Program-made: the position numbers and the translations under genes
The notes under the pieces: generated by a model
What the model was told of the DNA's origin: nothing
The model's input: the letters and a program-made list of their open reading frames with translations, nothing else
Database searches by the model: none
Shown here: positions 1 through 59,309 of the stretch, in pieces
Layout: the number at the start of each line of letters is the position of its first letter
Position numbering within the stretch: the first letter of the stretch is position 1
Source of the DNA: Abditibacteriaceae bacterium
Lineage (GTDB): Bacteria > Armatimonadota > Abditibacteriia > Abditibacteriales > Abditibacteriaceae
Reading direction: 5' to 3'
Assembly (NCBI GenBank): GCA_031372065.1
Contig: JANMKN010000207.1
Span: 1 to 59,309, forward strand
DNA length: 59,309 bases

Positions 1-823
1 AGACACCCTTCCCCTTTGCCGTTTCAAGGGGAAGGGCCGGGGATGGGGTTTTCTGCCGAAACACTTCGGCAAGGCAAATACTGGCGGCCATGGCAACATT
101 GAGCGAATCGCTGCGCCCACTCATCGGAATTTGGATGATGTCATCGCAAAGATTTTGTTGCGATGCGGAAAGTCCCTGCCGTTCGCTGCCCATCCACAAA
201 ATCGGGCGCGGCCCAAAGCAGAAATTAAAATGGGCGGTTCCGCCCTGCGGTGATGTGCCTATAAGTTGGCAGTTGTGGCACGTTTTCCAATCTAAAAAAT
301 CCTTCATTGAAGCACGCACTAACTGGATGTTGAACAAAGCGCCCATGCTGGCGCGCACGCAAGTCGCATCGAAGGGGTCAATTTTGTCGCCCAGCAAAAT
401 TAAGCTGGCGCCAAAGGCTTCGGCGCTGCGAATTATCGTGCCCAAATTGCCCGGCGTGCGAATTTCGTCAAGCGCCAGCCAAGAGCCGTCGGGCGCTGCA
501 TCGGCTAATTGTGTCCAATGCTGCCGCGCGACAACAAAAACGCCTTGCGGTTCTTCGCTGTGCGAGATTTGCAAATATTCGGTTTTCGTCAGTTGCGAAC
601 AAGGCACGCCGCGCTTGCGCAATTGGCGCAGCAAACGATGGGCGAACGGGTTGGAAAGTAGGGCGGGGCAGTAAAACAGGGCTTCGAGAGAGGAGGGCGA
701 TGCAGCAACTTCGAAGAGCGCGCGCACGCCTTCGGCATAGAAAAGCTGATGGCAGTCACGCGCGGCGCGTTGGCGCAAGGCCAGCAAGGTGGAAAACAAA
801 CAACGATTTTTCGACAAATTCAT
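1..823 (-). CDS. TrmH/SpoU-family RNA methyltransferase (3' end runs off the window; not in ORF track)
   Basis: Manual minus-strand translation from ATG at 823: MNLSKNRCLF...FYAEGVR...EEPQGVF...LALDEIRTPGNLGTIIRSAEAFGA...RASMGALF...MGSERQGLS...IQIPMSGRSDSLNVAMAASI. All three SpoU motifs are present and there is no stop before position 1. Confidence 0.9.
   Translation of the reverse strand, partial: MNLSKNRCLFSTLLALRQRAARDCHQLFYAEGVRALFEVAASPSSLEALFYCPALLSNPFAHRLLRQLRKRGVPCSQLTKTEYLQISHSEEPQGVFVVARQHWTQLADAAPDGSWLALDEIRTPGNLGTIIRSAEAFGASLILLGDKIDPFDATCVRASMGALFNIQLVRASMKDFLDWKTCHNCQLIGTSPQGGTAHFNFCFGPRPILWMGSERQGLSASQQNLCDDIIQIPMSGRSDSLNVAMAASICLAEVFRQKTPSPALPLETAKGKGV
6..48. repeat. REP-like GC-rich palindrome (CCC..CCCCGGCCC[T]TCCC-loop-GGG[G]AAGGG family)
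   Basis: cccttcccc-tttgccgtttcaa-ggggaagggccggggatgggg; same architecture as the copies at 59171-59309. Confidence 0.6.
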
Positions 824-1056
824 GTGTCATGGACAAAATGTCCTTTGAGGCCCATAGATTTTCGCGATACCAGCGAAGCGGGCACTTTTGATTTTAAATG
901 TGGCAAGCAAACAATGCCAGCAAAAAAATGTTTCTGTGGAGCAAAAATCGCCTTCTGTCTTTCGCGAGAAGCGCGACAGCGTTATAATTTCGTTGCCGAT
1001 ATTATCACAGGAACGAAGCAAAAATTCACGCTCAATTGTTCCTCCAAGGGATTTCC

Positions 1057-2118
1057 ATGAATCGTTTATCACCGCTGTTTCCCATGCTGGGCGCCACTGT
1101 GGCGCTATCGTTTGCGTTGACTGGCTGCAACCAAACCACTGATCAGACCGCCCAAACCTCGCCCTCTCCGTCTGCTTCAGGCGCGCCTACTGGCTCCGGC
1201 CCCGGCGCTATGGCTATGGCGACTGTGGGCAAAGATGAAAAAATCAAAGTCGCTTTTGTGACCAACAATCCGTCCGATTTCTGGACGATTGCCAAAAAAG
1301 GCTGCGAAAAAGCGGACGCTGAACTGCCGAATCTGGATTTCGAGTTTCGTATGCCCGCCAACGGCACGGCTGCCGAGCAAACGCAAATCGTGGATGACCT
1401 GCTCGCCAAAGGCGTCAAAGGCATCGCCATTAGTCCCAAAGACCCGGCCAACCAAACCAGTATGTTGAACAAGGCGGCTGCGCAGGTTTTGCTGGTCACG
1501 CAAGACAGCGACGCGGCTGACAGCAATCGCGCTTGTTATGTTGGCACGGATAACAAAGCCGCAGGCAAGCAGGCGGGCGAAGAAATCAAGAAAGCGCTGC
1601 CCAATGGCGGCAAAATCATGGTCTTTGTCGGCAGCAAGGACGCGCAAAATGCGCAAGATCGCTATAAAGGCATCGAAGAGGCCCTTAAAGGCTCGAAAGT
1701 GCAGATTCTTGATATTCGCACCGACGAAGCTGACCGTGCCAAAGCCAAAAACAACGCCGCCGACACCCTTGTGAAAACGCCCGATATCGCCGCTTTAGTT
1801 GGTTTGTGGAGTTATAATGGCCCTGCGATTCTCGAAGCTGTCAAGGACTCCGGTAAAATCGGCAAAGTGAAAATTATTTGCTTTGACGAAGAAGACCCGA
1901 CTTTAGCCGGCGTGAAAAGCGGCGCCATTACCGCGACAGTGGTGCAGCAGCCCTTTAAATTTGGTTACGAATCGCTGAAATTGATGGACAAAGCGCTACG
2001 CGAAGGCGCGAAAGCCATTCCCGCCAGCAAAATGCAAATTGTGCCCACCAAAGTGGTCAACAAAGCCAATGTGGAAGCGTTTACCAAAGAACTGAACGTG
2101 ATGCGCGGGCGCAAATAG
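1057..2118 (+). CDS. Sugar ABC transporter substrate-binding lipoprotein (RbsB/Peripla_BP type)
   Basis: Lipobox ALTGC, then FVTNNPSDFW, GIAISP, YVGTDNKAAG, ICFDE, TVVQQPFKFGY; start moved to ATG 1057. Confidence 0.9.
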   Translation: MNRLSPLFPMLGATVALSFALTGCNQTTDQTAQTSPSPSASGAPTGSGPGAMAMATVGKDEKIKVAFVTNNPSDFWTIAKKGCEKADAELPNLDFEFRMPANGTAAEQTQIVDDLLAKGVKGIAISPKDPANQTSMLNKAAAQVLLVTQDSDAADSNRACYVGTDNKAAGKQAGEEIKKALPNGGKIMVFVGSKDAQNAQDRYKGIEEALKGSKVQILDIRTDEADRAKAKNNAADTLVKTPDIAALVGLWSYNGPAILEAVKDSGKIGKVKIICFDEEDPTLAGVKSGAITATVVQQPFKFGYESLKLMDKALREGAKAIPASKMQIVPTKVVNKANVEAFTKELNVMRGRK

Positions 2119-2131
2119 GAATCGTTGCTTG

Positions 2132-2171
2132 CAATAAAGGCCGGAGAGGCTTATGCCTCCGGCCTTTATTG
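2132..2171 (+). terminator. Intercistronic stem-loop between binding protein and permease (terminator or mRNA stabiliser)
   Basis: caataaaggccggag...ctccggcctttattg inverted repeat. Confidence 0.7.
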
Positions 2172-2227
2172 TTGTATATTCGTTGTCGGTTTAGAGTGAA
2201 TGCGCAAGCGATTTACGGAGTGAGTGG

Positions 2228-3178
2228 ATGAAGAAAGAGTTTGGCCTGTTCGCGCTATTGTTGTTGTTATGCATTGGCACCGCCGTAAAAGACCCTCAGC
2301 ATTTTTTGTCACCGGCCAATTTGCAAAACACCTCGAAACAAATCGGGATGTTTGGCATTTTCAGCATCGGCATTGCGTTTGTCATCATCACTGGCGGCAT
2401 TGATTTGTCGGTTGGCTCGGTCATGGCGTTGATTGGCGTTTTATTTTCCATCATGCTCAATGACCGGCAAATGTCGCCTATTATTGGCATCATAGCGATG
2501 CTCGGCATTGGCGTTTTGGTCGGGCTTTTTCATGCCGGAATGATAACCAAAGCCAAAATGCAGCCGTTTATCGTCACTTTAGGCGGCTTGATGCTTTATC
2601 GCGGCATGGCGCGCTTTATTGCCAACGATGAATCCAAAGGTTTTGGTCAGGTCAAGGGTTTCGATGCGATGCAGTCGGCTTTCATGGACCCATTGTTTGG
2701 CGTGCCAGTGCCTTTCATTTTGTTGATTTTCATTTCTATCATCATGTGGTTTGTGTTGCATCGCTCGGTTTACGGGCGCCATCTTTTTGCGGTTGGCAGC
2801 AACGAACAAGCCTCGCGCTATGCGGGCATCAACACAACGCGCATTATTTCCATTGCTTACGTCATTTGCGGCCTGCTCACGGCCATTTCCGGCATTCTAT
2901 TTTTGTTTTTTACGCCTTCGATTTCGGCTTCCAACCACGCCAACCCATATGAACTTTACGGCATTGCAGCGGCGGTTTTGGGCGGTTGCAGCTTGCGCGG
3001 CGGCGAAGGCTCGATTATCGGCATTTTGCTGGGCACCGCGCTGCTTTGCGTGCTACGCAACATCATCAACTTGCTTAGCATCCCGTCTTCGATGGAATTA
3101 GCCATTATCGGCGGCGTCATTCTCATCGGCGTTTTGGCCGACCAACTTTTGCAAAATAGGCGCTTAGTGCGTGTTTGA
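2228..3178 (+). CDS. Sugar ABC transporter permease (RbsC/BPD_transp_2)
   Basis: IITGGIDLSVGS, QPFIVTLG, YGRHLFAVGSNEQASRYAGI, YELYGIAAAVLGGCSLRGGEG; very hydrophobic. Confidence 0.93.
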   Translation: MKKEFGLFALLLLLCIGTAVKDPQHFLSPANLQNTSKQIGMFGIFSIGIAFVIITGGIDLSVGSVMALIGVLFSIMLNDRQMSPIIGIIAMLGIGVLVGLFHAGMITKAKMQPFIVTLGGLMLYRGMARFIANDESKGFGQVKGFDAMQSAFMDPLFGVPVPFILLIFISIIMWFVLHRSVYGRHLFAVGSNEQASRYAGINTTRIISIAYVICGLLTAISGILFLFFTPSISASNHANPYELYGIAAAVLGGCSLRGGEGSIIGILLGTALLCVLRNIINLLSIPSSMELAIIGGVILIGVLADQLLQNRRLVRV

Positions 3179-3193
3179 CTGCCAAGAAACTTT

Positions 3194-5881
3194 ATGAAGA
3201 ACAGACGTTTTTTTTCGCTGTATATGGCCTTAACGCCCATTTTGATTGCGCCTGCCGTAGCGCAAAACGTCACAGACAACCCTATGCTCACCGGACGCGT
3301 GCCGGCTGTGCCTTTGGTAGCGCATGATCCGTATTTCAGCGTTTGGAGCATGGCCGACAAATTGACCGATGAGCCGACCAAACACTGGACGGGTGCCCAG
3401 CAGCCGTTGACTGGCCTTGTGCGCATTGATGGCAAGGCGTTTCGCTTTTGCGGCACAAATCCAGTAGATTTTCCGGTTCTGGCGCAAGTGAATAACGAAA
3501 TCACGCCCACGCGCAGCATTTATACCTTTGAAGGCGATGGCGTGCGCTTGAAAGTCACGTTTCTTTCGCCACAACTGCCGGATGATATTGAAGTGATGTC
3601 GCGTCCGGTGACCTACATCACCTTCGAGCCGTCGAGTTTGGACGGCAAAACGCACCGCGTGGCGGTTTATTTCGATGCCGATGCGCGTCTTGCTGTAGAT
3701 AGCGCCGACCAAGTTGTGCAGGCCGAACGCGCCGAAATTAAAGGCATGGACAGCGTGCGCGTTGGCACCACGACGCAGCCGATTTTAAAGCGCAAAGGCG
3801 ATAACCTGCGCATTGATTGGGGCTACGCTTATCTGTCAGCACCAAAATCGGCCACGCGTCGTTATTGGCCTTCAGGCGCGGGCAACGATATGGTTCGTTC
3901 GGGCGGTGCCGTCAGCCAAATTGTGGCGCTTGCACCGCAAAGTGCCCGCCTGAGTTTTGCGCAAACGGGCGATTTTCCGGTGCAAGAAGTTGTGGCGCCC
4001 ATTTCGGCAGAGAATTCATCGGTTTTAGCCGCGCTGTGCGATTTTGGCAAAGTGGGCAAAATGTCCAAGCCGCAGCATCTCTTGCTGGCTTACGACGATT
4101 TATATTCCATTGACTTGATGGGCCATCAACTGCGCCCGTTTTGGCGGCGCACTGGCTGGGACGCGTCGCGGCTTTTGCAAAATGCCGAAAATGATTATCT
4201 TTCGCTGCAAAAGCGTTGCGCCGATTTCGATAATAAATTAATGCGCGATGCGCAAAATATCGGCGGCGATTCGTATGCGCGCCTGATTGCCCTTTCTTAT
4301 CGTCAAACGCTGGCTGCGCACAAAATCGTCGCGGACGACCAAGGCCGCGCCCTGCACTTTTCCAAAGAAAACTTTTCCAATGGCTGCATTGCCACGGTGG
4401 ACATAGCTTATCCGACGGCGCCGTTTTTTCTGCTGCTCAATCCCGAATTGCTCAAAGGGCAGTTGAAACCTGTTCTCGATTATGCCGCTTCGCCGCGCTG
4501 GAAATGGCCTTTTGCGCCGCACGATTTGGGCACTTATCCTAAAGCAACGGGGCAGGTTTATGGCGGCGGCGAACGCACCGAAGAAAACCAAATGCCCGTC
4601 GAAGAATCGGGCAATATGCTGATTATGCTGGCGGCGCTGGCAAAAGTTGAAGGTAACGCCGATTTCGTCAAACCGTATTGGCCGCTACTCGCAAAATGGG
4701 CCGCTTATTTGAAAGATAATGGTCTCGACCCGGAAAATCAGCTTTCCACCGACGACTTTGCCGGTCATTTGGCGCATAACACCAACCTTTCCATCAAAGC
4801 CATTGTCGCTTTGGGCGGCTACGCGCAATTGTGCGAAATGGCCGGACGCACGGGCGAAGCCAAAACCTATCGTGATGCTTCGCAAGACATGGCGAAGAAA
4901 TGGGCGCCGATGGCCGAAGATGGCGATCATTATCGCTTGGCCTTCGATAAACCGAACACTTGGAGCCAAAAATACAATATCGTGTGGGACAAACTGCTCA
5001 ATCTCGGCTTGTTTTCGCCCGCGATTGTCAAAAAAGAACTGGCTTATTACGACAAGAAAATGGCGCCTTACGGTTTGCCTTTGGATAATCGGCGCGGCTA
5101 CACCAAACTCGACTGGTGCGTGTGGACGGCCACTTTAGCCGACAACAAAGCCGAATTTGAAAAGCACATTGCGCCGCTGGAAAAATTCTTCCGCGCCACG
5201 CCGCAACGCGTGCCACTCAGTGACTGGTTTGAAACCGGCGATGCTCGTCAATCGGGTTTTCAAGCGCGTTCGGTGGTCGGCGGCGTGTTCATCAAATACT
5301 TGGACGACGCGGCTTTATGGAAAAAATGGGCTTCCCAAGGCGGCACCGTCAAATTGACCAATAGGCCGACAAGCCGCATGGTCGTTGTTGATTCCCAAGT
5401 CATTATGCCCTCGGCGCTGGACGACAAAAACATCCTGTGGCGCTATCGCACCGAAAAGCCTGCCGACGGCTGGGAAAAATCCGCTTACGGCGATGGCGAT
5501 TGGAAAACCGGCGCCGGTGGTTTTGGTTCGCAAGGCACGCCAAGCGCGTTGAACGGCACAGAGTGGACTTTGCCCGATATTTGGCTGCGCCGCAAATTCA
5601 CTTTGCCTGCCATCACGCCGGAACTGCTGCGCAACTTGAAACTGCGAATGCACCACGACGAAGATGCCGAGGTTTACATCAACGGCGTGTTGGCCTCGCG
5701 CGCTGGCGGCTACACCTCCGATTACGAATTTGAAGCTATCAGCGGCGCGGCATTGAGCGCCTTGCATCCCGGCGAAAATCTGCTGGCGATTCACGTTCAC
5801 CAAACCGGCGGCGGGCAGTATATTGATGCCGGTTTGTCCACTTACAGCGAAAGAATTGTCGAAGGCGACGCAAAACAGTAA
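3194..5881 (+). CDS. Secreted GtaA 'glutaminase A'-like (DUF5127/DUF4965/DUF1793-type) protein with C-terminal galactose-binding-like domain
   Basis: Signal peptide; PAVPLVAHDPYFSVWS, RIDWGY, SKENFSNGCIATVD, APHDLGTYP, MPVEESGNM, QLSTDDFAG, YTKLDW, QARSVVGG; C-terminal WRY...IWLRRKF...HHDEDAEVYING...QTGGGQYID. Confidence 0.8.
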   Translation: MKNRRFFSLYMALTPILIAPAVAQNVTDNPMLTGRVPAVPLVAHDPYFSVWSMADKLTDEPTKHWTGAQQPLTGLVRIDGKAFRFCGTNPVDFPVLAQVNNEITPTRSIYTFEGDGVRLKVTFLSPQLPDDIEVMSRPVTYITFEPSSLDGKTHRVAVYFDADARLAVDSADQVVQAERAEIKGMDSVRVGTTTQPILKRKGDNLRIDWGYAYLSAPKSATRRYWPSGAGNDMVRSGGAVSQIVALAPQSARLSFAQTGDFPVQEVVAPISAENSSVLAALCDFGKVGKMSKPQHLLLAYDDLYSIDLMGHQLRPFWRRTGWDASRLLQNAENDYLSLQKRCADFDNKLMRDAQNIGGDSYARLIALSYRQTLAAHKIVADDQGRALHFSKENFSNGCIATVDIAYPTAPFFLLLNPELLKGQLKPVLDYAASPRWKWPFAPHDLGTYPKATGQVYGGGERTEENQMPVEESGNMLIMLAALAKVEGNADFVKPYWPLLAKWAAYLKDNGLDPENQLSTDDFAGHLAHNTNLSIKAIVALGGYAQLCEMAGRTGEAKTYRDASQDMAKKWAPMAEDGDHYRLAFDKPNTWSQKYNIVWDKLLNLGLFSPAIVKKELAYYDKKMAPYGLPLDNRRGYTKLDWCVWTATLADNKAEFEKHIAPLEKFFRATPQRVPLSDWFETGDARQSGFQARSVVGGVFIKYLDDAALWKKWASQGGTVKLTNRPTSRMVVVDSQVIMPSALDDKNILWRYRTEKPADGWEKSAYGDGDWKTGAGGFGSQGTPSALNGTEWTLPDIWLRRKFTLPAITPELLRNLKLRMHHDEDAEVYINGVLASRAGGYTSDYEFEAISGAALSALHPGENLLAIHVHQTGGGQYIDAGLSTYSERIVEGDAKQ

Positions 5882-5950
5882 CGCCAAAGAAAGTCATTCC
5901 AAAGCCGTTTTGGAATGACTTTCTTTTTGGCGGCGCTTACACTTTCTTTG

Positions 5951-6667
5951 ATGAAAATTACCCTGTTTGTGCCTTGCTATGTGGACGCCATGTTTCCCAA
6001 AAGCGCGTGGAGCGTGGTGCGCGTTTTGGAAAAACTCGGCCATCAAATCGAAGTGCCGAAAAGCATTACCTGCTGCGGCCAGCCGCCGTTTAACTCCGGC
6101 TATTGGAACGAAGCGCGCCAAGTCGCCGCGCCGGTTTTGCAGGCTTTGCAAGACGCCGAAGCCGTTGTGGTGCCGTCCGGCTCGTGCGCCACGATGATTA
6201 AAGTTTTTTATCCGCAATTGTTTCATGACACGCCGCAGGAAAGCGCCGCGCACGAAATCGGCGAGCGCATCTGGGAATTTTCCGACTTTCTGGTCAATAA
6301 ACTCGGCGTGACGGATGTCGGCGCGCGTTTTCCTCATCGCGTTACATTTCATGATGGCTGTCACGGACTGCGCGAATTGGATGTCAAAACGCAGCCGCGC
6401 ACCTTATTGGAAAACGTGCAGGGTTTGGAACTGATTGAAATGAGCGAAGCGCACACCTGTTGCGGCTTCGGCGGCGCCTTTGCCGTCAAATACGCCGATA
6501 TTTCGGGGGCGATGGGCGAAGTCAAATGCGATTCCGCGCTGCAAACCGGCGCGGAATATTTGGTTTCCAACGATTCCAGTTGCCTGATGCACATTCAAGG
6601 AATGCTGGCGCGCCAAAAACGCAAACTAAAAACCCTGCACTTGGCCGAAGTTTTGGCGAGTGAGTGA
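5951..6667 (+). CDS. lutA: CCG-domain Fe-S protein, LutA/YkgE family (L-lactate oxidation subunit)
   Basis: LFVPCYVD, TCCGQPPFNSG, PSGSCATM, FHDGCHGLREL, TCCGFGGAFAVK, DSSCLMHI; start moved to ATG 5951. Confidence 0.85.
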   Translation: MKITLFVPCYVDAMFPKSAWSVVRVLEKLGHQIEVPKSITCCGQPPFNSGYWNEARQVAAPVLQALQDAEAVVVPSGSCATMIKVFYPQLFHDTPQESAAHEIGERIWEFSDFLVNKLGVTDVGARFPHRVTFHDGCHGLRELDVKTQPRTLLENVQGLELIEMSEAHTCCGFGGAFAVKYADISGAMGEVKCDSALQTGAEYLVSNDSSCLMHIQGMLARQKRKLKTLHLAEVLASE

Positions 6668-6744
6668 AAAAGAAGCGCTAATTCTGATAAATTCTCTCGT
6701 TTTGAGTTTTTGAACATTGCACCGGGGCCGATAAGAGCTATTTT

Positions 6745-6764
6745 GCCCGATAACTAATCGGGGC
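6745..6764. promoter_or_regulatory. Palindromic candidate operator upstream of sulfite/nitrite reductase
   Basis: CCCGAT-aacta-ATCGGG dyad about 100 bp before the GTG start. Confidence 0.35.
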
Positions 6765-6865
6765 TTAATTAAATCACAGGCAGCGGATAGACTATGAAAC
6801 CGCTATGCGGTCAAAGCGCCTTCTGGTGCCTTGCCGGGGCGAATTTGTGAAGAGAAGGTTTTGCT

Positions 6866-9148
6866 GTGCAAGAAACATTTACATCTTGGAAACAGGCACT
6901 GGGCGAGCAAATGCCCGCTGATTGGGCCAACGAAATTGACATCTATGAAGGGCAGTTGCAGTTGCGCAAGCAAGGCAAGATTGACGAAAAAGTCTTTGCC
7001 GAAACGCGCTTGCGGCGCGGTGCCTATGGGCAGCGCTACGACAACGGACAGCGACACAATGGCATCGAAACGCGCCAATTGCCCTACGAAGACAAGCCTA
7101 CCAAAGGCCACGAAACCGTTTGGGACGCGCCCGGCATGGTGCGCATCAAGATTCCATACGGCGGCTGGTCGCCCGAACAAATGGAAGTTATCGCGGCCCT
7201 CGCCGAAGAATATTCCGATGCCATTCTGCACGTCACCACGCGTCAGGATATTCAGCTTCACTATGTTCACATCGAAGACACGCCCGATTTAATGCGCCGT
7301 TTGGCGGCTGTGGGCGTGACAACGCGCGAAGCGTGCGGCAACTCGGTGCGCAACATTACGGCGTGTCCTTTGGCGGGCGTTTGCAACACCGAAGCCTTTG
7401 ATGTTTCGCCTTACGCGGCGGCCATGATGCGCTTTTTGCTGGGCCATCCCGATGTGCAGGATTTCGGACGCAAGTTCAAACCGGCTTTTAGCGGCTGCGA
7501 AGCCGAAGCGTGCGGCCTTGTAAATATGCACGACGCCGGTTTCTTGGCGCAAATGAAAGACGGCAAGCGCGGCTTTAAAGTCTTTATTGGCGGAGGTCTT
7601 GGCGCCGTGCCGCATTTTGCCAAGGTGATGAGCGAATTCACGCCTGAAGAAGAATTGTTGCCGCAAATGCAAGCCGTGGCGCGCGTTTTTGCACGCTATG
7701 GCGAGCGCAAAAATCGCAACCGCGCGCGGGTGAAATTCCTCGTCGCCAAACTCGGCATCGAAGAATTTGCGCGACTTGTCGAAGAAGAACGCGCCACGCT
7801 GCCTTTCGATTCGCGCTGGACGGATTATCTGAAAGATATGCCGCACACACAGGGCGCGCCGGTTCGTGCGCCCCAAGCGCTTAACGGCGGCGCGCCGCAG
7901 AAGTCGGAGGGCTTCGAGGAATGGCACCGCACCAACGTTTATCAGCAGCGCCAAGAAGGTTACACCGCGATTACGCTGAATTTGCCGCTGGGCGACATTA
8001 CCTCCGATCAAACGCGCGCTTTGGCCGACATTGCACGCAAATACGTCGGCGATAATATGCGCACTACCGTGGAGCAAAATCTGATGTTGCGCTTTGTGAG
8101 CGAAGCCGATTTGCCCGCGATTCATAGCGAACTCAAAGCCGTCGGCTTGGCGGCTGCCGGAGCCAGCACTGTGGTGGATGTGGTTTCCTGCCCCGGCACC
8201 GATACTTGCAAACTCGGCATCGCCAGTTCGCGCGGACTGGGCGGCGAATTGCGCAATCATCTGATTGCCAAAGGCGATTTGCTCAATCCGGCTATCAAAG
8301 GCTTGCACATCAAAACGTCGGGCTGTTTCAACAGTTGCGGACAGCATCACGTCGCCGACATCGGCTTTTTCGGCAACAGCCGCAAAGCGGGCGGCTTCGC
8401 CGTCCCACATTTTCAAGTGGTTTTGGGCGGACAGTGGGAAAACAACGCGGGCAGCTACGGTTTGGCTGTGGGCGCCGTGCCCAGCAAAGCGATTCCGGCT
8501 TTGGTGGACGCCTTAACCGAAAAATATGCTGCCGAACGCCAAGACGGCGAAGTGTTTCGCGATTGGGTGGCGCGTTTGGGCAAGAAAGAAATTCGCGCGT
8601 TCATCGAGCCGTTCATGAAAGTGCCGGATCGCAGCGTAGACGCCTCGTATTACTCCGATTGGGGCGATCCGCGCGAGTTTTCCATCGGCGACATAACGCA
8701 GGGCGAGTGCGCGGGCGAAATGGTTTCACTGTTCGCCATCGAAATCGTCACCGCCGACTCGCTGGCCTTCGAAGCGCAAGAAGCGTTGGAAGACAAAGAA
8801 TACGTCAAGGCCGACCAATTGGGCTATAATGCCATGCTAACGGCGGCGCGTTCGCTGATTCGCACGCAGTTCATTGACATTACGGAAAACCCCGATCACA
8901 TCGTCAGCGAATTTCGCAAGCGCTTTGTGGACACGCAGTTGTTTTTCGATAAATACATGGGCAGCCAGTTCGCCAACTATTTGCTGCTTCGTCACGAAAG
9001 CGCGCCGGATCGCTTGGACGAAGACCACGCGCAACGCATCGCGCAAGAAGCGCAACTTTTCATTGAAGCCTGCTACGCCTGCGAAGCCCGCCTGAGCGCC
9101 GCTGCCGCCGCCAAAGCGACGGAATTAGACGCTTTCAACTTGATTTAA
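6866..9148 (+). CDS. Ferredoxin-dependent sulfite/nitrite reductase (siroheme, 4Fe-4S) with C-terminal helical extension
   Basis: GAYGQR, MVRIKIPYG, HVTTRQDIQ, ACGNSVRN, RKFK, NRNRARVK, RTTVEQNL, SCPGTDTCKLG, SGCFNSCGQH; GTG start. Confidence 0.9.
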   Translation: MQETFTSWKQALGEQMPADWANEIDIYEGQLQLRKQGKIDEKVFAETRLRRGAYGQRYDNGQRHNGIETRQLPYEDKPTKGHETVWDAPGMVRIKIPYGGWSPEQMEVIAALAEEYSDAILHVTTRQDIQLHYVHIEDTPDLMRRLAAVGVTTREACGNSVRNITACPLAGVCNTEAFDVSPYAAAMMRFLLGHPDVQDFGRKFKPAFSGCEAEACGLVNMHDAGFLAQMKDGKRGFKVFIGGGLGAVPHFAKVMSEFTPEEELLPQMQAVARVFARYGERKNRNRARVKFLVAKLGIEEFARLVEEERATLPFDSRWTDYLKDMPHTQGAPVRAPQALNGGAPQKSEGFEEWHRTNVYQQRQEGYTAITLNLPLGDITSDQTRALADIARKYVGDNMRTTVEQNLMLRFVSEADLPAIHSELKAVGLAAAGASTVVDVVSCPGTDTCKLGIASSRGLGGELRNHLIAKGDLLNPAIKGLHIKTSGCFNSCGQHHVADIGFFGNSRKAGGFAVPHFQVVLGGQWENNAGSYGLAVGAVPSKAIPALVDALTEKYAAERQDGEVFRDWVARLGKKEIRAFIEPFMKVPDRSVDASYYSDWGDPREFSIGDITQGECAGEMVSLFAIEIVTADSLAFEAQEALEDKEYVKADQLGYNAMLTAARSLIRTQFIDITENPDHIVSEFRKRFVDTQLFFDKYMGSQFANYLLLRHESAPDRLDEDHAQRIAQEAQLFIEACYACEARLSAAAAAKATELDAFNLI

Positions 9149-9165
9149 CCTTCCAGGAGTGTGCC

Positions 9166-9335
9166 TGAGGGATTGAGTTTGAAATTCAGAAACGTAACTT
9201 CCCTCCCTTCGGGAGGGATTGAGGGAGGGCATAACGGCGGTATAACCGCCGTTACCCCCACCTAATCCTGCCCGCAAGCGGGCACCCGCCCAAAGGGGAG
9301 GGACTACGCTTTTGAATCTCAAACTCAATCCCTCA
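9166..9335. repeat. 170-bp nested inverted-repeat element (MITE/BIME-like)
   Basis: Left end tgagggattgagtttgaaattcagaaacgta closely matches the reverse complement of right end tacgcttttgaatctcaaactcaatccctca; internal ccctccc/gggaggg hairpins and central taacggcgg-tata-accgccgtta. Confidence 0.75.
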
Positions 9336-9378
9336 AGTTCAAGCTCCCTGTGAATAGATTTTTATTCACTTTAATCCC

Positions 9379-9957
9379 ATGATTCCTCAACGCCTGAGCG
9401 TCAAATTTTTCATCAAAGGCAGCGCGCCTGCTTTGCCGCCGTTTGTGCCTTTGTTTCACCGTTGGATTCAAAACAACACTGTCGAAGGCTTGCTGATTGA
9501 CGTGGCCGATTACGAACACGTCCCCGATGGCCCCGGCATTTTGCTGATCGGTCACGATGTGGATTACAGCATTGATCTAACCGACGGCAAGCCCAGTTTG
9601 ATGGTGCGTCGCAAACGCTACGAAGACAGCGACGATTTCGCCGCCATTTTGCGCGACACCTTACGCAAAGCCGCGCAAGCTGCCAACGCTTTGCACGCCG
9701 ATGATGCGGTCAGCATCGAAATAGACGCCACCACGGTGGAAATCACCTTAATTGACCGCCTGCAATCGCCTAACACGGCAGAAGCCTACGCCGCTGCGAC
9801 TTCCGAAGTCGAAGCGGTGTTAAACGCGCTTTATCCCGCCGGTTTCGAGCTTCGTCAGGGCAGCGACGACCCGCGCGATTGTTTGAGCCTTGTTGCCACC
9901 AGCAAAAGCACGGCAGATTTCGCGTCTCTCGCTGGCAATCTGACGGCGACTGTTTAA
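9379..9957 (+). CDS. Hypothetical protein downstream of the reductase
   Basis: 192-aa ORF with host-like codon use; motif-like PLFHRWIQ...LLIDVADYEHVPDGPGILLIGH; followed by a terminator. Confidence 0.75.
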   Translation: MIPQRLSVKFFIKGSAPALPPFVPLFHRWIQNNTVEGLLIDVADYEHVPDGPGILLIGHDVDYSIDLTDGKPSLMVRRKRYEDSDDFAAILRDTLRKAAQAANALHADDAVSIEIDATTVEITLIDRLQSPNTAEAYAAATSEVEAVLNALYPAGFELRQGSDDPRDCLSLVATSKSTADFASLAGNLTATV

Positions 9958-9974
9958 GCGCTCGCCCCCGCTAT

Positions 9975-10010
9975 AAAAAAGCCCCATTTTCGTATGAAAT
10001 GGGGCTTTTT
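9975..10010 (+). terminator. Intrinsic terminator (possibly bidirectional)
   Basis: aaaaaagccccatttt-cgtatg-aaatggggcttttt. Confidence 0.8.
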
Positions 10011-10017
10011 GCGTTTT

Positions 10018-10045
10018 GTAGGGACGTGATTCATCACGTCCCTAC
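10018..10045. repeat. GTAG-type REP palindrome
   Basis: GTAGGGACGTGAT-tc-ATCACGTCCCTAC perfect stem beginning with GTAG. Confidence 0.7.
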
Positions 10046-10094
10046 GGACTGCTGCTCGTTAATCTTCGTAAATTCATAAGCCAAACTCATTAAT

Positions 10095-10390
10095 GGCTGT
10101 TTTGAGTGAACTGAATTCAGTTCACTCAAAAAAACGCTTGTGGCGACTCAACTGAATTCAGTCCGCTCGAAAAAATGCTTGTGGCGACTCAACTGAATTC
10201 AGTTGAGGTCAAAAAACGGCTGTGGCGACTCAACTGAACTCAGTTGAAGTGAAAAAACGGTTGTGGTGACTCAACTGAACTCAGTTGAGGTGAAAAAACG
10301 GTTGTGGCGACCCAACTGAATTCAGTTGAAGTGAAAAAACGGCTTTTTAGGCCCAACTGAACTCAGTTGGAGGCAAAAAACGGCATTTTA
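10095..10390. repeat. Tandem array of 7 x 41-bp units, each with a palindromic core AACTGAA(T/C)TCAGT and an A-tract
   Basis: CTGAA(T/C)TCAG cores start at 10111, 10152, 10193, 10234, 10275, 10316 and 10357 (exact 41-bp period). Confidence 0.95.
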
Positions 10391-10420
10391 GGGCTTTTTT
10401 TACTTTTTGCGAGGTGAATA

Positions 10421-10477
10421 TTGCAAATTCAGGCCGCTATAAGACATAATAAAAGGCACCATTTCGTTTTTAGGAGG
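10421..10477 (+). promoter_or_regulatory. Putative sigma70 promoter and RBS for the 10485 gene
   Basis: TTGCAA (10421)-18 bp-CATAAT (10445); AGGAGG at 10472-10477. Confidence 0.45.
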
Positions 10478-10484
10478 AATTATT

Positions 10485-11414
10485 ATGGCCGCAAACCCGA
10501 TTCCTAACGGAATCAGCGAATTGCTAACTATGGCGGATGATGCCGCCGATGGGCTTCACGAACTGCAAGTGCAGCTGAGAGATATAGGTATTAAGCAAAA
10601 TACCGAAGCTGCCATCCGCACCGATATTGACCGCGTTGTCACCGCGCGACGCCAATACCGGGATGCTCAAGGTCAACAAGACGACCGTCAAGACGACCAA
10701 AACACCGCTGACCGCGCCGGGCGCCGGTTTTTGGTGGCGTATCGCAAGCGGATTTCGGGCTTTTTGGGCGACAATCCCAATGCCGAATGGGAAATCGCTT
10801 TGGATACCACAGGTTCCACACGAGTGGCGACCACCATAGACAAACGGCAAGATCAACTGCAAGCGGCGACGAACTATCTCACCGAACATCCCGATTATGC
10901 CGATGCCGCACTCGGCATCACCGCTACGATTGCTGGCAACGCGCTTCAAGTTTTGTCCACCGCGCGCATAGCTCTACGCACTGCTGAGACGGTGACAGAA
11001 GACAAGCAAAAGGAACTGGAGACAGCCGTCAAACTGCTGGCAAAACGGATGCGCGGTTTGCTCGGCGAATTGGAGCAGTTGCTACCACCCGACGACGCCA
11101 CTTGGCATCTACTCGAACTGAACGCGCCCGCCGACCCCGACACGCCCGAAGTCTCCGAAAAACCTACGTTGCATCCCTTGGGCGACGGCGCCTTGGAAAT
11201 GATTTTCACGCTGCCGCGCCGCGCCAAATACGCCCATTTATGGGTGCAGCAAAGCGGCGTTGACGCCGAACCGCGCCGCATCGAAGGCCAATTCCAATCG
11301 CCCGCTGTCGTGCGCGGTTTACCGCTCAACGTGCCACTGCTGGTTTTTATCAGCGGCGTCAACGAATCCGGTTCCGGCCCCCGCAGCGCGGCGGCCAACG
11401 TGACAGTGACGTAA
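10485..11414 (+). CDS. Uncharacterised protein: long amphipathic helices plus C-terminal FN3-like beta-sandwich, no signal peptide
   Basis: Strong RBS; helical/coiled-coil N-terminal ~215 aa; C-terminus ...VVRGLPLNVPLLVFISGVNESGSGPRSAAANVTVT resembles the FN3 GLxPxxxYxFxVxAxNxxGxGxxS pattern. Confidence 0.8.
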   Translation: MAANPIPNGISELLTMADDAADGLHELQVQLRDIGIKQNTEAAIRTDIDRVVTARRQYRDAQGQQDDRQDDQNTADRAGRRFLVAYRKRISGFLGDNPNAEWEIALDTTGSTRVATTIDKRQDQLQAATNYLTEHPDYADAALGITATIAGNALQVLSTARIALRTAETVTEDKQKELETAVKLLAKRMRGLLGELEQLLPPDDATWHLLELNAPADPDTPEVSEKPTLHPLGDGALEMIFTLPRRAKYAHLWVQQSGVDAEPRRIEGQFQSPAVVRGLPLNVPLLVFISGVNESGSGPRSAAANVTVT

Positions 11415-11426
11415 TTGGGCCACAAC

Positions 11427-11466
11427 AAGGGATGGAAAGAAGAACAAAAACTCCTTTCCATCCCTT
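11427..11466 (+). terminator. Stem-loop after the FN3-like gene
   Basis: aagggatggaaag...ctttccatccctt. Confidence 0.55.
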
Positions 11467-11542
11467 ACGGGATTATTTCCAGAGTAAACTGAGTTTGCGT
11501 TTATCAGGTCTTCTGCTTAGGCTTTGATTACATTCGGACAAT

Positions 11543-12877
11543 ATGAAAAACGCACCAAATGCCCCCATTCGAACGTTGCCACAAAAGCCTGCACCGGGCG
11601 AGAAATTTCGAATTTTGGTTGTCGAAGACGATGCCGAAGTTGCCCGTCTGATTTTGCTGAATCTGGCACGCGCCGGATTGGATTGTCGCTATGTCAATGA
11701 TGGCCTAATGGGTTTAACGGCGTTTCGAGAGGCCGACCCGCATTTAATCCTGTTAGATTTGATGTTGCCCGGTTGTGATGGCCGCCATGTTTGTATGAAA
11801 GTGCGCGAAAAAAGCACGGTTCCCATCATCATTTTGACCGCGATGTCCGGTGAGGAGCCGCAGTTGCAGTGCTCCAAACTTGGAGCTGACGATTTCGTGA
11901 CAAAGCCATGTAATCCGAAATTATTGATAGCGCGCGTGTTAGCTCATCTGCGTCGCACTTATGGCTACAATGCCGAAACGGAAAATATGGACACGGAATC
12001 GCAACCGCAAGAACCGGCCACTCCATCACTGTTGCCGAAAACCACAATAACAATTCCTATCGGCTGCGCGCATTGTGAGGCGTGTGGTTTTACAGGGCCA
12101 CAACCTGCTTTTGAAACAGTAGATGATCAAGGTGCGTCCTGCCCTCGCTGCAACCACAAAGAAAATATATGGGTGAATATTGCTGATTTATATCGCCCTG
12201 CCGAGAAGGAGGTAAGCGAACTTAGGACTATGGCACGTGCAATTGTCCATAGTGCGAATTCGGAGTTTTTTATCATTGGTTCTTCTACTAATAAGCTGCG
12301 AAAGCTCATTCAAGGTAATAGTGAGGCCCAAGAAAAATGTGATTCGATTGCAGAGAGCGTTGAATACACCGAAATTCTCTGCCGGCGGCTAATGGATTAT
12401 TTACAAATTGGCAAACCGCCACTGGTTCCCATAGATGTTCTTGAGATCGTCAGGAAAGTTGAGCGTGCAGCGCAGCGACGTCTTCCTGCAAACATCCAAT
12501 TAAATGTTACTGCGGACAATTTGGGAAAAAATAAAATTGTCCTCGCAAATGCCGAACAGATCATAGGAGTTCTGTTAGAACTCATTCATAATGCCAGAAA
12601 CGTTTTGCATGAGAACGGCGGGGAAATTAGCTTCAACGTCTCAAATTGCAATGACCAGATTGTCTTTTCGGTGACTGACAATGGATCAGGCGTTCCAAGG
12701 GAACTGAGGGATGAATTACTCAAGCAACCCGTATTGAGTAAAAGTGGATCGGGTGTCGGATTATTTCTTTCTAATCAAGTTATGCAAGCATTGGGTGGAC
12801 AGATAATCTTTGAAACCTCTGACCAAGGCACTGAGTTTTCTGTTTCGTTACCCCTCGCCCCTGTGGAGGCTGAATAA
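11543..12877 (+). CDS. Hybrid signalling protein: receiver domain + Cys-rich Zn ribbon + histidine-kinase ATPase domain
   Basis: ILVVEDD...LILLDLMLP...ILTA...GADDFVTKP; CAHCEAC...CPRC; putative H-box IVHSANS, N-box ELIHNA, G1 VTDNGSG, G2 GSGVGL. Confidence 0.85.
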   Translation: MKNAPNAPIRTLPQKPAPGEKFRILVVEDDAEVARLILLNLARAGLDCRYVNDGLMGLTAFREADPHLILLDLMLPGCDGRHVCMKVREKSTVPIIILTAMSGEEPQLQCSKLGADDFVTKPCNPKLLIARVLAHLRRTYGYNAETENMDTESQPQEPATPSLLPKTTITIPIGCAHCEACGFTGPQPAFETVDDQGASCPRCNHKENIWVNIADLYRPAEKEVSELRTMARAIVHSANSEFFIIGSSTNKLRKLIQGNSEAQEKCDSIAESVEYTEILCRRLMDYLQIGKPPLVPIDVLEIVRKVERAAQRRLPANIQLNVTADNLGKNKIVLANAEQIIGVLLELIHNARNVLHENGGEISFNVSNCNDQIVFSVTDNGSGVPRELRDELLKQPVLSKSGSGVGLFLSNQVMQALGGQIIFETSDQGTEFSVSLPLAPVEAE

Positions 12878-12880
12878 ATT

Positions 12881-14464
12881 ATGCGTATTCTTATTGTGGA
12901 TGATGATCGCCGTATGACGACGATATATCGGGAAGACTTACTGAACCACTTTCACTTGCAAAATTTGGCAGTGGAAGAAGCCCATACTTTTTCGCGTTGC
13001 TTGGAAAAACTGCAACACACGTCCGTAGAAATTCTCATCGTGGACTTGAAGATTCCAGGGCCAAATGGCGAGGAAATGGGAGGCTTTGAAATCATTCAGG
13101 AATCCATTGCTCTAGACCTTTTGCGTCCGATTATTGTAATTACAGGTTATGGGAGTATCGAACGGGCAAGAAATTCATTCAAACAAGGCGTTTTCGATTT
13201 CATTGAGAAGGGTTCAAAAGCAACAGACAAGTTGATTGATGCGGTGCAACGGGCAATTAACCGCCGTGATGAGAGAATTGTGCGCTCCGGTAATCCCTTC
13301 AATTTGGGTATAAACCCTACCATTTTTGGAGGAAGGATGTCTGAGTTAGAGTTTTTAGAAAAAAGGCTCAACCGGGCACTAAATTCACAGTTTTGCGAAC
13401 CATTTTTAGTGCTGGGGGATTGGGGCATTGGTAAGTCAACGCTGCTCAAAGAATACAAAACAATTCTTCAAAATCGGGGCCACTTAGCTGCTATTGTTCC
13501 ACTTGGGCCACTGCAAAATGGCACCGATTTACAGGAAGCGGCTGACTTAATCGTGGATGGAATGCTGCGCAGCATTCCACGCGAAAATGAGCTTTTGAAA
13601 CAGTTAGCCAAATACTTTGGTTCGATCAATGTTAGTTATGCTGGGATTAACGTGGAGAGTAAAAATACCGAGCCTCCAAAGCAACTACGTCCGCAGGCGT
13701 TTCTTCACGACACTTTTTATAGTTTGTGGCAGGACTTAAAGAGTGTGAGCGGCGTTTTTGTTTTACTGCTTGACGACTTGGATAATTTTCGGACTATCCC
13801 CGAAATTCTGCTTATCCTGCGTCAAACACTTCAGATGCCTTCGCTCCAAGACGCAAAAATAATAATCGGCATTGCGGCAACTCCGGCCGGTTGGCAGCAC
13901 ATGACGACTCATGAACAGGCAGGAAATACCGCGCATCACCCGCTCAATCGTTTTTTTATGCAACGGGTTTTGCTGGAGCCTTTAAGCCAGCAGGAAGTGA
14001 CCGAAACAATCATTAAGTCCTTGGCTGGCACTGGGGTTTCCTTCAGCCCAGAAACTATCGCGCGGGTATTCGAGAACACGGGAGGACATCCTTATGAAGT
14101 GCAGATTATGTGTTATCACCTCTTTGACAATCAGTTGTCGCGCCGGGTAGAAATTGATGTTTGGGATAAGTCTTTACAAGGGGCGTTGCGTGACTTGGGA
14201 GTTGCTTTATTCGACTCTTGGTTCAATCAAGCAAGCAGTGAGGAGGCTAAGGTTTTGCGGGTTATCGCTGGCATAGAAGAATCAATTTCCACCAAGGAAA
14301 TTCAGGACACATTGACAAGCCAAAAAGCAGGCGTTTCAAATCAGAACATAGCGAAATACCTCCAACGCCTGTGCACCAAGAATTTAATTTGCAAGACTGG
14401 CCGAGGCTATTATGCTATTCCAGATGCTATGTTTCGCTCCTATGTGCGGCTCCGTCAGGAGTGA
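12881..14464 (+). CDS. Receiver domain + STAND-like/ATPase_2-type P-loop NTPase + winged helix
   Basis: ILIVDDD...IVDLKIP...ITGYG...FDFIEK; NPF...FGGRMSEL; Walker A GDWGIGKST; Walker B VLLLDDLD; TGGHPYEVQ (GxP); C-terminal wHTH-like YLQRLCTKNLI...GYYAIPDAMF. Confidence 0.85.
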   Translation: MRILIVDDDRRMTTIYREDLLNHFHLQNLAVEEAHTFSRCLEKLQHTSVEILIVDLKIPGPNGEEMGGFEIIQESIALDLLRPIIVITGYGSIERARNSFKQGVFDFIEKGSKATDKLIDAVQRAINRRDERIVRSGNPFNLGINPTIFGGRMSELEFLEKRLNRALNSQFCEPFLVLGDWGIGKSTLLKEYKTILQNRGHLAAIVPLGPLQNGTDLQEAADLIVDGMLRSIPRENELLKQLAKYFGSINVSYAGINVESKNTEPPKQLRPQAFLHDTFYSLWQDLKSVSGVFVLLLDDLDNFRTIPEILLILRQTLQMPSLQDAKIIIGIAATPAGWQHMTTHEQAGNTAHHPLNRFFMQRVLLEPLSQQEVTETIIKSLAGTGVSFSPETIARVFENTGGHPYEVQIMCYHLFDNQLSRRVEIDVWDKSLQGALRDLGVALFDSWFNQASSEEAKVLRVIAGIEESISTKEIQDTLTSQKAGVSNQNIAKYLQRLCTKNLICKTGRGYYAIPDAMFRSYVRLRQE

Positions 14465-14517
14465 AAATGACAAAAATGACAAGGTAGCGCCGCAGTTGTC
14501 AGTTGCACACAGCTTTC

Positions 14518-16881
14518 TCATGGTGCGTATTTCACCCAGCGCACATCGCGGATGATGTAGCGGACGTGTTCGTCTTTGGTATTCAGGCCGATTTTAAAAG
14601 CGCGAATTTGAGCGGCGTCAAGTTGATTATTTTTGTCCGGCTGGGAAAACGCGCCCCAATTGGCGCGCTTGAAAAGCACCACGGCGTGATACGGCTTGTT
14701 CATTTCCAAAGGCTTTGGGAAATCCGTATCGCCGACGTAACTGCTGCCATTGGCTTCATCGAAAATGGCGCGGAATTCGGCTTGTCCGGCGAGTGGCACG
14801 ATGGTAAACGCCACGCCATCCCAATCGCCGTTTGGTGCTTCGGCGGCGAGCGGTGTGAGAACGGGATATGCCCAGCGATCACCGGGCTGCATCGTCGCGT
14901 CCACGATCAAATCGTTGCCTTGCACTTGCAAATCCATCGTGCCGGGGCTGACCATTGTGCGCCAGTTTTTCAAGTCTAAGGCGCCCTTTAGCGACAGCGT
15001 GCGCACCGGTTGAATGGCTTCAATCGTTAGCGAAAAACGCACGGCAGCGAAAGCCTGTCCCGCCGCGCCGCAATTGGCGCGAAAGCGCGCCACCACTGGC
15101 TCAATGGGCATTTTACCGCCGAGCCGGATGCGCACTTTCAGTTCGTGCTGCTCCATTGGCCCAATGGTAAACGCTTCTTGAGGCACTTCGATTTTTAACT
15201 GCGGGGTCGCGTCGGGAATAACGCTGGTTGTGATGGCTCGCGCGCCGAAGTTGTAAACGAAAAGCGGCATTTCGTAGGTTTCATCCGCCGCCAAACGATA
15301 CGACGAATCGCCCAAACGCAAACGGGCGTTTTCGGGCAACGGTTGCAGCACAAGTGGGCATGGTTTTGTCGCGCGGCGCGGCGTGTTTTGCGGCGCTGAA
15401 ACGAGATTTAACTTCGCATTTTCGGGCAGGATAATATAAAGCGGGTCGGCGTTATCCAGCGCAGACGGACGACCTAAGAAGTCGAAGATTTGAAGCGCGC
15501 CCCCTTGCGGCAAGACGAGGTCTTTCTTGGCCGACAAAACTACCAAAACTGTTTGCGGTTTGCCGTCGGGTAGGGCACGAAAAGCGAACGTGGGCGCGTT
15601 TTTATCGCTTCCTGCGAGTTGGCCGAGTGGTTTGGCGCCCGCTAAAAATCGCCCGGCGGCAGCTAAGGCCAAATACGCCGGGCGCGGCGTCATATCGCGG
15701 TGTGTCAGGCCAAATTGCGTGTTGCCTTCGACGTAATGAGGCAGCAAGAAAAAGAAGGTCGCGCGCGAACCGTTGGCGATGCTGCTCGCAAAGCACTCGG
15801 TAACAAAGCGCGCTTGTTTTTGCTGGTTTTCCCACGTCGGTTCTTGCTCTTTTTCGTCGCCTTGCCACAGAGTATGCGTGCCTGCTTCGCTGACCCACAA
15901 CGGCTTGCCCATCGCCGCGCCGCGCATGGTTTCGTAGCTGGACGCATAGGAAATTGGCGCGGTGTAGTGATGAAAATTAAAAGTGTCGAAATAGGCCGTC
16001 GCTTCGTTTTCGATGAAGTTGTCCAGCACACCGGTGCGCGAGGGCAGCGCGAAGACATTCTGGCACACAATCGCGTCGGGATCGCCCGCGCGAATGCCCC
16101 AGTAAGCCGCTTTTTGGTAGGTGGCGATTTCAAGGCCGCTATGACCACCGAAATTGGAAATATCGGCTTCATTCCACGGCTCCCACGCGCGCACTTGGCC
16201 TTGCCAGCGCGAGGACATTTCTTTGAGGAAGTTGTAACCATCGCGCAAATCGAGAGGCATTCGTTTGCCGTCGGGATTGGCCCACGGTGGCGAGGCGTGA
16301 AACACCTGCAAAACTTGCAAGCCTGCGGCGGCTTGTTCGCGCGCCGATTCGTCGAAAATAGTGCCGGTTTTGAATTGGCCGCGTTGAGGCTCTATCACGT
16401 CCCAACTAAGGCGATCACGCACCCAATTTACGCCTGCCAACGCCGCTTGATTGGCCGCGTCTTTGACTTTGGAAGGCTGCCCGTCGCGCGGATTATAAAA
16501 CCACGCTGTTGCCGCGTCCACACCAATCGGCGAATCGAGTGGCGTTGCTGTTTTCAGCGGTTCCAAGACGCCCAAAGTGGTTTTTGCAAGGCGCTTATTC
16601 GCCGCGTCCGTCGCCCAGATTTCGTAATAGCCAACCGGCAAAGCGCCGAGTTTAATTATCGTTTCCGTGCCTTGCGCCATGACTTTTTGATCGTAGTCCA
16701 CACAAATCCAACCCGTCGCATTTTCTGCTAACGGGCGCGGCAAAGACACTTCTTCGCCGCGCAAAAAAATGTTGCCAGGATGACCGGGCAAGGTTTGTGG
16801 AATGGCGCGTTGCACTGGCGCAGCGTCAAGCGGCGCGATGGTTAGGCACAGCAGAAACGGCACGAGATGAAATGGTTTCAT
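14518..16881 (-). CDS. Secreted clan GH-A glycoside hydrolase (GH39/GH5-like TIM barrel) with C-terminal CBM-like domain
   Basis: Signal peptide; GVNWVRDRLSWDVIEP, acid/base WEPWNEAD, FHHY, nucleophile LWVSEAG, FGLTHRDMTPRPAY. Confidence 0.75.
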   Translation of the reverse strand: MKPFHLVPFLLCLTIAPLDAAPVQRAIPQTLPGHPGNIFLRGEEVSLPRPLAENATGWICVDYDQKVMAQGTETIIKLGALPVGYYEIWATDAANKRLAKTTLGVLEPLKTATPLDSPIGVDAATAWFYNPRDGQPSKVKDAANQAALAGVNWVRDRLSWDVIEPQRGQFKTGTIFDESAREQAAAGLQVLQVFHASPPWANPDGKRMPLDLRDGYNFLKEMSSRWQGQVRAWEPWNEADISNFGGHSGLEIATYQKAAYWGIRAGDPDAIVCQNVFALPSRTGVLDNFIENEATAYFDTFNFHHYTAPISYASSYETMRGAAMGKPLWVSEAGTHTLWQGDEKEQEPTWENQQKQARFVTECFASSIANGSRATFFFLLPHYVEGNTQFGLTHRDMTPRPAYLALAAAGRFLAGAKPLGQLAGSDKNAPTFAFRALPDGKPQTVLVVLSAKKDLVLPQGGALQIFDFLGRPSALDNADPLYIILPENAKLNLVSAPQNTPRRATKPCPLVLQPLPENARLRLGDSSYRLAADETYEMPLFVYNFGARAITTSVIPDATPQLKIEVPQEAFTIGPMEQHELKVRIRLGGKMPIEPVVARFRANCGAAGQAFAAVRFSLTIEAIQPVRTLSLKGALDLKNWRTMVSPGTMDLQVQGNDLIVDATMQPGDRWAYPVLTPLAAEAPNGDWDGVAFTIVPLAGQAEFRAIFDEANGSSYVGDTDFPKPLEMNKPYHAVVLFKRANWGAFSQPDKNNQLDAAQIRAFKIGLNTKDEHVRYIIRDVRWVKYAP

Positions 16882-16951
16882 GGTTTATTACCAGCGCATG
16901 AATTCGCGGCTAAAATAAAAAAGTAACGCAGCATAAAATTCCTAAAAGGCC

Positions 16952-18121
16952 TTAGTTTTCAAGCGTCCAATGCGCTTGCCTTAAAACGGCTTTGGGCGAT
17001 GTGGACAACTGTTCATACCAAACGGTCAGCAGCGAGCCGTCCGCGAGTTGAACCGTCGAAGGATAGCCAAGGTCGCCGGAAGCAGCGTCTTGCGAAATAA
17101 CGAGCGGCTCCGACCAACTTTGGCCGTTGTCATCGCTAAGGCGCGCCTGATTGCCCAGCGGCGCGCGGCGATGGCCGTAGCTCATTAATAATCTGCCATC
17201 GCGCAAGCGCAGCAAAAACGACGGCAAACCCCACACGCCGATAGGACGCGGGGTTGTCCACGTTTTGCCGCCATCGCTTGATTCGCATTGCAAAGTTTCG
17301 CCATCGTTTTGCGGGTTTTCGTTGCGAATATGCACGATGATTTTGCCGCCGCTTTCGACGGCGTGCAGTTCGTGATAATTCTCGGTTTTATCGCCTGTGC
17401 GCGGCGCAATTGCCGAGAGCCATTGCCAACTTTGGCCGTCGTCGCGCGATTCGCAAACGCCAACGCGTTTTTCGCCCGTCCACAATTCTTTTCCGGCGTA
17501 AAGCAAGCGATTATCGCGCAGTTGAATCGGCCCGTGCGGGCTGTTGACAAGGCTCGCATAACGTGGTGACCACGTTAAACCGCCATCTGTGGAACGCAGC
17601 ATCCATTGGCCCAGTTCGGCTTGGCGCGTGGCGTCGTCAAGGCGTTCGTGAGCGGCCTTCCAACGTGTTAATTTCTCCGGCGGCCAGTCGCCTTTTTGCT
17701 GGGCGGCGAGCAGTTGCGGCTGGTAGGCGAGCGAAGTAAAAGATGTCACCAACAAAGTGCCGCGCGCTGTTTCGAGAACGCCCGCGTCGCGGTCATCCAA
17801 CGCGCTGTCGAGTAAAACGCGCGGCCAACTCCAAGTGGCGCCGTCGTCGCGCGAAGTCATCATTTGCACGCGCCCAAACGGGCAAACGTGCGCTTCGCGT
17901 CTGCCCGAATACACCAAAACCAATTCGCCATTTTGCCGCCGCGTTAAAGTCGGCCAACCGCAATAATACTGCGGCTCGACGCTGATGATTCGCGTGTCGT
18001 GAACTTTGATTTTCGGCATGGTTTTTCCGTTTTGCGCGCTCGCTTTCGATGCGACAGTCGCCAAAAGGGCGCTGCTCATGCCTTGCACAAAGTGGCGGCG
18101 CGAAAGAGAAGAAGTGGACAT
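16952..18121 (-). CDS. Tat-exported BNR/Asp-box (sialidase-like) protein
   Basis: SRRHFVQG twin-arginine signal; five Asp-boxes (SRDDGATW, STDGGLTW, SRDDGQSW, SSDGGKTW, SDDNGQSW); DLGYPS. Confidence 0.85.
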   Translation of the reverse strand: MSTSSLSRRHFVQGMSSALLATVASKASAQNGKTMPKIKVHDTRIISVEPQYYCGWPTLTRRQNGELVLVYSGRREAHVCPFGRVQMMTSRDDGATWSWPRVLLDSALDDRDAGVLETARGTLLVTSFTSLAYQPQLLAAQQKGDWPPEKLTRWKAAHERLDDATRQAELGQWMLRSTDGGLTWSPRYASLVNSPHGPIQLRDNRLLYAGKELWTGEKRVGVCESRDDGQSWQWLSAIAPRTGDKTENYHELHAVESGGKIIVHIRNENPQNDGETLQCESSDGGKTWTTPRPIGVWGLPSFLLRLRDGRLLMSYGHRRAPLGNQARLSDDNGQSWSEPLVISQDAASGDLGYPSTVQLADGSLLTVWYEQLSTSPKAVLRQAHWTLEN

Positions 18122-18226
18122 GAGAAAAGTAAATTGCGCGTTTAGACAAAAGTTTCGGCGCGACTTGTCAGCAAAACGAAAATTTAGCGGTTATAATGCC
18201 CTTAGATTTGCAGGGAAAGGCAAACC

Positions 18227-19411
18227 ATGAGCAAATATATTGGCATTTTGACCTCCGGCGGCGACAGTCCCGGCCTTAACGCGGCGATTCGCGGCGTGGC
18301 GCGGGCCGCGCACAACAAAGGGATGCAGGTTATCGGCTTTCGCGACGGTTTTCGCGGCCTGATGCAAAACCAATTCATGCCGCTGGATGATTCGACTTTA
18401 TCGGGCATTCTCACTGTCGGCGGCACGATTCTCGGCACCAGCCGCGACAAGCCGCACAAAATGGCTGTCGGCGGGCAAATGCGCGATATGACCGATGTCA
18501 TCGTCGCCAATTATCACCTCAATCATCTTGATGCGTTGGTTTGTTTGGGCGGCGGCGGCACGCAAAAAAACGCCTTGCACTTGAAAAAGCAAGGTTTAAA
18601 TGTCGTTACGCTGCCTAAAACCATTGACAACGATGTCTTCGGCACCGACGTGACATTTGGCTTCGACACGGCGCTGGGCATCGCTACCGAAGCGCTGGAC
18701 AGGTTACACAGCACGGCGCATTCGCATCATCGCATTATCATGCTCGAAGTGATGGGCCACAACGCCGGTTGGCTGGCGCTGGGCGCGGGCATCGCGGGCG
18801 GCGCCGATGTGATTCTGATTCCCGAAATGCCTTACGATGTGGAATGCATCGCGGCCTCGGTTAATGCGCGCTCGCGCAGCGGCAAAAACTTCAGCATTAT
18901 TTGCGTTTCCGAAGGCGCCATGAGCCGCGACGAAGCCGCGCATTTCGCCGAAATCACGGCGCGGGCCGAAGACGGCGAGAAAAAAGAAAAAAGCGCCAAG
19001 AAAAGCAAAAAAGACGACAAAAAAAGCGATAAAAAAGAAGATAAAACCAAAGGCGGGCGCCAAATCGCCAAAGCGGAATTGGCCGCTTTTGAAGCCGGAC
19101 GAGGCGAACACACGCTGGGTTTGGCCGTGCAATTGGAAAAATTGACCGGACTTGAATCGCGCGTCACGATTTTGGGTCATTTGCAGCGCGGCGGCACACC
19201 CTCGTCGGCAGATCGCCTGCTTGCTTCGCGTTTGGGCACCGCCGCTGCGGAACTTATCGAACAAGATATTTACGGCGTGATGGTCGCGGCACGCGGCGAA
19301 GGCACCGAAGCGATGAATTTGGACGACGTGGCAGGCCGCCGAAAGTTAGTGCCGCTCGATCACCCGTGGATCGAATGCGCGCGCTTAGTCGGCACCAGTT
19401 TGGGACAGTAA
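18227..19411 (+). CDS. pfkA: 6-phosphofructokinase
   Basis: [59 protein letters not shown]. Confidence 0.93.
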
Positions 19412-19432
19412 TAGGAAGCACAGATAAATCCA

Positions 19433-20188
19433 GTGAAACTCCTGATTCTTTCTGATATTCACGGCAATCGCTTCGGGCTGGAAGCCGCGATTAAAAGCGC
19501 GGGGTCGTTTGATGCGCTTTTATGTTTGGGCGATGTTGTCGGCTACGGCGCGCATCCGAACGAGTGCTGCGAAATACTACGTCAACACGACGCGATTTGT
19601 TTGTCGGGCAATCACGACGCGGCGGCGCTCGGCCTCATTAGCACCGATTGGTTCAACGACATCGCGGCGTGGGCGATTGATTGGACACGCGAGCAACTCA
19701 AGCCCGAAAACGCCCTCTGGCTGCGCTCTTTGCCGGGCACGCAAGAGTTTCCCGAATGGCATTTGCAAGCGGTGCATGGCAGCTTGCGCAATCCGTGGGA
19801 AGAATACATTCTCGACACGCACACGGCTGTCGAAACGATTCGCTTGATGTCGCAACGCTTGTGTTTTTTCGGACACACGCATCAATCTGTGGTCTACGCC
19901 GCGAAAATGGATGCGCAAGATGAAATTATCTGGCGCGAATTCGAAGATGAGCCGCTTCCGTATGGCGGCGAATTTGAAATCGAAGACGGCTGGCGCTTTT
20001 TAGTCAATCCCGGTTCGTGCGGACAGCCGCGCGATGGCAACCCGCAAGCGCGTTATGCCACTCTCGATTTTGAAACCGGCCTCGTCAAAATCGAAGCCGT
20101 TGATTACGACATCGAAGCGGCGCGCCAAGCGATTTTCGACGCCGGTTTGCCGCGTCCCTTAGGCGATAGATTGCTGCGAGGAAGATAG
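19433..20188 (+). CDS. Calcineurin-like metallophosphoesterase
   Basis: SDIHGN, LGDVVGYG, GNHD, VHGS, GHTH, NPGSCGQPRDG; GTG start. Confidence 0.92.
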   Translation: MKLLILSDIHGNRFGLEAAIKSAGSFDALLCLGDVVGYGAHPNECCEILRQHDAICLSGNHDAAALGLISTDWFNDIAAWAIDWTREQLKPENALWLRSLPGTQEFPEWHLQAVHGSLRNPWEEYILDTHTAVETIRLMSQRLCFFGHTHQSVVYAAKMDAQDEIIWREFEDEPLPYGGEFEIEDGWRFLVNPGSCGQPRDGNPQARYATLDFETGLVKIEAVDYDIEAARQAIFDAGLPRPLGDRLLRGR

Positions 20189-20206
20189 CGCGCAACCGAA
20201 TGTAAC

Positions 20207-20235
20207 TGTCGGGACAGGCATACTGTGTCCCGACA
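20207..20235. repeat. REP-like palindrome (GTCG variant of the 10018 element)
   Basis: TGTCGGGACA-ggcatactg-TGTCCCGACA. Confidence 0.5.
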
Positions 20236-20295
20236 CATTTCTTCAAAATGCCTGCTCCGCGCGCCGTTGAGCGGCCCCTGCATCGCATTTTCGCC

Positions 20296-20547
20296 CATCC
20301 GTAGAGTAGTCGAGGGCATCTGCATAGTTGTAAAAACCATCCGCAGAGATGTAAAAAGCATCTGCATAGTTGTAAATGGCATCTGCATAGTTGTAAATGG
20401 CATCCGCAGAGATGTAAAAAGCATCTGTAGAGTAGTAAATGGCATCCGCAGAGATGTAAATGCCATCGGTAGAGATGTAAAAAGCATCTGCGGAGATGTA
20501 AACGGCATCTGTAGAGTAGTCAGGAGCATCGGTAGGGAATTCCGGTA
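20296..20547. repeat. Tandem array of 12 degenerate 21-bp units (consensus roughly CATCYGYAGAGWTGTAAAWRG)
   Basis: CATC starts every 21 bp from 20296 to 20527; some units are identical (20359=20380; 20338=20401). Confidence 0.93.
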
Positions 20548-20576
20548 GCAACCTAAAGGCGGAAACTTAAAACAAA

Positions 20577-20614
20577 AACGCGGCGAGAGAAAGTAAAATT
20601 TCTCTCGCCGCGTT
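20577..20614 (-). terminator. Intrinsic terminator of ftsH
   Basis: aacgcggcgagagaaa...tttctctcgccgcgtt, with A-run on the left giving a minus-strand U-tail. Confidence 0.8.
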
Positions 20615-20659
20615 ACTTTTTCAATTCCTACCGTCTGCTGTGTGCCTCCTGCTTTCCGT

Positions 20660-22648
20660 TTACGCTCCGGCTAAACCGGGTTGGCCGAAGCCGGGGGCGG
20701 GACGCTCTTTCTTCTTTTCGGCGGGTTCATCTGTCACCACTACCGGAGTAGAAGCGGGCGGCTCGTTCGGTGTCAGTTCGGGCGGCTCAGATTCGCCTTT
20801 CATTAGGCGGTCTAATTCGTCGCCGCTGATGGTTTCCTTTTCGAGCAGCACTTGCACAATGCGATCCATGATGGCGCGATTGTCGCCAAGAAGCTGCACG
20901 GCTTTGTCGTAGCACGAATCCACGATGTTGCGGATTTCCACGTCAATTTTGGCGGCGACTTCTTCGGAATAATTGCGTTCTTCATGGAAATCGCGGCCCA
21001 AGAAAACCGGGCCGTTGCGACGGCCTAAAGTCAATGGGCCGAGGTTGTCGCTCATGCCGAATTCGCAAACCATGCGGCGGGCCATGTCGGTGACGCGTTC
21101 AAGGTCGTTTTGCGCGCCTGTCCACACTTCGTTGAAGACCATTTTTTCGGAAGCGCGGCCTCCGAGCATCGAAGTCATGTTGTCCAGCATCTCCGATTTG
21201 CTATTCAGAAAGGTGTCTTCATTGGGCAAGGTGAGGACATAGCCCAAAGCGCGTCCGCGTGGCAGAATGGTGATTTTCGTGGGCGGATCGGTGTGCGGCA
21301 GCAGATAACCGAGCAGGGCATGGCCGGCTTCATGATAAGCGATGATGCTTTTTTCGCGATCCTGAATGATGCGGCTTTTGCGCTCCGGCCCGGCGATAAC
21401 GCGTTCGACGGATTCGTCGAATTCTGGCGCGCCAATTTGCTGTTTGTTGCGTCGCGCGGCCAAAAGCGCCGCTTCGTTGACCAAATTCGCTAAATCGGCG
21501 CCGCTAAAACCGGCGGTGCGCTTGGCGATAAGTTCCAAATCCACGTCTTTTTCCAACGGCTTGCCTTTGGAATGGACGCCCAAAATCTCGCGGCGCCCTT
21601 TGGAATCGGGATTATCCACCACAACTTGACGGTCAAAGCGGCCCGGACGGGTCAAAGCCGGATCAAGCACATCGGGACGGTTGGTAGCGGCCATTAAAAT
21701 CACGCCGGAGTTGGGGTCAAAGCCATCCATTTCGACCAGCAATTGGTTGAGAGTTTGTTCGCGTTCGTCGTGCCCGCCGCCCAAACCGGCGCCGCGATGA
21801 CGGCCTACAGCGTCAATTTCGTCAATAAAGACAATGGCCGGGCGATGCGCTCTGGCTTGATCGAACAAATCGCGCACGCGAGAGGCGCCGACGCCAACGA
21901 ACATTTCCACGAAATCCGAGCCGGAAATATGAAAGAACGGCACACCAGCTTCGCCTGCGACGGCGCGGGCAAGCAGTGTTTTGCCGGTTCCGGGGTTGCC
22001 CAGCAGCAAAACGCCGCGCGGGATTTTGGCGCCGAGCGCTTGAAATTTGTCGGGATTTTTCAAGAAATCAATGATTTCCTGAAGTTCTTGTTTGGCTTCG
22101 TCCACGCCGGCGACATCGGCGAAAGTGACTTTGGGCTGCGAATCGGAAAGGCGCTTGGCTTTGCTTTTGCCAAAATTCATCGCTTGACCGGCGCCGGCCT
22201 GACTTTGGCGCAAAATGAACATCCAAAAGGCGACAAAGAAAATCAAAGGCAACAGCATCGAAGCCAAAGCCGCCATAGGGCCAGTCCAAAATTGTGGCTT
22301 GAATTCGACTTTGGTGCCCACGCTTTTGGCACCGTCTCCTTTAACACCGTCGCTTTTGTCCACAGGCATAGCCGCTTTGGCTAAAGACGTCATTAAACTT
22401 TGATCGTCACGCGGTGGAAGTTGCACTGTATAAAGGAAATCTTTCTTATCCTTTAATTTGACCTGTGCGGTGTTCTCATTGATTTTGACGCTTTCCAACT
22501 TACCTTCGTCAAGGTTCACGCGAAAATCGCCATAGGCCATGTCCTCTCTCGTGAGGCCACCACCCAGACTTTTGTTGAACCACATACTGGCAATGAGCAC
22601 GAGGCCCACTAAAATCAGCATGGTTTTGAATAAACGTTGTGTTCCCAA
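20660..22648 (-). CDS. ftsH: ATP-dependent zinc metalloprotease FtsH
   Basis: Two TM segments; [39 protein letters not shown]; exact start uncertain (TTG 22648 or ATG about 9 codons later). Confidence 0.97.
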
Positions 22649-22753
22649 AATACGCCCCCAACCTGACAGGAATTTTTGTGTTTTGGTGTCAGGATAGATT
22701 TCTCAATTTATTAAGCCGGTTTGCAAGCAACCCTCACGCGCAGACTGCCTAAC

Positions 22754-22762
22754 ATTATATCA
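22754..22762 (-). promoter_or_regulatory. Extended -10 promoter candidate for ftsH
   Basis: Minus strand reads TGATATAAT about 105 bp upstream of the start. Confidence 0.4.
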
Positions 22763-22877
22763 TTGCCTCACCGAATAACCGGGTTTTGAAGCACTACTTC
22801 GCGAGTTTTAACCGAACTTTTGCTACGAATTCAGTTATGGCATTGATAGCTCGCGATTCCTTACCTGAACCTTTGGT

Positions 22878-23840
22878 TTAGCCCCTAACGACTCGCAGGC
22901 GAATGCGGTTCCCGGCAAGCGGCCCTGTCCATTCCAGCGAAATTTGGTCTGGCCACTGCCAGACCATGTGGCGCCCCGCCTCTGCGATATGACAGCGTGC
23001 ATTCTCGATTAGCTCACTGCCAGTTTCGCGCGCCGCCGGGTTCAAACTTTGCACCGCCACGCGTAACACACGCCGCCCGATTGAGGCGGGCAATGCGGCA
23101 AAGCGAACGCCGTTTAGCACCAGCAAATCTTCGCCGTGCTGCAAGGTGAGAAGCTCCCTTTGTTCGCGCGCCATTACATTTAAAAATTCATTGTCCTCTC
23201 GCCATAAAAGCGCTGCTCTTGCCGTTTGACGCGCCAATTGTTCGGTTGAAACGCTGCCCGCATGGGCCACTTGCGGCAACAAGTGGCGCACGCGATTGCG
23301 CGTGTAAATTTCGCTTTGGTTCGAGGAATCTTCGCGCCACGGATAATCGTTCGTCTCGCAAAAAGCCCGCGTTTCCTGCCGCGTAACGTGCAAAAGCGGG
23401 CGCACTAAAAGTAAGTTTTCTGCCAATTCGCGGCGCGGCGGAATGCCCGCTAAACCCGCAATGCTGGCGCCGCGCAGCCAATTTAACAGAATCGTTTCCA
23501 GAACATCATCGGCGGTGTGCCCAGTGGCGATGATGGCGCAATCATGCGAACGCGCCATCTCTTCCAAGGCTTGATAACGGGCTTGACGGGCTTCATTTTC
23601 GCTGCTGTTATGAAGGAAAACGCGGCGACTAATACCCCGAATGCCATGCCACGCACATAAATCGAGCACAAAATTCTCGTCTTCGTCGCTTTCGGCGCCG
23701 CGCAAGCCGTGATTGACGTGCCCGGCGACTACTTTGAAATTTGCTTGATGCAGCGCCATCAAAAGCGCCAATGAATCCGCGCCACCTGAAACAGCGGCTA
23801 AAATCTTTGCCGATAAAGGTAGCAGGGAATTGTTGAGCAT
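22878..23840 (-). CDS. tilS: tRNA(Ile)-lysidine synthetase (short form)
   Basis: AVSGGADS PP-loop, HVNHGLR, ARQARY, TGHTADD..ET, RPLL, EDSSN, RNRVRH; adjacent to ftsH. Confidence 0.95.
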   Translation of the reverse strand: MLNNSLLPLSAKILAAVSGGADSLALLMALHQANFKVVAGHVNHGLRGAESDEDENFVLDLCAWHGIRGISRRVFLHNSSENEARQARYQALEEMARSHDCAIIATGHTADDVLETILLNWLRGASIAGLAGIPPRRELAENLLLVRPLLHVTRQETRAFCETNDYPWREDSSNQSEIYTRNRVRHLLPQVAHAGSVSTEQLARQTARAALLWREDNEFLNVMAREQRELLTLQHGEDLLVLNGVRFAALPASIGRRVLRVAVQSLNPAARETGSELIENARCHIAEAGRHMVWQWPDQISLEWTGPLAGNRIRLRVVRG

Positions 23841-23856
23841 GGCTGAATTCTTACAG

Positions 23857-23888
23857 AAAAGGCCCGCCTCTTTTGAGGCGAGCCTTTT
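23857..23888 (-). terminator. Terminator after the peptidase gene
   Basis: aaaaggcccgcctc-tttt-gaggcgagcctttt. Confidence 0.65.
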
Positions 23889-23916
23889 TACGATTGAGAC
23901 AACGAAAACTGCCTGT

Positions 23917-26900
23917 TTACGGCGCGGCTAAGAAGACATCGGTTTTACCCGTTGTCGGTTTGCCAAACGAATCTATCAAGTTCCAAGCGACCTGCACCTT
24001 GTCATTGGCCCGCAGCGCGCTGGTGGGCAACTTCAATAGCACAGATTGGTTGCTTGCGCTATACGACACTTGGTCAACGTTTACCGTTTGACCATTGACG
24101 GTCACCGTATAATTTGTTGCTGTCATGGCGCTTTGCGCATTGAGCAAGCCGGTGAACACCAATTTCACGCTTCGGGTGCTGGCGGTTGCCGTTGCTTGCG
24201 AAACCGTGATGGTTCCACCTCCGCCGCCTCCGCCACCACTTGTCACGGAGAATTGGTTCGCTGCGGTGGCTGTCTGGTTGTTGTTGTCAACAGCGATCGC
24301 TTCCAAGCGATACGTTCCTGCCGCGAGTTGCGACCCTGTTGGCAAGCCTGACGTGCGTGCCCATTTCACACCGCCGGTGACGGCGGTTAATGTAGTGGTC
24401 AAGGCCGTTTTAGCGCCCCACGTCGTGCCTGTCCAATAAAGGCTGTCGCTGCTGCGTTGCAGATAAATTGTCACGCGGGCAATGCCTGCTACGCCTTTGG
24501 CCTCGCCTTGAGTTGTCAGTGTTGTTACGCTGAGGGTTGAGCCATTGGTAGGTGAAGTGATAGTAACAGCGGGCGGCGCCCCAACGATAACGCCAATGGT
24601 GTGCGTTGCGCTGTTGCCCGCATGGTCAAAACCAGTCGCCGAAATAGTGTAGCGTCCCGTCAGCAAGTTGCTGCCAGTCGGCAAGCCTGCACCGCGTGCA
24701 AACACATAGTTGATTGGTGCATAGTTGGTCGTCAGTGTTGGAATCACCATCACAATCGGGCCGGGCGGCGGCGGCGTGACCTGTCCAGTGGCGACCGGGT
24801 TGAATGCCAAACCTGCGGGGCCGTTGAGATCGCCGGTGGCAAAAACGGCCTGACTTTGTCCGGCACCTGGATTGGCCGCACCCGTTTTGGGATCGAAGCG
24901 CAATACTGCCGAGCCGCTGCCAGCGTTGGCGTTGGATGTGCCGAACGAGCTGACATAAAGCTGACCGTCCGGGCCAAAGCGCAGCCGTTCGGGGCCGTTC
25001 AGACCAAACGCAGCGCCATTGTTATCCGCGATGAAATCTTTCACAAAGGCGCCGGTGACACCATCGTAAAGTTTGATGTCATCTGTTCCGCTGGAAGCCA
25101 CATAGCAATCGCTGCTGCCGTCGCCAGTGTTGTCTGGCCCAAATTGCACATCGGTGGGGAAGTCCAATCCTCCATCGGCGGGGATAACAAAATCGCGGAT
25201 GAAAGTGCCATCCACGCCGCTGTAAACCGGAACCTTCTTGTCAAACAGCGCCGTGACATACAGATCGCTTACACCATCGCCATCAGCGTCGTTGCCCCAA
25301 CCGATACCTTCAAAGCCGTTGGAGACGCCGCCCGCATTCGGTAACACGAAGTCGCCCAAATAAGCGCGTGTGCGAATGTCGAATCGCTTGACGCTGGTGG
25401 GGAACGAGGCGTAGGTGTAAGAACTGCCATCGGGTCTCTTGCCATCTCCATGTCCGTTGGCAACTAAAAGATCGCCATTGGGCATAAAAGCCAGACCTGT
25501 CGGGTAAATCAGACCGCTGCCTTGGGCAAAGACACCCAAACTTTGTTTTGTCTTGCCATCATAGAACAGCACGCGGTTCGCCAGACGTTCGGCCACAAAC
25601 AGTTCAGGATAGCCGTCGCCATTGAGGTCGGAGCCAAACGCGATGGATTCAGGATGATTGATACCTGTGGCGAAAATACTCTGTGAGGCACCAGAGGCAG
25701 CGTCAAATTCTTTAATCAGCCCACCATTATAGCTGCCAACCAAAAGCGAAGCGCTGGGGAATGGTTCCTTTGGTGCCGGTTTGGGGTCTGACCATGCTGT
25801 GCCATCCCAATATTTCTTGTCGCTGTCGCGTTGGATTTTCAACGTTACCTTGTCAATGCCGCTACCGGCATCGCGTGCGGTGCCGCGCGTTTCCAAGGTG
25901 CTAACTACAGCGTTGTTTTTGGGTAGGAAAATTTCCACCAGCGGCCCAGAGGTGTCCAGCGTAACGCGGATGGAAGTTCCGACAATATTGCCCGCGAAAT
26001 CGTAGGCAACTGCCTGTAAGGTGTAGCCTCCCGGCAGGGTTTGCGACGCATTGGGTAATTGTGAACTGACGCCTACCCATTCTACGCCGCCACCATTGGT
26101 GAATTGTTTATTTGTCAGTGATGTTGGCAAATCGGTGCGCAAATCGCCCCACGCCTTGCCTGTCCACCATTTTTTGTCGCTTTCGCGCATGATGCGCACT
26201 ACAACTTTGGCGATGCCTGTGGCGCCCGGCTCGCCGGGGTTGTCAATGGCATAACCAATGAGGCTCGATAGCGAACTGATAGCACCACCCGCTGTCGGCT
26301 TGGTATAGGCGATAAAAGGCGAACCCCGGTCAATCAGGAACGAGGAACTTGCCGAATCACGGCGTCCAATAGGCGTTGTCGCGGAGGCTGTTAAGCGATA
26401 AGCGCCGCTGGTTAATTGGCTGGTCGTTGGCAGATTGCTGGTTGAGGCCCATACGCCGGTAGTCGCATTGAATGTCGCGGTGAAGGACGGCGCTACGGCG
26501 GGATTCGAAACTACCCATAACGAACCATTGAAATAACGGCTGTCAGAAAGGCGCTGCAAGCTGAATTTAATGGTCAACGGTTCGCCATTGGGACTTGTTG
26601 CTGTTCCGGCCACGGAAGTCAGCGCATTGATAATTGCGCCATTGGACGGTGTGGTAATGCTAATCGTAGGCGCTTCGGGCACTGTGACTTCGTATTCCAG
26701 AAAAGTGGAATTGTAATTCTTGTCGAAGGATTGCACCTCGATGCCATATAAGCCCGCAATTAAGTCCTTATCCACTGGTAGACCGGTTAGTTTGCTCCAC
26801 GAAGTGCCGTTGAGCGTGACAGAAAGATGCGAATGCCCATCAATCCAGCCGAAGCCATTCCAGTGTTTGTTGTCGGCATGGCGATGGAAGCCAATTTCAA

Positions 26901-28626
26901 CTCGTTCGATGCCACAGCCACCAACGTTATCCATGGTTGTGCCGGACGCGGCTAAAGTAGAAACAATGGCACCATCAAGAGGTTTGGTAATGGTCAATGT
27001 CGGTGCAAGGCTGTCTGGTGCTTTAGCGCCGAAGTTGATGTCAGATTTGTCGCCATCCACATTAAGAGGATTGGTAAAGTTCGCGGGCGCAATCACAGTG
27101 CCGCTGGGGTCAGTGGCGGTCACATCATATTTACCGACTTTGATGCCTGTCAGTGTATAAGTGCCGTCCGAGTTGCTCTTGGTGGTTTTATTTAGAATTG
27201 CGATGGCAACATCGGCATCCGCAACGGGGCTGCCGCAGGTTGACAGCACTGTGCCGCTCACGCGCAAGGAATTGGGGTTGCCGACTTTGATGGCGATGCT
27301 GGCCGAACCTGTGCCACCTTTCATGTCGGAAACGGTAACGCGAACAATGTAATCGCCGTTGGCCGCCCAAGAATGAGAAATCGTAGCGGCGTTGGCGCTG
27401 CTGTAACCGCCGTCGCTGAAGTCCCAATAAAAGGCTAATGTGTCGCCATCAGGGTCAGTGGCACTGGCAGTGAAATCCACCTTGTTGCCGGGTAGGGTTG
27501 TGGTGGTGCTGGCCGTTATGCTGACCTGTGGCCCGCTATTACCCGGAAAATCGCCAATATTGGCATTAATTTCCAATTGTTCAACGGTGCCGGGAATTCG
27601 TTTAATCGGTGTGAGATGAACTTTCGAAGCCGTATCTGAAAATGTTCGCCCAATGACGAGAGCCGAATCTAACTTATCCGTGTAGGCATTGGCACTGGAA
27701 TCGGGCGTCATGTCCAACACTTCGCTGCCATTATCGCCCGGATGACGCCAACGGATAGAGGCGCCGTTTTGCAGAAAGACGTTGTTGAATTGCTTGCGAT
27801 ATTCCACCCAATAAGTGCGCGAACTGCCCGCAATTTTTAAGGCTCGCAAGCCAGCAGCGGCACTATTATCATGCTCTTCAATGCGATAAGTGCCGCTGGC
27901 CGTGACATTTTGCACACCTGCACCGGGCAGCCAGTCAATTTGGTTTTTATAATTGGTGTTGAAGTGATAAGCACTGGAACCGCCAACTGATCCCATCGCA
28001 TCGAAAGGGTCGCCATATTCTTCTGGTGCCCCCACTCCAATCGGCGTGCCGTCGGTGGTTTCCCAGTAGTTGGCGTGCAAAAGACCAAAATTATGGCCGA
28101 CTTCGTGGCTGATGACACGCAAATCGAAGTAACCATTGATCCATGAGCCGGGTGCTCCCACGAAACCCAAACCAGCCCAACCATAACCGATAGTGTCAAA
28201 GCCCAGAAGGTGAAAATCGTATTTGCGATAATCGAAACCTGCTTTGGTGGCCGCATCGCGCGCTTCTGTGAGCAGCAAAAAGGCGTCGTTGATATAGACA
28301 TCTGTGTTGCTGGTCATACGCAGCGTTGGCGTCACATCTACTTTTGCCAATGTAGTTGTGCCGTAGGAACAGTCTTTATAAAAGTCGAAGACTGTCTGCA
28401 TCAATGCTTTGGCATTGGCATCTGGGATAGGATCGCCCTGTTTATCGGGAAAATCCACCTTGATGAACAAAAAGGTTTTCGCTCCCTGTGTGTAAGCCGA
28501 AGCCTCCGCCGGACGCGAAAAACCTGCCAAGGTGCCAAGCACCAAAAGAACTGGGAGCATCCAACTCACCCAGTTTTGCAACCGTCCCTCATTAACGCCA
28601 TTTCCCATTGCACTTTGCCACTTCAT
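23917..28626 (-). CDS. Large secreted metzincin metallopeptidase (M11/M6-like) with PKD, Ig-like repeats, beta-propeller and C-terminal Ig-like domain
   Basis: Signal peptide ending AEA; HEVGHNFGLLH, EYGDPFDAMG (Met-turn); PKD DPDGDTLAFYWDFSDG; five Ig repeats; NHL-like PxxLxFxPDG repeats; poly-Gly linker then terminal domain. Confidence 0.85.
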   Translation of the reverse strand: MKWQSAMGNGVNEGRLQNWVSWMLPVLLVLGTLAGFSRPAEASAYTQGAKTFLFIKVDFPDKQGDPIPDANAKALMQTVFDFYKDCSYGTTTLAKVDVTPTLRMTSNTDVYINDAFLLLTEARDAATKAGFDYRKYDFHLLGFDTIGYGWAGLGFVGAPGSWINGYFDLRVISHEVGHNFGLLHANYWETTDGTPIGVGAPEEYGDPFDAMGSVGGSSAYHFNTNYKNQIDWLPGAGVQNVTASGTYRIEEHDNSAAAGLRALKIAGSSRTYWVEYRKQFNNVFLQNGASIRWRHPGDNGSEVLDMTPDSSANAYTDKLDSALVIGRTFSDTASKVHLTPIKRIPGTVEQLEINANIGDFPGNSGPQVSITASTTTTLPGNKVDFTASATDPDGDTLAFYWDFSDGGYSSANAATISHSWAANGDYIVRVTVSDMKGGTGSASIAIKVGNPNSLRVSGTVLSTCGSPVADADVAIAILNKTTKSNSDGTYTLTGIKVGKYDVTATDPSGTVIAPANFTNPLNVDGDKSDINFGAKAPDSLAPTLTITKPLDGAIVSTLAASGTTMDNVGGCGIERVEIGFHRHADNKHWNGFGWIDGHSHLSVTLNGTSWSKLTGLPVDKDLIAGLYGIEVQSFDKNYNSTFLEYEVTVPEAPTISITTPSNGAIINALTSVAGTATSPNGEPLTIKFSLQRLSDSRYFNGSLWVVSNPAVAPSFTATFNATTGVWASTSNLPTTSQLTSGAYRLTASATTPIGRRDSASSSFLIDRGSPFIAYTKPTAGGAISSLSSLIGYAIDNPGEPGATGIAKVVVRIMRESDKKWWTGKAWGDLRTDLPTSLTNKQFTNGGGVEWVGVSSQLPNASQTLPGGYTLQAVAYDFAGNIVGTSIRVTLDTSGPLVEIFLPKNNAVVSTLETRGTARDAGSGIDKVTLKIQRDSDKKYWDGTAWSDPKPAPKEPFPSASLLVGSYNGGLIKEFDAASGASQSIFATGINHPESIAFGSDLNGDGYPELFVAERLANRVLFYDGKTKQSLGVFAQGSGLIYPTGLAFMPNGDLLVANGHGDGKRPDGSSYTYASFPTSVKRFDIRTRAYLGDFVLPNAGGVSNGFEGIGWGNDADGDGVSDLYVTALFDKKVPVYSGVDGTFIRDFVIPADGGLDFPTDVQFGPDNTGDGSSDCYVASSGTDDIKLYDGVTGAFVKDFIADNNGAAFGLNGPERLRFGPDGQLYVSSFGTSNANAGSGSAVLRFDPKTGAANPGAGQSQAVFATGDLNGPAGLAFNPVATGQVTPPPPGPIVMVIPTLTTNYAPINYVFARGAGLPTGSNLLTGRYTISATGFDHAGNSATHTIGVIVGAPPAVTITSPTNGSTLSVTTLTTQGEAKGVAGIARVTIYLQRSSDSLYWTGTTWGAKTALTTTLTAVTGGVKWARTSGLPTGSQLAAGTYRLEAIAVDNNNQTATAANQFSVTSGGGGGGGGTITVSQATATASTRSVKLVFTGLLNAQSAMTATNYTVTVNGQTVNVDQVSYSASNQSVLLKLPTSALRANDKVQVAWNLIDSFGKPTTGKTDVFLAAP

Positions 28627-28711
28627 GAAATAAGTCCTCCTGCGGCCTCAAGGCTTTGGCCTTGTCTGCCGGACGGTTGATTGCAACCGCCTTAATTAAA
28701 TCAAATGATCT

Positions 28712-29758
28712 CTAAAAAGTCTTCGCAGGCACACCATTGTTACCCGCACCCACACCTGACTTGAAAAAGTCAGCCTTTTTCATTTGTTCGACAAGTTCAT
28801 CCAGCGGCTCATCGCAAAGGCTGCCAGCCTTTGGGCCAGCAATTGATTTTTCTATTTCAATTAAGCCTTCTGCCAAGCGCTTCAAATGAGTCGGACTGTC
28901 GAAAAAATAATAAAGACTGCCGATTTGCGCCACAACTCCGGTTTCCTCGTTGAAATCGGCGCCACATAACGGGCATTTCTTGTCGGCATTGCCTATTTTG
29001 GCATTGGCAGGCACTGTTTCTCCCACTTCCAATGTCCGCGCCGGGTTAATGTCTATCGCCAGCAGATTATCTACAGCGACGCCTTGCAAAGGGATATTAT
29101 ATTTTGTTGTTAACCCTGTCCGCCATCCATAAACATAAGCTTTGAAAATCTTGCCGTCTCTCACGGCATAGCGCGTGATGGTGCTGACAGGACGTGGCGT
29201 GGGGCCATTAGGTGTTCCCGCGCCAGAAATCGGCGTGTTGGTAATCAAAACGCTGTAATCAAAACAGCCCGCCACACGCGTTTCCAGTTGTGCCAGCACT
29301 TCGGCAGGCAAAATAGCGCGATTTTCGCGTGAAATGGCCCAATCCAACGCGCGTTTTGGATTATTTTTAATTAATTCGCTCAACGCAGTCCGCCGCGTTT
29401 TGGCTAATGTTAGGCCTTCGGCCAACAAAGTGGGCTTCTTATCTTCGGTTGCCAAACGATATTTTTGAATCCATGACCCAAATTCCAGAAAAATCGGGTC
29501 GTTTTTAGCGGCTGTAGCCAGAGTTTCGCTTTCGATGTCCAAAGGCGAAGGCGGTTGAACAATGTGTGGCGCGTTGGGATGCTCGCGCCGATCAATACGT
29601 GGGTCGGTATTCGGATCAAAAGGTGCCTCTTGTGCCTGTAAAACAGACGACAAAAAACCAGCGCATAAAAAACACGCAGCAATACAAACCGCAGAAGGCA
29701 TTTTATGCATTATGCCCCGTCCCCTGGAATTCAAACATTTTTTTGTTGACTGTGGCAT
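28712..29758 (-). CDS. Secreted hypothetical protein, candidate stand-alone pro-region of the downstream peptidase
   Basis: Hydrophobic signal ending LQAQE; co-oriented 85 bp upstream of the peptidase; YHS/TRASH-like KCPLCG...YYFFDS segment. Confidence 0.7.
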   Translation of the reverse strand: MPQSTKKCLNSRGRGIMHKMPSAVCIAACFLCAGFLSSVLQAQEAPFDPNTDPRIDRREHPNAPHIVQPPSPLDIESETLATAAKNDPIFLEFGSWIQKYRLATEDKKPTLLAEGLTLAKTRRTALSELIKNNPKRALDWAISRENRAILPAEVLAQLETRVAGCFDYSVLITNTPISGAGTPNGPTPRPVSTITRYAVRDGKIFKAYVYGWRTGLTTKYNIPLQGVAVDNLLAIDINPARTLEVGETVPANAKIGNADKKCPLCGADFNEETGVVAQIGSLYYFFDSPTHLKRLAEGLIEIEKSIAGPKAGSLCDEPLDELVEQMKKADFFKSGVGAGNNGVPAKTF

Positions 29759-30720
29759 TGCCGAAGCCTCAAAAACATAATTTTTTTACAAATGCGGCGA
29801 AATGAGGGCCATTTTTATTGTCTCTTGAATTTTACCTACAACTAAACCGAAGCGGCTTGCAGTTAGAAAGCAAAAATTTTGGTTCGTTGCAATGAATTTC
29901 GTTGCCGCCATTAATTCTTCGGTTTTTATTTGAAATAGTGGAATTCGCTTTCATAGGCATAGAATGCGAGTTTTTCTTTTCTCAGGTCTTAAACCCTCAA
30001 TAAATGATGGCAGACCACAGGGTTTTCGCTATAATGTGAGGCGCGCAAACGCTGTATTTGTCGCCAGACGCATTTGTTTGGTTTGTTCGTCGTGCTGTTT
30101 CACGCTGTTCTGAGTGGTTTGCCGCATCGTTTGAAAATCCCGTTTCCTTTGCAATGCGCCAGATTCACCTCTGGCAAAACTGGTTGTAAACCGTATTTTG
30201 TTCAGGTAAAAATTTACCCCCTTGAGCATATGCGGAATGTGAAATTTGTGTCAATAATCACAGCCGGTTTGATTTAATTGATTTCAGGAAGCTGTGGTTT
30301 GTTCCCTAACAATTGCAATAAAAATTCCGGCATGGAACAAAAAAAACCTTTTTCTCATCAAAACGTGTTCTTGGCAACTCCGGTTGATGTTGAAACTGGG
30401 TTTGCACAAGCTCAAGTCTGCCTTGCAGATTTGCAGAATGGGCGTAAAGAAGTGCGGAGAAGTGTGAAGTTGACAAAAAAGAACGCGACAGGTCATTTAT
30501 CAAGGGGTCTAAATTCCCTTGCCGTTATTGTTAGGCAACAAACACACGACTATATACACGAACTCGCCTTGCGAATCGTGTCCGTCGTTGAAAAAACGCT
30601 ACAAAAACTTTTTGTTTTTCATAAAATTTGTGTGACTGCTCGAAGCCGCCACGCTATGCTTGTAAGACTTGAAACAGTCAGATTTGCAAGTCTTGGCGGT
30701 CTCGACAAGGAGAATTGTTG

Positions 30721-33700
30721 ATGCACTCTTTTAATCAGTGGAAGCCGGAATCGGTGACCGGCGCGCAAAACGGGATGCGCAAGACCAACCAAGCAAAACA
30801 CTTGGTTGCTTTCGTGTTTTCGCGCTTTTTTGTTGTTTTGGCCGTTATGGGGTTGGCTGGACTGCTCACGCAGGGACGCGCCTTCGCGCAGGCGGCAAGC
30901 GTGACTTTGACGCTATCCACCAATACTTTTATTGAAGGCGATCCCAACATTGTAACGGGAACCGTGGCGTTAAACGGCCCAGCTTTGACAGGCCCGGCGA
31001 CGGTCAACATTTTTTACCAGATGCCTGCACCGGGTGGCCCCCAAGCACTGGTGGATAGTGTCGTTTTTAACCCCGGCGAAGAAAATACGGCCAAAACTAT
31101 TAACATTACTGTGGGCGATGACAACACCACAGGCAATCAGACTGTGGAAATCATTGCCACTGTCAGCGGGCCTGCGCCTTATGGTGGCCTAACGGCTAAT
31201 GCACCCGGCACGCAAACGCAAGTTGATCCGCACGGCGTTTTTCTGACCGAAGTGGCGGCCAACACCAGCGAATCCGATCCGGTGACTGGTTCACGCACAT
31301 TTTTGGACGTGTCACTGGTTGATCCCAATAATCCCTCGGCGAATCTGGCCGAGATTATGCCGACAGGCAATGTATTCGTCACTCTTATCGTGGCTAACAC
31401 GAACAATACAGAGTTTTCGGATGAGGCGCTGATTGCCACAGATAAGCAGCCAACATTCCAAAGGCGCCAAGTTCTGACTTTCACCCCACAAAACTTCCAA
31501 CAACCGCAGCGCGTTTATGTGCAGGGCGTGGATGACGAAAATTTACCGCCCGCTCAACGGATGGATGGCGATCAACTTTACCGTGTCATTGTGTTAGATC
31601 GAGACCTTAACACGGGTAACCTTGCTGGTCAGCCTGTCAATTCCAGTGATCCTGAATACAGTGGTATAGCAGCCAACACTGCTGTTTTTAATGTCAATCT
31701 TGATAACGAATCGAACACAGGCGGTAATCGGGCCGATGTGCTGATTAATTCGACTGATGGTGTGAATCCCGGCCCGACGAGTGGCTTGCAAACTAACGAA
31801 AGTGGTTCAATTGCTACGTTTACCGTAGTGCTGGCTTCAGCACCGACGGCGGATGTCACTATCAACCTGCAAACAAGTGATCCCACTGAAGGCAAACTCT
31901 TGGTGGGCGGGGCGCAAGTGGATTCTACTTCGATTACGTTTTCGCCTGATCCCACTGACCCCAACGGCTGGAACACTCCGCAAACCGTTCAAGTCAAGGG
32001 GCAAGATGATACTGTGGCAGATGGCAACATTAACTACAGCATCATCACCACGGTCAGCAGTCTTGACTCCAACTATGCTGCCATTGACCCGTCGAATGTC
32101 GGTTTAACCAACAATGATAATGAAGTGCCGGGTTTGACAGTTTCGCCCACGTTTTTATTGGTTTACGAAGGTCAATCGGCGAATATCACTGCGGTATTGA
32201 ATCAACGACCAACCTCTGACGTGCGCTTCGCCTTGGCCGTTACTGCGGGCGCTGGACAAGTCCAGCTGAATCGCACCGAAGTGGTCTTTACTCCATCCAA
32301 CTTCAATGTGCCGCAAACCGTAACGGTGACAGGCATTAATGACAATATCGTGGATGGCGACCAGCCTTTTACAATCGCTTTCCGCAATGCCACCAGTTCC
32401 GATACGCTTTACAATGGTAGGTTCGGCACCACTGTGACTGGCACAGTGGTAGATACCAACGCAGCGCGTGTAAACATTCAGCCACCGGGTGGTTTGACTA
32501 CTGATGAGTCTGGTGGGCAGACGACTTTCTCGGTCAGTCTTGCTTCGATGCCACAAGCGGGCACGACAGTCACCATCATTGTTAGTTCCTCGGATACTAC
32601 CGAAGGCACTGTTTCACCTGCGCGCTTGACCTTCACTCCAGCCAACTGGAATGTGTCTCAGACTGTGACGATTACCGGCGTGGATGATTTGCTGCGTGAT
32701 GGAAATGTGGATTATCAGATTAATCTGGATATATCCGGCAGTTCCGATTCGAACTTTGCCGCTTTGCAATTGCAATCAGTCACCGTTACCAACAACGATG
32801 CTGGTGAAACATCAGGCATTACCTTCTCGCAGCTTGGTGGCCTGACTACCACAGAGTCGGGCGGCACAGCGACGTTTACCGTTCAGTTGACCGCCCAACC
32901 GACAGCCAACGTGAATTTGGGGTTGAGCAGCAGCGATACCACAGAAGGTAAAGTTTCGCCAGCCAGCCTCACCTTTACGCCGACGAACTTCAATACGCCT
33001 CAAACGGTAACCATCACCGGCCAACCAGACCTAATTGACGATGGTGACATGGTTTACCAAATCGTGACAGCTGCTTTGGTCACGAACGATCCGACTTATA
33101 AGTTCAACCCGTCGGACGTGCTGGTGACCAATTTGGACGACGACACACGCGGTATTACCGTTACGCCCACCACGGGATTGGTTACCACCGAAAGCGGTGG
33201 CACAGCAACTTTCACGGTGCAGTTGACGTCGCAGCCCACAGACACTGTTACCATTGGTATCAGCACTCCATTTGCCAAGGAAATTTCACTGTCGCCGGCG
33301 TCCTTAACTTTCAACGCAACCAATTGGAACGTGCCTCAAACTGTGACAGTTACTGGCTTAAATGACATTGTCATTGATGGCCCCCGCACTTTTGTCGTTG
33401 TGACGGCCCCAGCGACCAGCAATGATGCGGTTTATAATGGCTTGGATGCGGCTGATGTAGTGGGCACCAATAATGACAACGATAGAGCGACTGTTTTCCT
33501 CAGTCCAGACCCACTAATCGTCCGTGAAGGACAATCGGGCAATGTCTCGGTGACCTTATCCGCTCAACCCACGGCAGACGTGATTGTGCCGCTGTTTGTC
33601 AATCCCACTGGCGAAGTTGTGCTTAATCAAAGCCAATTGACTTTCACGCCGCAAAACTTCAATGTCCCGCAGAAAGTGCGCGTCACCAGCTTGGCAGACG

Positions 33701-36700
33701 GCATTCCTGATGGCGATCAAAACGTGGTGTTGCAGGCCGGCAGAACGGGTAATGCGACCATCAGCGGCGATGCCAATTTCAATGGTTTGACTGCGACAAG
33801 TGCCATCACTAGTTTGGATGTAGTCGCAGTTGCCAAAGTCAACATTAGTGCCCCCAGCACGACTATCGTCAGTGAAAATGGGGCTGCGGCCACCATGACA
33901 GTCACACTGGGTGCTCAACCTGCCTCGAATGTGACGATTAATGTTTCCAGCAGCGATACCACTGAAGGCACTGTCGCGCCCGCATCGCTGACATTCACAC
34001 CTGCGAATTTCAGCACACCGCAAACTGTGACGGTGCGTGGCGTCAATGACAATGTTGCGGATGGAAATATCAACTTCAAAGTCACTTTTGGTGTTCCGGT
34101 TAGTTCCGATCCCAATTACAGCGGATTGACACCGCAGAGCTTCACATTCACGAATGTAGATAATGATGCGGCAGGCTTTATTGTTACGCCGTTCAATGGT
34201 CTGACCACCACAGAAGCGGGCGGCACCGCGACTTTTACGGTGCGATTGGCATCGCAGCCGACGGCCAGTGTCACCACGACGTTAAGCACGCCTTTCACGG
34301 GAGAAATTTCCTTCGCTCCCCCCAGCCTGACTTTCTCAACAACCAATTGGAACGTGCCGCAAACCGTAACAGTGACAGGCAAGGATGACGCAGTCATTGA
34401 TGGCAACCGCACTTGGGTGCTGGTGACGAATCCGGGAACCAGCAGCGATCCGAAATACAATGGTCTGAACCCTTCAGATGTAGTGGGCGCCAACACCGAC
34501 AACGACAAGGAAAGCATTATTATTAGCCCGTCTTCGCAACTTGTGCGCGAAGGCCAATCAATAACGTTTTCTATCAGATTGCTGGGCACACCGAATTCTA
34601 ATGTAGTTGTGCCTCTCTCTGTGAACCCAACTGGCGAAGTGGTATTGGACAAGAACCAGATAGCCTTCACACCAGCCAATGCTAATGTGGCGCAGACTGT
34701 GAAAGTCACCAGCTTGGCCGATGGCGTTCCGGATGGCAACATAACTGTTATTCTGACTGCCGGCTCTTCTGTTAGCCCAGATGCTAAATTCGACGGACTT
34801 TCCGCGACAGCCACTATCACCAGCTTGGATGTTGTGGCTGCGCCGGCAGTTAATATCGTTGGCCCCACCACGACAGCAGTCAATGAAAGCGGAACCACGG
34901 CGACTTTTGATGTAACGCTCAATGCCCAGCCGGGCGCCAATGTGACGATTAATCTTTCGAGCAGCGACATTACCGAAGGCACTGTGTCACCCGCCTCACT
35001 GACCTTTACGCCCGCTAACTTCAACGCGGTGCAGACTGTGACTGTAACTGGCGTGAATGATTTTGATGATGATGGAAACGTCAACTTCAAAGTTAATCTC
35101 TCGAAGCCAGTTAGCAACGATCCCAACTATAGCGCACTTGCGGCGCGTAGTTTTACCTTTGTCAATGTGGATGATGACACAGCGGGCATCACCGTGACGC
35201 CGTTTAAGGGCTTGACCACCAATGAAAGTGGTTTGGCAGCCACCTTCACCGTGGTATTGAATTCAAGGCCCAAAGCCAATGTTGCGATTGCCTTAAGCAC
35301 ACCATTCACTAAAGAAATTTCATTCTCGCCCACGAATTTGGTCTTTACCAACGCGAATTGGAACGTGCCGCAAACTGTGACGGTAACGGGTGTGGATGAT
35401 GCCGTCGAAGATGGTGACCGCACTTGGGTATTGGTGACGAACCCAGCGACCAGTGGTGATGCGCAATACAATGGTTTGAATCCCTCCGATGTAGTAGGCA
35501 CCAACAGGGACAATGAAGCACCGGGTTACACCATTACTCCTGGATTTGTGGTTGTGGAAGAAGGTAATACCACCACTTTTACGCTGCGATTGAATTTGAA
35601 ACCGACTGATGTTGTGCGGGTTCCTGTTAGCGTGAACCGGATTCCAGGTCAGCCCGATCAAGTGGGCCTCAACACGACGGCTGTTATCTTTACGCCCACT
35701 AATTTCAGCACACCGCAAACTGTGACCGTGGTAGGCATAGACGATAACATTCGTGACGGCGATCAGCCGTTCCGCATCAATATCGGAAACGCCATTAGCT
35801 CTGATCCAGCTTATAACGGTCAGCACGCTACCACGTTGAACGGCACTTGCGTGGATACCGATGTTCCGGGTGTGCTTGTTAGAGCCGCCTCGCCTTTCAT
35901 CACCAGAGAAGTGGGCGGCTCGGCGACCTTCACTGTGGTGTTGCAAACTTCGCCGCAACCGGGTAATACGGTAACGATCAATGTCGGGACTACCGATTCA
36001 ACTGAAGTTACGGTAGCACCGACTACATTGACTTTCGATTCTAACAACTTCGATATTCCGCAAACGGTGACCGTGAACGGAATAGATGACGGTCTGCGCG
36101 ATGGCGATCAGAATTATCAAATCACATTGCGCATGGCTCAGACTTCCGACCCAGATTATGTGAGTCTGCGAATTCCGTCCATCAATGCAGTCAATATTGA
36201 TAACGGCGGTGCAGGTATCGTTATTACTCCAGCGACTGGATTGACGACTTCGGAAGATGGCACCACGGCTACCTTCGGCGTGCGTTTGATTAATTCGCCC
36301 AATAGCCCCGTTTCTGTGCAGTTGCGTTCAAGTGATCTCAGCGAGGGTATCTTGTTAGGTGCCAATGCGCAGCCAGCTGTCAATAACTCTGTGACATTGA
36401 CGTTCGACAACACCAACTTCAATGTAGATCAGTCCGTGACTGTGCAAGGCGTGGATGATACTATCGTCGATGGCGATGTCAGTTACTCCATCACCTCACG
36501 CTTGTCCAGTAATGATCCAAACTTCAACTTGACTGGGGCTTCGGCTTTGATTGTCAACACGGATAACGATACGGCGGGCATTGTAGTTAATCCGACAACG
36601 GGCTTCGTGTTAGCCGAAGGTGGCAGGGGCAACTTTACTGTTGCGTTGACCACCCAGCCCACTGGCAAGGTTGTGGTGCGTTTGCAAAGCACTGATACCA

Positions 36701-38757
36701 CCGAGGCTACAGTCAATTATTCAGCGATCACGTTCTTCCCCACCGCGCCCGTCGGAACTGCTCCGGTGGGTGAATTCTTCACGCAATGGAATCGTCCGGC
36801 AACGGTGACAATTTCCGCTGTGGCCGATGGTGTGAGCGATGGAGATCAGAGTTGGAAGATTATCCTTTCTCGCGATGCCGGCGTTACACAGGACGATTTC
36901 TATAAGACCATTGATCCGGCTGATGTGACAGGCATCACGACGGATGTGAATTTGCCAGGCGTTACCGTGACAGGTGCGACATCCATCACCACCAGCGAAA
37001 GCGATACGAAGAACAACGCATTCACTTCGTTTAAAGTTAGCTTGCAATCAAAGCCAGCCGACAATGTGGTGATTCCGGTGAGCAGTTCTAACCGCGCCGA
37101 AGCTGTTGTGGGTGTGCCAAGCAGCTCGGTATTCACACCGGGCGCCAGCTTGACCTTTACCCCAGCCAACTGGAACGTGCCGCAAACAGTAAAAGTGCGT
37201 GGCGTGGATGATGCTATTGAAGATGGCAACCAAGCGTATTTTGTGGTTATTGGCCCGACCATTAGCCGCAGTTCCTTCTACAATGGAATTGATCCTGCCG
37301 ACATCGTGGGGTTGAACCAAGATGACGAAGACCTGACAGCACCGACGGTGACCATTACGGCGCCAACGGATGGGGCTGTGCTGAACTTCTTGCAAGAAGT
37401 GATTGGCACCGCCGATGATGCTGTAAGCAGCGGCAATGGACAGGCCAGTGGTATTGCATCAGTGAAAGTTAGCTTATTGCGTCAGGCTAACGCAGCGCTG
37501 AAACAGAGTGCGGGTTATTATAATCCGGCCACAAAGTCCTACGATCCCGTAGCACTCTTCAATCCGGCCAAGCATCTTATGTTGGCGCGCTATAACTCGG
37601 CCACTAAAACGTTCTCGCTGCTCCTTCCGCTGACAGGAACACCGCCCAGTCTCGAATCGGGCACTTATACCCTGAAGGCCAGAGCAACCGATAACAAAGG
37701 CAACTTAACCGATAGCGAAACAGTAACGTTCGTTATTGATACGAAGGTGCCTACCGTAACTTTGACCTCACCGAAACCCGGCACCTTCTCGGCGCCGCCT
37801 CAGGTGAAAGGTGTGGCGCAGGATAATGCGGGTGGCACTGGCATTGACCAGACATTCGTGAAAGTCTTCCGCGCCGCCAACACCGCTTTGGGGAACACAG
37901 CTGGTTATTTACTGCCCGATGGAAGTTTTAGTGACACCTTTGGCCCAGAAAATCTCCTGCCTGTGGTGCCTGAATTGCCGGACGCCGCTGGCGCGGTGAA
38001 CTTTACGTTCGACTTCCCGGCTCTTGGCGCGGGCCAGTATACCGTGCAAGCGCAAACACAGGATGTAGCTGGCAACATCGGCAAATCCAGCAATGTAACC
38101 TTTACGTTGCGCAATGTGTCCGGTGTTGACGACTTCTTGATCGGTCAGACTTACTTGTTCTCGTTGCCTTATTCAAACAACAATACGGCAGGAGCGACCG
38201 TGAAGCCTGACGAGGCATTCAATGTGGCAATGTTCGATCCGACAAATGGTGACCAACGTTATTTGCTCAGTCGCTTTAATCCGCTCACGTCAAGTTACGA
38301 GATTTTGGACCAAACGGCTTTGCTGAAGCGTGGCGAGGGTTATGTGATTAAGCCATTGTCGTCTAATGTGCGGATTTTGCGGCCAACGGAAGATGATTCA
38401 CGAATTCCGCTGGCGCAAAGCATCACGACTTGGACGTATACGCTGCGTCGCAACGCCAGCGGCAGTAGCAATGATCCGAACAATGGCTTTAATCTGATTG
38501 GCGATCCGTTCCATCCAGACTTCTATCTGGCCGCTGACTGGCAGAATGCTGTCTTTACCGATGGCACCAACACTTATAACGGTGTTGCCGCCGCCGCTGC
38601 GGCTGGCTTGGTGGATAGCCGACTATTTACGTTGAACTCCTCCACGGGAGCGTTTGAGCCACTGAATGGTAACTTGGAAGTGTTCAAGGGTTACTTTGTG
38701 CGCACCTTCCAAGACAATGTGCAAGTCACTGTGCGCGCGATTTCGACGCAGCAATAG
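30721..38757 (+). CDS. Giant surface protein/adhesin (about 2680 aa) with 17 Calx-beta/cadherin-like repeats, two Ig domains and a conserved C-terminal domain
   Basis: RBS AAGGAG; signal ending AFAQA; repeated TTESGGTATFTVxL..QPT...SSDTTEG..SLTFT..NWNVPQTVTVTGVDD...DGD...NxDND. Confidence 0.9.
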   Translation: MHSFNQWKPESVTGAQNGMRKTNQAKHLVAFVFSRFFVVLAVMGLAGLLTQGRAFAQAASVTLTLSTNTFIEGDPNIVTGTVALNGPALTGPATVNIFYQMPAPGGPQALVDSVVFNPGEENTAKTINITVGDDNTTGNQTVEIIATVSGPAPYGGLTANAPGTQTQVDPHGVFLTEVAANTSESDPVTGSRTFLDVSLVDPNNPSANLAEIMPTGNVFVTLIVANTNNTEFSDEALIATDKQPTFQRRQVLTFTPQNFQQPQRVYVQGVDDENLPPAQRMDGDQLYRVIVLDRDLNTGNLAGQPVNSSDPEYSGIAANTAVFNVNLDNESNTGGNRADVLINSTDGVNPGPTSGLQTNESGSIATFTVVLASAPTADVTINLQTSDPTEGKLLVGGAQVDSTSITFSPDPTDPNGWNTPQTVQVKGQDDTVADGNINYSIITTVSSLDSNYAAIDPSNVGLTNNDNEVPGLTVSPTFLLVYEGQSANITAVLNQRPTSDVRFALAVTAGAGQVQLNRTEVVFTPSNFNVPQTVTVTGINDNIVDGDQPFTIAFRNATSSDTLYNGRFGTTVTGTVVDTNAARVNIQPPGGLTTDESGGQTTFSVSLASMPQAGTTVTIIVSSSDTTEGTVSPARLTFTPANWNVSQTVTITGVDDLLRDGNVDYQINLDISGSSDSNFAALQLQSVTVTNNDAGETSGITFSQLGGLTTTESGGTATFTVQLTAQPTANVNLGLSSSDTTEGKVSPASLTFTPTNFNTPQTVTITGQPDLIDDGDMVYQIVTAALVTNDPTYKFNPSDVLVTNLDDDTRGITVTPTTGLVTTESGGTATFTVQLTSQPTDTVTIGISTPFAKEISLSPASLTFNATNWNVPQTVTVTGLNDIVIDGPRTFVVVTAPATSNDAVYNGLDAADVVGTNNDNDRATVFLSPDPLIVREGQSGNVSVTLSAQPTADVIVPLFVNPTGEVVLNQSQLTFTPQNFNVPQKVRVTSLADGIPDGDQNVVLQAGRTGNATISGDANFNGLTATSAITSLDVVAVAKVNISAPSTTIVSENGAAATMTVTLGAQPASNVTINVSSSDTTEGTVAPASLTFTPANFSTPQTVTVRGVNDNVADGNINFKVTFGVPVSSDPNYSGLTPQSFTFTNVDNDAAGFIVTPFNGLTTTEAGGTATFTVRLASQPTASVTTTLSTPFTGEISFAPPSLTFSTTNWNVPQTVTVTGKDDAVIDGNRTWVLVTNPGTSSDPKYNGLNPSDVVGANTDNDKESIIISPSSQLVREGQSITFSIRLLGTPNSNVVVPLSVNPTGEVVLDKNQIAFTPANANVAQTVKVTSLADGVPDGNITVILTAGSSVSPDAKFDGLSATATITSLDVVAAPAVNIVGPTTTAVNESGTTATFDVTLNAQPGANVTINLSSSDITEGTVSPASLTFTPANFNAVQTVTVTGVNDFDDDGNVNFKVNLSKPVSNDPNYSALAARSFTFVNVDDDTAGITVTPFKGLTTNESGLAATFTVVLNSRPKANVAIALSTPFTKEISFSPTNLVFTNANWNVPQTVTVTGVDDAVEDGDRTWVLVTNPATSGDAQYNGLNPSDVVGTNRDNEAPGYTITPGFVVVEEGNTTTFTLRLNLKPTDVVRVPVSVNRIPGQPDQVGLNTTAVIFTPTNFSTPQTVTVVGIDDNIRDGDQPFRINIGNAISSDPAYNGQHATTLNGTCVDTDVPGVLVRAASPFITREVGGSATFTVVLQTSPQPGNTVTINVGTTDSTEVTVAPTTLTFDSNNFDIPQTVTVNGIDDGLRDGDQNYQITLRMAQTSDPDYVSLRIPSINAVNIDNGGAGIVITPATGLTTSEDGTTATFGVRLINSPNSPVSVQLRSSDLSEGILLGANAQPAVNNSVTLTFDNTNFNVDQSVTVQGVDDTIVDGDVSYSITSRLSSNDPNFNLTGASALIVNTDNDTAGIVVNPTTGFVLAEGGRGNFTVALTTQPTGKVVVRLQSTDTTEATVNYSAITFFPTAPVGTAPVGEFFTQWNRPATVTISAVADGVSDGDQSWKIILSRDAGVTQDDFYKTIDPADVTGITTDVNLPGVTVTGATSITTSESDTKNNAFTSFKVSLQSKPADNVVIPVSSSNRAEAVVGVPSSSVFTPGASLTFTPANWNVPQTVKVRGVDDAIEDGNQAYFVVIGPTISRSSFYNGIDPADIVGLNQDDEDLTAPTVTITAPTDGAVLNFLQEVIGTADDAVSSGNGQASGIASVKVSLLRQANAALKQSAGYYNPATKSYDPVALFNPAKHLMLARYNSATKTFSLLLPLTGTPPSLESGTYTLKARATDNKGNLTDSETVTFVIDTKVPTVTLTSPKPGTFSAPPQVKGVAQDNAGGTGIDQTFVKVFRAANTALGNTAGYLLPDGSFSDTFGPENLLPVVPELPDAAGAVNFTFDFPALGAGQYTVQAQTQDVAGNIGKSSNVTFTLRNVSGVDDFLIGQTYLFSLPYSNNNTAGATVKPDEAFNVAMFDPTNGDQRYLLSRFNPLTSSYEILDQTALLKRGEGYVIKPLSSNVRILRPTEDDSRIPLAQSITTWTYTLRRNASGSSNDPNNGFNLIGDPFHPDFYLAADWQNAVFTDGTNTYNGVAAAAAAGLVDSRLFTLNSSTGAFEPLNGNLEVFKGYFVRTFQDNVQVTVRAISTQQ

Positions 38758-38781
38758 CACTCTAATGTAGAGGGTTCGCTA

Positions 38782-38832
38782 AGGGGGCAGCCGCCAACAA
38801 CTATCAAATAGTGGCTGGCGACTGTCCCCTTC
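38782..38832 (+). terminator. Imperfect stem-loop after the giant protein gene
   Basis: aagggggcagccgcca...tggcgactgtcccctt. Confidence 0.5.
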
Positions 38833-39024
38833 GGTTGTTGCTCTTTGTGGTTCTTTCTACTGAAATGCAGGTTTTGACAGTAAAATTGACAAAAAAAATG
38901 TTTTTTTGTCATAAATGGCTCTGACAGGGAACCTTGGTAAGGACGCAGGGTCTAAAGGCGAACTTTGTCATAGTTTTTCGGTTCAAGTGGGCGTGCTTGT
39001 CGATTGAACTGGATTGAATCACTG

Positions 39025-39429
39025 ATGAAAACAGGCGTATTACTTTGCGCAACGCTGGGTTTTTGTTTGTTAGGTCTGGGAGGATGTTGGTCAGCGAAGC
39101 CGGGTGTCAAGGAAACTCCGCAGGACTTAAGAGTCAAACCGGCAGTGATAGCGTCCAGTGCCTCTTTGGGAACTGAAATTACTTTGGCGCTATCTGGTGA
39201 ACCGAAACTCAAGGGTAGCAACATCAGCGTTAGTGTTTCTAACCTGAATGGCAGCGTGGCATTAATTGGTAACGTCAAAGGTTCTGCTCAGGAAAAGTTG
39301 GCGTTGCAAATCGCAGAGAGACTGGCAAAGAAGAAAGCGAAGGACGCGAAAGTAGTCAGCCAGTTGAGTATTCAGGCTCCGCTACAATCGGCCAAACCTA
39401 AGAGTAAGACGAAAAGCAAGAGTCCATGA
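39025..39429 (+). CDS. BON-domain lipoprotein
   Basis: Lipobox LGGC; LGTEITLALSGEPKLKGSNISVSV..GSVALIGNV...QEKLALQIA...VVSQLSI; Lys-rich tail. Confidence 0.7.
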   Translation: MKTGVLLCATLGFCLLGLGGCWSAKPGVKETPQDLRVKPAVIASSASLGTEITLALSGEPKLKGSNISVSVSNLNGSVALIGNVKGSAQEKLALQIAERLAKKKAKDAKVVSQLSIQAPLQSAKPKSKTKSKSP

Positions 39430-39721
39430 ATAACATTTCAGACACTATTCGCTAACAAAGGTAAATTACAAACAGGCGTGACGAAGTGCGTAGATTTGTG
39501 AAGTCGGGGACACCTGAGCGTGACGGCGCGTTTATCGAAAAGTCTAAAAGGCAATGAGAAGCGCTGTGCATTTAGTGCATTCAATTCGTCGTTGAGAGAT
39601 TCAGTTTTTTGAACGTTTGTTGTTTGATGCAATGCGCCATGGAGCGCTTAAAAAGGACGCAGAAACGACGCGGGAATAAGGAAGTTTTTATTATTCTCGT
39701 GCGTGGCGGAAGGAAAAAGGC

Positions 39722-42700
39722 ATGATGAATCAGCCATTATTAAATTCGGTTCGCATTGGCGCCCATCGGGGCGGAACTTTTCTGCACAGTAAAGTGAATA
39801 GCCTATGGGCTATTTTATTGACTGTGCTGTGCCTCTTTGGCATGACATTGCCTTCGCAGGCCCAACCCGTTTTCACCATTGGTCCGTCGCCCTCCACGGG
39901 CGGCACCCTAACGGAAGGCACAGGAGGCACGCGGACCTATTTCGTTCGCATCAGGCTCAGTGGTGGCAACAGCGGCCAAACCTACCGCATTTTTTACCAA
40001 GCGCTTGAAGGTTCCATACTTTTTGATCCTCAAAAGCCATCAGCTACCTATGACACCTCTTGCGATGCCTTTTCTCGTCAGGACTTCGATGGCTCAGTGC
40101 AACAGGCAGATTTTGCCGGTGGCGCTCCCAGTTCCCAAGACCTTGGCATCACGGTTTACTCAGACGAATTTGATGAGGGCAATTCTTCGGCTGGTAGCCC
40201 TTATTTCAATCAGGAATATTTTCACGTCAGCTTACTCAGTGCTGCCAATGTGACGCCAGCCGCTAGCCGCGATGGTTCGATACCTCAGGTCGGCACCGAT
40301 CCCAATCCTTCGGTTACTGGTGATAGTGATACGCTGGAATGCATTATCGTTGACGATGACCAACCACCCACCTTGACCGTGCGTCAGATTGCAGATCAAG
40401 GCCCGCAAACCATAACGCGCAGCGACGGATTTACGGATCGCGATTTCCCTGATTCCTTTTTTCCAGAAGGGGCAGCGGGACAGAATAATACGGTGCGCCT
40501 TTATGTGACGGGCACTCAAGTCAGTGGAAAGCAGATTCAATTCCGCTGGCGAACTTTCAGCGGCACAGCGACACAGGATTCGGACTATGCGGGGCAGGAT
40601 AATATCGTCACGATTGCGCCTAATTCTGCTATTTCGCAAACTTTTGATCGCAATGGCGGCGCTTGTGGTGGCGGAACTACTCATGATCCTGCGGTGCAAC
40701 TTACAATTCCGATTATAGGTGATAACGTAGATGAAACCGACGAATCATTCGTGGTGGACTTGCGTGATCCCAACGGCGTGTATCCGTCGAACGCTGGCAT
40801 CACGAGCGCTTCGGCACAAGATGGCACCAGTGGTTTTGCTGTAACGGCAACCATTAAAGACGACGACGCGCCCACTGCAAGTATCAGCGACACCGAGTTG
40901 ACTGAGACAGATGCGGGCACGACAAATGCCACATTTCAAGTGAAGCTTTCTAAAACCAGTCCGCAAGCTGTGCGAGTGGATTATACGACGGACCTGCAAT
41001 TATTTCTGAGCGGGATCCCGAATGGTTCAGCTGTGCCTTATACCGTCAACGGCTTGCCTCCTGATTATCAAACGTCCGTTGGCAAGGTAACTTTTCAGCC
41101 GGGGGAAACCACCAAGTTCATTTCCATTAAAGTCAATGGCGACATAATTCCCGAAGGGGAGAGTAGCGCCAATCGTTTTGAAACATTCCCTGTTGATTTG
41201 TTCATTGGGAATAACGGCTTGCCCTATCAGCCGAATTCGAGTGGAGACTTGAACGATACCTTGGGTGTCAGCTTTACTGATGCGGAGGGCATCGCGCAGA
41301 TTGATGATGATGACCGTCTACCACAGTTGAGTTTTAAAGCGACTGCCAACAATGTAAGCGGCGATGTGGTCGTCAACGAAGGGGATTTAGACCCCAACAG
41401 CGGTCAACCCAAACAGCAAATTGCCAGCTTTGTGGTGATTCTGGACACTCCTTCGGGCTTGCCTGTATCGGTGTCCTACTCAACCAGTGATGGCACGGCG
41501 ATTGATGGTGTTGGTGATAATGTCACTGCAACGAATCCTGCGGATTATCAAGCCACATCATCTACGATTACATTTAATCCGGGTGAAACCCAGCAAGTTG
41601 TTACTCATGTTGAAAACGATCAGTTTGGTAATCCGGTTACGAAAACTGGGGTTGTTGTTTTCGGCGACGTGGTTGATGAAACCGACGAAACATTTTTCGT
41701 CAACTTGTCCAACGCGGTTAATGCCACAGTTTTAGATTCTCAGGCGCAGGCGACCATCAAAGATGATGATGGCCCCTTCGTGACTGTGAATGGCGGAACC
41801 GTCAATAATGTGGTGCAGGATAATGTCAGCGGCCCCGAAGGGGATACAGGCACTTCTCCCTTCAACTTTACCGTTTCCTTATCAGCGCCCAGCCCACAGA
41901 CGATTACGGTGCAACTAAGCACTGCCGATGGCAGTGCTGTTTCGACGGCGCCCAATCCTGATTTTGTGCCTATTACCAATCAAACTCTGACTTTCTTGCC
42001 AGGCGAGACCAGCAAGGTCGTAACAGTCAATGTTAATGGTGACATTGCAGACGAGCGCAATGAAACATTCAGTTTGAATATCATTTCAGTCACCAATGCA
42101 CAAGACCCCAATTTGGTTGGAGGTAACGGCGACTCGCAGGCTATCGGAACCATTGTGGACGATGATCCAACGCCTACAATTGCCATTGCTGACCAAAGTG
42201 TCAACGAAGGTGATAGCGGAAACACAAATCTGACGTTTACGGTTCAGTTATCGGCACCGACTTTCCAAAACGTGAGTTTCAACTACTCCACAGCGAACGG
42301 CACTGCCAAGCTGTCGGATAATGATTATTTGGCCGCCAGCGGTCAGTTGGTCATCACGCCGGGAGCGACGACGCAAAGTTTCACGGTGCCTATCGTAGGA
42401 GACACCACGAAAGAGGCAGACGAAACGTTCTTCGTCAATATCACCAATGTGGTGAATGCAGATGTCAACTCACCTGTGAGTGACACTCAGGCTATTGGCA
42501 CCATTTTGAATGACGACCAGGCCCCGGCAGGATTTACCATCACGCCGACCTCGCTGACAACTACAGAATCAGGCTCATCGGCCACCTTTACGGTGCGCTT
42601 GAATCGTCAGCCAACAGCGGACGTAACGATGCAGTTCACGTCCAGCGACACCAGCGAAGGCTTGGTTTCGGTGGGCAACTCTGCGCCGGCTCCGTTTGTG

Positions 42701-45700
42701 AACCTCACCTTTACGCCGCAGAATTACGCGTTGCCCCAAACTGTGAAAGTAACGGGGCAGGATGATACTCTGGTGGATGGCGACATCGTTTATCTGGTCA
42801 ATTCTGAAAATGCGCAAAGCACTGATGCTTTGTATCAAGGATTGAATCCGGTTGACGTGGCAGTTACCAATACCGACGATGAGGTGCCAGGCTTCCAAGT
42901 TAACCCGACCAGTGTGACAGTTTCTGAAACTGGCACAACGGCTACTTTCACGGTGCGCTTGAATGTCGCGCCAACCTCAAATGTAGTCATTAATCTGAGT
43001 AGCAGTGACACCAGCGAAGGTATCGTGTCTCCTTCATCGTTGACCTTTACACCAGCCAATGGCACACAAACACAACTTGTCACAGTGACGGGCGTGGATG
43101 ATGCTTTGCGCGATGGCGACCAAAACTATACCATCACGTTAAGTCCGGCCACCAGCGCTGATGCTCGTTACAACGGACTTGATCCTCAAGATGTGACGGC
43201 GACAACTACAGACAACGAAACGCCCGGCATTTTGGTGACGCCTTCGTCGGGCTTGCAAACAACAGAGGCGAGTGGCGCGGGTCGCACTGCAACGTTTAAT
43301 ATTCAGTTGACCAGCCCACCCACCTCATCGGTAACTATTGCGTTGAGTTCCAGCGACACAACAGAGGGCACAGTTTCACCTTCTCAAGTGACGTTTGACG
43401 CCAGCAACTTCAGCACCCCCAAAACGGTAACCATTACTGGTGTGGATGATGCCCTGGATGATGGCGATGTGGCTTACACCATTATTACCGCACCTGCTAC
43501 CAGTGCCGACACTGATTACAATAATCTGGATGCGGTTGACGTTTCTGTTACCAACCTTGATAATGAAGTGCCCGGTTTGATTGTGAATCCCACTTCGTTG
43601 ACTGTCAACGAAAATCAAGGCACCAAGACATTCACCGTTCGCTTGGCGACGCAGCCCAGTTCGAATGTAGATGTGCCTGTTAGCAGCGAGCAACCTACAT
43701 TGGCTGACGTTAATCCGGCTACATTGACGTTTACTCCGGCCAATTTCAGCGTGCCTCAGACGGTGACAGTTAGCATCACAGATAACCTGATTGATGATGG
43801 AGATAAGAACTTCAACATCATTCTGGGACAATCCACCAGCACCGATCCGAATTACAATCTGCTGAATACCTTGCTCCCGATTACCATTGTGGACAATGAC
43901 ACAGCAGGTGTTACGGTTGCGCCAGCCACTGGTTTGCGCACTACCGAAGCGGGTGGAACGGCTACGTTCACCATTAAACTGAACAGCCAGCCCACTGGTT
44001 CAGTAACGATTAGTTTGAGCAGCAGCGACACCAGTGAAGGCACAGTCGCTCTGCCCAGCGTGACCTTTGATGCCACTAACTTCAATACGCCGCAGACAGT
44101 CACCGTAACCGGCGTGGACGATGATATTGATGATGGAAACGTTGCTTACAGCATCATCACTTCTCCCGCACAGAGTGGCGATCTTAGTTACAACGGTTTG
44201 AATGCCAACAATGTGGGCGTTACCAACCTTGATAACGACACGGCAGGCATCACGGTGACGCCGACCTCTGGGTTGACCACAGTGGAACGCGGCGCCAGCG
44301 CCACCTTCACTATTGTGCTGAACAGCCAGCCAACAGGCACGGTGTTCATTAACCTGAGTTCAAGTGATGCTTCTGAAGGCGTGCCAAGCACGTCGCGTGT
44401 GGTGTTCTCAACGTCCAATTGGAATGTGCCACAAACTGTAACGGTGCGGCCTGTGGATGAATTTGAGGCCGACGGCAATCAGCCTTACACGATTATCACG
44501 GCGGCAGCGACCAGCACGGATACAGGTTATAACGGTTTGGATGCAGCCGATGTGCAACTGACCAATGTTGATGATGACACGTCAGGCATTTCCGCTGTGC
44601 CTAATAGCTCAACGACGAATGGTGTTCTGGTGACCAGAGAAGATGGTGCCAGAGTTTCTTTCTCGGTCAAGCTATTGAGCCAACCAAATGCAAACGTGGT
44701 GGTGAAAGTTTCTACTTCAGATACCACTGAAGGAGCTGCCAGCCCAGCTTCATTGACCTTTACGTCTTCCAACTGGAATAAAACGCAAGTGGTCTTTGTA
44801 AGTGGTGTGGATGATTCGATTGAAGATGGTCATATCAACTACACCATCAACATGACATCCACCAGCGCTGATGCTGTTTATAATGGTCAATCGGTGCCCG
44901 GTTTTGCGGCCCGCAACTTGGATAACGACGACAAGACGTTGCCCAATGTGGCGATCACCACGCCAACGGATAATCAAGTGTTCCGTTCAATCCGTCAGGT
45001 AGCTGGCACGGCCAGCGATGCCAATGACCCGAACCTGTTCTATGTCAGTGGTGTGATTAAGGTTCAGGTGTCGCTGTTCCGCTTTGACAATCCCAGCACG
45101 CCAGCTAATGAAGCTGGGTATTTCAATTCGAACACGGGCCAATATGAGGCTGCGCAAAATCTGAATACGCAATTGATTGACGCGACTTACAACGCGGCGC
45201 GCAATGCGTGGGTGGCTAACTTGCCTCAGACTGGCCCGAATAGCCTCGCCGAAGGACGCTATCGCCTTACCGCATACGCTACGGATAAGGCAGGCAATCG
45301 CCGTGCTTCAGCAGTAGTCCGGTTTACGGTTGACATGACGGCGCCAGTTGTGACTATTACAACTCCCGCGAACGGGGTTACCTTAGCCACGCTGCCGCAG
45401 GCAAAAGGCACTGCCACCGATGTTGGTGGTAGCGGAGTCAACCGCGTTGAAGTGACTGTCATCCGTCAAGCCAACAATGCTAACGGTCTGCCTGCTGGTT
45501 ATCTGGCTAAAGATGGCTCCTTTACGGCCACCTTCTCTGCGGCGAATAACCGTTTGCCAGCCACGTTGAGTGGTTCTAACTGGACAGTGAACCTGCCGAC
45601 ATTGCCACCTGCGGTTTATTCTATCGTCGCTTATGCATTCGACAATGGTGGCTTAGGTGCGAATCCCGTTTCACATCGGTTTACCATTGCGGGCGGCGAA

Positions 45701-46327
45701 GAGTTCACTGGAAATGCGACTTTCTTGATTTCAGTTCCATACTCGAATGGCACTGGAGTTACCTCTACCACCACGCCGGCGAAGGCGTTTTCGGTGCCAC
45801 CAATTGATCCGACAACGGGTGTGGTGAATTACCGCTTGGAACGTTATGACCCGATTAATCAGAAGTATGTGGCTCTGGGTAATAATTCGACGATTAAACG
45901 TGGTGAGGGCTATGCGCTGACTCCGGTTAATCGTGGAACCCACATCTTGCGTCCGTCTGAAGATTCGACGCGTAAGGGACTTTCCAGCACGGTGCAGGAA
46001 TTCCAGATCACGTTGCGTAATCAGCCGAGTCTGGCGCCTGATGATCCATCGAATGGCTACAACTTGATTGGTGATCCTTTTGATCCAGCTTTGTTTTCCT
46101 CTGCCGAGTGGTTGAACGCTCGCGTTACGGCCAACATTGGTGGGCAAACCTTCACCGGCACGGTTGCCGAGGCGGCAGATCGCAATATCCTTGATCGGCG
46201 TCTCTTCACCTTTGATCCGGCAACGAACGGCTTCTCTCCAGTGACGGGCAACTTACTGCCGTTCCGTGGCTACTTTGCGCGCACCTTCGTGGATGGCGTG
46301 CAAGTCAACCTCAAAGCCGTGCAGTAA
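39722..46327 (+). CDS. Giant Calx-beta surface protein (2201 aa): 6 classical Calx-beta + 7 related repeats + two Ig + shared C-terminal domain
   Basis: Signal ending SQAQ; GDxxDExDETFxVxL...TIxDDD repeats; QTVTVTGVDD repeats; C-terminus homologous to that of the 30721 gene. Confidence 0.9.
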   Translation: MMNQPLLNSVRIGAHRGGTFLHSKVNSLWAILLTVLCLFGMTLPSQAQPVFTIGPSPSTGGTLTEGTGGTRTYFVRIRLSGGNSGQTYRIFYQALEGSILFDPQKPSATYDTSCDAFSRQDFDGSVQQADFAGGAPSSQDLGITVYSDEFDEGNSSAGSPYFNQEYFHVSLLSAANVTPAASRDGSIPQVGTDPNPSVTGDSDTLECIIVDDDQPPTLTVRQIADQGPQTITRSDGFTDRDFPDSFFPEGAAGQNNTVRLYVTGTQVSGKQIQFRWRTFSGTATQDSDYAGQDNIVTIAPNSAISQTFDRNGGACGGGTTHDPAVQLTIPIIGDNVDETDESFVVDLRDPNGVYPSNAGITSASAQDGTSGFAVTATIKDDDAPTASISDTELTETDAGTTNATFQVKLSKTSPQAVRVDYTTDLQLFLSGIPNGSAVPYTVNGLPPDYQTSVGKVTFQPGETTKFISIKVNGDIIPEGESSANRFETFPVDLFIGNNGLPYQPNSSGDLNDTLGVSFTDAEGIAQIDDDDRLPQLSFKATANNVSGDVVVNEGDLDPNSGQPKQQIASFVVILDTPSGLPVSVSYSTSDGTAIDGVGDNVTATNPADYQATSSTITFNPGETQQVVTHVENDQFGNPVTKTGVVVFGDVVDETDETFFVNLSNAVNATVLDSQAQATIKDDDGPFVTVNGGTVNNVVQDNVSGPEGDTGTSPFNFTVSLSAPSPQTITVQLSTADGSAVSTAPNPDFVPITNQTLTFLPGETSKVVTVNVNGDIADERNETFSLNIISVTNAQDPNLVGGNGDSQAIGTIVDDDPTPTIAIADQSVNEGDSGNTNLTFTVQLSAPTFQNVSFNYSTANGTAKLSDNDYLAASGQLVITPGATTQSFTVPIVGDTTKEADETFFVNITNVVNADVNSPVSDTQAIGTILNDDQAPAGFTITPTSLTTTESGSSATFTVRLNRQPTADVTMQFTSSDTSEGLVSVGNSAPAPFVNLTFTPQNYALPQTVKVTGQDDTLVDGDIVYLVNSENAQSTDALYQGLNPVDVAVTNTDDEVPGFQVNPTSVTVSETGTTATFTVRLNVAPTSNVVINLSSSDTSEGIVSPSSLTFTPANGTQTQLVTVTGVDDALRDGDQNYTITLSPATSADARYNGLDPQDVTATTTDNETPGILVTPSSGLQTTEASGAGRTATFNIQLTSPPTSSVTIALSSSDTTEGTVSPSQVTFDASNFSTPKTVTITGVDDALDDGDVAYTIITAPATSADTDYNNLDAVDVSVTNLDNEVPGLIVNPTSLTVNENQGTKTFTVRLATQPSSNVDVPVSSEQPTLADVNPATLTFTPANFSVPQTVTVSITDNLIDDGDKNFNIILGQSTSTDPNYNLLNTLLPITIVDNDTAGVTVAPATGLRTTEAGGTATFTIKLNSQPTGSVTISLSSSDTSEGTVALPSVTFDATNFNTPQTVTVTGVDDDIDDGNVAYSIITSPAQSGDLSYNGLNANNVGVTNLDNDTAGITVTPTSGLTTVERGASATFTIVLNSQPTGTVFINLSSSDASEGVPSTSRVVFSTSNWNVPQTVTVRPVDEFEADGNQPYTIITAAATSTDTGYNGLDAADVQLTNVDDDTSGISAVPNSSTTNGVLVTREDGARVSFSVKLLSQPNANVVVKVSTSDTTEGAASPASLTFTSSNWNKTQVVFVSGVDDSIEDGHINYTINMTSTSADAVYNGQSVPGFAARNLDNDDKTLPNVAITTPTDNQVFRSIRQVAGTASDANDPNLFYVSGVIKVQVSLFRFDNPSTPANEAGYFNSNTGQYEAAQNLNTQLIDATYNAARNAWVANLPQTGPNSLAEGRYRLTAYATDKAGNRRASAVVRFTVDMTAPVVTITTPANGVTLATLPQAKGTATDVGGSGVNRVEVTVIRQANNANGLPAGYLAKDGSFTATFSAANNRLPATLSGSNWTVNLPTLPPAVYSIVAYAFDNGGLGANPVSHRFTIAGGEEFTGNATFLISVPYSNGTGVTSTTTPAKAFSVPPIDPTTGVVNYRLERYDPINQKYVALGNNSTIKRGEGYALTPVNRGTHILRPSEDSTRKGLSSTVQEFQITLRNQPSLAPDDPSNGYNLIGDPFDPALFSSAEWLNARVTANIGGQTFTGTVAEAADRNILDRRLFTFDPATNGFSPVTGNLLPFRGYFARTFVDGVQVNLKAVQ

Positions 46328-46379
46328 GCCGTGAAGTCATTTGTGAAGTGAGACCTGAAGCATCTGCACGATGCTTCAC

Positions 46380-46422
46380 ACCAAAGGCGACCCGAATTAT
46401 CGGGTCGCCTTTGGTGGTTTTT
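46380..46422 (+). terminator. Intrinsic terminator
   Basis: accaaaggcgacccga-atta-tcgggtcgcctttggt then ggttttt. Confidence 0.75.
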
Positions 46423-46506
46423 AAGGACAATTGCTTGCGCCTGAAATCGCTCTAACGAGGTATTTTGCACAGGTGATAAACCAAGTTCTCGTTAAACTGG
46501 GCGGTA

Positions 46507-47094
46507 ATGAAAAATGCAATGACGATCTTTGCGCGCTGGCTGACAATGTTATCGTTGGGCTTGTGGTTGGGTGGAATTATATTTTTAGGGGCTGTGAGCG
46601 CGCCGGGAATTTTCAAGTTTTGTCGCGCGCATGGCGTGGAGGCACTGGCGCCGCAAATCATTGGTGTTTTGGTGGCGCGCTTCGCGCCCGTATCGCTGGT
46701 TTTTGGCGGTCTGGCTTTGCTGGGATACTTGATAGAAGTGATCCTGCGCCCGCCCAGTCGCCAAAACCAAAATCAAGCGCCACATCGGGTTTTATGGTTA
46801 GGGCAGGGCGCAGGCATTACGATGATGCTGGTTGTGGCGCTGTATTTAAATTTTGTCGCGCTACCGCAGCTTTTAAGCGATCAAGAAGCTGTCATCCGTG
46901 AAAGCGCCGCAACTGGCACAACCTTGTCGGTGCGTGGCACGGAAAACAAATCCGCAACGCGTCTGCGCTTTGATGCTTTGCATCAACGGTATTCCCGCTT
47001 GACGATGGGGATTTTCTGGCTTGGCGCGCTGTCCTTTGCGGCTTTCTCTTGGCGTGTTTCGCTACCGGAAGAGTCCGTAAGAATTGTTAAATGA
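46507..47094 (+). CDS. Four-TM membrane protein (DUF4149-like)
   Basis: LWLGGIIFLGAVSAPGIF...FDALHQRYSRL; four hydrophobic segments. Confidence 0.75.
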   Translation: MKNAMTIFARWLTMLSLGLWLGGIIFLGAVSAPGIFKFCRAHGVEALAPQIIGVLVARFAPVSLVFGGLALLGYLIEVILRPPSRQNQNQAPHRVLWLGQGAGITMMLVVALYLNFVALPQLLSDQEAVIRESAATGTTLSVRGTENKSATRLRFDALHQRYSRLTMGIFWLGALSFAAFSWRVSLPEESVRIVK

Positions 47095-47108
47095 TGATGG
47101 GAGAAAAT

Positions 47109-48077
47109 ATGAGTTTAGAACAAGCGACCGGCCTGAGGGCTGTGATCGCGGCGGCAAAATTGTGCCAAGCCGTGCGCAACGTCATGGTGGACAACGGCCC
47201 GACGAAGTTGGACAAGACTGACAAAAGCCCAGTCACTGTCGCCGATTTTGGAGCGCAGGCCGTCGTCTGCAAAATGATCTCCGATCAATTTCCGTCCGAT
47301 GCCGTTGTGGGCGAAGAAGGCAGCGCCGCTTTGCGCGAAGAGAAAAACGTGGCGCATCTGGAAAAAGTAGTAAGCTTTGTCAATCAGCAGATGCCTTGCG
47401 ATGGCGACTCCGTTTGCCAATGGATTGATCGCGGCGCGGGGCAAGCCCAAGGCCGTTATTGGGTTCTTGACCCGATTGATGGCACCAAAGGCTTTTTGCG
47501 CAACGACCAATATGCCGTCGCGCTGGCGCTCATTGAAAATGGGCAGGTGCAGTGGGGCTTTTTAGCTTGTCCGGCGCTGCCCAACGCGCAAACTGCGGGG
47601 TCTATTTTCGTGGCGCAATGCGGCGCGGGCGCGAAAATGTATTCGCTTGAAGGCGATGATTTAGGCAGTATTCGGGTTAGCACGCAAAGCGGTATTGCAG
47701 CGGCGCGTTTGGCCGAAAGCGTGGAATCGGCGCATACTAATCAAGGTTTGGCAGCGCAATTGCGAGAGAATTTGAACATCGGTGCCGAACCCGTGCGCAT
47801 GGATAGTCAGGCCAAATATGCCGCCGTGGCGCGCGGCGATGCCGAAATTTATTTGCGCTCGCCGAATTCCAAAACGCCCGATTACCGCGAAAATATTTGG
47901 GATCATGCGGCAGGTTATTTAGTCGTCGAAGAAGCAGGCGGGCGCGTAACGGATGTGCGCGGTCATCCACTTGATTGGTCGCAAGGCAAGCGATTAGAAA
48001 ATAATATTGGCGTGCTGGCGACCAACGGCCTATTGCATGACGAAGTCGTCAATGCCTTGGCGAAACTGCTCTCGTAA
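47109..48077 (+). CDS. 3'(2'),5'-bisphosphate nucleotidase, HAL2/SAL1-type (inositol monophosphatase superfamily)
   Basis: DKSPVTVADFGAQA, VGEE, WVLDPIDGTKGFLR, DSQAKY, YRENIWDHAAG. Confidence 0.92.
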   Translation: MSLEQATGLRAVIAAAKLCQAVRNVMVDNGPTKLDKTDKSPVTVADFGAQAVVCKMISDQFPSDAVVGEEGSAALREEKNVAHLEKVVSFVNQQMPCDGDSVCQWIDRGAGQAQGRYWVLDPIDGTKGFLRNDQYAVALALIENGQVQWGFLACPALPNAQTAGSIFVAQCGAGAKMYSLEGDDLGSIRVSTQSGIAAARLAESVESAHTNQGLAAQLRENLNIGAEPVRMDSQAKYAAVARGDAEIYLRSPNSKTPDYRENIWDHAAGYLVVEEAGGRVTDVRGHPLDWSQGKRLENNIGVLATNGLLHDEVVNALAKLLS

Positions 48078-48080
48078 AAT

Positions 48081-48117
48081 AAAAAGGCGCGCTCTTCATT
48101 TGAAGAGCGCGCCTTTT
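48081..48117. terminator. Bidirectional terminator between convergent genes
   Basis: aaaaaggcgcgctcttca-tt-tgaagagcgcgcctttt. Confidence 0.85.
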
Positions 48118-48131
48118 GCTTGCGGCAGTTT

Positions 48132-49619
48132 CTAACGACGGGCTCCGACGAAAATGTTCCAGTGTGCGCGGTCAAAAAGATTGGAAACCATCACTTGACG
48201 GCCCCGACCACTGGCATGGACGAATTTGCCGTCGCCCATATAAAGACCGGTGTGGTCAACGCGCGAACCGCTGGCCGAAAAATACAAGCGATCTCCCGCG
48301 CGAAGATTCGCCGGGTCAACGGGCGCTCCAACTCTTGATTGCTCGGCGGCTGTGCGTGGTAAACGCTTGCCAATGGCGCCAAAGGCGTGCTGCACAAGCG
48401 ATGAGCAGTCAATGCCGTTGCGACTGGTGCCGCCGTAAACATAGCGAGTGCCGAGCCATGTCAGCGCTTGTGTTACCGCTGGGCTGTTGCTGGAATAACT
48501 GCCGCTGGACGAGCCTTCGTAATCGTTGTTGGTTACGACTTGGGTGGAAATATCCACTTTAATGTCGGTAATTTTTAAATACTTGGTGGGAATCCAGCCT
48601 GTAGAGCGATCACTCATCAGGATCGCCGACCATATTCCGCTTTGTTTTATAACAGCTAAATCGGTTCCGACAGCGCAGCGATAAAGCGTTACGGCTTCAG
48701 CATCTGGCAAACGGCGAATTGTGCCACCTGTCCGTGCTACTTTGGCGACTTGCGCAAGAGCCGACTGCGGCGAGGCCTGCACTTGCATGGCGCGGGCGCG
48801 TGGCGAAGGCGGCATCGTCGCTGCTGAGGCTTCCTGGCCCGGTTGCACCAAAACTACACTGTTATCCGTAGACATACCGCGTGAGGCCAGCACGTTGCCG
48901 CGTCGTGGTGTGGCCGCGCTTGAGATCGGTGACTGAAAAACCGGATTCGGTTGCGCCAACACGCGTGGCCCCTCGTTCGTTTCTTCTGTTTCCGGCGCGG
49001 TGGATATAATACCTGCCTCTGTAGCCGGATTGTAATTCACGCTGGTAACCGGCACAAGCAGCATGGTTCCAACGGTGGCTTCGCCAGAAATGTAATTGCG
49101 TCGGCGAATTTCTGAGGCGCTGACAGAAGAGCCGGGCTTAGAAAATTTTTGCGCGATGCTTTGAATCGTATCGCCGTTTTGCACCACATAGCGCATTAGT
49201 TGCACAATTGTGCCGCTGGCGGATCTGTTCAACTCAGCCGTCGTGCCCGAAGGCGCGTTGACTGTGGTAGCGCTCGCCATTAATGTTGGCGAGGTAAAGC
49301 TATTCAAAACGGGCAAGGCGGTTTCTGTTTTCGTTTCGGCTTTGGGCACGCTGCTTTTCGGAAAATTGCCCGAAGTATCGGGAATTAAGAGCAGCATCGC
49401 GGGCAAAGGCGTGTTATCGCGCGTGGCGTCGAGTTTGTTGGCGGCGCGAATGGTTTCGGACGACAAATGATAACGCGACGCGATGGCATTCAAGGTTTCG
49501 CCGGGTTCGACGGCATGATACAAATCGGCACGAGCCGGCAAGGTCAGCGGGGAAGAAGCAACGGCCAACAAGGTGGTGGCGGCGAAGACTCCTCCGGTCA
49601 ATGTGCGCTTAAGGGGCAT
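48132..49619 (-). CDS. Peptidoglycan endopeptidase: 2x LysM + SH3-like + NlpC/P60
   Basis: YHAVEPGETLNAIA, YVVQNGDTIQSIA, TGWIPTKY, LGTRYVYGG..GIDCSS, LPRTA, HTGLY, FVHAS. Confidence 0.92.
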   Translation of the reverse strand: MPLKRTLTGGVFAATTLLAVASSPLTLPARADLYHAVEPGETLNAIASRYHLSSETIRAANKLDATRDNTPLPAMLLLIPDTSGNFPKSSVPKAETKTETALPVLNSFTSPTLMASATTVNAPSGTTAELNRSASGTIVQLMRYVVQNGDTIQSIAQKFSKPGSSVSASEIRRRNYISGEATVGTMLLVPVTSVNYNPATEAGIISTAPETEETNEGPRVLAQPNPVFQSPISSAATPRRGNVLASRGMSTDNSVVLVQPGQEASAATMPPSPRARAMQVQASPQSALAQVAKVARTGGTIRRLPDAEAVTLYRCAVGTDLAVIKQSGIWSAILMSDRSTGWIPTKYLKITDIKVDISTQVVTNNDYEGSSSGSYSSNSPAVTQALTWLGTRYVYGGTSRNGIDCSSLVQHAFGAIGKRLPRTAAEQSRVGAPVDPANLRAGDRLYFSASGSRVDHTGLYMGDGKFVHASGRGRQVMVSNLFDRAHWNIFVGARR

Positions 49620-49676
49620 GAATTCTCCTCAAAATAGCGATTGCAATGGAACAGCAACGCGCAGTAGGCCGGGGAA

Positions 49677-49746
49677 GGACGATTAGTGGGTTTTGAGTTG
49701 ATTTTTATCAACTCAAAACTAACGACTCAAAACTAACTAATCGTCC
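49677..49746. repeat. Hairpin with duplicated 14-bp arm in the leader of the NlpC/P60 gene
   Basis: ggacgattag..gttttgagttgat / atcaactcaaaact aacgactcaaaact aactaatcgtcc. Confidence 0.65.
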
Positions 49747-49761
49747 AGCAAATTTCTCTCA

Positions 49762-49791
49762 ATTTTACCACCGTTATGCCTCAACGGTCAA
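49762..49791 (-). promoter_or_regulatory. sigma70-type promoter for the NlpC/P60 gene
   Basis: Minus strand TTGACC-18 bp-TAAAAT with TG extension. Confidence 0.5.
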
Positions 49792-49926
49792 TCGTTTTGC
49801 CTGAAAAAGTGGCTTGGGAGCGAAAAATTCGTCGTAAAATGCAAGGCGCGAGCCAATTTCGGCTGTCAGGTCTAAGATTTTTTGCCATAATTTGCTGAGA
49901 GATTCCCAAGGAGACAAGAACTTTTC

Positions 49927-50937
49927 ATGGCACGACCTGTAACATTATTCACAGGACAATGGGCGGATTTGCCGCTGTCGGAACTGGCGCCACGCGCTAA
50001 AGAGATGGGTTTTGATGGTTTAGAACTGGCTTGCTGGGGCGATCACCTTGATGTGCAAAAGGCCGCCGCTGACAAGAATTATTGCGAAGCGCAGAAGAAA
50101 ATTCTCGCCGATAATGGCTTGCAGTTGTTTGCGATTTCCAATCACCTCGCCGGTCAAGCCGTTTGCGACAAAATTGATGAGCGCCATAAGGCGATTTTGC
50201 CACCGCACGTTTGGGGCGATGGCGATCCGGCAGGCGTCAATCAGCGCGCCGCCGATGAAATGAAAACCACCGCCCGCGCCGCCGCCAATTTGGGCCTCAA
50301 AGTCGTCAACGGCTTTACTGGTTCTTCGATTTGGCCTTACATTTACTCGTTCCCGCCGGTGCCGCCCGCGTGGATTGACAAAGGATTTGAAGATTTCGCT
50401 GCCGCGTGGAATCCGATTTTGGATGTTTTCGACGAAGTTGGCGTGAAGTTCGCGCTCGAAGTGCATCCCACGGAAATCGCGTTTGACATTGTAACTGCCG
50501 AACGCGCTTTAGAGGCTCTGGGACGCCGCGAGGCCTTTGGTTTCAACTACGATCCCTCGCATTTTGGCTATCAGCACGTCGCTTATGTGGATTTTATTCG
50601 CGAGTTCAAAGACCGCATTTATCACGTTCACATGAAGGACGTTTATTGGAGCAGCACACCACAACGCAGCGGCGTTTTTGGCGGCCACTTGAACTTCGGC
50701 GATTACCGTCGCTACTGGGATTTCCGCTCACTCGGACACGGCGACATTAATTTCGAGGAAATTATTCGCGCCTTGAATTCCATCAACTACGACGGCCCGC
50801 TGTCGATTGAATGGGAAGATTCCGGCATGGATCGCTTCCACGGCGCCAAAGAAGCCTGCGCTTTCACCAAAAATGCCGATTTCAAGCCGTCCGAACGCGC
50901 TTTCGATTCGGCCTTCGATAAAGCCGAACAAAACTAA
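49927..50937 (+). CDS. Sugar phosphate isomerase/epimerase family (xylose-isomerase-like TIM barrel)
   Basis: [45 protein letters not shown] metal ligands. Confidence 0.88.
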
Positions 50938-50942
50938 AAATA

Positions 50943-51010
50943 GCACGCAAATTACGCAAATAGTCCGAGAAATTTGCGTAATTTTCCGAAGATTTGCGTA
51001 ATTTGCGTGC
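50943..51010. repeat. Intergenic palindrome built from 9-bp ACGCAAATT units
   Basis: GCACGCAAATTACGCAAAT ... ATTTGCGTAATTTGCGTGC with an additional internal atttgcgtaattt copy. Confidence 0.75.
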
Positions 51011-51024
51011 AATTAAAGGAATTT

Positions 51025-51786
51025 ATGTCAAGTTTCAAGCAATGCACGACGTGGTGGCCGCTTTCGAAAGCTCTCAGCGAAGGCGGCGCGTTGGAAAAAA
51101 TCAAGGCGATTGGCATCGAAGGCGTAGAAATGCCACCGCGCGATAAGTTCGATTTGCTACGCGAGGCTGGAATGACCATCGTGACGATTGGCGGGCATCA
51201 ATCGCTCAGTGATGGCCTCAATAAGCGCAGCAATCATCAGCGTATCGCCGACGAAATCGGCAAGAATTTGGAAGTGGCGCAGCAATATGGCATTCCGAAT
51301 TTGATTTGCTTTCCCGGCAATCGTAATGGCCTGAGCGACGAAGAAGGCGCCGAAATCACCATTGAAGGCCTAAAACTGCTGGCGCCGAAGGCCGAAAAAG
51401 CGGGCGTCACGCTGATTATGGAACTGCTGAATTCCAAAGTAGATCACGCCGATTATCAGTGCGATTACACGCCGTGGGGCGTAAAAGTTGTTGAAGCCGT
51501 CAATTCGCCGCGCGTGAAATTGTTGTATGACATTTATCATATGCAAATCATGGAAGGCGACCTCATTCGCACCATCCGTGGCAACATTCAACACATCGCA
51601 CATTTTCATACCGCAGGCAATCCGGGCCGCAAGGATTTGGATTTTGAGCAGGAAATTTATTATCCTGCCGTTGCCAAAGCCATTCATGATACGGGCTATG
51701 ATGGCTGGCTGGGTCACGAATTCGGCCCCAAAGGTGATGCTTTCGCGGCATTGCAGCAAGCCTTTGCCATGTGTAACGTGTCTTGA
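51025..51786 (+). CDS. Hydroxypyruvate isomerase-family TIM-barrel protein
   Basis: MELLNSKVDHADY, KLLYDIYHMQIMEGD, HFHTAGNPGR, GHEF; RBS AAAGGA before ATG 51025. Confidence 0.88.
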   Translation: MSSFKQCTTWWPLSKALSEGGALEKIKAIGIEGVEMPPRDKFDLLREAGMTIVTIGGHQSLSDGLNKRSNHQRIADEIGKNLEVAQQYGIPNLICFPGNRNGLSDEEGAEITIEGLKLLAPKAEKAGVTLIMELLNSKVDHADYQCDYTPWGVKVVEAVNSPRVKLLYDIYHMQIMEGDLIRTIRGNIQHIAHFHTAGNPGRKDLDFEQEIYYPAVAKAIHDTGYDGWLGHEFGPKGDAFAALQQAFAMCNVS

Positions 51787-52021
51787 CAGAAGGCGGCACA
51801 GGCTTTGCAATGATGGGACAAGCGTTGAATTTTAGGTGTTGGATTTGTTGAAAACAGCACTTAACAGACCTTGACTGTTGGCATTTAAGGGCAGACGTGG
51901 TAGTGTGTAGTCTTAGAAGTCCTTTGTTGACGTGCGAAGTTTCACGTTTAACAATGCCGTTCTGTTGTTCTCAAGTTGTTCCCAAGGCCGGACATTCATC
52001 AACCGGAGGAGGTGAATCGAG

Positions 52022-52255
52022 ATGCGTAAACTTATCGTAGGTTTAATGCTGACAGGCGCGATGGTGTTGGGTGCAATGAGCACCCCGGCACAAGCCAAGT
52101 CGGCGGGCGGCGTGTCCCTGGACAATGCAGTAGCCTTCACCCAATCGGCGAATTATATGTCGATCCCCGGCTATGTCCGTTACATGGTTTTCTTGAAAGA
52201 AGGCCGCTGGATGTCACGTCAGGAAGCTGAGCAGTTGGTTGCCAGTGCTCAGTAA
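52022..52255 (+). CDS. Small secreted hypothetical protein (77 aa)
   Basis: Strong RBS GGAGGAGGTG, signal peptide ending AQA, own terminator. Confidence 0.75.
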   Translation: MRKLIVGLMLTGAMVLGAMSTPAQAKSAGGVSLDNAVAFTQSANYMSIPGYVRYMVFLKEGRWMSRQEAEQLVASAQ

Positions 52256-52297
52256 GCCGTTTCAAATCGTTTTCTTTGGTCTTCATCAGGCCTCAGC

Positions 52298-52335
52298 AAA
52301 AACGGAGCTTTCTCATAAAGAAAGCTCCGTTTTTT
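52298..52335 (+). terminator. Intrinsic terminator
   Basis: aaaaacggagctttc...gaaagctccgtttttt. Confidence 0.8.
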
Positions 52336-52512
52336 ATTTAGCCCATAGCTTTTGACTTTGCTTTTAAAGTTGCTTTTTACTTCGCGAAATTTTTTTTCCG
52401 CTAACAAAGATTGTTGTTAAACTTCTGAGCCACTCGCACGTCTTGCCGGACTTGCCTTTGGACACTTGCCCGAATTCGTATTTTGTCGTCTGAAGTTTTC
52501 GTAAGGAGTATT

Positions 52513-55104
52513 GTGATCTTGCCGACGCTCACATCAAAGTTTCATCGCCGCCCGCTGACGCATCGCCGGGCATTTGCCTTCAGAATTGCTGTTCTACTTT
52601 CACCCGGAATCATAGGTTTTGTTATGCCTGCACTTCCCGTGCAAGGCGCGGCAAAAAAGTCCGCAACAGAAAAAACGACCGGAAAAACGACCATTGAATC
52701 TGCAAATTTGGGGACAGGTTCTACGCCCATTGTAATTAACATCAATGGGCGCGTCGTTGAATCCGACCCGCCGCCAATTTTGGAAAAAGGCGCGGTGTTG
52801 GTGCCTTTGCGTGGCGTATTGGAAAACATGGGCGCCAAGGTAGATTACGTCCCCTTAGACCGCCGCATAGAAATTACGCAAAATAGCAAGAAAATCATTT
52901 TGCGCCTTGGCGAAGACACGGCCATTGTAGATTTTGAATCGAAAAAATTAACGGCGGCTCCTAATGCATTTAATGGCACGACGTTTGTGCCGATGCGCTC
53001 TTTAGCCGAAATTTTTGGTTATCGCGTGGCGTGGCTACCGCCACAACGCACCGTTTCGATTATTAACGAAGGGCCTGCTCCTTTGCCAGTCGAACACCAA
53101 GCCGCTTTAAAGCGTGCTGGCGCGTTTGGGGTGGGCCTTGATTTTACCGATGCCACAACAGATGATGTAAAAACTTTGTTGGACGCTGCAAAAAATTCTG
53201 GTGCAGGTTTCATAAAGTTGCGCTTCAATTGGAACGTGCTGGAGCCAAACAAAGGCGACGCTTTTCAATGGCCGATTTACGATAGCATCGTCAAAGAAGC
53301 GCGAAACCGCAATTTAGCAGTGGTTGGCGTGCTGGGCAACAGCGCGCGTTGGGCTTCCACTCTTTCTTCGTCCAGTGATTTGTTTGCGGCCTGCAATGCG
53401 CCGCCGCGTGAAAGCGAATTGCCGACGTGGCAAAACTTTGTGCGCCGCACGGTAGGGCGTTACAGGCAGGATGTTCATGCGTGGCAAATCTGGGCCAATC
53501 CGTCGTCTTCTAATTTTCGTTCTTCAGCGCGTAATTATCGTATTGTGGTGCGCGCTGGGGCTGATGCTGCGCGAGAATCTGACCCGAAAGCGATTCTTTT
53601 TGCCTCGGAGCCGGGCGGAGTAAATTTGGATTTCGTGGAAAGTTTAAAATCCAACGGCCTGACAGCGCGTATAAGTGGCGTGACGTTATATCCGCTTTCG
53701 CAATGGCAACCGGGTGTGCCGGCGCGCCCCGAAGAATTTCTGTTGCCTGCCGCGACTTTGCGGCGCCGCTTGGCACCTTTGGGGCCGGAAGGTAACGATT
53801 TTTGGGTTGGCGGGTTGTCGCGACCCGCACTGGAAGCGGCTGATTTACAAGCCAATGGTCCCACTGCCGATGCTGGCCCTATGTCGGCGGCGATGGACGC
53901 TGCCACTCGTGAGCGTCTGCTACGCGATTTTACGCCGCAAGCACAAGCCGACTATTTAATGCGTTCTGGTGTGCTTTCCTTGGCTTCAGGCAGTGATAAA
54001 GTGGTCTGGGAAGCGTTGCGCGATAATGCGATGTATGAAAATGTGCAACCGATCAATCCAGAGCGCAGCAGCGGGCTGCTTAAGCGTGACAATTCGCCGC
54101 GTCCAGCGTTTGACGCGTTCGCCACTATGACGAAATTGTTGACCGGCATGAATTATGTCGGCGCGCTCACGCTTGGCCCCAATGCCATTGGTCTGGTCTT
54201 TACCGACAAGAAAACCACGCACGTTGCGGCATGGCCGCTCAACGGCAAAATGACTATCGCCGTGAATCACGAAGGCGTTGACCCCAAACTGCCGAATTCT
54301 ATTTTTATGCCGTCGTTGCCTTCGACAAAAATCTTGGATGCGACTGGCAAAGAATTATTTGGCGACCAAGGCACATTCACTGTAGAGAACCGCCCGGTGT
54401 GGATTTCAAATGTCGGCTTTGAAGTGCCGGGCATGGTCAAGGAAAAGGCAGGCGAATCTCAGTTTTTGCTGGTGCAGTTCGACAATAAAGGTGGCGCGCA
54501 GACAAATTTCGCCGAGGGCGTGCAGGCGCTTTTTTCGGCAGTAAATGGCGCCGAATCCACCAAAGGCAGCGAAGCGGGCATTGAATGGCGCAAATTTGCC
54601 TCGTTTCGTGGCGCCGCGCAACCCGCTCAAGATCGCGACGGGCGTTGGGGGTTGCGCACCGAATTTTCGCGCGACATTTGGAATCCGGCGGCGGCCAAGC
54701 CTTTCATTTATCTGGATATAGATGACAATTACCTGTTCTTCTCGCGCGGCGTGCCAGTGCGTGTGACTGTGGAAGTGCATAAGGCGGGGGCATTAGGTAG
54801 TCCAGTGGCACCGAATGTAGCTGGTTTTTCCCTTGAATACGATTCTGTAGACGGCCCCAGACGCACGGTATGGCAAGATGTCGAACCGGGCGAAGGGTGG
54901 ACAACTTATAGCTTCGATTTGCCGAACGCTTCTTTTTCCAATCGTGGCGGTTTCGATTTGCTCATCAATTCGTGGGGCGCCAAGCAAGACCTGCTCTTTG
55001 GTGGGGTTAAAGTGCAGCGTATGGATAAAGAAGTCGGCACCGCTCCGGTGACAACGGCAGCAGTGCCGTCACCTGCGGGAACGCCCTTGCCTACCATACA
55101 GTAA
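52513..55104 (+). CDS. Secreted protein: copper-amine-oxidase N-terminal (stalk) domain + GH39-like TIM barrel lacking catalytic Glu + beta-sandwich
   Basis: PPILEKGAVLVPLRGVLENMGAKV...GTTFVPMRSLAEIFGYRVAW; FNWNVLEP; WQIWANP; GLLKRDNSPRPAF; RBS AAGGAG before GTG 52513. Confidence 0.8.
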   Translation: MILPTLTSKFHRRPLTHRRAFAFRIAVLLSPGIIGFVMPALPVQGAAKKSATEKTTGKTTIESANLGTGSTPIVININGRVVESDPPPILEKGAVLVPLRGVLENMGAKVDYVPLDRRIEITQNSKKIILRLGEDTAIVDFESKKLTAAPNAFNGTTFVPMRSLAEIFGYRVAWLPPQRTVSIINEGPAPLPVEHQAALKRAGAFGVGLDFTDATTDDVKTLLDAAKNSGAGFIKLRFNWNVLEPNKGDAFQWPIYDSIVKEARNRNLAVVGVLGNSARWASTLSSSSDLFAACNAPPRESELPTWQNFVRRTVGRYRQDVHAWQIWANPSSSNFRSSARNYRIVVRAGADAARESDPKAILFASEPGGVNLDFVESLKSNGLTARISGVTLYPLSQWQPGVPARPEEFLLPAATLRRRLAPLGPEGNDFWVGGLSRPALEAADLQANGPTADAGPMSAAMDAATRERLLRDFTPQAQADYLMRSGVLSLASGSDKVVWEALRDNAMYENVQPINPERSSGLLKRDNSPRPAFDAFATMTKLLTGMNYVGALTLGPNAIGLVFTDKKTTHVAAWPLNGKMTIAVNHEGVDPKLPNSIFMPSLPSTKILDATGKELFGDQGTFTVENRPVWISNVGFEVPGMVKEKAGESQFLLVQFDNKGGAQTNFAEGVQALFSAVNGAESTKGSEAGIEWRKFASFRGAAQPAQDRDGRWGLRTEFSRDIWNPAAAKPFIYLDIDDNYLFFSRGVPVRVTVEVHKAGALGSPVAPNVAGFSLEYDSVDGPRRTVWQDVEPGEGWTTYSFDLPNASFSNRGGFDLLINSWGAKQDLLFGGVKVQRMDKEVGTAPVTTAAVPSPAGTPLPTIQ

Positions 55105-55336
55105 TTTTCACAACAGAGAATTAAAAAATTGTGAAAAAGCGGGCAGTTTCGGCATTATATCTGCACAAGAGCGGTGCCAGTAAATTGTGTGTTACACACG
55201 ATTTGGCATAGTTTTATGCTGCAAAGCAAGAGAGATTTGCGCTTGTGTCTTGCACTGAAAATTCGATAACGGTGATGCGATAGGCAGTCATTAGAAAATG
55301 GCCTTATGAAAAATCTTTTATTAAACGCTCTGATGC

Positions 55337-55366
55337 TTGTCAACTGAGCAATAAAGGGGTTATAAT
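55337..55366 (+). promoter_or_regulatory. sigma70-type promoter candidate far upstream of the SLH-porin gene
   Basis: TTGTCA-18 bp-TATAAT. Confidence 0.45.
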
Positions 55367-55999
55367 AGGGCCAGAGTAACTGTTGTAGAGGATGAGAAGA
55401 AAATTTCATCCACGTTGAGTTGCCCTTGAAAATTTCATATTGCTGAAAGTTGAATGTTCAATTCGCAGTTGTAGAGAGAACATCAAATCGCAAGCGGTGT
55501 CCCAAAATCAGGTTTTTCCTGATATTTTCCCGCTGCGAAAAATTTAACTTTGGTGATGCGATATGAATTTTTAAGAATCAATAACGCGACTACGCAAACG
55601 CGGCTACGCAGCACTTTTGTCGTAATTGACGTATTGGCTGGAATTGAGTGGGAATCAGAGCCGGAACAGAGCCACTTGTGATAGATGAGTTTGGTTGGGC
55701 AGAGGAAACATGGAGACTCGCGCCCTTTTTGCCGAACAGTCTGCAATGAAACGCCCTGTTGTTGGTGACAAATTCACTCTCTCCCTTCAGCCACTTTTGT
55801 CGTAAGGCAATGCCTTTTGGTGATTGCCATTGGCGTTGAAGCCGCACTCTCAACGCTTGACGCACTAAATCGTTCAGAAATCAAATAACTTGAACGGTTT
55901 TCGCCGGTGGAATTAACCCTGAAAATTTCACAGGCACAACGTGGCATAGTGAACGCCGAAAACTTTCCGACGGCGCGTCACAAAGGAAACAAGGAGAAA

Positions 56000-58009
56000 A
56001 TGGAAATGAAGCGTAAAGCTATTGGAGTCTTAGTTGCCCTCGCGGCGACTGCTCCGGCGATTGTAGCGCCGAAGCTTGTGGCTCCGGCTCAGGCACAGGC
56101 CCCGGCGGAATACCCGGATGTGCCTCGTGGTCACTGGGCTTATGAAGCCATCAACAAGCTCAGCCAGGCTGGCATCCTCGAAGGTATGCCGGATGGCACC
56201 TACATGGGCAACAAAGCGATGACTCGCTACGAATTTGCGGTCGCCATCGCCCGTCTGTTGCAGAAAATCCCAACCGCAGTTGGGGGTGGCACGGGCGAAC
56301 GTGGCGCGACTGGTGCGACTGGCGCTCAAGGCGTTCCCGGTCCACAAGGTCAACAAGGTCCTCGTGGCGAACAAGGCGTTCCCGGCCCGCTGTTGCCGGA
56401 CTTGGTTCGTCAAGGTGACATCAAAGATTTCATCAAGCGCGCCGAAGTCAACGACTTGATTGCAGCGCTCCGCAATGAATTCTCGAAGGAACTGGAACGT
56501 CTTGGTGTGCGCGTGACCGATTTGGAAGGTCGTGTGACGGTGTTGGAAAACAGGAAAATTCCACCGCCCAAATTCACCTCGACGATGGGCTTGTTGTATC
56601 GCACCGGCACCAACGCCGCGATCAACTCGACCATCGCAACTCCGCCGGGTGCTCCTGCGGGATTTGGACCGGGTCGTCAAGTTGTGAATGCGAACAACGC
56701 TGCTGCTGGTGCGACCCCGGTTATCATTCCAGGCCGCGCCTATCCGAGCCGCAAACAGCGCATTGACAACACGAAGTTTTCTTATACCGACTTCGAGTTG
56801 CGTATGACGGATCGCATTTCTGACCGTTTGAGTGCTTCGGCAGCTCTGCGTTCGTTGGGCAATACGCAGGAAGATCCGTGGGCTGGCGAAACCGGTGGCG
56901 GACTGTATTTGCGTGAAGCGTATGGCGTGGCTGATTTGAGCGACAAGAATACGTTCATTGTCAAAAACCTGTCAGCGATTGTGGGACGTCACCACACCAA
57001 GATCGCACAGGGTTTGATGTATGACAACGACCTGTCTCCTACCGATCAGGCTCACTTCATGGGCAGCATTGGCCCCGTCAATGTTAGTGGCTTCATTGGT
57101 GCCAGCGATGGCAGTGCTGTTGGCAACATCTTTAACGGTTTGAACACTGGCACAGCCAACTACAATCCGTATCTGGACGGCGGCGCGGTTGCTTATTTGA
57201 GCGGCGGGGTTGCTGTGCCCGCTGGTGCTACTCCCGGTGCGTCGCTGGGTTCTGTTGTTGGTATTCCAGTCAATCCAGGCTTGGGCACCAGCTTTGGCAC
57301 CGAAAGCAACGAATCTGCGGCTCGCATTAGCGCCAACATCTTCAAGTTGAGCGGCAAGCCGGTTATGGTTGGCGCCAGCAAGTTATTTGGTGGTGTGCGG
57401 AGTCAGGAAGGTTACAGCTTCGATGTCACGGTTCCCTTGTTCAAGCGCACCGTTGGCTTTGAATATGTGACACAACAGCGTTACTTCGGCGGCGCCAAGA
57501 CGCCCGGTAGCCCGAATGCGTATAACATCACGGTGCCTGTATTGAAGACCAAGATCATTGATTTGGACTTCGCTTATGGCAAAGCCGACACGACGTATGA
57601 AAACTTTGTGTCGTCGGCTGCTAACCCTTATGCCCGCACCTACGGCGAAGCCATCTTCGACCGCCCGCTGGCTTTGGGCGCTCCGCTGATAAACGGCAAC
57701 AATACGGGCGGCGCCGCTGGCGTTCCTCAGTATATGGCCGCCAAGCAAGCATTCGACATCAGTGGCACGCTTCGTGTGCCGATTTCGTTCATGCGCCGCA
57801 CGCCGATTGACTTCCGTTACTATTCGGCTCGTGGACGCGCTCCTGTTGCCGGTGCTAACAATGTTGACCTCGGCGATGTGTGGACAGTTGGCTCCACGTT
57901 CAATGTAACTTCTGGTCTCGATTTCGAGGTTAAGTATGGTTACTACAACGTGCCCGGCCCGACCAGGGGTATCAACTACTTGCGCCTCGGCGCCAATGTC
58001 AACTTCTAA
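56000..58009 (+). CDS. OmpM/SlpA-like outer-membrane tether: SLH + collagen-like + coiled coil + beta-barrel
   Basis: Signal ending AQA; YPDVPRGHWAYEAI...GILEGMPDGTYMG..MTRYEFAVAIAR (SLH); 12 Gly-X-Y triplets; EFSKELERLGVRVTDLEGRVTVLE; ends YLRLGANVNF (beta-signal). Confidence 0.85.
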   Translation: MEMKRKAIGVLVALAATAPAIVAPKLVAPAQAQAPAEYPDVPRGHWAYEAINKLSQAGILEGMPDGTYMGNKAMTRYEFAVAIARLLQKIPTAVGGGTGERGATGATGAQGVPGPQGQQGPRGEQGVPGPLLPDLVRQGDIKDFIKRAEVNDLIAALRNEFSKELERLGVRVTDLEGRVTVLENRKIPPPKFTSTMGLLYRTGTNAAINSTIATPPGAPAGFGPGRQVVNANNAAAGATPVIIPGRAYPSRKQRIDNTKFSYTDFELRMTDRISDRLSASAALRSLGNTQEDPWAGETGGGLYLREAYGVADLSDKNTFIVKNLSAIVGRHHTKIAQGLMYDNDLSPTDQAHFMGSIGPVNVSGFIGASDGSAVGNIFNGLNTGTANYNPYLDGGAVAYLSGGVAVPAGATPGASLGSVVGIPVNPGLGTSFGTESNESAARISANIFKLSGKPVMVGASKLFGGVRSQEGYSFDVTVPLFKRTVGFEYVTQQRYFGGAKTPGSPNAYNITVPVLKTKIIDLDFAYGKADTTYENFVSSAANPYARTYGEAIFDRPLALGAPLINGNNTGGAAGVPQYMAAKQAFDISGTLRVPISFMRRTPIDFRYYSARGRAPVAGANNVDLGDVWTVGSTFNVTSGLDFEVKYGYYNVPGPTRGINYLRLGANVNF

Positions 58010-58044
58010 AAAGTGACGTTGGTTTCCAACAGTAAGTTGAGAAG

Positions 58045-58093
58045 CAAAAACAACAACCCCGCTGCGAAGTTCGCAGCGGGGTTGTTGTTTTTG
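58045..58093 (+). terminator. Strong intrinsic terminator
   Basis: caaaaacaacaaccccgctgcgaa-g-ttcgcagcggggttgttgtttttg. Confidence 0.88.
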
Positions 58094-58163
58094 TCGTGAA
58101 ATTCCGCCTGTTTTCAGCCATAAACTTTGCCATACTGCAAACACGACAGCGAGGGAGACAAAA

Positions 58164-59159
58164 ATGCAGCCAAAGAAGCCAAATAACACAATCTGGATTG
58201 TGCTGGGCATATTGATAGTTTTGGGCGTAGGCGGTTTGGGAGTTGCGGGTATTGTTATGTCTATGCGAGGCGGCGCGGTAGGCGGGCGCATAGGCATCGT
58301 CGAATATTCTGGCGTTATTACCGACGAAGGCACCGCTTCGGTTTTGGGCATTACGCGTGGCGGCGCGCGAAGCTTTATCAAAGACCTTGAACGCGCCGGG
58401 CGTGATGACAGCATCAAAGCGGTGGTGATTCGCCTCAATTCGCCCGGCGGTTCGCCTGCTGCGTCGCAGGAGATGTATCAAGCGATCTTACGATTGCGCA
58501 AAGAAAAGCCAGTTATTTGCTCCATTGGCGATGTAGCGGCATCAGGCGGTTATTATACGGCGGCGGCGTGTGAAAAAATTTACGCGAGTTCTTCATCTAT
58601 TACCGGCTCAATTGGCGTGATTTCGCAAAATCTCAATATCGCTGGTTTGCTGAGTCGCTACGGCGTAAAAGATGGCACGCAAAAATCGGGGCGCTACAAA
58701 GATATGGGCAATATGTTTAGCCCGCCCGATCCGGCGCATATTCAATATGAGCAAGTGCTGATTCAAAATATTTACAATCAATTTGTCAACGATGTGGCGG
58801 CAGGTCGCAAAGCGAAATTAACGCGTGCGCAAGTGGTGAAATTGGCCGATGGCCGCGTTTATACGGGCGAACAGGCCAAGAAAAACGGTTTGATTGATGA
58901 ACTTGGCGGTTTTCACGAAGCGATTGAAGCGGCGGGCAAGTTGGCAATGTTAAAAAGTTCGCCGCCGCCAACGACAAATCTCAGCGAAGGCAGCTTGTTT
59001 GGCAAGTTGGATGGTGGAACTTCGCGCAACGCGCTGAGTGATGCCAGTCTGCGTCTCGGCAATGCTTTTGCGGCCACGGCGGGACAGGCTTTTGCAGAAA
59101 CTTTAGTTGAACGCTTGAAAGCCGAAGGTCAAACCCAAGCCGCGCCCCAGTTACGCTAA
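58164..59159 (+). CDS. sppA: Signal peptide peptidase SppA (S49, short form)
   Basis: N-terminal TM; RLNSPGGS, AASGGYY, TGSIGV, SGRYKD, DGRVYTGEQA...GLIDELG. Confidence 0.93.
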   Translation: MQPKKPNNTIWIVLGILIVLGVGGLGVAGIVMSMRGGAVGGRIGIVEYSGVITDEGTASVLGITRGGARSFIKDLERAGRDDSIKAVVIRLNSPGGSPAASQEMYQAILRLRKEKPVICSIGDVAASGGYYTAAACEKIYASSSSITGSIGVISQNLNIAGLLSRYGVKDGTQKSGRYKDMGNMFSPPDPAHIQYEQVLIQNIYNQFVNDVAAGRKAKLTRAQVVKLADGRVYTGEQAKKNGLIDELGGFHEAIEAAGKLAMLKSSPPPTTNLSEGSLFGKLDGGTSRNALSDASLRLGNAFAATAGQAFAETLVERLKAEGQTQAAPQLR

Positions 59160-59170
59160 ATAGTGTTTAA

Positions 59171-59309
59171 CCCTCACCCCCGGCCCCTCTCCCAATTCGC
59201 TACGCGGGAGAGGGGAGATTGAAGAAAAAAGCCTCTGCTCGTTTGAAATTATTCGGAGCTATAGCGCTGAGACACCCCTCTCCCGCGTAGCGAATTGGGA
59301 GAGGGGCCG
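59171..59309. repeat. Inverted pair of REP-like palindromes (second copy truncated by window end)
   Basis: ccctcacccccggcccctctcccaattcgctacgcgggagagggg (59171-59215); 59275-59309 is the exact reverse complement of its last 35 bp. Confidence 0.8.

What the first reader, a model, noticed from the sequence alone, without database searches (positions are those of the whole stretch)
10095..11466. 41-bp palindromic array directly upstream of an unexported helical+FN3-like protein: candidate undescribed array/protein system
Seen: seven units at an exact 41-bp period, which is not a multiple of 3 and is about four helical turns. Each unit has a dyad core AACTGAA(T/C)TCAGT followed by an A5-7 tract. 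Flanking bases vary, but in two units they change symmetrically: unit 1 is a perfect 32-bp palindrome TTTTGAGTGAACTGAATTCAGTTCACTCAAAA, unit 3 has CTCAAC...GTTGAG and unit 7 has CCAAC...GTTGG. The array lies between an upstream terminator/REP and the promoter/RBS of a monocistronic 309-aa gene with its own downstream hairpin. That protein has no signal peptide or recognisable enzyme motif. There are no unique spacers, cas genes or Nop-domain protein, so it is neither CRISPR nor TIGR-Tas. Inference: array and gene form one module. The array is either a phased multi-site DNA scaffold (iteron/centromere-like, bent by the A-tracts) or the template of a multi-hairpin RNA that the protein binds.
Basis: partly seen in the sequence, partly recalled or inferred. 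Interest (0 to 1): 0.85.

Follow-up and report, generated by a model that had tools for sequence, protein, structure and literature searches.

The report
Gene-coupled four-turn palindromic DNA arrays
A real seven-copy, 41-base palindromic repeat sits in front of an uncharacterised helical-plus-fibronectin gene, and nearly all relatives of that gene carry their own different 41-42-base repeat, so the protein likely reads or builds on one of the unexplained fixed-length repeats of bacterial genomes.

Summary
The array is real: seven units, exact 41-bp period. The gene link is strong. A 41/42-bp array lies upstream of 10 of 11 paralogues in this genome, against 6 of 364 random genes, and of 20 of 26 homologues elsewhere, against 0 of 26 downstream. 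Period and two-fold symmetry persist while the sequence turns over. The units look like inverted pairs of ~21-bp halves. Their mismatches show no RNA G-U bias (41 vs 37), and the array lies outside a sigma-70-like promoter, which favours DNA over RNA. The locus is not a one-off: the genome holds about 300 such 21- or 42-bp arrays and at least 12 small gene families, while congeners have few. Fixed-size, variable-sequence bacterial repeats are described, with function unknown (PMC8161180); I did not find the gene partnership in print. The scan found similar modules before on other DNA. Best reading (0.5): an accessory cassette whose protein likely binds its own array in helical phase. Binding is untested, and the protein is acidic with no known DNA-binding motif.

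The parts
9976..10010 (+). Intrinsic-terminator-like hairpin closing the upstream 192-aa gene (boundary, not part of the cassette)
10018..10045 (.). GTAG-type REP-like hairpin (label recalled), probably an independent insertion
   Evidence: 4 copies of the pattern in the genome
10076..10099 (+). 24-bp 5' leader identical in the gene-less sister array on contig C85
10092..10384 (.). Array of seven 41-bp units; each has a main dyad (AACTGAA[T/C]TCAGT) and a weaker second dyad half a period away at the A-tract
10421..10450 (+). Sigma-70-like promoter (TTGCAA-18-CATAAT) between array and gene
   Evidence: one hit; 1.1 expected by chance, so weak alone; 26 of 56 family genes versus 218 of 1402 background genes carry such a site
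10472..10477 (+). Ribosome-binding site AGGAGG
   Evidence: sequence
10485..11414 (+). 309-aa gene ('family A'): two homologous helical modules (about residues 1-107 and 108-215) plus a C-terminal FN3 domain (217-309)
11427..11466 (+). Downstream hairpin, probable terminator of the cassette
   Evidence: 16-bp arms, 94% complementary; not called by the terminator scan

Best explanation
This is an accessory array-plus-gene cassette in which the 41-bp array likely acts as double-stranded DNA and is likely bound by the cassette's own helical protein. Shown: the fixed gene-array pairing, the conserved 41/42-bp period, the two-fold symmetry of the units, the array's place upstream of a promoter-like site, and the patchy, burst-like spread. 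Inferred: the protein would load cooperatively as a row of two-fold-symmetric units, one per four helical turns on one face of the DNA. This would throttle its own promoter, with gene-less sister arrays acting as extra docking sites or as left-overs of cassettes that lost their gene. Protein and array would drift together, so each paralogue keeps a private sequence at a fixed period. What the bound row does for the cell is not shown.
For: Pairing: 10 of 11 family-A paralogues with upstream DNA have a lag-41/42 array versus 6 of 364 random genes (Fisher p about 6e-15, kin not independent). The eleventh has only 213 bp upstream, showing two 42-bp-like units. In other genomes 20 of 26 loci have one upstream, 0 of 26 downstream and 0 of 20 further upstream; none has a 21-bp array; 7 of 9 clusters at 70% protein identity have one. 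Symmetry: 33 of 44 41/42-bp units are self-complementary versus 17 of 181 21-bp units. DNA not RNA: dyad mismatches on the sense strand are G-T 41, A-C 37, p=0.73, over 33 arrays. A clade-specific core survives turnover: GAG-N-CTC in 14 of 18 Verrucomicrobiota arrays, 0.4 expected. Period class is family-specific in one genome (A, F, J 41/42; B, D, E, G, H, I, L 20/21), which a single host reader would not predict. Array density follows gene presence: 38.8 per Mb here, 7.7 in G003, 0 in G002. PMC8161180 proposes a protein that needs a constant repeat size to polymerise on such repeats.
Against: No binding is shown. The protein has no recognised DNA-binding motif and is acidic (pI 5.0, net -11; family median pI 5.4), although basic columns are conserved in the family. 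Unit similarity falls to near background below about 70-80% protein identity, which is fast for a cognate operator. The simple 'two modules = 42 bp' rule fails: two-module families G (5 of 5) and I (3 of 4) have 20/21-bp arrays. Of 304 arrays, 189 have no recognised family gene nearby, and only 1 of these 189 has a clear gene remnant, versus 2 of 189 controls. Family C has its array downstream of the gene. 6 of 26 outside homologues fall below the array threshold.
Confidence: 0.5

Rival explanations
1. The array is a DNA-geometry element read by a host factor (nucleoid protein, RNA polymerase or a regulator) that tunes the promoter. The encoded protein does something unrelated, for example structural or defensive, and never touches the array.
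For: The protein is acidic and has an FN3 domain but no DNA-binding motif. The array abuts promoter-like sites. The period is conserved while the sequence is not.
Against: Period class and symmetry differ by gene family inside one cell. Gene-less arrays avoid promoter-bearing gaps: 43 convergent and 21 divergent, versus 106 and 260 in background. No sigma-54 site in 0 of 56 genes, although the genome encodes sigma-54.
Confidence: 0.2
2. The array is a selfish dispersed repeat (REPIN- or MITE-like) that is copied around the genome. The gene is its helper or passenger, so the array is a mobility substrate and not a regulatory platform.
For: 42 of 59 gene-linked arrays have a sequence relative elsewhere in the genome. 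The C85 sister array sits at a site that holds only a terminator in G001 and G003. Gene-less arrays prefer convergent gaps. The genome has 7 Y1-transposase matches. Each RAYT has its own REPIN cluster beside it (PMC3116915).
Against: No transposase or recombinase family matches the protein. Homology ends between sister arrays vary, for example +5 past the array for the window/C85 pair and +134 for C365/C19. Sisters are old (72% identity) and clusters are small (153 clusters for 304 arrays, largest 10). No excision-type joint appears in the contigs of four runs (contigs drop rare forms).
Confidence: 0.17
3. The array is transcribed into repeated hairpin RNAs that bind the protein, as in type III toxin-antitoxin or guide-RNA systems.
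For: The layout of repeats upstream of one gene resembles type III loci, whose repeats are 31-62 nt (PMC3401426). The strand folds well (z -9.7), as any palindrome array must. Some 52-nt Bacillus repeats are reported as transcribed (PMC8161180).
Against: No G-U bias. Several dyads have no loop. No terminator between array and gene, and the only promoter-like site lies downstream of the array. The period is locked to B-DNA turns (20/21, 41/42) where type III repeat lengths vary. No ToxN-like, PADLOC or Rfam match at curated thresholds.
Confidence: 0.08

Closest known systems
Bacterial tandem repeats of constant size and variable sequence (Subirana and Messeguer; PMC8161180, abstract, methods, results and part of the discussion read)
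   Same: Non-coding arrays of 20-21 nt (a few of 40-41 nt), many families per genome, unrelated sequences, patchy among relatives, function unknown; a polymerising protein is proposed as reader.
   Different: The text read names no adjacent gene and has no occurrence of 'upstream' or 'palindrom'. Here the 41/42-bp class is abundant and two-fold symmetric, and it is tied to a defined gene family. The 2020 J Bacteriol paper was not held and supplements were not read.
REPIN/RAYT systems (PMC3116915, passages read)
   Same: Each gene copy has its own repeat family beside it, with further copies dispersed in intergenic space.
   Different: The protein is not a Y1/HUH transposase. The repeats are phased tandem arrays, not REP doublets, and copy numbers per family are low.
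Type III toxin-antitoxin loci ToxIN/CptIN/TenpIN (PMC3401426, passages read)
   Same: A tandem array directly upstream of a single gene, private to each locus.
   Different: The order here is terminator, array, promoter, gene, not promoter, array, terminator, gene. There is no toxin homology and no RNA-type mismatch bias.
Plasmid centromere/operator arrays such as F sopC (12 x 43 bp with inverted repeats) and iterons (recalled, also named in e1-5126022; not read)
   Same: Helically phased repeats with a dyad, bound cooperatively by a neighbouring gene's product.
   Different: No ParA/ParB or Rep gene, a chromosomal setting, many paralogous cassettes per genome, and no known DNA-binding fold.
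BrickBuilt minisatellite MITE of Porphyromonas gingivalis (PMC4596501, abstract only)
   Same: An intergenic tandem repeat (23 nt) with a conserved leader, in several copies.
   Different: BrickBuilt is one sequence family with leader and tail inverted ends. Here there are about 150 unrelated families, no shared tail, and a linked gene.

Membership tests
Constant-size variable-sequence bacterial tandem repeats | Fixed period of 20-21 (or 40-41) nt across unrelated sequence families in one genome | tested here: met
   203 21-type and 70 41/42-type of 337 repeat regions; 304 arrays in 153 sequence clusters
Constant-size variable-sequence bacterial tandem repeats | Non-coding, at least four repeats, patchy among relatives | tested here: met
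   Seven units between genes, period not a multiple of 3; 31 arrays in 800 kb here, 3 in 390 kb of G003, 0 in 400 kb of G002
Type III toxin-antitoxin | Terminator hairpin between repeats and gene, promoter before the repeats | tested here: not met
   The scan of 9900-11600 finds the terminator before the array and the promoter-like site after it
Type III toxin-antitoxin | ToxN/CptN/TenpN endoribonuclease | tested here: not met
   No Pfam hit; 0 of 82 members match PADLOC; the model is two helical modules plus FN3, 309 aa
Type III toxin-antitoxin | Repeats function as RNA; toxicity is neutralised by them | not testable with these tools
   No RNA holder listed; indirect: no G-U bias
CRISPR array | Constant repeats separated by unique spacers | tested here: not met
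   All 41 columns are repeated; at least 4 of 7 units agree in all columns but one
CRISPR array | Adjacent cas genes | tested here: inconclusive
   Only cas5 was searched; the genome's one match is on another contig, C183. Neighbouring ORFs are a 192-aa unknown and a response-regulator-like ORF
REPIN/RAYT | Adjacent Y1 (HUH) tyrosine transposase | tested here: not met
   The protein has no PF01797 match; the 7 Y1 matches of the genome lie on other contigs
REPIN/RAYT | Cognate repeat dispersed in extragenic space | tested here: met
   One gene-less sister on C85; 42 of 59 gene-linked arrays have a relative elsewhere
Centromere/iteron operator arrays | Adjacent partition or replication gene | tested here: not met
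   No such Pfam or NCBIfam match for the gene; none among 52 of 92 neighbour ORFs scanned at homologous loci
Centromere/iteron operator arrays | Cooperative binding by the neighbouring gene's product | not testable with these tools
   Needs EMSA or ChIP
TIGR-Tas | Nop-domain protein and dual-spacer repeats (recalled) | tested here: inconclusive
   No Nop Pfam hit and no spacers, but the helical part was not searched alone against solved structures

The most novel reading that the evidence does not exclude
A superfamily of small helical-module proteins, spread over several phyla, are the long-missing readers of bacterial fixed-length repeats. Each protein polymerises on its own private array at one unit per two or four DNA turns, with direct 21-bp arrays read head-to-tail and 42-bp arrays read as inverted pairs. 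Protein-array pairs diversify into dozens of orthogonal cassettes per genome and seed gene-less docking sites across the chromosome: a new class of length-ruled DNA-recognition system.
Probability: 0.3. Interest if true: 0.88.

Novelty: new variant of a known kind. Interest (0 to 1): 0.64.

Why it matters
Fixed-length, variable-sequence repeats of 20-21 nt are an acknowledged puzzle. The authors who described them see no obvious function and suggest an unknown protein that polymerises on them (PMC8161180). This locus supplies a concrete candidate protein, about ten natural protein-array pairs with different sequences in one genome for swap tests, and a structural rule (a 42-bp unit is an inverted pair of ~21-bp halves). 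The question becomes directly testable. If binding is cognate, the pairs would be a natural library of orthogonal DNA-binding scaffolds.

Tried and rejected
Ruler rule (one helical module = 21 bp, two = 42 bp): fits A, F and H but fails for G and I; rejected as a general rule. Homodimer prediction: no verdict. No RNA holder listed among sequencing runs. Contigs of four DNA runs from one study show no informative joint; the 10224-to-10191 joint has the look of the C85 sister array or a repeat collapse. Viral contigs: 126 pattern matches, none a relative. Fold searches returned only FN3 rows. In the Atlas, residues 1-212 of homologue P0003 match unnamed clusters (TM 0.64-0.94); a DUF6261 cluster scores 0.83, a lead only. 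Rfam: 17 matches, all below gathering scores. No conserved neighbour among 52 of 92 ORFs scanned at 26 loci; restriction-type genes lie beside 4 loci, too few to call defence. The site of this cassette is not syntenic in congeners, so no empty site could be read. REP-like motifs near arrays: 7 of 50 gene-linked and 13 of 187 gene-less gaps versus 44 of 1034 other gaps, not a required part. Literature searches without a description of the gene-array pairing: DUF6261, 2 unrelated papers; 0 papers each; 1 paper, listing only; 5 papers naming the 2020 repeat paper, listings only. The library lacks most subscription journals. A metagenome-contig scan was not run. One search's output was cut and prints some flanks in the wrong orientation; only two correctly printed pairs are cited.

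Full report
Observation. The array is as described. Seven cores AACTGAA(T/C)TCAGT start at 10109 + 41k, and that exact pattern occurs only here in the 6.14-Mb, 410-contig genome. TRF reports period 41 at 85-86% matches. The perfect palindromes of units 1 and 3 are confirmed. The order on the + strand is: terminator-like hairpin (9976-10010), REP-like hairpin (10018-10045), array (10092-10384), sigma-70-like site (10421-10450), ribosome-binding site, 309-aa gene (10485-11414), hairpin (11427-11466). The source organism was not determined; the DNA is held by freshwater-sediment runs of one study.

Gene and array go together. A protein search that ignores arrays finds 12 matches in this genome, one of them a family-H gene, with six full-length paralogues at 24-34% identity to the query. 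Of 11 family-A starts with upstream DNA (including a 5' remnant on C98), 10 have a 41/42-bp array within 750 bp, against 6 of 364 random genes. The eleventh is cut by a contig end and shows two 42-bp-like units; one further paralogue starts at a contig edge and was left out. Every array has a different sequence except the C14/C9 pair, whose proteins are 89% identical. In 26 loci from other genomes (25 Verrucomicrobiota by record title), 20 have a 41/42-bp array upstream, 0 of 26 downstream, 0 of 20 further upstream, and none a 21-bp array; 7 of 9 clusters at 70% identity have one. Unit similarity is 0.90 above 80% protein identity, 0.56 at 70-80% and 0.43-0.51 below, with shuffles at 0.44. A GAG-N-CTC core survives in 14 of 18 Verrucomicrobiota arrays (0.4 expected) but in only 1 of 10 arrays labelled A here. 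The period outlives the sequence.

The wider population. The genome has 337 tandem-repeat regions, 203 of 21-type and 70 of 41/42-type. Their neighbours include at least 12 small paralogue families. Those other families were seeded from array neighbours, so their association is partly circular. The period class is family-specific: A, F and J have 41/42; B, D, E, G, H, I and L have 20/21; K is mixed; C has its array downstream. Of 304 arrays, 59 are gene-linked, 189 have no recognised family gene and 56 lie at contig edges; they form 153 sequence clusters, and 42 of the 59 have a relative elsewhere. About 11 'orphans' precede further unrecognised Ala-rich ORFs (my reading), but most sit by housekeeping genes. 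Orphans favour convergent gaps (43 convergent, 21 divergent, 123 tandem, versus 106, 260 and 668), so they are not host-gene promoters. The window's sister on C85 (72% identity) shares a 24-bp leader and seven units, has no gene, and occupies a site that holds only a terminator in G001 and G003. Family A is patchy: 1, 0 and 0 matches in three congeners (85, 79 and 97% complete), and 1 of 201 genomes of the phylum at E 1e-25. Array density follows: 31 in 800 kb here, 3 in 390 kb of G003, 0 in 400 kb of G002. This is three genomes only.

DNA or RNA. 33 of 44 consensus 41/42-bp units are more self-complementary than shuffles (p at most 0.05), against 17 of 181 21-bp units. A second, weaker dyad lies half a period away. 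So the long unit looks like two ~21-bp halves in inverted orientation, and the short arrays are mostly direct repeats. On the gene's sense strand, mismatches in the dyads of 33 arrays (2 short ones dropped) are 41 G-T and 37 A-C (p 0.73), where RNA stems would favour G-U. The strong predicted folding (z -9.7) follows from the palindromes alone. A sigma-70-like site lies in the 200 bp before 26 of 56 family genes versus 218 of 1402 background genes, and a sigma-54 motif before 0 of 56. The array therefore most likely acts as untranscribed double-stranded DNA; no RNA data were available.

Mechanism. I commit, at 0.5, to a cassette whose protein binds its own array cooperatively, one symmetric unit per four turns, and regulates its own promoter, with sister arrays as extra sites or left-overs. 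The pairing, period, symmetry, position and patchy expansion are shown; binding, oligomer state, regulation and any benefit are inferred. Against it stand the acidic, motif-less protein, the fast sequence turnover, the failure of a simple module-count ruler (G 5 of 5 and I 3 of 4 are two-module families with 20/21-bp arrays), the excess of gene-less arrays, and the near absence of gene remnants beside them (1 clear of 189, controls 2 of 189). The rivals are a host-read geometry element (0.2), a selfish dispersed repeat (0.17) and an RNA partner (0.08).

Comparison with what is known. The arrays belong to the constant-size, variable-sequence class of Subirana and Messeguer, who report 20-21 nt and a few 40-41 nt repeats, see no obvious function and suggest a polymerising protein (PMC8161180; parts 1-3 of 5 read; PMC6749651, three passages). 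The locus works like an operator or centromere array (recalled) and is laid out like REPIN/RAYT (PMC3116915, passages) or type III toxin-antitoxin loci (PMC3401426, passages), but it fails their defining tests. I found no paper on the gene-array pairing. The 2020 J Bacteriol paper was not held and supplements were not read, so either may bear on this. Earlier notes of this scan describe similar modules in other genomes. They are unchecked and not independent; one of them gave me the lead to the published repeat class.

Verdict. Real, module-like and unexplained: a new variant of a known but enigmatic kind of repeat, with a candidate reader that makes the puzzle testable. Interest 0.64.

Noticed in passing
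window 20295-20520: A second array (21-bp period, about 10 copies) with no family gene, between a convergent metallophosphoesterase-like gene and an ftsH-like gene (names from sequence reading). It has relatives on C135 and C58. The same gap holds unrelated, array-free DNA in G001-G003. The 102-, 107- and 141-aa heptad ORFs over it are probably spurious.
   Followed up: partly
window 9169-9332: A GC-rich palindromic repeat between the sulfite-reductase-like gene and the 192-aa gene. About 23 of G003's 27 matches fall on it, and it is multi-copy in the runs; probably a REP/MITE-type element.
   Followed up: partly
G000 C118:20514-20601 and C131:2529-2760: Some 21-bp arrays flip orientation part-way; 14 of 203 have at least two inverted units nearby. 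This may be how 42-bp palindromic units arise.
   Followed up: partly
P0004, P0008, P0023, P0045, P0071, P0076, P0096: 7 of 22 longer homologues carry a Trp/Asp-rich N-terminal extension, absent from the window's protein.
   Followed up: no
G000 C98:11698-12141, C275, C233, C351, C190; G027 C435 and C521: Several family genes are truncated or split while their arrays remain, suggesting frequent gene decay.
   Followed up: partly
G000 C69, C382, C43, C239, C234: Family C (~160 aa) has its 21-bp array downstream of the gene in 5 of 7 members, unlike the other families.
   Followed up: no
whole genome G000: GAG-N-CTC (422 seen, 1684 expected) and CTAG (109 seen, 23805 expected) are strongly depleted.
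   Followed up: no
window 30721-38757 and 39722-46327: Two very long ORFs (about 2678 and 2201 aa) and a 1569-aa secreted-looking ORF at 23917-28626; not examined.
   Followed up: no
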